Part shown: positions 1-32,391 of the stretch, piece after piece
Layout of the letters: every line of letters starts with the position of its first letter
Numbering within the stretch: the first letter of the stretch is position 1
Source: an uncultured Clostridia bacterium
Lineage (GTDB): Bacteria > Bacillota > Clostridia > TANB77 > CAG-508
DNA length: 32,391 nt
Assembly: GCA_944391155.1 (NCBI GenBank)
Contig: CALXSO010000116.1
Location: 1 to 32,391 of the forward strand
Reading direction: 5' to 3'
The notes under the pieces: generated by a model
The model's input: only the letters and a program-made list of their open reading frames with translations
Database searches by the model: none
Told to the model about the DNA's origin: nothing
Translations under genes and position numbers: made by a program

Positions 1-278
1 ATTGGTCCATCATCTCTAATAAATCTTTTTATTTCGCCTAGTATATATGGAACTGTATATGTAGAAAGCTTAACTTCAAAACTTGTATCAAACCTTTTTA
101 TGGATTTAATAAAACCTACACATCCAACTTGATATAAATCTTGTAGTTCATAACCTCTATTTGAAAATCTTTTAACTATACTCCATATCAACCCACTATT
201 TTGCCTTATTAATCTATCAAGTTCAAATCTATCTCCTTCTTGAGCTTTCTTTACTGATTGATTATCATTTTCATACAT
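1..278 (-). CDS. sigF: Sporulation sigma factor SigF (SpoIIAC), N-terminal part; the gene runs off the left edge
   Basis: Open-ended, so absent from the ORF track. ATG at 278-276, 11 nt after the spoIIAB stop and preceded by GGGG. Reverse translation MYENDNQSVKKAQEGDRFELDRLIRQNSGLIWSIVKRFSNRGYELQDLYQVGCVGFIKSIKRFD...VPYILGEIKRFIRDDGP looks like sigma-70 region 2. Third gene in the canonical spoIIAA-spoIIAB-sigF order. Confidence 0.85.
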   Translation of the reverse strand, partial: MYENDNQSVKKAQEGDRFELDRLIRQNSGLIWSIVKRFSNRGYELQDLYQVGCVGFIKSIKRFDTSFEVKLSTYTVPYILGEIKRFIRDDGP

Positions 279-289
279 AATTTTAACCC

Positions 290-775
290 CTAATTAATCT
301 TTTGTAATAAATCCATTTCTTCTACATTTTTTTCTTCTTCATCTTCTTTTTTTATCTTCTTACTCATAGTTATTTTTGTTCCTAATCCAACAACAGACTC
401 TATTTCAACATTATCCATAAAACTTTCCATGATTGTAAAACCCATACCTGATCTTTCCAAATTAGGTTTTGTTGTATATAACGGCTCTTTTGCCATTTCT
501 ATATTTTCTATTCCTTTTCCATGATCCGATATTTCTATAATAACCTCATTTTCTTTCAGTTTTGCAGACATTTTTACTATTCCAATTCTATTTTCATATG
601 CATGAATAATACAATTTGTAACCGCTTCCGAAACAGCAGTTTTTATATCTGCTAATTCTTCTATTGTTGGATCCAATTGGGCAGCAAAAGCCGCTATTGT
701 AATTCTCGCAAATGACTCGTTTGAAGACTTACTAATAAATTCTAAATTCATTTCATTATCTATATGTTCTTTCAT
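290..775 (-). CDS. spoIIAB: Anti-sigma F factor SpoIIAB (serine kinase, HATPase_c fold)
   Basis: 161-aa ORF. Motifs [47 protein letters not shown] and [10 protein letters not shown] are typical of SpoIIAB, and it lies between spoIIAA and sigF. An in-frame TAA 3 nt upstream of the ATG at 775 excludes a longer N-terminus. Confidence 0.9.
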
Positions 776-828
776 AATTTATGCTGTGCTATTTTTTCTA
801 GCACATCCTCCTTTTCTCATATTTGTTA

Positions 829-1158
829 CTATCTAAGTGCACTTTCTTGTAAGTCTGTAACAGGTATAAGTTTTAAAATCCCACTCATGTCAAATATTTT
901 TTGGACACTTGGAGTTAAATTAGTAACTTCAAGTTTAGCTCCAAGCATATTTGCAAATTTATATCTCCCTATAATAAAACCTATTCCTGCACTGTCCATG
1001 AAAGTAACACTATCAAAGTCAAATATAACTTTTTTAGGCATATATCTTTCAATTTCATAATCAGCACTCCTCCTCATCTTTTGAACACTATAATCATCAA
1101 TTTCTTCTGAAATTTTAAAAACAAGTAGCTTGTCCTTTTCATAGAACCTAATTTCCAT
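829..1158 (-). CDS. spoIIAA: Anti-sigma F factor antagonist SpoIIAA (STAS domain)
   Basis: 109-aa ORF with the STAS pattern FDFDSVTFMDSAGIGFIIGRY. RBS GAAGGGAAG lies upstream of the ATG at 1158. First gene of the spoIIA operon. Confidence 0.9.
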   Translation of the reverse strand: MEIRFYEKDKLLVFKISEEIDDYSVQKMRRSADYEIERYMPKKVIFDFDSVTFMDSAGIGFIIGRYKFANMLGAKLEVTNLTPSVQKIFDMSGILKLIPVTDLQESALR

Positions 1159-1233
1159 ACAAATCTTCCCTTCTTCATCATTTGATGATATTCATTGTCT
1201 ATATTATAAAGCTTTTTACAATATTTTCCAATA

Positions 1234-1283
1234 GCAAAAAAGAAGAAGTTTTGTCGAAACATAAGAACTTTTCGACAAACTTC
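1234..1283 (-). terminator. Rho-independent terminator after ytfJ; the hairpin also carries two inverted TGTCGAA (Spo0A-box-like) motifs
   Basis: The minus strand reads GAAGTTTGTCGAAAAGTTCTTATGTTTCGACAAAACTTC followed by TTCTTTTTTGC. Arms are 15 nt with one bulge, followed by a T-run. It lies 46 nt downstream of the ytfJ stop. Confidence 0.7.
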
Positions 1284-1328
1284 TTTCTTTTATCTATAAT
1301 ATACAATTATCAAATTAAACAAAAGTAA

Positions 1329-1889
1329 CTATTCATCTTCCATTTGATCATATTCAAATTCATAAGTTGTCTCTTCCTTAATATCTTCTTTAGGTTTTTT
1401 TACTTCCTTTTTTTCATTTTTTTCTTTATTATTATTTTCTTTTATTTTATTTATTATATCTTCCGTCTGTTCTTTCTTAGTTTTAATATGCTTATTCATC
1501 ATACAATTTAGTTTTTCCATTAAATCTGGAATATAATCAAGTAATCTATCCATACAAGAAGAATGATTAACTGGCATTAATCTAACATTATCTTCTGTAA
1601 TAACTAAAAAAGCAATTGGATTAATTGATACTCCTGCACCTGCTCCTCCGCCAAACGGTAATCTATATTGAATTGCCTCTTCTTTATCTACCTTTTTATA
1701 TTCATCAATTGTTTCACCCTTAAACTCACTACCACCTGCTGCAAATCCAAAAGAAACTTTTGATATTGGTATAATAACTATATTATTTGAAGTTTCTATT
1801 GGTTCACCAATAATTGTATTTACATCTATCATATCTTGAATACTATTCATAGCTGTAGTCATAAGACCTTCTATTGGATGTTCGCTCAT
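1329..1889 (-). CDS. ytfJ: Sporulation protein YtfJ/GerW family with a Lys/Glu-rich C-terminal tail
   Basis: ORF 1329..1898. I prefer the ATG at 1889, which is preceded by GGAAAGGTGA. The PIEGLMTTAMNSIQDMIDVNTIIGEPI and GGGAGAGVSINPIAFLVI stretches are characteristic of YtfJ/GerW. Confidence 0.8.
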   Translation of the reverse strand: MSEHPIEGLMTTAMNSIQDMIDVNTIIGEPIETSNNIVIIPISKVSFGFAAGGSEFKGETIDEYKKVDKEEAIQYRLPFGGGAGAGVSINPIAFLVITEDNVRLMPVNHSSCMDRLLDYIPDLMEKLNCMMNKHIKTKKEQTEDIINKIKENNNKEKNEKKEVKKPKEDIKEETTYEFEYDQMEDE

Positions 1890-2481
1890 ATTTTTCACCT
1901 TTCCTTTCTTTTCTAATCTTACATATCGTATCTATAATATGTATCAGTTTTATCTCAAATATACCTTCAAAGTTGAAATTAAAAATATTTTTATCAATAT
2001 AAATTGGTTTTATTTCAAAATTTAGTGTATACTCTTTTTCTAAATATTTTTTGAGAAATAAAACCACAATCGTACTTAAAAACGGTATTATTAAAGCTGT
2101 CAAAGCTGCATTTTCTGTTCCTAATTCTATATATAATTCAATTTTTTTAATATTAAATCTTACTTTTTTTGCTATTTCAAATATTTTTCTATCTATATTA
2201 TTTTCATTGTTAATAATCTCTCTATTTATTTTATCTATTTTGCTTTTATATTTCTTATTCGTAGACAATTTAACTAATTTTTCTTCATCTATAACAATCT
2301 TTCCAATATGTATTTTTTCAAAAATGGATATAACAATTGAAATTTCAAAATTTGAGTTAATATATTTTCCTTTAATTTTTTTAGAACTTATTTTTAGATT
2401 AACAACTTCTATCTCAATTTTTAATGTTAATATTGACAAAATCAAAAATAAAAAAATAAGAATAACAAAAAGAAAAACCAA
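1843..2481 (-). CDS. YtfI-like (DUF2953-type) membrane protein encoded upstream of ytfJ
   Basis: ORF 1843..2562. Both candidate starts are TTG; the one at 2481 follows AAAGAGG and opens directly into a TM helix (LVFLFVILIFLFLILSILTL). It overlaps the ytfJ start. The family call rests mainly on synteny with ytfJ and on topology. Confidence 0.5.
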   Translation of the reverse strand: MVFLFVILIFLFLILSILTLKIEIEVVNLKISSKKIKGKYINSNFEISIVISIFEKIHIGKIVIDEEKLVKLSTNKKYKSKIDKINREIINNENNIDRKIFEIAKKVRFNIKKIELYIELGTENAALTALIIPFLSTIVVLFLKKYLEKEYTLNFEIKPIYIDKNIFNFNFEGIFEIKLIHIIDTICKIRKERKGEKYERTSNRRSYDYSYE

Positions 2482-2569
2482 TATTTTCACCTCTTTTCGG
2501 TTTAATATTAGTTTTTCCAATTTATATATTTTTAAACAAATACTTTCAATTATTTTAAACAAACTATAT

Positions 2570-3325
2570 TTAACTTATTTTCTTTCTCTTTTCTACATAA
2601 ATATCTCCAAACAATTCTTCTTGATTAGTTTGAACTTTATCTCTTCTTGATAATTCTAAAAGTCCACTAAATGCTGTTACAACTTCCTGTTTATTACTTG
2701 TTTTTAAAGAAAATAATTTATTAAATATAAATTTTTTTTGCTTTATCAGCACTCTAAACATTTCTTTAACTTTATCTGCTACAGTATAATGTTCTACAAG
2801 TGCAATTTTTTCTATATTTTTGGCATCTTTATTTAATCTTACACTAGTTCGTTCTACAAGATTTTGATATACCTCTGGTATAATTTTACTATCATACTTT
2901 GCTTCTAACTCTTGTTTTGGTAATAGAACATTTTCTGGTTGTTTATAAATCCTATTTGAATACACATTATATTTCTCTCTAAATATTTGGCTAATACTTT
3001 TATATTTTTTATATTCTATAATTCTTTTAATAAGTTCTTCTTCTGTAAGTTCTTCCTCTGATTCTTCTTGCTTTGGCAATAAATTTTTTGATTTTAGATA
3101 TAATAAAGTTGATGCCATAACTAAAAATTCACTTGCAATTTCTAAATTCATTTTTTCCATTTCTTCCAAGTATTCTACATATTGATCTGTTATTTCTGTC
3201 AAATTTATTTCTTCAATTTTCATTTTATTTTTTTCTATAAGATATAACAATAAATCAATAGGGCCTTCAAAATTATCTATTTTTATTTCATATTTTTTAG
3301 TCTCTAATGTTAGTATTCCAGACAT
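2570..3325 (-). CDS. scpA: Segregation and condensation protein A (kleisin ScpA)
   Basis: 251 aa. The N-terminal FEGPIDLLLYLIEKNKMKIEEINLTEITDQY signature and the C-terminal winged-helix-like VVTAFSGLLELSRRDKV match ScpA. TAATG overlap with the recX stop. Confidence 0.85.
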   Translation of the reverse strand: MSGILTLETKKYEIKIDNFEGPIDLLLYLIEKNKMKIEEINLTEITDQYVEYLEEMEKMNLEIASEFLVMASTLLYLKSKNLLPKQEESEEELTEEELIKRIIEYKKYKSISQIFREKYNVYSNRIYKQPENVLLPKQELEAKYDSKIIPEVYQNLVERTSVRLNKDAKNIEKIALVEHYTVADKVKEMFRVLIKQKKFIFNKLFSLKTSNKQEVVTAFSGLLELSRRDKVQTNQEELFGDIYVEKRKKIS

Positions 3326-3774
3326 TATTCTATCTCCTCCATTGCATTTTTTACACTTTCTGAACTATAGCCCTTCTTTAATAAATATTGTTTAATCTCT
3401 TCTAGCTCCATACTTGTGCTTTTTTTATAAATTATATTTTTTGCAGACTTTTTTTCATAATCTTCTAGTTCCTCATAATTTTCTGAAATATATTCTTCAA
3501 TTTTATCTTTTGAAATTCCCTTATATAATAATTTATATCTTATTTCTCTTAATGATAAATTTTTCAAATTGCAGAACTGGTTAACTGTTTTTTCGATATA
3601 TTCATTATCATTAATATAACCTGCATCTTTTAAATAATCAATAACATCTTTTAATAACTCTTCCTGTATCATTCTCCCAAATTTTGTAATAACTTCATTT
3701 TCAGTTCTTTTTTTATATAAAATATATTTTAAAACTTTTGTTTTTGCTTCATCAAATTCTTCTACTGTATACAT
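3325..3774 (-). CDS. recX: RecX family regulatory protein
   Basis: 149 aa with three repeated helical modules (KVLKYILYKKRTENEV; DVIDYLKDAGYINDNEY; LLKKGYSSESVKNAM), typical of RecX. Confidence 0.65.
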   Translation of the reverse strand: MYTVEEFDEAKTKVLKYILYKKRTENEVITKFGRMIQEELLKDVIDYLKDAGYINDNEYIEKTVNQFCNLKNLSLREIRYKLLYKGISKDKIEEYISENYEELEDYEKKSAKNIIYKKSTSMELEEIKQYLLKKGYSSESVKNAMEEIE

Positions 3775-3815
3775 TAAATATAAAAACTTCCTTTCTAAAT
3801 ACTTATTTAGAATAT

Positions 3816-5555
3816 TTATTTAAATCGTCTTCCTTTTCCTTTTCTTTTTTCATCTTCAAAAGTTATATCTTTATCAAAGGATTGATTTAAATATTGTTCA
3901 CGCAATTCTTCCTTACTTGAAAATGCTGGTTTGAATTCATATTCCTCAGTTTCACCATCATCTACATCTTCATCTTCAATATTTTCATCTATTTCTTCTA
4001 TTTTTTTATTTTTCTTCTTTCTCTTTCTTTTGTCATTATCTTGAATATTTTCTTCTAAATCAATATTTGTATTAGGCTCTTCTAGTGTTAAATCTCTATT
4101 AAACCAATCATCATTTTCTGAATTATCAAATTTATCTGTAATTTTTTGATAAGAATTTTCATCACCATCATAATATTCATCATTATCATCCATTCCTTGA
4201 TAAGGGATAGAATATTCTTCTGCTAATTTTTTATTTCTTATACGTCTTATAATTAAAACAATTGCTATAATTACTATTACAGCTATAACTAGTGCTATTG
4301 CAATAATTTTTTTATTTTTTTCTTGTTTTTCTAATTCTTGCTCTCTAGCTATTGCTTCTTCATCTACTAAAGTTTTTGTTAATTTTATTTGATATGCCGC
4401 TGTTTTATCTCCTGCTTCATTTGTTACTAATATTGTAATTAGATTTTCTCCCTCTTTTAATGCTTCATTTCCAGTTATTTCAACTTTAGCATTTTCTTCT
4501 GTTGCTATTGCTGTTATATCTAATTTTTCTCTATTTCCAATTAATTTGGCTGTATATTCATATGTTTCTACAGAAAAAGAAGGATCTAATTCAATTCCAT
4601 CTATTTTTAATTCTGAAAGTCCAAATTCAGAATTTTCATCAGTCACCTGTGCATTTTCATCAGTCACCTCTGCATTTTCATCAGTAGTATTTTGATCTTC
4701 TTGATTTTCTTCTTCAGTATTTTCTGATGCTTCTCTATTTACTGTCACTGTATATGTCTTTGTTGTTGTACCATTTGGTGCTGTAACAACTACGTTAAAA
4801 GAATTTGCACCCTCATTTAAGCTTTTCGTTCCTGTTCCAGAAATTTTTTGGCCTGTTTGACCGATATTTGCATAAACTTCTACACTAGTAACTGAATTAG
4901 GTACTGTTACAGAATATGATGTTCTATTAGGTGTAAATCCTGAAAAATCATTTGGTCTTATTCCTAAATTTGATAAATTTGCATTATTTGAATTTGCATT
5001 ATTTGTTGCTGAAGTTGATGATCCAGAAGAAGTACCTGTTGATGAACTTCCAGATGATCCCCCTGATGATGCTCCTCCATTTGAACTTCCTGAACCAGTA
5101 TTTCCAGTTGTTCCTCCTGTTCCTGTACCTGTTGAACCATTACCCGGATTTGAATTATTTCCAGATGAAGTATTCCCTCCTGTTGATGCACTTTGAACAG
5201 TAATTTGTGCTGATTGACTTACTGTTTGAGAATAATTAGAATTAAAATCCGTAATATCACCTGTCAAAGTTACAGTTGTATTTTGTGTTGCTACAAATGT
5301 AATACTTGCACTAGCTGAATCATTTCCTGCACTACTAGTTTGACCAACTAATGGTTGACTTTGTCCTCCTCCTGATAATGTCAAATTCCAAGCTCCAGCA
5401 TTTACAGATGCTGTCACTGTTACTGTTTGACCAGCTGTTACTGTTTGACTTCCAGAAATACTTGCTGATGCTGCATTTACTTTATTTTGATTAAATATAC
5501 AAAATGTAATAAATACACCTACTAAAATTAAGATTTTTTTTATTTGCTTTCTCAT
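3816..5555 (-). CDS. Surface protein: signal peptide, beta-rich N-domain, S/G/T/N low-complexity linker, two cadherin-like beta-sandwich repeats, one TM helix, and a highly charged cytoplasmic tail
   Basis: ORF 3816..5582. The ATG at 5555 (MRKQIKKILILVGV) follows GAAGGGAGAAG. The repeats LSNLGIRPNDFSGFTPNRTSYSVTVPN...YTVTVNR and LSELKIDGIELDPSFSVETYEYTAKL...YQIKLTK fit the cadherin-like beta-sandwich pattern. TM helix is IIAIALVIAVIVIIAIVLII. Confidence 0.7.
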   Translation of the reverse strand: MRKQIKKILILVGVFITFCIFNQNKVNAASASISGSQTVTAGQTVTVTASVNAGAWNLTLSGGGQSQPLVGQTSSAGNDSASASITFVATQNTTVTLTGDITDFNSNYSQTVSQSAQITVQSASTGGNTSSGNNSNPGNGSTGTGTGGTTGNTGSGSSNGGASSGGSSGSSSTGTSSGSSTSATNNANSNNANLSNLGIRPNDFSGFTPNRTSYSVTVPNSVTSVEVYANIGQTGQKISGTGTKSLNEGANSFNVVVTAPNGTTTKTYTVTVNREASENTEEENQEDQNTTDENAEVTDENAQVTDENSEFGLSELKIDGIELDPSFSVETYEYTAKLIGNREKLDITAIATEENAKVEITGNEALKEGENLITILVTNEAGDKTAAYQIKLTKTLVDEEAIAREQELEKQEKNKKIIAIALVIAVIVIIAIVLIIRRIRNKKLAEEYSIPYQGMDDNDEYYDGDENSYQKITDKFDNSENDDWFNRDLTLEEPNTNIDLEENIQDNDKRKRKKKNKKIEEIDENIEDEDVDDGETEEYEFKPAFSSKEELREQYLNQSFDKDITFEDEKRKGKGRRFK

Positions 5556-5571
5556 TAGACTTCTCCCTTCA

Positions 5572-7323
5572 CTATACTTCAATATCAGATACTCCTAATA
5601 GATATTTTTGAATTTTTAATAAATCTGCTGAATCTATTTTATTATCACTGTTTGCATCACCAGCTTTAAAATTAGTTTCCTTTAAAGCTGTTACATTTAA
5701 TAAATGTTTTTGTACTGATAATAAATCTGCTGAATCTATTTTTCCATCTCCGTTTGGATCACCTTTTTTTGTTATAGTATAAATATCTTCTACAATATAC
5801 CCTGTTCCAATTATAGATTGCTCATTTTCTAAATAACTTCCATCAGATTTTACTATTTTTGCAGTTCCTCCAAATGCATCCAAAATATCTTGTGCTTTTA
5901 CTTCAGGTTTTACCGTAATTGTTTTAGTGGCTTCATCTATTTTCACTTTTTCGGTATCTGTTGGTGTAACTGGCGTTGTTGGATTTTCAGGAGTTGTTAT
6001 ATCTGTTGGTGGTGTCTCTGTTCCTGCATTTTCATCATCATTACCGCCTATTGGTACAAGATATAATTTATATGTAGCTTCATTTTCATAAGTTTCTCTT
6101 GCTGCATATCCTATTGTTCCATCAGATTTTTGTACCTTATCCCAATATGTTCCATTAACTTTTGTTGTTGCCTTTTCTAACCTAGATACAATTTCATCTT
6201 TATATAACCATCCAACTGTTGTACCTCCATTAGGTTCATTTCTAAGTCTCAAAGATGGGTTTGCATCTACTTTAACTAAATCAGTTCCTACAATTGCACT
6301 TCCTGATGAATTTGGTCTTTCACAAGGCTGTGCCGGCATGTTTTTATATACAGGTATTATAAAAGTATGTGAAGAAAATACTGAATTTATATCTTCATAT
6401 GTTTTTCTTAATGTATTTCCTTCAGATTGAGCCGCCATTATATTTTGCTGATATTGATGAACATATGGTCCTCCTGAATTTGTTGTTACATTAAATTTTT
6501 GTAAATACAATGTATTTTGCCCTTGTTTTATATAGTTGTCTGCTACAAAACTTATTCCTCCACTTATTGACTTTTCTAGTGTATCCCATCCTTTTTTCTG
6601 AGCATATGCTAGTCCATTTGCTATAACCTGTTCTGTTGAATTTCCAGATGCTCCTATATTAAATGCATTAAAATATCCTGATTCTCCAGAAACTAATGTT
6701 GAACCATTTCTTCCTTGCTCTTGTATTATTCTCGCAACAATATAATAAGCATTTACATTGTAACTATTTGCTGTATCTAATATTCCTTGCTCATGTCCCT
6801 GCAAAAAAGTTCCTTGAGTCATTGATTGCAAGCTTGTTAAATTACATCCAGGATTTGTTAACTCTTCAAATTGAAATATATCTGTCTGATTTAATGAGTT
6901 TCTAGGATCCATCATATATGCTATTGCTTGTTCTGAAGCACATCTCCAACTCCCATTATCATAAGGTTTATCACCACATATTGAACATATCCATTCTCCT
7001 TGATAAGTCCCTGATTTCTGTACAAGATTTTTTGGTGATGCCCCATGTCCCTGATATTCTCCACTTATTACATCACTCCAATTTAAATCAGTATATAATA
7101 TCTTAAAATTCCAATTAGGATATTTAGATTTTAATGATGCTATCATACTCTTTATCCCTGGATATTCTGTTTCATTTAGAGTATTATAATCTGAACTAAT
7201 TGATTGACTAGCATATGATTTAGTGTTTATACATATTGATAATAAACTATATGCTAGAAATACAAAAATAAGAATAGTTGAAATAATATTTTTATGACCT
7301 TTATTTTTATATTTATATTCCAT
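5572..7323 (-). CDS. Secreted GH73-type N-acetylglucosaminidase with an SH3 domain and a C-terminal type-I dockerin
   Basis: ORF 5572..7338. The ATG at 7323 lies 8 nt after GGAGG. Glucosaminidase core is YYIVARIIQEQGRNGSTLVSGESGYFNAFNIGA. SH3-like stretch is LRLRNEPNGGTTVGWLYKDEIV...YWDKVQKSDGTIGYA. Duplicated calcium-binding dockerin segments are GDPNGDGKIDSADLLSVQKHLL and GDANSDNKIDSADLLKIQKYLL. Confidence 0.75.
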   Translation of the reverse strand: MEYKYKNKGHKNIISTILIFVFLAYSLLSICINTKSYASQSISSDYNTLNETEYPGIKSMIASLKSKYPNWNFKILYTDLNWSDVISGEYQGHGASPKNLVQKSGTYQGEWICSICGDKPYDNGSWRCASEQAIAYMMDPRNSLNQTDIFQFEELTNPGCNLTSLQSMTQGTFLQGHEQGILDTANSYNVNAYYIVARIIQEQGRNGSTLVSGESGYFNAFNIGASGNSTEQVIANGLAYAQKKGWDTLEKSISGGISFVADNYIKQGQNTLYLQKFNVTTNSGGPYVHQYQQNIMAAQSEGNTLRKTYEDINSVFSSHTFIIPVYKNMPAQPCERPNSSGSAIVGTDLVKVDANPSLRLRNEPNGGTTVGWLYKDEIVSRLEKATTKVNGTYWDKVQKSDGTIGYAARETYENEATYKLYLVPIGGNDDENAGTETPPTDITTPENPTTPVTPTDTEKVKIDEATKTITVKPEVKAQDILDAFGGTAKIVKSDGSYLENEQSIIGTGYIVEDIYTITKKGDPNGDGKIDSADLLSVQKHLLNVTALKETNFKAGDANSDNKIDSADLLKIQKYLLGVSDIEV

Positions 7324-7382
7324 TTGTTTTTCCTCCAAAATCTTTTGTTTCTTGATGTTTTTTTCTCTTTTTTGACAAGCAT

Positions 7383-7411
7383 ATTATATCATTTGAGTTT
7401 TTTTTAGTCAA
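7383..7411 (-). promoter_or_regulatory. Sigma-A-type promoter for the glucosaminidase gene
   Basis: The minus strand reads TTGACT, a 17-nt spacer ending in TGa, then TATAAT. It lies about 60 nt upstream of the ATG at 7323. Confidence 0.55.
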
Positions 7412-7440
7412 CAATTTAATACAAATTCATTTTGTATTCT

Positions 7441-7568
7441 GTTACTATTCGGTTACACTTCAGACTTCGTTTTTTAGAGTAATCTGAAAGGTTGATATAT
7501 AAGCATTTTTTGTCAAAAGCCAATAGATAAACTCAAGCTATGTTTTTAACAAAAATACTTATATATCA
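7441..7568. mobile_element. Truncated, rearranged copy of the hairpin MITE family (copy a)
   Basis: Starts GTTACTATTCG, followed by an R-arm-type sequence GTTACACTTCAGACTTCGTTTTTTAGAGTAATCTGAAAGGTTGATATATAAG, then the centre and the inner repeat ...AAAAATACTTATATATCAA. The far arm and terminus are missing, and there is no TSD. Confidence 0.55.
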
Positions 7569-7610
7569 AAAAAACTCACACAAAGAATAATAATTCTTTA
7601 TATGAGTTTT
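7566..7610 (-). terminator. Rho-independent terminator after rny
   Basis: The minus strand reads AAACTCATATAAAGAAT-TATT-ATTCTTTGTGTGAGTTT followed by TTTTT. It lies about 50 nt downstream of the rny stop. Confidence 0.7.
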
Positions 7611-7660
7611 AAAATAATTTTTTGTGCTTAATACTTTATTATTTATAATATTATACAACT

Positions 7661-9202
7661 TTATCTAGCATAATCAACAACTCTTGTTTCTCTTATTACA
7701 TTTACCTTAATTTGTCCTGGATATTCCATTTCGTTTTCTACTTTTTTAGAAACATCCCTTGCTAAAATTGTCATTTCATCATCAGAAATCTTATCTGGTT
7801 TTACTAAAATTCTTATCTCTCGACCAGCTTGAATTGCAAATGATTTTTCAACTCCTTCAAAAGAATCTGCGATTTCCTCAAGATTTTGTAAACGTTTAAT
7901 ATATGCTTCTAAAGTTTCTCTTCTTGCACCTGGTCTTGAAGCTGATATTGCATCTGCTGCTTGAACCAATACCGCTTCTAAACTTTGAGGCTCTACATCA
8001 CCATGATGTGCTTCTACTGCATTTATAATAATTGGATTTTCTTTATATTTTTTCAATATCTCAACACCAATTTCTACATGTGTTCCTTCCATATCATGAT
8101 CTAATGCTTTTCCAATATCATGTAATAATCCAGCTCTTCTTGCAATTTTTGGATCTAATCCTAATTCCTCTGCCATAATTCTTGCTAAATTAGAAACTTC
8201 AATTGAATGATTTAAAACATTTTGTCCATAACTTGTTCTATATTTTAATTTACCTATTAATTTAACCAAGTCTGGATGCAATCCAATAACTCCTGATTCT
8301 AAAACAGCTCTTTCCCCTTCTGATTTTATTGTTTCTTCAATCTCTTGTTTTGCTTTTTCAACCATTTCTTCTATTTTTGCAGGATGAATTCTTCCATCAT
8401 CAATTAATTTTTCTAATGCAATTTTAGCAACTTCCCTTCTTAATGGGTCAAATCCTGATAAAACTACTGCTTCTGGTGTATCGTCAATTATCAAATCTAT
8501 TCCTGTCAATGTTTCTAATGCTTTAATATTTCTTCCTTCTCTACCAATAATTCTACCTTTCATATCATCACTAGGAAGTGCAACTATTGATACTGTTGTT
8601 TCTTGTGAATGGTCTGCAGCACATTTTTGAACTGCATAAGTTAATACTTCCTTAGCATTTTTGTTCACTTCTTCTTTAATTTTTTGCTCTGCTTCTCTGA
8701 TCATCGTAGCCTTTTCAGCAGTAATATCCTTTTCAACCTCTTTTAATAATTTTGCCTTTGCATCCTCTTTTGTTAAAGCTGCAATCTGTTGTAGTTTATC
8801 AAGCTGTTCATCATAAAGTTTTTCTACTTCTGATTTTTGCTCCTCTACTTCTTGCATTCTTTTTTCTAAATCTTGTTCTTTCTTTTCAAAATTCTCTGAA
8901 CGTCTTTCTAGACTCTCTTCCTTTTGAATTAATCTTGTTTCTTGTTTTTGTACTTCGCCTCTTCTTTCTTTAATCTCTTGATCTAACTCTTTTCTGCTGC
9001 TCATAATTTCTTCTTTTGCTTTAATAATTTCTTCTTTTTTCATATTTTCAGCTTCAATTTTTGCCAAATCAACAATTCTTTTTGCTTCTTGCTCAGCACT
9101 ACCTAATTTAGATTCTGCAATTTTTTTTCTGTATGTCATTCCAATTAGTGCTCCTATTGCAAGCGAGATTAAGAAAGTGGCTACTATGATTACAATATAC
9201 AT
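7661..9202 (-). CDS. rny: Ribonuclease Y (N-terminal TM helix, coiled coil, KH and HD domains)
   Basis: 513 aa. KH motif [31 protein letters not shown] and HD motif LLHDIGKA...HHGD. The whole protein aligns by eye with Firmicute Rny. RBS is AGAGGTG. Confidence 0.95.
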
Positions 9203-9291
9203 AAGTATACACCTCTTTCTTATTTAATTTTCAATGTTCGAATCAAATATATCTATTTTAGTAATTTCATATATTTTTTTCTTCCTTCTTT

Positions 9292-9320
9292 ATTTTAACT
9301 TTATTATGGTTAACTGTCAA
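9292..9320 (-). promoter_or_regulatory. Sigma-A-type promoter for rny
   Basis: The minus strand reads TTGACA, a 17-nt spacer, then TAAAAT. The -35 hexamer overlaps the TGA stop (9317-9319) of the upstream ORF. Confidence 0.6.
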
Positions 9321-11137
9321 GAGTTTTCACGATTTTTATTTTGGGGGGATTTGGGGACGGTCCTTAAAATCCCTCCTAGGAGGGATTTTAAGGACCGTCC
9401 CCAAATCCCCCACAACAATCCATCATATTCTTCCGAAATTTGATTAAAATCACTATTCATTAATACACATTTTCCATTTTCTTTGATTATCCAATAATAA
9501 TTATCAAACATGACCAAATATAATGTTTGTATTATTCCTGTACCATTACTATCGAAAACAAAATATTTACAATCCATATCAGATGAATTATATTGTATTA
9601 ATATAATTTTACCATTCCTAACATCTTCAATTTCATATTTACCATTATATTTTACTCTATAACCCCAAGAATCATACCAACCACCACTTAAGCCATCTAA
9701 ACTTCTAAAAGGAATATATCCATCTGTAAGCACATTTATTTTAATTTCTGAATTCTCTATACTTCCCTGTATATACTCTATTTCTGATGTTTCTTCTCCA
9801 TCAGCTCTTTTTACTGTTACTCTACATTTTAAGTAACTATACATAAAATATTCATCATCTGATGCATATATTTCTTCATCTTCTAAAGGTTCTATCAACA
9901 TCAAATAATTTTCATTTTTATAATAATATCTTCCTAAATTTTTTTCGTCTTCAATATATATTTTTTCCTTTTCATATACATCTTTATCTTGTCTTTCAAA
10001 AATTATTTCCTCATTATTATCTGTACTTATAAATGCTCTTAATGAAAAATCAAAAGTTTCAATATAAGAATAAACTAATCCATTTTTATAATTATATTTA
10101 TTTATATTATTAAATATAGCTTCTTCTGAAAGATTATCAAATTTTGATAATATACTTGAATCCAAAGTTGCTTTATCTCCACTTTTAGAAATCACATAAT
10201 AATTATTTCCTTTTTTGGCAAGAGAAAAATAATATTTTTCATTATTTTTTTCTAAAGAATAAAAGTATGTTACTTTATCATACTCACAAGCAATTTTTTC
10301 TTCACCATCTTCGTTGATAAATCCATATTTTTTATCTTTTTCTACAGGAATATATAATTCACTTTTTGTATTTCCTTTTAATAAAGATATATCTTGAATC
10401 AATTGTGCAACTTGATTTTTTCTTTCATTATCCCACATTTTTGTTATAATAATAGCATAAATATTAAGTATTAAAAACATAACAACTACTAAAGCATGCA
10501 ATAAATAATGAATTATTACATCTATTACTTTATTAAAATTATTTGTTTTTTCTATATTTTTTTCAATATGTATATAAATAAATTGCATAATCACAGATAA
10601 TATAATCCATAATTCCCCATATACTAAAAATGAAATACTAAACAATTCAAGTATAGAAATTATAATTACAAATATATAAGAAAATATCTTTATTTTTGTA
10701 GGCTTATATTTTTTAATATAAATAAAATTTTTAATGGTTATCAATATTGGAATAACTACAAAAAGTATTATATCCAAATATTTAATAATTTCTAAATTAT
10801 CTTTCAGAATTGTAGATTGTAATGCAAAAGCAATACAAATAGCTCCAAAAACAAAATACCAAAAAGATAACTTTTTATTTTTTCTATTTTGTACAAATGA
10901 AACTATATTTGATATACCAAGTGCTAAATAAAATATTAATAATATTTTTTCAATATTTTTAATAAAACTTTCAACAATAAAGTTATCATAAATATATATA
11001 TATCCATCTGGTGATGATAATGAGTTATAGAATATATAATCAATCGAAAAATATAAAATACAAAATGCTATTATTCCTATTACATTAAATACTGATACAA
11101 TATAATTAGTGCTTTTATTCCACTTTTTTTCTATCAT
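9317..11137 (-). CDS. Polytopic membrane protein with a C-terminal WG/KWG-like repeat domain; the last ~30 codons read through the palindrome
   Basis: 606 aa. The N-terminal ~230 aa hold multiple hydrophobic helices. The C-terminal part carries repeats of the YGFINEDGEEKI...YDKV type. RBS AAGGGG lies before the ATG at 11137. The true 3' end is uncertain (see findings). Confidence 0.65.
   Translation of the reverse strand: MIEKKWNKSTNYIVSVFNVIGIIAFCILYFSIDYIFYNSLSSPDGYIYIYDNFIVESFIKNIEKILLIFYLALGISNIVSFVQNRKNKKLSFWYFVFGAICIAFALQSTILKDNLEIIKYLDIILFVVIPILITIKNFIYIKKYKPTKIKIFSYIFVIIISILELFSISFLVYGELWIILSVIMQFIYIHIEKNIEKTNNFNKVIDVIIHYLLHALVVVMFLILNIYAIIITKMWDNERKNQVAQLIQDISLLKGNTKSELYIPVEKDKKYGFINEDGEEKIACEYDKVTYFYSLEKNNEKYYFSLAKKGNNYYVISKSGDKATLDSSILSKFDNLSEEAIFNNINKYNYKNGLVYSYIETFDFSLRAFISTDNNEEIIFERQDKDVYEKEKIYIEDEKNLGRYYYKNENYLMLIEPLEDEEIYASDDEYFMYSYLKCRVTVKRADGEETSEIEYIQGSIENSEIKINVLTDGYIPFRSLDGLSGGWYDSWGYRVKYNGKYEIEDVRNGKIILIQYNSSDMDCKYFVFDSNGTGIIQTLYLVMFDNYYWIIKENGKCVLMNSDFNQISEEYDGLLWGIWGRSLKSLLGGILRTVPKSPQNKNRENS
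9344..9411. repeat. Perfect 68-bp palindrome (34-nt arms, no loop) centred on CCTAGG
   Basis: GGGGGATTTGGGGACGGTCCTTAAAATCCCTCCT | AGGAGGGATTTTAAGGACCGTCCCCAAATCCCCC. I checked every position p against position 18755-p and found no mismatch. It is much more GC-rich than its surroundings. Confidence 0.95.
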
Positions 11138-11175
11138 TATTTTATTCCCCTTTTATAAATCTTCTTTCATATATA

Positions 11176-11242
11176 ACAAGAAAAGTCACCTATAAAAAAC
11201 ATACATAAGCCTTGCTAATAAAGTCTTTCTATATTTATCACA
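11176..11242. repeat. Degenerate relic of the hairpin-element family (core-type fragment)
   Basis: AACAAGAAAAGTCACCTATAAAAAACATACATAAGCCTTGCTAATAAAGTCTTTCT aligns with 19013..19080 (AACAAGAAAGGTTACCTATAAAAAGACCCGCATGAGCCTTACCTATGTAGCTTTGCT). Confidence 0.4.
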
Positions 11243-11281
11243 GTTAACAAGCTAGCTTTTTAATTTCAATCTATACATAAA

Positions 11282-12370
11282 TCAATCTATACATAAATTC
11301 TTTATTCTTAATATTTTTTCATTATATTTTTCTACATCCATTTTTTCGATTTTTAAATCATCATTTACATTATATTTACTCTTTAAATCTAGTATTTTTT
11401 TAACGCTTTCATCTAATTTTTCTTCTGATATTTTTTTCCTAACTACTGCCTTTTCTATTTTTTTAAATACTCTATCATCTTTAGAATATTTTACCATTAT
11501 TAAATCATTTCCTACTTTAAAAGCTCTTTTTACTGCCCTGTCTTTACCATATAATAATCTAACACTTTTCATTCTCATATCATCTGTTATGATGATACCA
11601 TTAAAATTTAGTTCCTGCCTTATATAATTTATTACTTTTTTTGACATACTTGCAGGATATAATTTTGTAACTCGTGGAATTACTAAATGTCCTATTAGCA
11701 TTGCATCAGTTCCATAAACCATTGCCTCTTTAAATGGTTTCATATCATTTTTTTCTAATTCTCCTAATCTCTTAAAAATAATTGGAAGAATAAAATGTGA
11801 ATCAATTTTAGTTGCTCCATGTCCAGGAAAATGTTTCATCACTGCTATTATTCCCTTTTCTTTAAGTTTTTTTATAAATTCAATTCCGCACTTTGAAACC
11901 ATTTCTATATCATCACTATATGCTCTGTCTCCTATCACATGTTTTTCTTGAAATCTTTTTATATCTAGTACAGGTGCAAAATCCATATTAATTCCTAGAT
12001 TTTTTAAAATATCTCCTGTAATTTCTGCAGCTTCTGCAACTAATTCCATTCCTCCTGTTTTGGCTAAGTTATAACTACTTGGCATATTTAAAAAATCATT
12101 TGGAATTCTATTTACTCTACCACCTTCTTGATCTATAGATATAATAATAGGAACTTGTGAATATTTCTTATTTATTCTTCTTATATTATTAATCAGATTT
12201 ATTAATTCATCATAGTTTTTGTAATTTTTTTTATATATTAATACTCCACCAATTTTATAATTTTTTATAGTTTCTTCTATCTTTTCTAGCACATTTAAAT
12301 TCTCGTCAAATCCAATTATAAATTTTTGACCAATTTTTTCTTTCAATGATAATTTTTCAATATCTTTCAT
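11282..12370 (-). CDS. nagZ: GH3 beta-N-acetylhexosaminidase (NagZ-like)
   Basis: 362 aa. Motifs IDQEGGRVNR, NMDFAPVLDI and KHFPGHG, plus the catalytic region IITDDMRMK, are typical of GH3 NagZ. Confidence 0.8.
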   Translation of the reverse strand: MKDIEKLSLKEKIGQKFIIGFDENLNVLEKIEETIKNYKIGGVLIYKKNYKNYDELINLINNIRRINKKYSQVPIIISIDQEGGRVNRIPNDFLNMPSSYNLAKTGGMELVAEAAEITGDILKNLGINMDFAPVLDIKRFQEKHVIGDRAYSDDIEMVSKCGIEFIKKLKEKGIIAVMKHFPGHGATKIDSHFILPIIFKRLGELEKNDMKPFKEAMVYGTDAMLIGHLVIPRVTKLYPASMSKKVINYIRQELNFNGIIITDDMRMKSVRLLYGKDRAVKRAFKVGNDLIMVKYSKDDRVFKKIEKAVVRKKISEEKLDESVKKILDLKSKYNVNDDLKIEKMDVEKYNEKILRIKNLCID

Positions 12371-12449
12371 AATTTCTACTTTCTAAATTAAAAGTTAAAT
12401 TTTTTTAATTACTATAACTTTTAATTAATATTATATTTTTATTAATTTT

Positions 12450-12478
12450 TTTATACTATGTACTTTTAGAATTGTCAA
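12450..12478 (-). promoter_or_regulatory. Sigma-A-type promoter for the nagZ-like gene
   Basis: The minus strand reads TTGACA, a 17-nt spacer, then TATAAA. It sits between MITE copy b and the gene start. Confidence 0.5.
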
Positions 12479-12517
12479 TATTTTAAGATATTTTATTATA
12501 TAAGTAATTTATCAAAT

Positions 12518-12677
12518 GTTACTATTCAGCATATTATAAAAGTAATTCGTCTGAAAGGTTGATATAAAAGTATTTTTTATCAAAAACAATCATTAGGTCT
12601 ACCTACTAGTCTTTGGCAAAAAATACTTTTATATCAACCCTTCAGACTACTCTACAAAATGAAGTCTAACTAGTAAC
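12518..12677. mobile_element. Intact hairpin MITE (copy b) with a perfect 8-bp TSD
   Basis: Termini are GTTACTA...TAGTAAC. The inner inverted repeat is GTCTGAAAGGTTGATATAAAAGTATTTTTTATCAAA / TTTGGCAAAAAATACTTTTATATCAACCCTTCAGAC. It is flanked by TATCAAAT at 12510-12517 and again at 12678-12685. It has no coding capacity. Confidence 0.75.
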
Positions 12678-12737
12678 TATCAAATACTTTTTTAGATTCA
12701 TCTCTTAACTTAATGCATTGGAAACATCCATAAAACC

Positions 12738-15119
12738 CTATTTTCTTATTTCCGCATTATTTTTTTCTAGTTCTTCTATAATTTTTTTCATTATTTCATT
12801 TATTTCGTCATCATTTAGTGTTCTGTCTATCGCTCCAAATGTTAGTGAATATGCTACACTTCTTTTTGTTTTTTCTATGTTTTCACCTTCATATACATCA
12901 AATACATTTATATCTAATAAGTATTTTCCAGCTTTTTTCTTTATTATTTTTTCTATTTCACTTGAGCTTGTGTTTTTATCTATTAGTACTGCTATATCTT
13001 TTTTTACTGTTGGAAATTTTGATATTTCTTTAAATTTCATTTTGCTTACTCTTTTTGCTAGTAGTTTGTCTAAATTGATTTCCATTACATATAAGTCTTC
13101 TGTTTCTACACTTGGATGTATTTTTCCTATTATTCCTACGATATCGTTGTTTACAGATATTTCAGCTGTTTGACCTGGATGGAATTCTTGTGGTAGTTTC
13201 TTTGGCATTACAAAACTATAACGTCCTTCATACCCTAAATAATCTAGTAATTCTTCTGCTATTCCTTTTATTATATAAAAATCTACTTTTTTATTATTTC
13301 CAATTCCTAAATAATATTCTCCTGACATTAGAACACATATTTTTTGTTCTTCGCCATATTCTTCTCCTCTTTTCCAGAATCCTTTCCCTATTTCAAATAA
13401 ACATATATCTTTGTTTTCTCTCGCTTTGTTATATTCATAAATTTTATATAATGATGGAATTATACTGTATCTTAAAGTATTTCTATCTTCTGTTATTGGA
13501 TCTAATAGTTTGACTGGTTCAAATTCATCTGTTGTAAATCTTTTTACATCTTTGTCATTTATTAGTATATATGATAATGTTTCATTTAGTCCTAGATTTG
13601 ACATTTTATTTTTAATTTTTCTCATGGTTTTGTCTAAATTACCCATTTTCATTGGTACTACTGGTAATCTTCCTTGTATATTATCTACTCCATAAATTCT
13701 TCCTACTTCTTCTATTAAGTCTTCTTTTATTGATATATCTATCCTTCTTGTAGGTACTGTAACTAAAATTTCTTCATCATTCTTGTCAATTTTTTGAGTT
13801 TTGAATCCTAATCTATTAAATACATCAATAATATTTTCTTTTGATATTGTTGTTCCTAAAACATCATTTATATTTTTATATGTGATTTTTATTTCTTTTT
13901 CTTCATTTTTAGTTTCATCATATACAACTGTTCCTGATACAATTTCTGCATCTGCATATTTTTCCAATAATGCACATGCTCTTTCAGCTGCCATATATGT
14001 TCTTGCTGGATCTAATCCTTTTTCAAATCTATTACTTGCTTCGCTTCTTACAATTTTATTTGATGTAACTCTTACTTTTACAGAATCAAAAATCGCCGCT
14101 TCTATAATTACATTTTTGGTTGTCTCTTCTACTTCTGTATCCAAACCTCCCATTACTCCTGCCAATCCTATTGATTTTTTTCCATCTGTTATTACTATAT
14201 CATTCTTTGATAAAGTCCTTTCAATATTATCTAATGTTGTTAATTTTTCATCTTCTTCTGCCATTCTAACAACTATCTTTTCACCTAAATTATCTGCATC
14301 GTAGAAGTGTAATGGTTGACCTAGTTCAAGCATTACATAGTTACTAATATCTACTACATTATTAATTGGTCTAATTCCAGAAGCTATTAATCTATTTTTT
14401 ATAAATTCTGGACTTTCTTTTATTCTTACATTTTTTGCTTTCTTTGCTAAAAACATTTTACAATTTTCTGTATTTACTTCAACAGAAAATTCTTTATTAA
14501 TATCCTCTCCATTTTCCTTATGTGTAATATCTACATCTTTTACATTTTTACCATAGATTGCTCCTAATTCATATGCCATACCTAATATACTTAATAAATC
14601 CCCTCTATTTGCTGTTAATTCAAAATCTATAACTTCATCATCTAATTCTAAAAATTTTATTGGATCTTCACCTACAGGTGCATTTTGTGGAAGTTCACAA
14701 ATTCCATTTTTATCAGCTTCTGATAGAAATTTTTTATCAATTCCAATTTCATATAATGCACAAATCATCCCATTTGATTCCTGCCCTCTTATCATTCCTT
14801 TTTTTATTTTAACATTTCCCGGTAACGCTGCTCCTACTTGTGCTACTATTACCTTTAATCCTTTTCTTGCATTTGGAGCTCCACATACTATATCTAAAAT
14901 TTCTTTTCCTATATCTACTTTACAAAGATGTAAATGATCAGAATCTGGATGCATTGTACATTCTTTGATTTCTCCTATTATCAAATTTGTAGCATTTACT
15001 AATTTTTCTGCTGAATCATATTCATTTCCAGCTTTTGTCATTGCTTCTGCTATTTCTTTTATTGTTAATTTATTATCTAAATCCACATAATCTTTTACAA
15101 ATTTTCTACTTAATATCAT
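12738..15119 (-). CDS. pheT: Phenylalanine--tRNA ligase beta subunit
   Basis: 793 aa. It has an N-terminal tRNA-binding domain (GEIKECTMHPDSDHLHLCKVDIG), B3/4 and B5 regions and a C-terminal FDX-ACB domain (DVFDVYEGENI). It overlaps the pheS stop by 1 nt (TAATG). Confidence 0.95.
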   Translation of the reverse strand: MILSRKFVKDYVDLDNKLTIKEIAEAMTKAGNEYDSAEKLVNATNLIIGEIKECTMHPDSDHLHLCKVDIGKEILDIVCGAPNARKGLKVIVAQVGAALPGNVKIKKGMIRGQESNGMICALYEIGIDKKFLSEADKNGICELPQNAPVGEDPIKFLELDDEVIDFELTANRGDLLSILGMAYELGAIYGKNVKDVDITHKENGEDINKEFSVEVNTENCKMFLAKKAKNVRIKESPEFIKNRLIASGIRPINNVVDISNYVMLELGQPLHFYDADNLGEKIVVRMAEEDEKLTTLDNIERTLSKNDIVITDGKKSIGLAGVMGGLDTEVEETTKNVIIEAAIFDSVKVRVTSNKIVRSEASNRFEKGLDPARTYMAAERACALLEKYADAEIVSGTVVYDETKNEEKEIKITYKNINDVLGTTISKENIIDVFNRLGFKTQKIDKNDEEILVTVPTRRIDISIKEDLIEEVGRIYGVDNIQGRLPVVPMKMGNLDKTMRKIKNKMSNLGLNETLSYILINDKDVKRFTTDEFEPVKLLDPITEDRNTLRYSIIPSLYKIYEYNKARENKDICLFEIGKGFWKRGEEYGEEQKICVLMSGEYYLGIGNNKKVDFYIIKGIAEELLDYLGYEGRYSFVMPKKLPQEFHPGQTAEISVNNDIVGIIGKIHPSVETEDLYVMEINLDKLLAKRVSKMKFKEISKFPTVKKDIAVLIDKNTSSSEIEKIIKKKAGKYLLDINVFDVYEGENIEKTKRSVAYSLTFGAIDRTLNDDEINEIMKKIIEELEKNNAEIRK

Positions 15120-16168
15120 TATTCTTCATCCTTTCTATCAAATTGATTTAAAAATCTGACATCATTTGTATATAAATATCTCATATCTGTTATTCCATAA
15201 CGGAACATTGCTAATCTATCAATTCCAGTTCCAAATGCAAATCCTCCAAATTCATCTGGATTATATCCATTCATTTTTAAAACATTTGGATGCACCATTC
15301 CTGCTCCAAGTAATTCAATCCAACCTGTTTGTTTACATAGATTACATCCTTTTCCTCCACATTTAAAGCAAGTAACATCTACCTCATATGATGGTTCTGT
15401 GAATGGAAAATAACTTGGTCTAAATCTTAAATCTAAATTAGCTCCTATAATTTTTCTAACAAAAACTTCTAATGTTCCTTTCAAATCTGCAAGTGAAACA
15501 TTCCTTTCTTTTTTATCTACTACCAATCCTTCAATTTGATTAAATTGATGTGAATGTGTTGCATCATCTTCTCTTCTATATGTCTTTCCACAAGTTATCA
15601 TCCTAATAGGAGTTTTTTCTGTATTTGCAATCATTGTTCTTGCTTGTACAGATGATGTTTGTGTACGTAACAAATATTCATCTGTAATATAAAAACTATC
15701 TTGCATATCTCTTGCAGGATGCCCTTTGGGTAAATTTAATCTTTCAAAGCAAAACTCGTCTGTCTCTAATTCAGGTCCTTGTACAACATCATATCCCATT
15801 GAAACAAATAAATCTTCCATATCTTCAATTATTCTAGTAACAGGATGTAAACTTCCTCTTCTAACCTTTGTACTTGGAAGTGTAATATCTATTTTTTCAC
15901 TTTCAATTTTTTTGTTTAAGAGTTCTTGTTTTAATTTTGCTTCTTTTTCTCTAATTTGTTTTTCTAACTCATCCCTTACCTCATTTACTAAACTGCCAAT
16001 TACTGGTCTTTGCTCTGGTGTTAAATCTTTCATTCCTCTTAAGACCGCTGTAAGTTCTCCTTTTTTTCCTAGATATTTTACTCTTAAATCTTCAAGAGCT
16101 TTTAATTCTTTTGCACTTGCTATTTCTTTTTCTGATGTCTGTTTAATCATTTTAATTTGTTCTTCCAT
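15119..16168 (-). CDS. pheS: Phenylalanine--tRNA ligase alpha subunit
   Basis: 349 aa with class II motifs ([33 protein letters not shown]). RBS is GGAAGGTG. Confidence 0.95.
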
Positions 16169-16752
16169 CTAATAAACACCTTCCTTTTTATATTTTTTAT
16201 ATTAAAAATTAAAAACTTTTTTAACACTAAAATTAATTTTTTTAACTTTAGATTTTATGAGTACCTTTTTTATGACTTTATCATCTAAATATTTTTTCTT
16301 GTTGTATATAGATAAATCCAAATATGCAAAAAAACCAATTGCCCTATATATAGGACGAATTGGTTTTTTCCATATTTCGTGGTACCACCTATTTTTATCA
16401 GAGTCATCAAATACTAATTTTTATCTCTTTATATTAATAAATCACATTTTTATCTCTCTATATTAATAAATCTAATTTTATTTAATTAAATTTAGTTTAA
16501 TATAATCTAATTAATTTTATATAATTAGTATAATAAATTGTTTATTAATATTACTCTAACCTCATTAAAATGCTATAACGGGCTTTCCCGCTTTTTCCTA
16601 ATAACTTATGATTTCATAGCTTTCAAAAAAAGTTCTAAAAAAGTGAAATTTCCATTTAAGACAATTGGAAATGTTTTTCAGCTAATAACATTTCTCTCTT
16701 TTTCAATTTATCTTCTTAAATGTACTTTGCTTTTTTATTGAATTTATATATA
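16169..16752 (-). promoter_or_regulatory. T-box leader of pheST (terminator/antiterminator, T-box motif, probable UUC specifier); unusually long
   Basis: On the minus strand the T-box motif AAATAGGTGGTACCACGAAATATGG lies at 16369-16393. Terminator AACCAATTCGTCCTATATATAGGGCAATTGGTT plus T7 lies at about 16326-16368. Upstream, AGAGAG, a hairpin and GGAAATTTCA give a TTC codon at 16645-16647 followed by A. The 5' boundary is inferred from a candidate promoter and is uncertain. Confidence 0.6.
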
Positions 16753-16759
16753 CATTAGT

Positions 16760-16788
16760 ATATTATCATAAATACAAGTAAAAAACAA
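16760..16788 (-). promoter_or_regulatory. Candidate promoter for the pheST leader
   Basis: The minus strand reads TTGTTT, a 17-nt spacer ending in TGa, then TAATAT (extended -10). Confidence 0.35.
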
Positions 16789-16906
16789 GTTATTTTATAA
16801 ATTTTTGTTTTATAAATTATTTTTTACAAATGGAACTTACTTTTTCAAATAGAAGTTACTTTTTTAATTGACCTATAAATTATTTCATCAAGTATATTCT
16901 TTTATT

Positions 16907-17060
16907 GTTACAGTTCGAACTCAATTCTATAAAACAAACCAAAAAATCGATATATAAATATTTCGCCAAAGACCCCCATGAATACTCAAATTTAAGACCT
17001 TGATTAAACATTTTATATATCAACTTTCCTAATTGCTTAATTTTACACTTGACTAAAATT
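16907..17060. mobile_element. Degenerate copy of the hairpin MITE (copy d)
   Basis: GTTACAGTTCGAAC...TCGATATATAAATATTTCGCCAAAGACC...TTTTATATATCAAC...CTTGACTAAAATT is collinear with copies b and c but heavily mutated. It has no TSD. Confidence 0.4.
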
Positions 17061-17068
17061 ATAATTTT

Positions 17069-17404
17069 CTAGTTACTACTATTAGCATATGGTTTAAACT
17101 CTCCTGTTTCTTTATATTTTCCATATACTCTATTTGAATTATCTTTTATAAATTTTTCATATCTATCAGTTTTCTTATCTCTATTTTTAAATTTCATTTT
17201 TAAATTTTTCACATATCTTTTTTTAGAATTTTCAAAAATCAAAGTAGCAACATAAACACCAAACTCATTTAATTTAATTTCTATTTTAGCCTTTTCTTTT
17301 GGAAATTCTTGTTTTTTCTCTAATTCTACTCTTTCAACAACTTGATTTGGATTATATTTAGTAGCATCAAAAAAATACTGTATACATTTTTTATTTAATT
17401 CCAT
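17069..17404 (-). CDS. Hypothetical Lys-rich protein, 111 aa
   Basis: ORF with RBS AAAGGATG before the ATG at 17404. I recognise no motif. Confidence 0.5.
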   Translation of the reverse strand: MELNKKCIQYFFDATKYNPNQVVERVELEKKQEFPKEKAKIEIKLNEFGVYVATLIFENSKKRYVKNLKMKFKNRDKKTDRYEKFIKDNSNRVYGKYKETGEFKPYANSSN

Positions 17405-17563
17405 TTATATCAACATCCTTTTACAAAATATATATTAACATAAATTATTGATTTTTTCAAGTATTTTCCATTTTTTTATTTAATATATTTGTTTTTTTTA
17501 CAAATAATATACTATAAACTAAAATAATAAATTTTGTATAACATTTTCAAGTAGGTGAATCAG

Positions 17564-18211
17564 ATGAATCAAATCTTACAAATAATTCCAGATAATGAAA
17601 AAAATACTAAAAATGATATCAAAAAAAAGAAAAAAAATTTTATTTCTATCTTCATTTCATGCAGTATTCTTTTTTTTATAACAATTTTTTCTTATATACA
17701 CAATATTTTAAATATAAATAAAAATGAGAATTTCTCTGAAAAGTTGAATAACAACTATAATATTTTAAAACTATATTCCTCAAAAGATCCTTTTGATATT
17801 CCAATTGGAAATTCTGAAAATAAAATAATAGGTAACATAGATATTCCTATTTTAAATTTATCATACCCTTTCTTTTCGAGTTTAGACAATGAATCTCTAA
17901 GTATTTTTCCATGTAGATTTCATGGCAATCTACCTCCTGAAAACAGTAATTTATGTATTGCTGGACATAATTATGATAATGGAAAATTTTTTAGCAATTT
18001 ACATCTTATAAATATAGATGACACAATTAATATAGAAATTAATAATATTATATATCAATATTCTGTTTATAAAATATATGAAGTTAGTGAACTTGATCTT
18101 TCACCAATTTATACTTATGAAAAAAATAAAAAGCTACTCACTTTAGTAACTTGCAACAATATAAATAAAAAAAGATTGATTGTTAAAGCTTCCTATTCCA
18201 AAACTTTATAA
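17564..18211 (+). CDS. Sortase-family transpeptidase with an N-terminal membrane anchor
   Basis: ORF 17555..18211. The ATG at 17564 lies 5 nt after AGGTGA. TM helix is FISIFISCSILFFITIFSYI. Catalytic His context is LCIAGHNY and the Cys motif is LLTLVTC. Confidence 0.75.
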   Translation: MNQILQIIPDNEKNTKNDIKKKKKNFISIFISCSILFFITIFSYIHNILNINKNENFSEKLNNNYNILKLYSSKDPFDIPIGNSENKIIGNIDIPILNLSYPFFSSLDNESLSIFPCRFHGNLPPENSNLCIAGHNYDNGKFFSNLHLINIDDTINIEINNIIYQYSVYKIYEVSELDLSPIYTYEKNKKLLTLVTCNNINKKRLIVKASYSKTL

Positions 18212-18258
18212 CAATCAATTCTCTTAAAATAAAATTAAAATTTTTTAGCTTTCTATTT

Positions 18259-18419
18259 GTTACTATTCAGTATTGCATAAAAGTAATCAGTATTAAAGAT
18301 TGATATATAAGTATTTTTTTGTCAAAGACCAATAGGTAGACCTAAAGCTTGTTTTTGACAAAAAAGACTTATATATCAACATTTCAAAGTATTCTGCAAA
18401 ATGATGTCTGACTAGTAAC
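18259..18419. mobile_element. Intact hairpin MITE (copy c) with a perfect 8-bp TSD
   Basis: GTTACTATTCAG...AAAGATTGATATATAAGTATTTTTTTGTCAAAGAC...GTTTTTGACAAAAAAGACTTATATATCAACATTT...CTGACTAGTAAC. It is flanked by TTCTATTT at 18251-18258 and again at 18420-18427. It lies between convergent genes. Confidence 0.75.
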
Positions 18420-18503
18420 TTCTATTTAATATAGCAATGTGAAAATATAAAATACAGCTACCCTATTTTTGTAAGGCTTATTTTATTTTTTATAAAGAAC
18501 TAT

Positions 18504-18842
18504 TTAAAATTCTTTCCACATCCATTCTAAACTATTATCTACTCCTTGTTTTCCTCTCTTTTTTACCTCAACATCATCTACCCATAAATATGCAAAAAGA
18601 GTTATCGCAATAAATATAAAATCAACTGCCACACAACGCATTAGCATACCTCGTATTTCAGTAAATTCTTGTGATAATGATAAAAATTGAACTATATGCA
18701 CTACTATTAATATCAGATAAAAAAATAAAGGTAAAGCAACTATAAAGCTCTTTTTCAATTGTTGTGATAAAAAAATTAATAATAATGTTATCATTAACAT
18801 TAATAATAATGTAATCCAATTTGATATATCAAATATAAACAT
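18504..18842 (-). CDS. Small integral membrane protein (about 3 TM helices), unknown function
   Basis: 112 aa. A strong RBS, GAGGGGG, precedes the ATG at 18842. Hydrophobic helices run throughout. Confidence 0.55.
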   Translation of the reverse strand: MFIFDISNWITLLLMLMITLLLIFLSQQLKKSFIVALPLFFYLILIVVHIVQFLSLSQEFTEIRGMLMRCVAVDFIFIAITLFAYLWVDDVEVKKRGKQGVDNSLEWMWKEF

Positions 18843-19012
18843 TATTTTTCCCCCTCTTTTGTATAATTAAATAAAGTATAACATTAACATTTCTTTTTGA
18901 CAAGTTTTATTTTTAATTTTTGAAATTTAGTTTAATTCTAAACAACTGGTCAAAATAAATTGTATAGGAAAAATCGACTTTTATCTTGACCATATGTGAA
19001 TTTTTCCGTGTA

Positions 19013-19140
19013 CAACAAGAAAGGTTACCTATAAAAAGACCCGCATGAGCCTTACCTATGTAGCTTTGCTATCTTTCTTACAAAAATATTTATATACCAA
19101 AGTTTTAGAGTACTTCACAAATTCAAGTTTAAATTATAAC
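19013..19140. repeat. Internally deleted or degenerate copy of the hairpin-element family (copy e)
   Basis: The right half, ACAAAAATATTTATATACCAAAGTTTTAGAGTACTTCACAAATTCAAGTTTAAATTATAAC, aligns with the right arm of copy c. The left half, AACAAGAAAGGTTACCTATAAAAAGACCCGCATGAGCCTTACCTATGTAGCTTTGCT, recurs at 11176 and, inverted, at 21841. Confidence 0.45.
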
Positions 19141-19238
19141 AAATTTAAATTAATTCTAGATTTTATTTAAAAATAGAATTTATTCTTTTATAAATAAATT
19201 TAACATTCGACAAAAAAATACATTTTTTTAATTCTTTA

Positions 19239-19247
19239 TGATATAAT
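19239..19247 (+). promoter_or_regulatory. Extended -10 element (TGaTATAAT) upstream of the U32 gene
   Basis: TGATATAAT lies 30 nt upstream of the ATG at 19277. I see no good -35 at 17-nt spacing. Confidence 0.4.
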
Positions 19248-19276
19248 AAAACAAAAAAGAAAGGAACAAAATAATT

Positions 19277-21733
19277 ATGGTCGAATTACTTTCACCAGTT
19301 GGTGACTTCAATTGTTTAAAAGCTGCTGTTCAAAATGGAGCAGATAGTGTATATTTTGGTTCAGATACATTTAGTGCCAGAGCCTTTGCAACAAACTTTA
19401 GTCAAGACAATTTAAAAAAAGCCATTGAATATGCAAAAATAAGAGGTGTCAAAACAAATTTAACACTAAATACATTAATAAAAGATACTGAATTTAATGA
19501 AGCTTTCAATCTTGCACAAAAAGCTTATGAATTAGGTATTGATGCAATCATAGTTCAAGATTTAGGTCTAGCAATAACTCTAATAAAAAATTTTCCAGAT
19601 CTACCAATACACGCAAGTACTCAAATGACCGTCCACAATTTAAATGGTGCCTTAAAATTACAAGAACTTGGATTTAAAAGAATTGTACTAGCACGAGAAC
19701 TATCAATTAATGATATAGATTACATATGCAAAAACACCAAAGTAGAAATTGAAACATTTATTCATGGTGCATTATGCATTTCATATTCAGGTCAGTGTCT
19801 TTTTTCAAGTATGCTTGGAGGACGATCTGGAAATAGAGGAAAATGTGCCGGTCCATGCAGACTACCTTTTTCGCTATATGAAGAAGAAAAACTAATTGAT
19901 AGTGGCTATTTATTAAACACACGTGATTTATGTGGAATCGATTATATTCCTCAACTAATAGATTCTGGCGTAAAATGTTTCAAAATAGAAGGACGTATGA
20001 AAAGCCCAGAATATGTTGCCACAGTAACTAGAATATATAGAAAATACATTGACCTAGCATTATCTAAAAAAGAAGAATATACAATAAATGAAAATGACAA
20101 AAAAGACCTTCTTCAAGTATTTAATAGAGGAATGTCATCACCAGGACACTTAAGTAAAAATGGAAACCATTCATTAGTATTCAAAGAAAAACCAAACAAT
20201 ATGGGGCTATTTCTAGGAAAAATAGAAAAATACTTGCCAAAAAAAGGTTACATTACAATCAAATTAAATGAAAAAATATCAATAGGTGACACTATTTCCC
20301 TAGAAAACGAAACAACATCATACACAATATCAGAACTAATGAATACAAATTTTGAAAATATTACTCAAACACAAATTGGACAAACTGTCATAATTGGTAG
20401 GATAAAAGGTCATATAAAGTTAGGAAGTAAAATTTATAAAATGTCTTCAAAAGAACTTAATGAAACTGCACGTGAAAGTTTTTCAAAAGAATATAAAAAA
20501 ATAGGATTCAACTGTAATATAAATATAAAATTAAATAAACCAATAGAGGTTACTGTTACATCTGCTAGCAATTTAATTTTATATAAAAACTTAAAAATAA
20601 ACTACACTTCAACATTTATTCCTACTGTTGCTATAAATAAACCACTAGATAAAGAAACAGTAATTAATCAATTTAATAAAACTAACAACTATCCATTTTA
20701 CTTTAAAAACATCAAATTTGATTTGGATGACAATATATTTATACCAAAAATAAGTATTCTAAACGAAATCAGAAGAGTAATATTAGAAGAAATAGAAAAA
20801 TATGCAGAAAAAGAAATGAAGCGTACTTTTACTAAAAAATCTATAGAAAAATGTTTTAACACATCAAATATTAATAATACTTCCAATACCTACCATACTA
20901 CTAATAGTTCAAATGAAACTCCAAAGATATCAGTACTACTAAATAATTTAAACTTAAATTTTGACTATTCTAACTTAAGAAATTTTGATAATATATACAT
21001 ACCATTAAAATTCTTTTCAAACAAAAAATATGAAAACATATTAAAAACTTTAAGCAACAAATTTGCATTATATATTTATATGCCTACAATTATACAATCA
21101 AATTATAAAAATATATTCTTAGCAAATAGTGAAACAGCAATACAAAAATTTAAAATTAGAGGATTTATAATTTCAAACATATGTAACTTAAAACTCTTAG
21201 AAGAAGTTATAAATAAAAACCCTAACCTTAAAATAATTACAAACTATACATTTAATGTCTTTAACACTAATACTGTAAATGAATTAAAAAAAATGAAGGT
21301 ATTAAGATACACTATATCTCCAGAATTGGACAAACATACAATAGCCAAACTTTGTACTTCGTCAAATTTAGAAAAAGAATTAATAGCATATGGAAAAATA
21401 CCACTAATAAACATGAACTATTGTCTACTTGGTAAAACAGATAAATGTTATCCAACTTGTACCATGAAGTGTCAAAACGGTCATACATTTAAACTGAAAG
21501 ATAGATATAATATGGACTTTACAGTTGTACCAGATAATATCCAAACTGTAACAACAATCTATAATAGCAAAATAATTTCTATTCCTATAAAAAAATTCAA
21601 TATAGATGTAGCTAGAATAGATATTTTAAATGAAAAAATAGAAACAATTAACAAAATTGTTCAAAATGTAAGAAATAACAAAAAATTTGAAGGAAAAAAT
21701 TATACAAATGGAAACTTAAATAGAGAAATCTAA
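19277..21733 (+). CDS. Peptidase U32 family protein, long form with a C-terminal extension
   Basis: 818 aa. The N-terminal ELLSPVGDFNCLKAAVQNGADSVYFG and the U32 signature region ETFIHGALCISYSGQCLFSSMLGGRSGNRGKCAGPCR match the family. RBS is GAAAGGAA. Confidence 0.85.
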   Translation: MVELLSPVGDFNCLKAAVQNGADSVYFGSDTFSARAFATNFSQDNLKKAIEYAKIRGVKTNLTLNTLIKDTEFNEAFNLAQKAYELGIDAIIVQDLGLAITLIKNFPDLPIHASTQMTVHNLNGALKLQELGFKRIVLARELSINDIDYICKNTKVEIETFIHGALCISYSGQCLFSSMLGGRSGNRGKCAGPCRLPFSLYEEEKLIDSGYLLNTRDLCGIDYIPQLIDSGVKCFKIEGRMKSPEYVATVTRIYRKYIDLALSKKEEYTINENDKKDLLQVFNRGMSSPGHLSKNGNHSLVFKEKPNNMGLFLGKIEKYLPKKGYITIKLNEKISIGDTISLENETTSYTISELMNTNFENITQTQIGQTVIIGRIKGHIKLGSKIYKMSSKELNETARESFSKEYKKIGFNCNINIKLNKPIEVTVTSASNLILYKNLKINYTSTFIPTVAINKPLDKETVINQFNKTNNYPFYFKNIKFDLDDNIFIPKISILNEIRRVILEEIEKYAEKEMKRTFTKKSIEKCFNTSNINNTSNTYHTTNSSNETPKISVLLNNLNLNFDYSNLRNFDNIYIPLKFFSNKKYENILKTLSNKFALYIYMPTIIQSNYKNIFLANSETAIQKFKIRGFIISNICNLKLLEEVINKNPNLKIITNYTFNVFNTNTVNELKKMKVLRYTISPELDKHTIAKLCTSSNLEKELIAYGKIPLINMNYCLLGKTDKCYPTCTMKCQNGHTFKLKDRYNMDFTVVPDNIQTVTTIYNSKIISIPIKKFNIDVARIDILNEKIETINKIVQNVRNNKKFEGKNYTNGNLNREI

Positions 21734-21840
21734 ATTAAAATCATAACATTTACAAGTAATTAAAATTTTAAGAAACATTTTCTTAATTAAATCTTAAAAA
21801 TTTTGTTATCTTATCTGATAAAAAACACAAAATTTATTAT

Positions 21841-21914
21841 ACAAGAAATGTAACAAAGCTTACATAAGTAAAGCTCACGTGGGTCTTTTATTAGTAAACT
21901 TTCTTATTATTTTT
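21841..21914. repeat. Inverted relic of the hairpin-element core
   Basis: ACAAGAAATGTAACAAAGCTTACATAAGTAAAGCTCACGTGGGTCTTTTATTAGTAAACTTTCTTATT aligns with the reverse complement of 19013..19082. Confidence 0.45.
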
Positions 21915-21995
21915 TTATTAGTACCCTTTCTTATTACATTTTTATTGGTAAACTTTCTTATTAAATTTTTGTTGGTATCATTTCTTTGCATACAA
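21888..21995. repeat. Tandem repeat, 4 x 27 bp, derived from the end of the relic
   Basis: Units start at 21888, 21915, 21942 and 21969: TTATTAGTAAACTTTCTTATTATTTTT / TTATTAGTACCCTTTCTTATTACATTT / TTATTGGTAAACTTTCTTATTAAATTT / TTGTTGGTATCATTTCTTTGCATACAA. Confidence 0.85.
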
Positions 21996-21996
21996 G

Positions 21997-22046
21997 AAAA
22001 AAAGAGAATTATTTATCACTTATATCATTAAATATTCTCTTTTTTT
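21997..22046. terminator. Possible bidirectional terminator between the convergent U32 and RNHCP genes
   Basis: AAAAAAAGAGAAT (21997-22009) pairs with ATTCTCTTTTTTT (22034-22046). The A/T runs give U-tracts on both strands, but the loop is long at 24 nt. Confidence 0.4.
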
Positions 22047-22058
22047 CATTTCAACATA

Positions 22059-22376
22059 TCATAACTGTTTACTACTTAGTTCAATTATTAAATCCATATT
22101 ATCATCTTTGGCAGCCTTATTTTTTCTAATTTTGCCACATTTATTGCACCTATATATAATTACATATCCTTTCTTGCTATCTATCTCCAAACTAACTGGT
22201 ACTAAGTCACCATGACATTCTTCTAGTCTATCACCAGGATTAACATCTACATGTTTAGAATGTAAACAATATGGACAATGATCTCTGCAAGAATAACCAA
22301 GCTTAGGAACTTTCATACCACAATTATCACATATAAATTCTTCATCAATTTCTTTAAATTTCTTATTTTTAATCAT
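22059..22376 (-). CDS. RNHCP domain zinc-ribbon protein
   Basis: 105 aa. FICDNCGMKVP...CRDHCPYCLHSKHVD...YRCNKCGK is the Cys-rich RNHCP-type pattern. Confidence 0.7.
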   Translation of the reverse strand: MIKNKKFKEIDEEFICDNCGMKVPKLGYSCRDHCPYCLHSKHVDVNPGDRLEECHGDLVPVSLEIDSKKGYVIIYRCNKCGKIRKNKAAKDDNMDLIIELSSKQL

Positions 22377-22525
22377 TTTCTATTACCTACTACATTATTT
22401 TTTATCTTTTTATTATCTTCTATATCATTTTTAATCTTTTTTCATTACCTAATACATATTCCTATATTAACATCAAAATACATATATAAATGTAAACCAT
22501 CTAAGAATAACAACAAATATTCTTA

Positions 22526-24172
22526 CTAATTAACATCAAAAGCTCCTCCACCTAGAAATTCTTTTAAAAGAGAATTTTTAGGAACATAATCATTTGGAAC
22601 TTCCTTAAAATATTTTAACATATTAATCAATCTCTGAGCTTCTGCATATTCTGTATCCTTATTAGTAATTTCTTCTAATAAAGGCATAACCACTGGCTTT
22701 AATGCACATAACTCATATATTAAAGAAGTGTTAAATATGAAATTTGCCTCTTCCTGAAATGGAAATATATTTTTTTCTTCTCCCTCATTTACTTTATTCC
22801 ACGTAGAAATAGTATGTTTTGCATTATATCCCCTAAATTGATTATCTCTTACTATTCTTCTAATAAGCCTTGTATCTGTTGTAGAAATCCTATTAAATCT
22901 GTCTAAATTAAGCACTGTTAAAGCACTTATATAAACTTTATACTTTTGCTCAGCCGGAATTTTACTTGTTAATTTATCATTTAAACAGTGTATTCCTTCA
23001 ATTACTAAAATTTCATCTTCTTTCAACTTTGTCTTTTTTCCATTATATCTCTTTGTTCCCTGCAAAAAATCAAACTCTGGCATTACTATTTCTTCACCGT
23101 TTAATAGTTTTGTCAAATGATCATTAAACAATTCCAAATCAATTGCCTCTATACATTCAAAATCATATTCTCCATTTTTATCACGTGGTGTATCTTTTCT
23201 TTCGACAAAATAATTATCAACAGATATTGTAACAGGCTTTAATTTATTTAATCTAAGTTGTATTCCTAATCTTTGTGCAAATGTTGTTTTTCCTGAAGAA
23301 GAAGGACCTGCAATTAAAACCATCTTTATATTTTTATTTTTTGCAATATTATCAGCTATATTTGCGATTTTCTTTTCATGTAATGCCTCTGCAAGTAGAA
23401 TTACTTCTTGAATTCTATCATCTTCAATTGCATCATTTAATTTATAAACTCTATCAACATTTAATATTCTATGAATATCTTCATATTCATCAATAGCCCA
23501 AGACAATTTTTTATTTTTTATAAATTTAGCTATATGATTTGGATTTTTATGGCTTGGATATCTTATTATGAAACCATCACTATACTTACTAAGTTCAAAT
23601 CTATTAATACAACCTGTTCTATTGGCAAGTGTTCCATAACAATAATTAAAATAGTCTTCACAATAATACATATATATTTTTTCATTATTTTCCAAATCTA
23701 ATTGCAATCTACCTTTTGAAGTATCATTAATTGCAAAAAAGTCTTGTGCTTCCTTTTTTGTCATAACTACTTGTTCTATTGGCAAATTTTCTTTAACTAT
23801 TTTTTGCATTTCTTTTTGTAAATTTTCTACCATTTCTTGTGAGACTTCTTCATTATCCTGTGTATCATAAAACATTGAATTTGATAGTTGATAGTCCACA
23901 ATTAATTTTTTTTCTGGATAAAGTTTTTCAAATGCTTTTCCTAAAATATAAGTCAATGTTCTTGTGTATACTTTCATTCCCTCTTTTGATGATATATCTA
24001 TTAATTCTAATACTCCATCTTGTTCTATTACGTATTCTAAATTAACATATTCATTATTAAATGTTGCTGCAACAACAGTATATTTATTATTATCTATTAT
24101 ATCCTTAAAAACTTCCGATATTTTTGAACTTTTTTCAATTTCTATTATTTCACCTTTATATTGTATCTTCAT
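22526..24172 (-). CDS. Nucleoside (uridine/cytidine-type) kinase with an N-terminal extension
   Basis: ORF 22526..24226. The ATG at 24172 follows GGAGGA. P-loop is LIAGPSSSGKTTFAQRL and the uridine-kinase-like core is ILVIEGIH. The ~280-aa N-terminal extension begins MKIQYKGEIIEIEK. Confidence 0.7.
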   Translation of the reverse strand: MKIQYKGEIIEIEKSSKISEVFKDIIDNNKYTVVAATFNNEYVNLEYVIEQDGVLELIDISSKEGMKVYTRTLTYILGKAFEKLYPEKKLIVDYQLSNSMFYDTQDNEEVSQEMVENLQKEMQKIVKENLPIEQVVMTKKEAQDFFAINDTSKGRLQLDLENNEKIYMYYCEDYFNYCYGTLANRTGCINRFELSKYSDGFIIRYPSHKNPNHIAKFIKNKKLSWAIDEYEDIHRILNVDRVYKLNDAIEDDRIQEVILLAEALHEKKIANIADNIAKNKNIKMVLIAGPSSSGKTTFAQRLGIQLRLNKLKPVTISVDNYFVERKDTPRDKNGEYDFECIEAIDLELFNDHLTKLLNGEEIVMPEFDFLQGTKRYNGKKTKLKEDEILVIEGIHCLNDKLTSKIPAEQKYKVYISALTVLNLDRFNRISTTDTRLIRRIVRDNQFRGYNAKHTISTWNKVNEGEEKNIFPFQEEANFIFNTSLIYELCALKPVVMPLLEEITNKDTEYAEAQRLINMLKYFKEVPNDYVPKNSLLKEFLGGGAFDVN

Positions 24173-24478
24173 TTTATTCCTCCTTTTGTACTTAACAATT
24201 TTATATAAAAAAACTAAATAAGTCAAGTTAATACCCAGATTTTACCATGTATTTTGCTTTTTGATTTGCTATTTTATTGATATTTCAATCTTTCATATAC
24301 TTTCGTTTCATACAATCATATTTCTTTCTCTTATTTTGTGTACTTCTTTCTTATTCCATATATTTTTATTTCACAAATTATTAAATAAATAAAAAGATAT
24401 TAATACAAATTAAGGTATATTTTAAAAAAAAATGTATATACTTTAACTAATAATATTTATAAAGAAAGGTTGAATGTT

Positions 24479-24664
24479 ATGGAATTAAAAAGAGTTCATC
24501 AAATTTTAGATAATAAAGAAAAAAGTGATATTTACTATAATGAACGCCCTGTATGGATACAAGAGGTTTCAAGTCATGTAGCCAAAGTAGGATTTATTGA
24601 TAATTTTGAAGAAAAAGATGTATATATAGAAGATTTATATGAAAAAAATTTATTCAACAACTAA
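24479..24664 (+). CDS. sspH: Small acid-soluble spore protein, H-type
   Basis: ORF 24470..24664 with an ATG at 24479. ELKRVHQILDNKEKSDIYYNERPVWIQEV...AKVGFIDNFEEKDVYIEDLYE matches the SspH pattern (RAKEI..S......V.Y.G.PV.I..V). Confidence 0.7.
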   Translation: MELKRVHQILDNKEKSDIYYNERPVWIQEVSSHVAKVGFIDNFEEKDVYIEDLYEKNLFNN

Positions 24665-24969
24665 CCTAATCTATAAATTTCTTTATAAAATGACATTATC
24701 ATTTACAAATATCACTAACATTAATTAAAAAATAAGTATTTAAATTATTCTATAAAATTATTTATCAAATTGAATAAGAAAATAGTAAAATCAACATAGA
24801 ATTTTTTATATTTTGCTTTTCTTATTCTATCCTTAAAAATTCGTATAGAAGCAAAATAAAAATAGATTCACTTTAGAAAATAAAATCTCAGAGATTTATT
24901 TTCACTTTAAGTCTGTGTAACTTAAAGTTTCATATTGTTTCCTATACAATAATAAAAGAGATTATTTAC

Positions 24970-25443
24970 CTATATAAGTAAATAATTCTCTTTTTCTATT
25001 ATTTGAAAAATTTCTCTAATTTCATTTTTATCATTTATTGTTCTTAATAATTGTTTTTTATCTACTATAATTATATTATTTTCAAATTTTTTAAGCTCAA
25101 TCCTCCTTTTAGGATGTTTATCAAATGCATAAATTTCTCCATCATCATTTTGTATATATATCTCTTCTTCTGGTTTATTATTATACAATTGATTTTTTGA
25201 TGTATCATACAAGATTCCAAACTGTGATAAACTTTCAATACTCTTAAGATTTAATTTCTTCATAATTACTTCCAATTTATCATTCAATTCTTGAGATGAA
25301 ACACATTGTTGTATTACAAAGTTCTGCATTACCAATTTTTTTGAATAATCTGAATTATATGTATTAACATCTTTCAGAAATTTCATATCATCTTCTAATA
25401 TTTCAATATATCCATATTCATTAGTCTTTTCTCCTGAAGACAA
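24970..25443 (-). CDS. Hypothetical protein downstream of, and overlapping, the HD gene; start uncertain
   Basis: The frame opens after a TGA at about 25470. The ORF-track start is a TTG at 25443, overlapping the HD gene by 23 nt. The first ATG is at 25386. No convincing RBS, and I recognise no motif. Confidence 0.4.
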   Translation of the reverse strand: MSSGEKTNEYGYIEILEDDMKFLKDVNTYNSDYSKKLVMQNFVIQQCVSSQELNDKLEVIMKKLNLKSIESLSQFGILYDTSKNQLYNNKPEEEIYIQNDDGEIYAFDKHPKRRIELKKFENNIIIVDKKQLLRTINDKNEIREIFQIIEKENYLLI

Positions 25444-26533
25444 TAATCCGAGAATATAATGCTTTAGTCATTGTATTATTTGGTAAACAATAACTTGCTA
25501 ATTCTTTCAATCTTTCATTTTTTGTTTTGCTATATACTTCTAAAATTCCTTTTAAAAATTCTATATCATTAAACTTCATATATTCTTCTAAATCTATTTC
25601 TTCTGGTCTTTTATCTATATTACCTACCAAATAACTCTTTAATTTAAAGTCTTCACTATTTTTTAATAATTCAGTTGCAAATTCTTTAAAAATATGCTCA
25701 TATAATTTTTCATCAAATGAATAATATAGAAATTTATAATTATTATATCTACATTCTAAAAATTTTTCTATATGCCCCAACATATTTTCTGGAAATACAG
25801 GTACCAAATTATTTTTTTCTTTAATTTTTTTAATTTCAATACTATCAAATAGTTCAGTAACTATTGTTGACATATCTATGCTCTCTCTAACTGAAGCATA
25901 ATTATCTCTGGGTAAAAAATCAGCTCTATCTACGTCAAATTGACCTTCAAACAAACAATTTAATCCTAAAAAGTTCTTTCTTTCCACTTCATTCATTAAA
26001 TCTGTTAAATTAGGATATATTTTATCCAACGTAGTTTTTAATTCTTTATCTTCATTAATTATTCTCTTTCCTAATTCTTCATGGAATCCTTTTGGCCAAT
26101 TACAGACAATTTCCATAGTATGAGAAAAAGGTCCATGTCCAATATCATGCAACAAAGCTCTTATCAGTTCAGCTAATAAATATTTTTCATAATGATTTTT
26201 TTCTATTAAACATTTTATTTCTTCTTTTTTAGAAAGATTAACTAATAAATCTAAAGTTCTTTGATATGTTCCCTTACTATGGTCACCTCTTGTATGCATA
26301 AACTTACTACTTGAATAAAATTTTGTTCCCAATTGAAATATTCTATTTATTCTTTTAAATGCTTTCGTTTGTAATACTTTATCTATTTCAGAAGTATAAT
26401 AAACAATCCCCTGTTTCATATCTTCTTTGTTTTCAGCTGTCAAAATTGGGTCAAAATCTGTATACAAATACACTTCTGGCTTTTTAAATATTTTTTTAAA
26501 AAATTCTTCATAATCATTATAAGTTAATTTCAT
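25421..26533 (-). CDS. HD-domain phosphohydrolase of the SAMHD1/dGTPase-like (COG1078-type) class
   Basis: ORF 25421..26545. The ATG at 26533 follows GGAGAG. Motifs are FQLGTKF...HTRGDHSKGT, LLHDIGHGPFSH and FDVDRADFLPRDNY. Confidence 0.75.
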   Translation of the reverse strand: MKLTYNDYEEFFKKIFKKPEVYLYTDFDPILTAENKEDMKQGIVYYTSEIDKVLQTKAFKRINRIFQLGTKFYSSSKFMHTRGDHSKGTYQRTLDLLVNLSKKEEIKCLIEKNHYEKYLLAELIRALLHDIGHGPFSHTMEIVCNWPKGFHEELGKRIINEDKELKTTLDKIYPNLTDLMNEVERKNFLGLNCLFEGQFDVDRADFLPRDNYASVRESIDMSTIVTELFDSIEIKKIKEKNNLVPVFPENMLGHIEKFLECRYNNYKFLYYSFDEKLYEHIFKEFATELLKNSEDFKLKSYLVGNIDKRPEEIDLEEYMKFNDIEFLKGILEVYSKTKNERLKELASYCLPNNTMTKALYSRIIVFRRKD

Positions 26534-26748
26534 TTTTCTCTCCATAATAAAAGGTCTGAATTAAAGTATCTTTCTTTAAAAACTATATTAGTCTTTATTC
26601 TTTTTTTTATCAAAATTTTTATTAAGATAATTTTTAATACTTTACTATTCAAACCTTTATCTCTAGTTTCTCTTATTTCATTGTAATTGATGTAGCTTTG
26701 CTACCTTGTTATTACTATTTATCTAAACAACTATTTATTAATATAAAT

Positions 26749-28131
26749 TTAAAATTCTATTTTATTTGAAATCCATTTTTCTAATTCATCAATATCTAAT
26801 CTTATTTGTTCCATTGTATCCCTATCACGAACAGTTACTGTATTATCTTCTAATGTATCAAAATCTATTGTTATACAATATGGTGTTCCTATTTCATCTT
26901 GTCTTCTATACCTCTTTCCAATACTTCCTGCCACATCATAATCACACATAAATTTCTTAGAAAGTCTAGTATATACTTCTTCAGCTTTATCTGATAATTT
27001 TTTTGATAATGGTAATACTGCCACTTTATAAGGTGATAAAGCTGGATGTAAATGTAATACTACTCTTGTATCTCCATCTGATAAATTTTCTTCCTCATAG
27101 CTATTACATAAAAATGCAAGTAGTACTCTATCTGCCCCTAATGAAGGTTCTATTACATATGGAATATATTTTTCATTTGTTTCTGGATCTAGATATGATA
27201 AATCCTGTTTAGAATGATTCATATGTTGTGATAAATCATAATCTGTTCTATCTGCAATTCCCCATAATTCTCCCCATCCAAATGGAAATTTAAATTCTAT
27301 ATCTGTTGTTGCTTTACTATAGAATACTAATTCTTCTGGTGAATGATCTCTTAGACGTATATTTTCTTTCTTCATACCTAAACTAATTAACCAATTTTCG
27401 CAATAATCTTTCCAATATTTATGCCATTCTAAATCAGTTCCTGGCTTACAGAAAAATTCTAATTCCATTTGTTCAAATTCACGTGTTCTAAATATAAAAT
27501 TTCCAGGTGTTATTTCATTTCTAAAAGCCTTTCCAATTTGAGCAATTCCCATTGGCATTTTCTTCCTTGATGTTCTTAATACATTTTTAAAATCCACAAA
27601 TATACCTTGTGCTGTTTCAGGTCTTAAATATATTTCTGCGGTCTTATCTTCTGTAACTCCTTGAAATGTTTTAAACATTAAATTAAATTTTCTAATATCT
27701 GTAAAATTTGTTTTCCCACAAGATGGACATGGTATTTTATTTTTTTCTATAAAATCCATCAATTCTTTATCACTCATACCATCTGCTATCATATCTCTGC
27801 CTTGATCATGTGCCCATTCCTCAATTAGTTTGTCTGCTCTATGTCTTGTTTTACATTCTTTACAATCTATTAATGGATCTGAAAATCCTCCAACATGACC
27901 TGATGCTACCCAAGTTTCAGGATTCATTAATATCGCTGCATCTAGTCCTACAATATTAGGCTGTTCTTGTATGAATTTTTTTCTCCAAGCTGTTTTAATA
28001 TTATTTTTTAACTCATTTCCTAAAGGTCCATAATCCCAAGTATTTGCTAAACCTCCATAAATTTCTGAACCAGGATATATATATCCTCTATTCTTGCATA
28101 AATTTACAATTGTTTCCATAGACTCTATCAT
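26749..28131 (-). CDS. glyQS: Glycine--tRNA ligase (alpha2 GlyQS type)
   Basis: 460 aa. [29 protein letters not shown], class II motifs ([12 protein letters not shown]) and the anticodon-binding C-terminus match GlyQS. RBS is AAGGAGGA. Confidence 0.95.
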
Positions 28132-28429
28132 AAAAATTCCTCCTTTTTAATGTTCTTTTATATTTTTAGAAGTTTTTATAACGCCAAACTTCTCTGAATA
28201 CAAAAAAACTTCCATACCTAGCTTATAGCTAGGGACGAAAGTTTATATTCCGCGTTTCCACCCTAATTCCTAAAACATATTTCATGTTATGTTTTAGACA
28301 CCTTAATTCATATATTACTCAGAAGCTCCCCATACTTTTTTATTACAAGTATTCCACCATCACTTGCTCTCTATTAATAAATTTACTAAGTATTTTTTCT
28401 TCTTCACTGTAATTTAATTATTTAATTTA
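28132..28429 (-). promoter_or_regulatory. T-box leader of glyQS
   Basis: On the minus strand, AGAGAGCAAGTGATGGTGGAA supplies the Stem I AG bulge and distal loop. The T-box motif GGAATTAGGGTGGAAACGCGG lies at 28250-28270. Terminator ACTTTCGTCCCTAGCTATAAGCTAGGTATGGAAGT plus T7 lies at 28202-28242. Confidence 0.8.
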
Positions 28430-28504
28430 TGGCAGGGGTAGAAGGACTCGAACCCTCACAGGCGGTTTTGGAGACCGATGTGCTACCATTAACACTATAC
28501 CCCT
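28430..28504 (-). tRNA. trnW: tRNA-Trp (anticodon CCA), with the 3' CCA encoded
   Basis: Reverse complement AGGGGTATAGTGTTAATGGTAGCACATCGGTCTCCAAAACCGCCTGTGAGGGTTCGAGTCCTTCTACCCCTGCCA. Acceptor stem is AGGGGTA/TACCCCT, anticodon loop CTCCAAA and T-loop GGTTCGAGTCC. It closely resembles Bacillus tRNA-Trp. There is one U-C mismatch at the top of the anticodon stem. Confidence 0.85.
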
Positions 28505-28528
28505 AAATTGCTTTTTCAAACACTTATT

Positions 28529-28557
28529 ATCTTAGCATACTTTAGTTATTTTGGCAA
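28529..28557 (-). promoter_or_regulatory. Sigma-A-type promoter for tRNA-Trp, and possibly the downstream glyQS leader
   Basis: The minus strand reads TTGCCA, a 17-nt spacer, then TAAGAT. It ends about 25 nt upstream of the tRNA 5' end. Confidence 0.5.
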
Positions 28558-28702
28558 GTATTTTTTTAGAATTTTTAGTCTTCTTTTTTTGCAAAATTTT
28601 CATTGCCAATTTTTTTTGGTTATTTCCAGTAACTCTTGTACTTGTCTCCTGTTATGTTATTTTTTTAACAGTATTCATTTGTATCAAAACTCGTATAATA
28701 GC

Positions 28703-28729
28703 AAAACCCCCAATCCATACTTTTGGGGG
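28703..28729 (-). terminator. Rho-independent terminator after the 146-aa ORF
   Basis: The minus strand reads CCCCCAA-AAGTATGGA-TTGGGGG followed by TTTTGCTATT. Confidence 0.65.
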
Positions 28730-28744
28730 TATCTTATCTCCTAT

Positions 28745-29182
28745 TTAGGAGATAGCTTTTTGGAAGATTTTTTGCCGCGTTTTCTTTCTAATAGTTAAAT
28801 TCTTTTTATCTATTAGATACTCTATATTATCAGGCAGTGATTCTTTTACATCAACTTCTGGGAGTAAATCCTTGTAGAAAGTTGATGAATTAGTAATCCG
28901 GATTATCTCCTTACTTCTAAAAAATAATTTTTCTCTCTTAAAAAATCGCTTATTTTTTTCAGGTTCTCGCATTACATTCATTATTTTTTTAAAAACTTTT
29001 TTCTTCAGCTTTTTAGGTTCAGACTCAATTCTGAGCTCCCACTCGTAAAATTCATATAAGTCATCCACTGCTTTTGATTGCCAAAACTCTAAATAGTCCT
29101 GATATTTCCGGCATACAATTGTTGCAAAATTTTGTGCCACTTCTTCTAAAGTGGTACCTGAAAAAATTACTTCTTCACTCAT
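28745..29182 (-). CDS. Hypothetical protein (about 146 aa), visibly more GC-rich than its neighbours
   Basis: ORF 28745..29236. I prefer the ATG at 29182, 6 nt after AGGAGG (AGGAGGATGAGCATG). I recognise no motif. The C-terminal half is Lys/Arg-rich. Confidence 0.5.
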   Translation of the reverse strand: MSEEVIFSGTTLEEVAQNFATIVCRKYQDYLEFWQSKAVDDLYEFYEWELRIESEPKKLKKKVFKKIMNVMREPEKNKRFFKREKLFFRSKEIIRITNSSTFYKDLLPEVDVKESLPDNIEYLIDKKNLTIRKKTRQKIFQKAIS

Positions 29183-29251
29183 GCTCATCCTCCTATCTAA
29201 ATGTATGTTTTCTTGTAGCCTGAAATAATTTATCATATTTACATAACATTG

Positions 29252-29815
29252 TCAAATAATCTCTTGTTTAAGCTTTTTATTAAGTTTACTATATATTGGT
29301 TTCATTTTTAATTCATTAGTAATTTCTATTGCTTTGTCAATATCAATCCATTCTACAGCACTATTTTCATCTTCTTTTACTTTCAAAGTTTCATTTTCAT
29401 TAGCTTGTAATAAAAAACAACAATCCAAATGCAAATGAGATGGTATAAATTTTTCTCTTTTTATATGACTATCTACAGTAAGTATTTGAATTCCAAATAT
29501 TCCATTACTTATTACTTTTAAATTTTTCAATCCAGTCTCTTCTTGTGCTTCTTTCAAAGCTACATGCAACAAATTACTATCTCCATCTGCATGCCCACCA
29601 GTCCAAGCCCATGACTTATAAATATTATGATAAATCATTAATACTTTTGATTTTTCTTTATTTACAATCCAGTTTGATGCAGTAAAATGACACATTTTAT
29701 TTTCTCTTGTTAATACATCACTGAAAGTATTCATATATTCTATCATCATTTCTTTGTCGTTTTTTTCCTGTTCATTGTATGGTACATAATTTTCAATTTG
29801 TTCTTTTAAATTCAT
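29252..29815 (-). CDS. Nudix hydrolase
   Basis: ORF 29252..29857. The ATG at 29815 follows AAGGAGA. Nudix box is GGHADGDSNLLHVALKEAQEETGL. Confidence 0.75.
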   Translation of the reverse strand: MNLKEQIENYVPYNEQEKNDKEMMIEYMNTFSDVLTRENKMCHFTASNWIVNKEKSKVLMIYHNIYKSWAWTGGHADGDSNLLHVALKEAQEETGLKNLKVISNGIFGIQILTVDSHIKREKFIPSHLHLDCCFLLQANENETLKVKEDENSAVEWIDIDKAIEITNELKMKPIYSKLNKKLKQEII

Positions 29816-30105
29816 TTCATTTCTCCTTATCTTATATACAACCAACTCTATAAGCATAAAAACATTATTTTAGTTTATGAGTATTTACTAGTTTATAAAT
29901 TTAGTTAAGTTCATATGTTCTTTGTATTATTGGCTATATTACAAATTTTCTTTGCTACTGTTTAATAAATTATTTCGTAATGTATCTCTTGTTTTATGCT
30001 TTTAAAAAAATTAATCCACCCCTGTTATAGCTACACTATATTATAAAATTACATTTTCTCAATCTAATTAACCATATATATATTGAAAGATTTTAATTAC
30101 TACCA

Positions 30106-30744
30106 TTATGATAAACTTTTTAGTATATTCTCAATAATCTCATCAAAATCAACTTTCGAAAAATCTGTTGTATCAACGAGTATTTCATTATTATTTATTT
30201 TAAACTCTTTTGATTTCATAGCTGCTTGTTCAAAATTTTTAAAGTCATCAAATACTCCATTTGATACTAGTCCCATATGTCTTTCACTTGAATATTCCCT
30301 TTCTAAAAATCTTTTATGTAATATCTGTAAATCTCCTTCAAATCTAATTGTAATACTTTTATAATTATATTTATTTAATAGTTCCTTTATAATAGAAACA
30401 GATTCTTTTGCAAAATTACTTTCAACTATTACTGATTTTCCTACTTTTAGCTGTTCTTCTATTATATAATAAAAAATAGAATAACTACTTGCTCCTAGTT
30501 TTCTCTTTGCTTCATAAGCTAAATTATCACAACTAAAAGAATCATATAAAATTTTTTTAATTTCATCTTTACTAAAAAAAGGTATTTCTAATAGCTTTGA
30601 AATTTTTTTGCCATAACTAGTCTTTCCGGCAGCCAATTCTCCCGTTACAATTATAATGCTTTTTGAATTTTTGCATTTTGTTAATTCAATATTTAAATCT
30701 CTTCTGTATTCAGAATTATTTTTATCTTTTAGAATTTCATTCAT
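30106..30744 (-). CDS. P-loop ATPase / small-molecule or nucleotide kinase-like protein
   Basis: ORF 30106..30759. The ATG at 30744 follows GAGAGGT. Walker A is IIIVTGELAAGKTS and a Walker B-like stretch is SVIVESNF. Confidence 0.6.
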   Translation of the reverse strand: MNEILKDKNNSEYRRDLNIELTKCKNSKSIIIVTGELAAGKTSYGKKISKLLEIPFFSKDEIKKILYDSFSCDNLAYEAKRKLGASSYSIFYYIIEEQLKVGKSVIVESNFAKESVSIIKELLNKYNYKSITIRFEGDLQILHKRFLEREYSSERHMGLVSNGVFDDFKNFEQAAMKSKEFKINNNEILVDTTDFSKVDFDEIIENILKSLS

Positions 30745-30874
30745 TTTTATACCTCTCATCTTTATATCTATTTTATATACATATTTTAAACCTTTTTTAG
30801 TCTTTTACATATATTTTTTGACTAATTTTTTCAAGCCTTTACTAGTTCAAATTTCCTAAAAGCTAAATATTTCT

Positions 30875-30964
30875 TTATGCAAATTTTATCAATTTTATAT
30901 TTTCTTTTTTAGCTCCTACTACAATAACTTCATCCATATCAACCATAATAGATTTTTTATACAT
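30875..30964 (-). pseudogene. 29-codon remnant resembling the N-terminus of an NT5C/YorS-type HAD 5'(3')-deoxyribonucleotidase
   Basis: GGAGG lies 9 nt upstream of the ATG at 30964. The translation MYKKSIMVDMDEVIVVGAKKENIKLIKFA* carries the HAD motif I context (VDMDEV) and then stops. Confidence 0.4.
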
Positions 30965-30983
30965 TTTTATTTTCCTCCACTTT

Positions 30984-31394
30984 TCACATTTTATGTTTTT
31001 CTTCATAATTCCAAATACTTAAATGTCCTTTTGCTTTTATTGGATTATCTAATACTTGAATATTTTCTAAGATCCAAGCATATCTACCTTCTTTATATTC
31101 ACCACAAATATATTCTTGATAATTATTTCTTTTCATATTTTCTATATATTCTTTAGTCATATAAATACAATCTACTAAATTACATTTACAGATAATATTT
31201 CCAAAGTTTAATGAATTATCTTTTATTAAATTCATAAGTTCTTTATTATTTTTCCATTCTTTTGGTATATGAGTGCTACTTGCATGTATATATAGTTCGC
31301 CTCTATATGATGTTTTCCAACTTCTTGTTTCTACTTTCTTTCTCTCTTCTTTAATTAATGTAGCATATGGTTCTGTTAAACTTAATACTTTCAT
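30984..31394 (-). CDS. ASCH (PUA-like) domain protein
   Basis: 136 aa. MKVLSLTEPYATLIKEERKKVETRSWKTSYRGELYIHAS is the typical ASCH N-terminus. RBS is GGAGGA. Confidence 0.75.
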   Translation of the reverse strand: MKVLSLTEPYATLIKEERKKVETRSWKTSYRGELYIHASSTHIPKEWKNNKELMNLIKDNSLNFGNIICKCNLVDCIYMTKEYIENMKRNNYQEYICGEYKEGRYAWILENIQVLDNPIKAKGHLSIWNYEEKHKM

Positions 31395-31436
31395 TGTTCC
31401 TCCAATTTTTATTTCAATTTTTCTTTTAATTTGCCT

Positions 31437-31802
31437 CTAACTATTTTTTATTTCTCTATCTATCCATGCCATTATTATATTTACAATATAATCTTTTTGT
31501 TCTTCATTCAGTTTTATTCCTTTTTGTATTTTATGCCATTTGTATAAGCAACCTCTACAACAAGTCGCAGTAGCATGTTGTGCTATAAATACAGGATGTC
31601 CTCTCATTGGTGTTTGTTTTCCGTCATTTGATATATTTTCTGGTGCTAATCTTTTATTTATAAAGTCATATGCATGTTCTCTAATTTTGTCCATTCCTTT
31701 TTCTTTTATATAATCTTTGTCTTTCTGGTTTAAATGAAATTTTCTTCTAAAACTTGATTTTGATAAACTATTCAGCATATTTTCTATTCTCATATTTTGC
31801 AT
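31437..31802 (-). CDS. DUF4186 family protein
   Basis: ORF 31437..31811. The ATG at 31802 lies 5 nt after AGGTGA. The conserved stretch is MRGHPVFIAQHATATCCRGCLYKWH. Confidence 0.7.
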   Translation of the reverse strand: MQNMRIENMLNSLSKSSFRRKFHLNQKDKDYIKEKGMDKIREHAYDFINKRLAPENISNDGKQTPMRGHPVFIAQHATATCCRGCLYKWHKIQKGIKLNEEQKDYIVNIIMAWIDREIKNS

Positions 31803-31890
31803 TTTAATCACCTGTTTTTCTTCTCAAACGTCATATTTTTTAATTTTTCAATATATTCTTTTATATTAACATCATTTATATCTTCAGGCT

Positions 31891-32079
31891 TCAACTCACT
31901 ATATCAATGAAAGTTCCCCATTCCTCTTTATGACCAGTAAATCTTTTCATAAAACTTGCATAGCAGTATTTACAACCATGTGGGCAACCAACATAAGGAT
32001 TTATGACATAGTCACTAGCTGGTAAATTAGATTTAGTTAAATAGTCTTTAACTTGTATTTCTTTTTCTATAATATTCAT
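31891..32079 (-). pseudogene. Truncated SPL/SplB-type radical SAM (DNA repair photolyase-like) gene; only about 62 N-terminal codons remain
   Basis: The ATG at 32079 follows AGGTG. MNIIEKEIQVKDYLTKSNLPASDYVINPYVGCPHGCKYCYASFMKRFTGHKEEWGTFIDIVS* holds the CxxxCxxC cluster, but the frame stops at 31891. Intact family members are several-fold longer. Confidence 0.6.
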
Positions 32080-32087
32080 TTTTGCAC

Positions 32088-32391
32088 CTACTCTTCGTCT
32101 ATATTGTTTTTTAATTTTTTTAACATTTCGTAAATTTCTGTTACATAACTCCCGTTCCATTGACTAAAATCTTTTTCCATTGCTTTCCATCCATCTCTAG
32201 GTTTGCAAAAATCCTCAAATTCCGAAATTGCTAAATCTATATTTCTTTTGTTAATTTTGTCTTTAACTATTTGTTCTGTATATTTTCTTGGTCTTCCAGA
32301 ACATAATATAACTAATATTCCTTTTTCACTTACCCTTTTTATTGTTTCTATTGTTTTTACTGACAAATTTCTATTACTATCCCTTAATGTC
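32088..32391 (-). CDS. Partial ORF (open at the right edge), possibly a HAD-like phosphatase fragment
   Basis: The frame stays open to 32391 (..TLRDSNRNLSVKTIETIKRVSEKGILVILCSGRPRKY..). The hhhhhSGR pattern resembles HAD motif II. I did not recognise the remainder. Confidence 0.35.
   Translation of the reverse strand, partial: TLRDSNRNLSVKTIETIKRVSEKGILVILCSGRPRKYTEQIVKDKINKRNIDLAISEFEDFCKPRDGWKAMEKDFSQWNGSYVTEIYEMLKKLKNNIDEE

Follow-up and report, generated by a model that had tools for sequence, protein, structure and literature searches.

We consider it likely that the 68-bp palindrome at positions 9344-9411 consists of two inverted copies of a hairpin repeat about 36-40 nt long, and that this repeat belongs to a dispersed, multi-copy, extragenic family resembling the REP/REPIN elements and carried by some low-GC uncultured Clostridia of the chicken and human gut. 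A REP- or hairpin-type mobile element had been among the possibilities put forward in the original prediction. The anatomy of the element, a dispersed multi-copy extragenic hairpin that also occurs as a dimer, agrees with this proposal, but the 68 bp do not form a single element because the repeat unit is half of it. The window analysed here (the whole stretch of 32,391 nucleotides) represents ordinary chromosomal DNA of a spore-forming organism of the Clostridia type, with genes for YtfJ, ScpA, pheST, rny, a sortase and dockerin proteins, and no transposase or recombinase genes were found in it.

Structure of the palindrome

The two arms of the palindrome (9344-9377 and 9378-9411) have 34 nt each and are 100% complementary, with a 0-nt spacer and the sequence CCTAGG at the centre. 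Each arm contains 19 G+C out of 34 (56%), whereas the 1-kb bins of the window range from 19 to 33% and the window overall shows about 25%. The perfect, loop-less and comparatively GC-rich character first ascribed to this sequence was thus confirmed, with 0 mismatches. The arm did not appear in 100 dinucleotide shuffles (expected 0.00). In the 32-kb window no second copy of the arm was found, allowing up to 3 mismatches, and R1, a covariance model of the unit, matched the two arms and nothing else. Folding of the dimer as RNA gave a 32-bp hairpin with a 4-nt loop (-66.6 kcal/mol, z = -11.8). No terminator-like sites were identified between 8900 and 9900 and no T-tract follows the hairpin on either strand, where the sequence just past the palindrome reads CCAAAATAAAAA (minus strand) and ACAACAATCC (plus strand). 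Sequence inspection revealed no target duplication flanking 9344-9411. The lack of a U-tract, of a flanking duplication and of a second copy in the window, all noticed originally, therefore held on checking. Unit 2 of the dimer (Table 1) is the first one reached, in sense orientation, by the mRNA of the upstream 606-aa gene. The junction of the other dimers is either TCCTAGGA or the symmetric variant TTCTAGAA.

The palindrome was recovered exactly in flank-anchored contigs of independent public runs, and its centre was spanned with 0 differences by record 3 of X4 (9213-9392) and record 7 of X1 (9363-9411). It was also present at the same locus in a separate metagenome assembly, L001. An empty-site allele, that is, a contig skipping the palindrome, was not found in 8 runs.

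Table 1. Features of the palindrome and its neighbouring genes, in window coordinates
Feature	Position	Strand	Basis
rny (RNase Y), downstream gene	7661..9202	-	RNase_Y_N, KH and HD domains
Promoter-like site of rny, TTGACA-17-TAAAAT, not repeat-derived	9292..9320	-	
Non-conserved 31-residue C-terminal extension, W576-S606, and stop	9317..9412	-	alignment A1; in-silico deletions
68-bp perfect palindrome: inverted dimer with convergent GGGGAC cores	9344..9411	.	folding; 6 other loci alike
Unit 1 (GGGGGATTTGGGGACGGTCCTTAAAATCCCTCC), GGGGACGGTCC core on plus strand	9344..9376	+	R1 match 9335-9382(+), 58.8 bits; aligned with 49 copies
Palindromic 8-nt junction TCCTAGGA joining the CCC/GGG unit ends	9374..9381	.	
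Unit 2, sequence as unit 1	9379..9411	-	R1 match 9373-9420(-), 52.8 bits
Conserved part of the WG-repeat membrane-protein gene, residues 1-575	9413..11137	-	homologues; PF14903

The repeat unit and its distribution

The consensus of the unit is AAYM-GGGATTTY-GGGGACGGTCC-TTAAAATCCC-KRTT, about 36-40 nt in length, with AAYM as the left and KRTT as the right flank. Its repetitive nature was apparent from metagenome read depth, which in chicken- and bird-gut runs was 10 to 60 times higher over the palindrome than over its flanks. Over positions 9352-9414 depth reached 150-250 in X1 (13-14 in the flanks), 48-70 in X2 (4-5) and 229-327 in X8 (4-6), and it is from this depth that we infer the copy number in the source genome. 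Many short contigs matched the window only from 9346 or 9350 to 9389 or 9409, with 1 to 8 differences, and continued into unrelated sequence. A scan of a metagenome collection for the exact 21-mer GGGGACGGTCCTTAAAATCCC retrieved 101 stretches with 57 distinct 48-nt contexts, and the contigs bearing it have 25-39% GC, except L138 and L218. In total we counted at least 43 distinct singlet loci, the singlet being the commonest form of the unit, and 7 dimer loci in low-GC contigs from chicken and human gut. The 7 distinct dimers, that of the window included, all have convergent cores and none is divergent. Tandem arrays of the unit with a period of 63-64 nt were also observed, as well as giant palindromes with such arrays as arms. 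Because the unit is multi-copy and dispersed at unrelated loci, 9344-9411 does not represent a signal peculiar to this locus.

Model R1 detected extra, diverged copies within the same loci. Among the matches listed for the collection of species-representative genomes, it recognized L060 and L104, two chicken-gut MAGs labelled 'uncultured Clostridia', and gave weak matches in three Clostridium MAGs (L069, L031 and L107). Covariation in the stem was weak, and uninformative since the copies tested had been picked by an exact 21-mer. Several Clostridia MAGs carry multi-copy relatives of their own. Rfam 15 produced sub-threshold matches only, to generic long-hairpin miRNA models, and a scan of the whole window identified one tRNA. 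Literature searches by keyword turned up papers on REPs and REPINs, none of them on this element, and searches by motif gave unrelated primer sequences alone. We thus found no description of the GGGGACGGTCC hairpin family in Rfam or in the literature searched.

Placement and orientation of the units

Redundant contigs were collapsed into 43 distinct singlet loci, and a unit was called sense when GGGGACGGTCC is on the strand corresponding to the mRNA of the gene that has its 3' end turned towards the unit. Singlets are placed outside ORFs at 41 of these loci; their neighbours include the adk-map and murG-ftsW gene pairs and the region downstream of thrS. The two orientations differ sharply in their distance to stop codons: 19 of 22 sense units are found at 30 nt or less from the stop (median distance, 10 nt) but none of 18 antisense units is (median distance, 85 nt; Fisher p = 1.2e-8). 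Sense units are placed 2 to 28 nt past the stop codons. In 19 of 54 cases the 110 nt downstream on the sense strand contain an ordinary terminator made of a hairpin and a T run, compared with 1 case upstream. As the terminator is mostly downstream of the unit, the usual order is stop codon, sense unit and then terminator or next cistron. The RNAs of the two orientations also differ in predicted structure. The sense singlet forms an uninterrupted 16-bp helix closed by a triloop (-22.1 kcal/mol), whereas the antisense singlet (-16.6 kcal/mol) is interrupted by a 2x2 internal loop, since C/A mismatches replace two G-U pairs.

The extended upstream gene and the rny promoter

The 606-aa ORF that encodes a WG-repeat membrane protein (9317-11137, minus strand) runs through the palindrome and ends at a TGA (9319-9317) situated within the -35 hexamer, TTGACA (9320-9315), of the rny promoter-like site, as initially described. 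The match of this protein to PF14903 (WG_beta_rep), 23.8 bits, is slightly under the cut-off. Of the thirty-three homologues found, none except that of a 99%-identical strain (P0001) covers more than 94% of the query. In alignment A1, all 14 homologues other than the 99%-identical strain end 0 to 16 residues past a conserved EYD(K/R)II motif, and the tail that follows L575 in the window protein, WGIWGRSLKSLLGGILRTVPKSPQNKNRENS, is absent from every one of them. The proposal that the palindrome encodes residues foreign to the end of this gene is therefore well founded. Removal in silico of the 68 bp places a stop 2 codons on. A single substitution would turn the first foreign codon, TGG (9412-9410), into TAG or TGA, and the end of homologue P0029 lies one residue past the aligned position. 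Since no empty site was found, we infer the position of the original stop: it was probably the codon that now reads TGG, at or next to the repeat edge. With the dimer lying over the gene end, the ORF continues to a fortuitous TGA in the rny -35 hexamer and gains 31 non-conserved residues.

The promoter-like site of rny starts 24 nt downstream of the repeat. Contig L211, which is related, conserves the -35, the -10 and the leader of rny and has one unit about 48 nt upstream of the -35 hexamer; this unit is a singlet in the opposite orientation, and it is preceded by a different upstream gene and the terminator of that gene.

Strain variation and proposed movement

One locus provides an example of gain or loss of a unit between strains. 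L060, with a dimer, and L172, with a singlet, both represent this locus with flanks about 99% identical, and they differ by an indel of 36 nt, equivalent to one unit. This polymorphism could be explained by deletion alone. Target duplication was found neither at this indel nor at any of 40 distinct singlet loci. In L001, a strain 99% identical to the window, the palindrome carries 6 changes in 68 positions, near its centre, compared with 2 in 253 positions of the flanks. These 6 changes break the palindrome and leave the promoter unchanged, so perfect symmetry is not fixed.

The units may spread as single-stranded DNA hairpins by means of a trans-acting enzyme, by analogy one of the HUH/Y1 type, which would fit the absence of target duplication and the conserved hairpin apex. 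A dimer may originate when an inverted unit is added beside an existing one, and could collapse by slippage between the AAATCCC direct repeats. In REPIN-RAYT systems the units flank a single-copy gene for the RAYT, a Y1 HUH transposase. A tblastn search of 1.66 Mb of element-bearing DNA with two Y1 queries, a weak test, detected no RAYT/Y1 gene. No ORF was found between inverted unit ends in the 1.66 Mb of loci, nor was a transposase found near any copy.

Metatranscriptome runs yielded almost no sequence of this locus. At the RNA level, a sense singlet in a 3' UTR would act, through its stable 16-bp hairpin, as a barrier to 3'-end exonucleases or as a weak terminator. The 32-bp hairpin of the dimer, placed in the extended ORF, would hinder both ribosomes and exonucleases. 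Its helix is predicted to be long enough for RNase III, and cleavage there would yield a transcript without a stop codon. The arfA gene of E. coli offers a comparison for RNase III cleavage that leaves such a stop-less transcript. Liang, Rudd and Deutscher reportedly found in 2015 that REPs placed within about 15 nt of the stop codon lower the translation of the upstream gene in E. coli. The dimer would also partly uncouple the upstream transcript from rny, which retains its own promoter-like site and leader.

A wider reading, which we regard as speculative and rather less probable than not, is that the GGGGACGGTCC hairpin represents an undescribed REP-like family of Firmicutes that lacks a RAYT, is moved by another enzyme and is recruited or tolerated only as a strand-specific 3'-UTR module. 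The sense hairpin might then set mRNA 3' ends, mRNA stability or termination-coupled translation, and the inverted dimer might be a derived form, an RNase III target giving rise to stop-less transcripts when it overlaps the end of an ORF, as here.

Alternative explanations

A structure specific to this locus, such as an operator, an attenuator or an RNase III/RNase Y processing site that separates the upstream transcript from that of rny, would account for the closeness of the palindrome to a conserved promoter, with its -35 beginning 24 nt downstream, and L211 also has a unit ahead of rny. Long perfect helices are known RNase III substrates, which makes the 32-bp RNA helix a plausible one. 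However, the same sequence recurs at dozens of unrelated loci such as adk-map, murG-ftsW and after thrS, the L211 unit differs in form, orientation and preceding gene, and in L001 the palindrome is broken by 6 changes next to an intact promoter. We therefore judge this explanation improbable, and the protein operator or dedicated rny processing site suggested originally is unlikely as the primary explanation. A role as the intrinsic, possibly bidirectional, terminator of the upstream gene agrees with a very stable hairpin at a gene end and with the T-richness behind the sense hairpin (27 of 40 distinct singlet loci have at least 5 T in the next 8 nt, while the background gives 16 of 80). Yet the palindrome of the window lacks a T-tract on both strands, its 32-bp stem far exceeds those of intrinsic terminators and for many singlets a distinct, ordinary terminator lies further downstream, all of which leaves this role very improbable.

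The small size, palindromic structure, multiple copies and AT-rich surroundings of the unit are also those of MITEs, which are short, non-autonomous DDE transposons that carry terminal inverted repeats and depend for their movement on a full-length IS elsewhere in the genome; the unit ends GGGATT.../...AATCCC could provide such repeats in short form. Nevertheless, neither the 40 distinct singlet loci nor the 36-nt indel show a target-site duplication, no ORF-bearing element with the same ends exists in the 1.66 Mb, a unit of 36-40 nt is below the typical MITE length, and the tandem and inverted clusters resemble REP/BIME arrangements instead; a derivation from an IS is thus quite improbable. 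Least credible, to the point of being nearly negligible, is that the palindrome is an assembly or sequencing artefact or ordinary coding sequence, the two outcomes that had been anticipated as able to overturn the prediction. Chimeric reads can create perfect palindromes and the ORF does cross 9344-9411, but several independent runs yielded contigs with exactly this sequence, some of them spanning the centre, and L001, an independent assembly, has a palindrome at the same locus. The encoded residues, in turn, are missing from all the more distant homologues.

Several other candidates were discarded. A cross-phylum 'TTTGGGGAC...GTCCCCAAA' superfamily was rejected because composition-matched control 10-mers gave 10 and 16 matches in the viral collection against 9 for the motif, and because R1 picked, among the listed loci, L060 and L104 and, weakly, L069, L031 and L107. 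The matches listed in a genome-collection scan for TTTGGGGACR...YGTCCCCAAA were mostly palindromic and came from many phyla; since any 10-mer inside a long hairpin fits this pattern, breadth of phyla is no evidence of one family. Regarding a plasmid or phage origin, the 68-mer had no plasmid match and only 23-nt chance matches to one phage, and the 21-mer was absent from viral contigs. Readings as a CsrA sponge, G-quadruplex, SECIS element, attC or telomere-resolvase site were set aside on anatomy; in the case of integron attC sites, the RYYYAAC ... GTTRRRY (R''/R') core sites are absent from the unit, its neighbours are housekeeping genes and no integrase is present.

Significance of the family

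Only in Proteobacteria have REP-type repeats been studied well, and there is still debate about their function and movement. The occurrence of a family among uncultured gut Clostridia of very high AT content would supply an independent system in which to ask whether such repeats are parasites or working parts of 3' UTRs. Its assets are a clear unit, gain and loss of units at the strain level and an all-or-none rule of orientation relative to stop codons, the last of which is the one feature worth following. There are practical consequences too: these units break short-read assemblies, they lead annotation to extend ORFs spuriously, as with the 31 residues added to the WG-repeat gene, and they can be mistaken for locus-specific regulators.

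Comparison with known repeat systems

Correia elements (CREE) of Neisseria are multi-copy palindromes found close to promoters and gene ends, and RNase III acts on the hairpins that they form in RNA. The GGGGACGGTCC unit lacks their length of 100-155 bp, their 26-bp terminal inverted repeats and their TA duplication. The GC clusters of yeast mitochondrial genomes are likewise palindromic, mobile and short, and their richness in GC sets them apart from a very AT-rich genome (PMC4478555). They are organellar and eukaryotic, differ in sequence and have a different proposed mechanism, hence the likeness is in appearance only.

Closer parallels are provided by the CGTC-tagged REPs, among them the Rickettsia elements RPE-4 and RPE-6. 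These are small palindromes of AT-rich genomes that are sometimes inserted in ORFs, where they add 20-30 residues, and head-to-head dimers predominate among them (PMC3733652), points in which they resemble the GGGGACGGTCC family. An associated transposase gene is not known for them either (PMC3733652). They have a terminal CGTC, stems of 8-9 bp, loops of 4-5 nt and a CCA tail. In contrast to these repeats, the GGGGACGGTCC unit has CGTC at the apex, a stem of about 16 bp and an unrelated sequence.

The greatest resemblance is to the REP/BIME/REPIN elements of Proteobacteria, which are mobilised by RAYT Y1 enzymes and consist of imperfect palindromic units of 20-40 nt in many copies (PMC3733652; PMC3337134). 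REPs and REPINs are short, palindromic and extragenic, occur as singlets, dimers and clusters and generate no site duplication (PMC3733652; PMC3337134; PMC3116915); a REPIN is formed by two REPs in inverted orientation (PMC3337134), and REPs are on record in dimeric form, at distances of up to 20 bp from an ORF 3' end and embedded in the ends of ORFs (PMC3733652). The GGGGACGGTCC units share with them the extragenic location near the 3' end of the upstream ORF, the existence of singlets, clusters and inverted dimers that fold as one long hairpin, the absence of target duplication and the occasional overlap with ORF ends. Differences exist as well. The units end in AAYM-GGGA and TCCC-KRTT without the unpaired GTAG or CGTC tetranucleotide that, at one end of the unit, defines the two described REP superfamilies (PMC3733652), CGTC being present only at the hairpin apex, on the complementary strand. 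Unlike REPs and REPINs, their host is a low-GC lineage of Clostridia, and the spacer of their dimers is an 8-nt palindromic junction and nothing more. Finally, we found no description of REPs that matches the placement of the GGGGACGGTCC unit, which is strictly dependent on orientation with respect to stop codons.

Palindromes in close and distant relatives

In the 99%-identical strain (L001), the palindrome upstream of rny differs from that of the window at 6 of 68 positions, clustered around the centre, and both of its arms are unlike the window arm, while its flanks are changed at only 2 of 253 positions. They may reflect genuine decay or exchange with other copies, or else be noise from the assembly. 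A different perfect palindrome, with 32-nt arms and a 2-nt spacer, was found in L004, a relative encoding a WG-repeat protein with 54% identity to the product of the 606-aa ORF. Short AAAATTCGC-type repeats follow it, and all it has in common with the window palindrome is TTTGGGGAC/GTCCCCAAA.

Coordinates of the features described
Feature	Contig	Position	Location
Palindrome of 99%-identical strain	L001	1789-1856	
Separate perfect palindrome	L004	8698-8763	immediately 3' of Laminin_G_3 gene
rny ribosome-binding site and leader	window	9205-9246	
Region with no Rfam family at threshold	window	16169-16500	upstream of pheS
Imperfect palindrome	window	16320-16377	
tRNA	window	28433-28504(-)	
Two repeat units	L211	5740-5778; 7842-7889	
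Tandemly duplicated ~112-nt unit	L104	514-769; 6348-6603	L18/S5 and S11/S4 gene spacers
Giant palindrome	L177	8255-8560	
Giant palindrome	L153	6990-7345	
Giant palindrome	L167	1-330	end of contig

The rny leader and the pheS upstream region

In the public chicken-gut metagenome runs, depth over the rny ribosome-binding site and leader was 10-40-fold in excess. This segment is probably common to several abundant related species, since the related contig L211, from a human-gut relative, keeps both the rny promoter (TTGACA-17-TAAAAT) and the leader. L211 also carries a repeat unit, antisense to rny and placed after the thrS terminator, some 48 nt ahead of the rny -35 hexamer, and another that precedes the thrS start by roughly 50 nt. 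Concerning pheS, neither a T-box nor any other Rfam family reached threshold in the region upstream of the gene, and the sole Rfam match in the window was a tRNA. An imperfect palindrome was also seen in the window.

Organization of the GGGGAC units

Among the matches listed in the genome-collection scan for GGGGAC-type palindromes, copies within the same MAG (L040, L118, L049, L020/L072 and L110, from several MAGs) share TTTGGGGAC plus 6-10 nt. Their outer flanks and inner stems are copy-specific and mutually complementary, giving the impression of a conserved module carried inside differing hairpins. Larger structures were seen as well: three giant palindromes, sited between housekeeping genes such as murG/ftsW, have an AT-rich centre and arms of about 130-150 nt in which two GGGGAC units alternate in tandem with a period of 63-64 nt, the L167 array comprising at least four periods. 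In L104, two of the spacers within the ribosomal-protein operon each contain a tandem duplication of a ~112-nt unit; the core of this unit, CACAAGGGGAGGGGACATTCCTTAAGCCCTAGTG, is similar to the GGGGAC..TCCTTAA..CCCT portion of the window repeat unit.

Follow-up and report, generated by a model that had tools for sequence, protein, structure and literature searches.

The spacer between pheT and a GH3 gene in this genome holds a hairpin-forming sequence of about 160 bp that recurs in other spacers nearby, which raises the question of whether it is a mobile element or a structured sequence kept for a function of its own. The stretch of DNA that was analysed, 32,391 nucleotides long and referred to here as the window, contains pheS and pheT behind a T-box leader, as well as genes for RNase Y, a sortase, a U32 peptidase, SspH, SpoIIAB and sigma-F neighbours, a gene content that indicates a Clostridia-like spore former of low G+C, known from metagenomes alone. 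The repeat is very probably a non-autonomous, non-coding bacterial MITE of about 160 bp; the family is real and previously undescribed, and the kind of element that it represents is well known. Same-species contigs were obtained via exact protein look-ups and carried the sequence a further 10 kb beyond the start of the window; contigs of this species recur in the ENA samples ERZ24773363, ERZ16268098 and ERZ28615895. The earlier note had supposed the family to be abundant genome-wide; in the about 42 kb of this species that were covered, there are three intact copies (B, C and D), one truncated copy (A) and two to three relics (Table 1). The T-box leader upstream of pheS (16351–16747, minus strand) was matched in two pieces, of 45.7 and 22 bits against an Rfam gathering score of 93, and looks like a diverged or unusually long one in an AT-rich genome.

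Intact copies and their duplicated target sites

The earlier note had described two intact copies of about 160 bp with the termini GTTACTA...TAGTAAC, each flanked by a perfect 8-bp direct repeat. Direct reading of the sequence confirmed the exact positions of both copies as well as the repeats around them, with the junctions tatcaaat/GTTACTATTCAG...CTAACTAGTAAC/tatcaaat for copy B and ttctattt/GTTACTATTCAG...CTGACTAGTAAC/ttctattt for copy C, and in both cases the direct repeat ends at exactly 8 bp. The background frequency of an identical 8-mer on both sides at the spacing of the element is 2.4e-4 per position in the window. The third intact copy, D, lies outside the window and was found in three same-species samples, with the junctions aatttaat/GTTACTAGTCAT...TTGAATAGTAAC/aatttaat. 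Perfect 8-bp flanking duplications are thus present in 3/3 intact copies, and the three 8-mers, TATCAAAT, TTCTATTT and AATTTAAT, are mutually unrelated, which identifies them as duplicated target DNA rather than conserved sequence of the element; the converse possibility, raised in the earlier note, of their being part of a longer conserved sequence of the element does not hold. Duplicated flanks of 8 bp are the standard footprint of staggered-cut DDE-type integration, and the initial attribution of these copies to DDE-type transposition gains support from the third, different duplication of copy D. All three duplications have T as their last base, which may reflect a weak target preference.

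Intact elements measure 158–161 bp, and the window has about 25% G+C. The termini GTTACTA...TAGTAAC match perfectly in B, C and D. They form a terminal inverted repeat that is short, with 7 perfect bp, and extends imperfectly to about 12 bp (GTTACTAnTyAG). Since the outer 36 nt of the two element ends are only 57–63% complementary, the element has a definable orientation, with a left end and a right end, and both end types are conserved between copies. Further inside, inner arms of 34–39 nt, built around GGTTGATATATAAGTATTTTTTTGTCAAAGAC, enclose a loop of about 21 nt, and these arms are the best-conserved part of the element among the five copies compared. The arm motif GTTGATATAWAAGTATTTTTT has six matches in the window at three or fewer mismatches, corresponding to three inverted pairs, whereas 0.08 matches are expected from shuffles and 0/100 shuffles reached six. 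As single strands, copies B and C fold into hairpins of -26.4 kcal/mol (z = -7.5) and -26.1 kcal/mol (z = -5.8), respectively, and none of 200 shuffles folded as well as B or C.

That the family reflects fortuitous low-complexity similarity, or an artefact of assembly within AT-rich spacers, has a negligible probability. A composition of about 25% G+C does inflate weak matches, and the candidate at 26550–26653 may be one of them, but copies B and C recur at 99–100% identity in all same-species assemblies covering their sites, including independent assemblies of several samples, the E-values go down to 1e-42 to 1e-45 and the shuffle controls are clean. For copies A, B, C and D this explanation is refuted.

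Bacterial MITEs are defined as AT-rich sequences of 50–600 bp that carry terminal inverted repeats, are flanked by target-site duplications of the length made by the parent IS and are mobilised in trans (PMC6382973). The repeat described here matches this definition in its size and AT-richness, its terminal inverted repeats, its duplication of fixed length and variable sequence, and its dispersed copies in both orientations. It also lacks coding capacity, as had been claimed at the outset: the sole ORF of at least 20 aa that overlaps copy B encodes 25 aa from a TTG start. Likewise, the gene tables and a Pfam scan revealed no transposase domain among the window genes, in agreement with the earlier statement that the window holds no transposase. 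We propose that a transposase encoded elsewhere in the genome would recognise the short GTTACTA terminal repeats, and perhaps subterminal sequence, and would cut the target with an 8-bp stagger, after which gap repair would duplicate 8 bp of AT-rich target on each side of the element. Mobilisation would then occur in trans by a putative DDE-type enzyme.

Table 1. Copies, relics, duplications and spacers of the 160-bp repeat family (window coordinates unless a contig is named)
Feature	Position	Strand	Evidence or remark
Intact copy B, 160 bp	12518–12677	+	direct sequence reading; nhmmer E = 7.8e-45; termini GTTACTA/TAGTAAC
Inner arms of copy B	12549–12587 and 12609–12647		39 nt, 90% complementary; loop ~21 nt
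Left target-site duplication of B, TATCAAAT	12510–12517	.	direct reading
Right target-site duplication of B, TATCAAAT	12678–12685	.	direct reading
Intact copy C, 161 bp	18259–18419	+	direct sequence reading; end orientation as B; central loop in the opposite orientation to that of B, D and A
Left target-site duplication of C, TTCTATTT	18251–18258	.	direct reading
Right target-site duplication of C, TTCTATTT	18420–18427	.	direct reading
Intact copy D (three same-species samples)	L023 19538–19695; L024 18121–18278; L026 10651–10808		perfect 8-bp duplication AATTTAAT
Truncated copy A, inverted	7441–7570	-	nhmmer E = 7.2e-20
Decayed full-length relic, ~158 bp	16907–17064	-	E = 3e-5; orthologous site shared with sister species
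Decayed right-half relic, end ...TTATAAC	19069–19140	+	E = 1e-5; shared with the orthologous site of L015/L016
Weak possible relic	26550–26653	.	blastn only, E = 2e-4
Site B spacer, pheT to GH3			367 bp in window species; 163–183 bp in sister species
Site C spacer, sortase to 112-aa gene			292 bp in window species; 70 bp in sister species

Decayed copies and the age of the insertions

The earlier note had also pointed to three further copies or relics within 12 kb; those recovered in the window are copy A, two relics and a weak candidate at 26550–26653, the last of which was not recovered by nhmmer. Copy A retains both inner arms and a right-end-type terminus, GTTACACTTCAGAC, from position 7452; it has lost its far end and shows no duplication of its flanks. 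Directly adjoining this right-end-type terminus is an additional left-end-type one of 11 nt, GTTACTATTCG (7441–7451), which may be the leftover of a nested or adjacent second insertion. The relic at 16907–17064 begins with GTTACAGTTCGAAC and retains CGATATATAAATA and TTTTATATATCAAC. All copies are intergenic, occur in both orientations and are dispersed in unrelated spacers, with one co-directional, one convergent and one divergent gene pair among their contexts. Copy B lies between the pheT stop codon and a TTGACA-17-TATAAA site upstream of the GH3 gene, which is where a tolerated insertion would be expected.

Comparison with related genomes suggests a relative order of events. Same-species samples are 98.4–99.6% identical to the window; in the sister species, PheS is 95% identical, the DNA is about 85% identical and gene order is retained. 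No element is present at B and C in the orthologous spacers of the sister species, which are the shorter ones (Table 1); these spacers are too diverged to align across the two insertion points and thus offer no base-exact empty site. At site D, synteny is lost in the nearest relatives found, with no exact empty site there. One contig with a PheS 98% identical to that of the window was considered as a same-species empty site and was rejected, as it belongs to the sister species. Two of the relics, in turn, have counterparts in the sister species: L013 carries GTTACAGTTTAGACTTAATTTTGTAGAGG at the position orthologous to GTTACAGTTCGAACTCAATTCTATAAAAC of the window, and L015 and L016 carry ATCAACCTTTCGGACTACTCTACAAAATTTAGTCTGAATAGCGAC at the site orthologous to the relic at 19069–19140. 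The presence of these relics at orthologous sites indicates that the family is older than the split from the sister species (~85% identity); copies B, C and D were inserted after it. According to the proposed scenario, the family would have resided in the lineage before the two species separated, and renewed insertion would later have given rise to B, C and D.

The intact copies B, C and D share only 79–83% pairwise identity, and all six halves of their duplications are perfect. By our own estimate, which assumes that the copies diverged from one source after insertion with about 10% change per copy, 16 unchanged flanking bases in all three copies would be about 0.6% likely. The simplest reading of the low identity combined with the intact duplications is that B, C and D derive from source copies that had already diverged, which would imply a family larger and more varied than the copies observed.

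Several other repeats and length differences were noted in the same loci. A second, G+C-rich repeat family with the core GGGATTT(N)GGGACG occurs in the window (9344–9411), in L013 (13416), L014 (7050), L015 (13230), L029 (15181) and in L032/L033 (8340). The window copy is a perfect 34+34-nt palindrome that enters the 3' end of ORF 9317–11137, just upstream of rny, and the copy in the sister species directly follows the stop codon of pheT; the repeat may represent a mobile palindrome that is REP-like or associated with terminators. Within the PRK–RNHCP spacer, about 147 bp lie between two copies of this repeat in L033, L029 and L030 and are lacking in L032. The 147-bp length polymorphism between L032 and L033 was rejected as an empty site of the 160-bp element, since it belongs to this different repeat.

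The contigs L029, L030 and L032 are mosaic, being 98.4% identical to window positions 26729–32391 and only 71–78% identical over 17908–24172, and they lack the two genes at 24970–26545 as well as the 112-aa gene. Their switch point adjoins the weak relic candidate at 26550–26653 and could mark either a boundary of recombination or a chimeric assembly. A 37-nt repeat (…ACAACAAGAAAGGTTACCTATAAAAA) has two intergenic copies with 81% identity (11162–11198 and 19001–19037), one of which adjoins the relic at 19069–19140. At least three tandem 27-nt units (TTTTATTAGTAAACTTTCTTATTATTT-like) are located at 21886–21986, just downstream of the U32 peptidase gene, and the spacer at 22337–22570 is about 28 nt shorter in the window than in the same-species contig L031. 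Finally, the spacer between the SpoIID and M23-peptidase genes varies within the species (233, 210 and 178 bp in L023 12407–12641, L024 11018–11229 and L025 6591–6770, respectively), a polymorphism that is not due to the 160-bp element.

The hairpin, its loop and possible functions

The loop of the hairpin is found in both orientations. That of copy C, CAATAGGTAGACCTAAAGCTTG, matches the reverse complement of the copy D loop, AAGCTTTAGTCTACCTATCG, at 19/20 positions, compared with 11 in the same orientation. Copies B, D and A have the loop in one orientation, whereas copy C and a copy from a chicken-gut Clostridia MAG (described below) have it in the other, the asymmetric ends of the element staying fixed. 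No flip of the loop was seen between samples at the same locus. The arms show a related pattern: in copy B, a T>A change in one arm is accompanied by the matching A>T change in the other, and comparison of five sequences revealed two compensatory base pairs along with several broken consensus pairs. Taken together, the two-way loop orientation and the matched arm changes of copy B suggest that the arms are probably kept similar by exchange. Both observations fit a process, which we infer, in which the two arms of a quasi-palindrome exchange sequence or the template is switched from one arm to the other, and selection on the hairpin could be an alternative cause. Loop inversion is the sole unusual feature of the family. 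It is unlikely, yet worth stating, that a hairpin or cruciform arises in vivo as a transient or regular form of the element, either during transposition by an undescribed transposase of uncultured Clostridia or in a maintained structural role in DNA or RNA; the element would in that case not be just a passive derivative of an ordinary IS by deletion.

The hairpin could also be read as a structured RNA or cis-regulatory element (a terminator, an insulator, an RNase III site or an sRNA module) that is kept for its function and next to which the flanking repeats are incidental. Such a reading would agree with the strong and conserved central hairpin, with the conservation of the inner arms across the five copies, with the compensatory changes at two base pairs and with the intergenic position of every copy. 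We nevertheless give it a small probability, because flanking repeats that are a perfect 8 bp in all three copies and differ between them cannot be put down to coincidence. The copies lie in unrelated contexts, namely, co-directional, convergent and divergent gene pairs, and many of the consensus pairs are broken, as judged from only five sequences.

The earlier note had suggested that the copies may act as transcriptional terminators or insulators; neither B nor C has a terminator-like site, i.e., a G+C-rich stem with a T-run 3' of it, and promoter-like sites at the copies are no commoner than in shuffles. The lack of a terminator-like T-run leaves the suggestion of a terminator or insulator without support. 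One promoter-like site, GTAACA-16-TATAAT across the left end of copy B (12522–12495, minus strand), was set aside as an unremarkable 10/12 match. Only a tRNA matched Rfam at gathering thresholds, and the search at E <= 1 returned only sub-threshold microRNA hairpin families for the element, which were rejected as matches of shape and composition. The sole Rfam match, mir-548/Made1, resembles the element in being an AT-rich, near-perfect hairpin of about 80 nt, but it scored 46.6 bits against a gathering score of 90, and on both strands, which reflects shape and composition rather than homology. The mir-548 family itself derives from a human MITE. For an element that is very probably a MITE, a secondary, co-opted effect on transcripts, e.g., in RNA processing, is possible.

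A palindrome moved by an HUH/Y1 single-strand transposase of the IS200/IS605 or REP/RAYT kind is very improbable, although a hairpin dominates the element and its flip/flop loop would suit a hairpin intermediate. IS608 inserts 3' of TTAC, a tetranucleotide that is contained in the GTTAC terminus of the element. To our knowledge, elements of the IS200/IS605 and REP/RAYT kinds have no terminal inverted repeats and produce no target duplication, whereas here terminal inverted repeats and 8-bp duplications of variable sequence are both present in 3/3 intact copies; an IS200/IS605-type palindrome or a REP was rejected on these grounds. Moreover, no TnpA- or RAYT-like gene was found in the fetched loci.

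Known elements of this kind and the candidate parent

Among known bacterial MITEs, the Correia elements (CREE) of Neisseria and RUP of Streptococcus pneumoniae are hairpin-forming intergenic sequences of 100–160 bp that can be co-transcribed with their neighbours. Their target duplication is TA, and their terminal repeats are longer, at about 26 bp in Correia. The family described here, in contrast, has an 8-bp duplication, a 7-bp perfect terminal repeat and unrelated hosts, and shares nothing with them in sequence; a MITE of the Correia/RUP type was rejected since the duplications are 8 bp and not TA. A closer parallel in kind is provided by MITEAba12 of Acinetobacter, which is likewise small, AT-rich and non-coding, has terminal inverted repeats and a target duplication of fixed length and variable sequence, inserts into AT-rich intergenic targets and is represented by copies ranging from intact ones with duplications to decayed ones without them (PMC6382973). 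The two families have no sequence similarity and differ in duplication length (8 bp here and 9 bp in MITEAba12) and in size (160 and 113 bp), the inner hairpin being much longer in the present family; furthermore, the parent of MITEAba12, ISAba12, is known (PMC6382973). No outward promoter is evident in the element described here.

The length of the duplication narrows the range of possible parents. IS6/IS26 ends start with GG, have G at position 7 and are associated with 8-bp duplications, and the ends of the 'long' clostridial IS6-like group (ISCpe7, ISCbo1) mostly have G7, with G2 at the left end and G1 at the right end (PMC6807381). This 'long' group resembles the present family in its 8-bp duplication and in belonging to the same bacterial class (PMC6807381). 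A MITE derived from IS6/IS26 was rejected because of the termini, which read GTTACTA and thus have A at position 7, although an 8-bp duplication would be of the right length. IS66/ISBst12, ISL3, IS256 and IS1595 also make 8-bp duplications. By duplication length alone, the candidate parents are the IS6-like 'long' clostridial elements, IS66/ISBst12, ISL3, IS256 and IS1595.

We found no transposase in the approximately 480 kb of fetched loci, much of which is redundant between samples, and no autonomous element with matching termini in the window, in the fetched loci or in the plasmid, phage and viral collections. No hit at E <= 0.01 was obtained in a blastn search of plasmids and phages, where a cutoff of E <= 10 yielded only noise, and the two-arm pattern had no match in viral contigs. 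In the genome and metagenome collections, the exact two-arm pattern, a strict one of 30 bases that is probably too narrow for diverged relatives, matched one locus each, which is the same site of a chicken-gut Clostridia MAG. This site holds a near-complete copy of the element (L001/L002), and the family thus reaches at least one other species. A literature search with sequence strings of the element matched only unrelated primers and constructs.

The description of this family leaves the current understanding of transposition unchanged. Its use lies in providing a defined repeat family, with a consensus, termini and a duplication length, for the annotation of an uncultured lineage of low-G+C gut Clostridia, where AT-rich repeats of such kind interrupt metagenome assemblies and are liable to be misread as regulatory RNAs. 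The shared relics and the lineage-specific intact copies provide a relative timeline of the activity of the family, and the flip/flop loop represents a small case of a natural quasi-palindrome that shows inversion between its arms. Finally, the family predicts that the lineage contains an autonomous transposase element with GTTACTA ends that makes 8-bp duplications.
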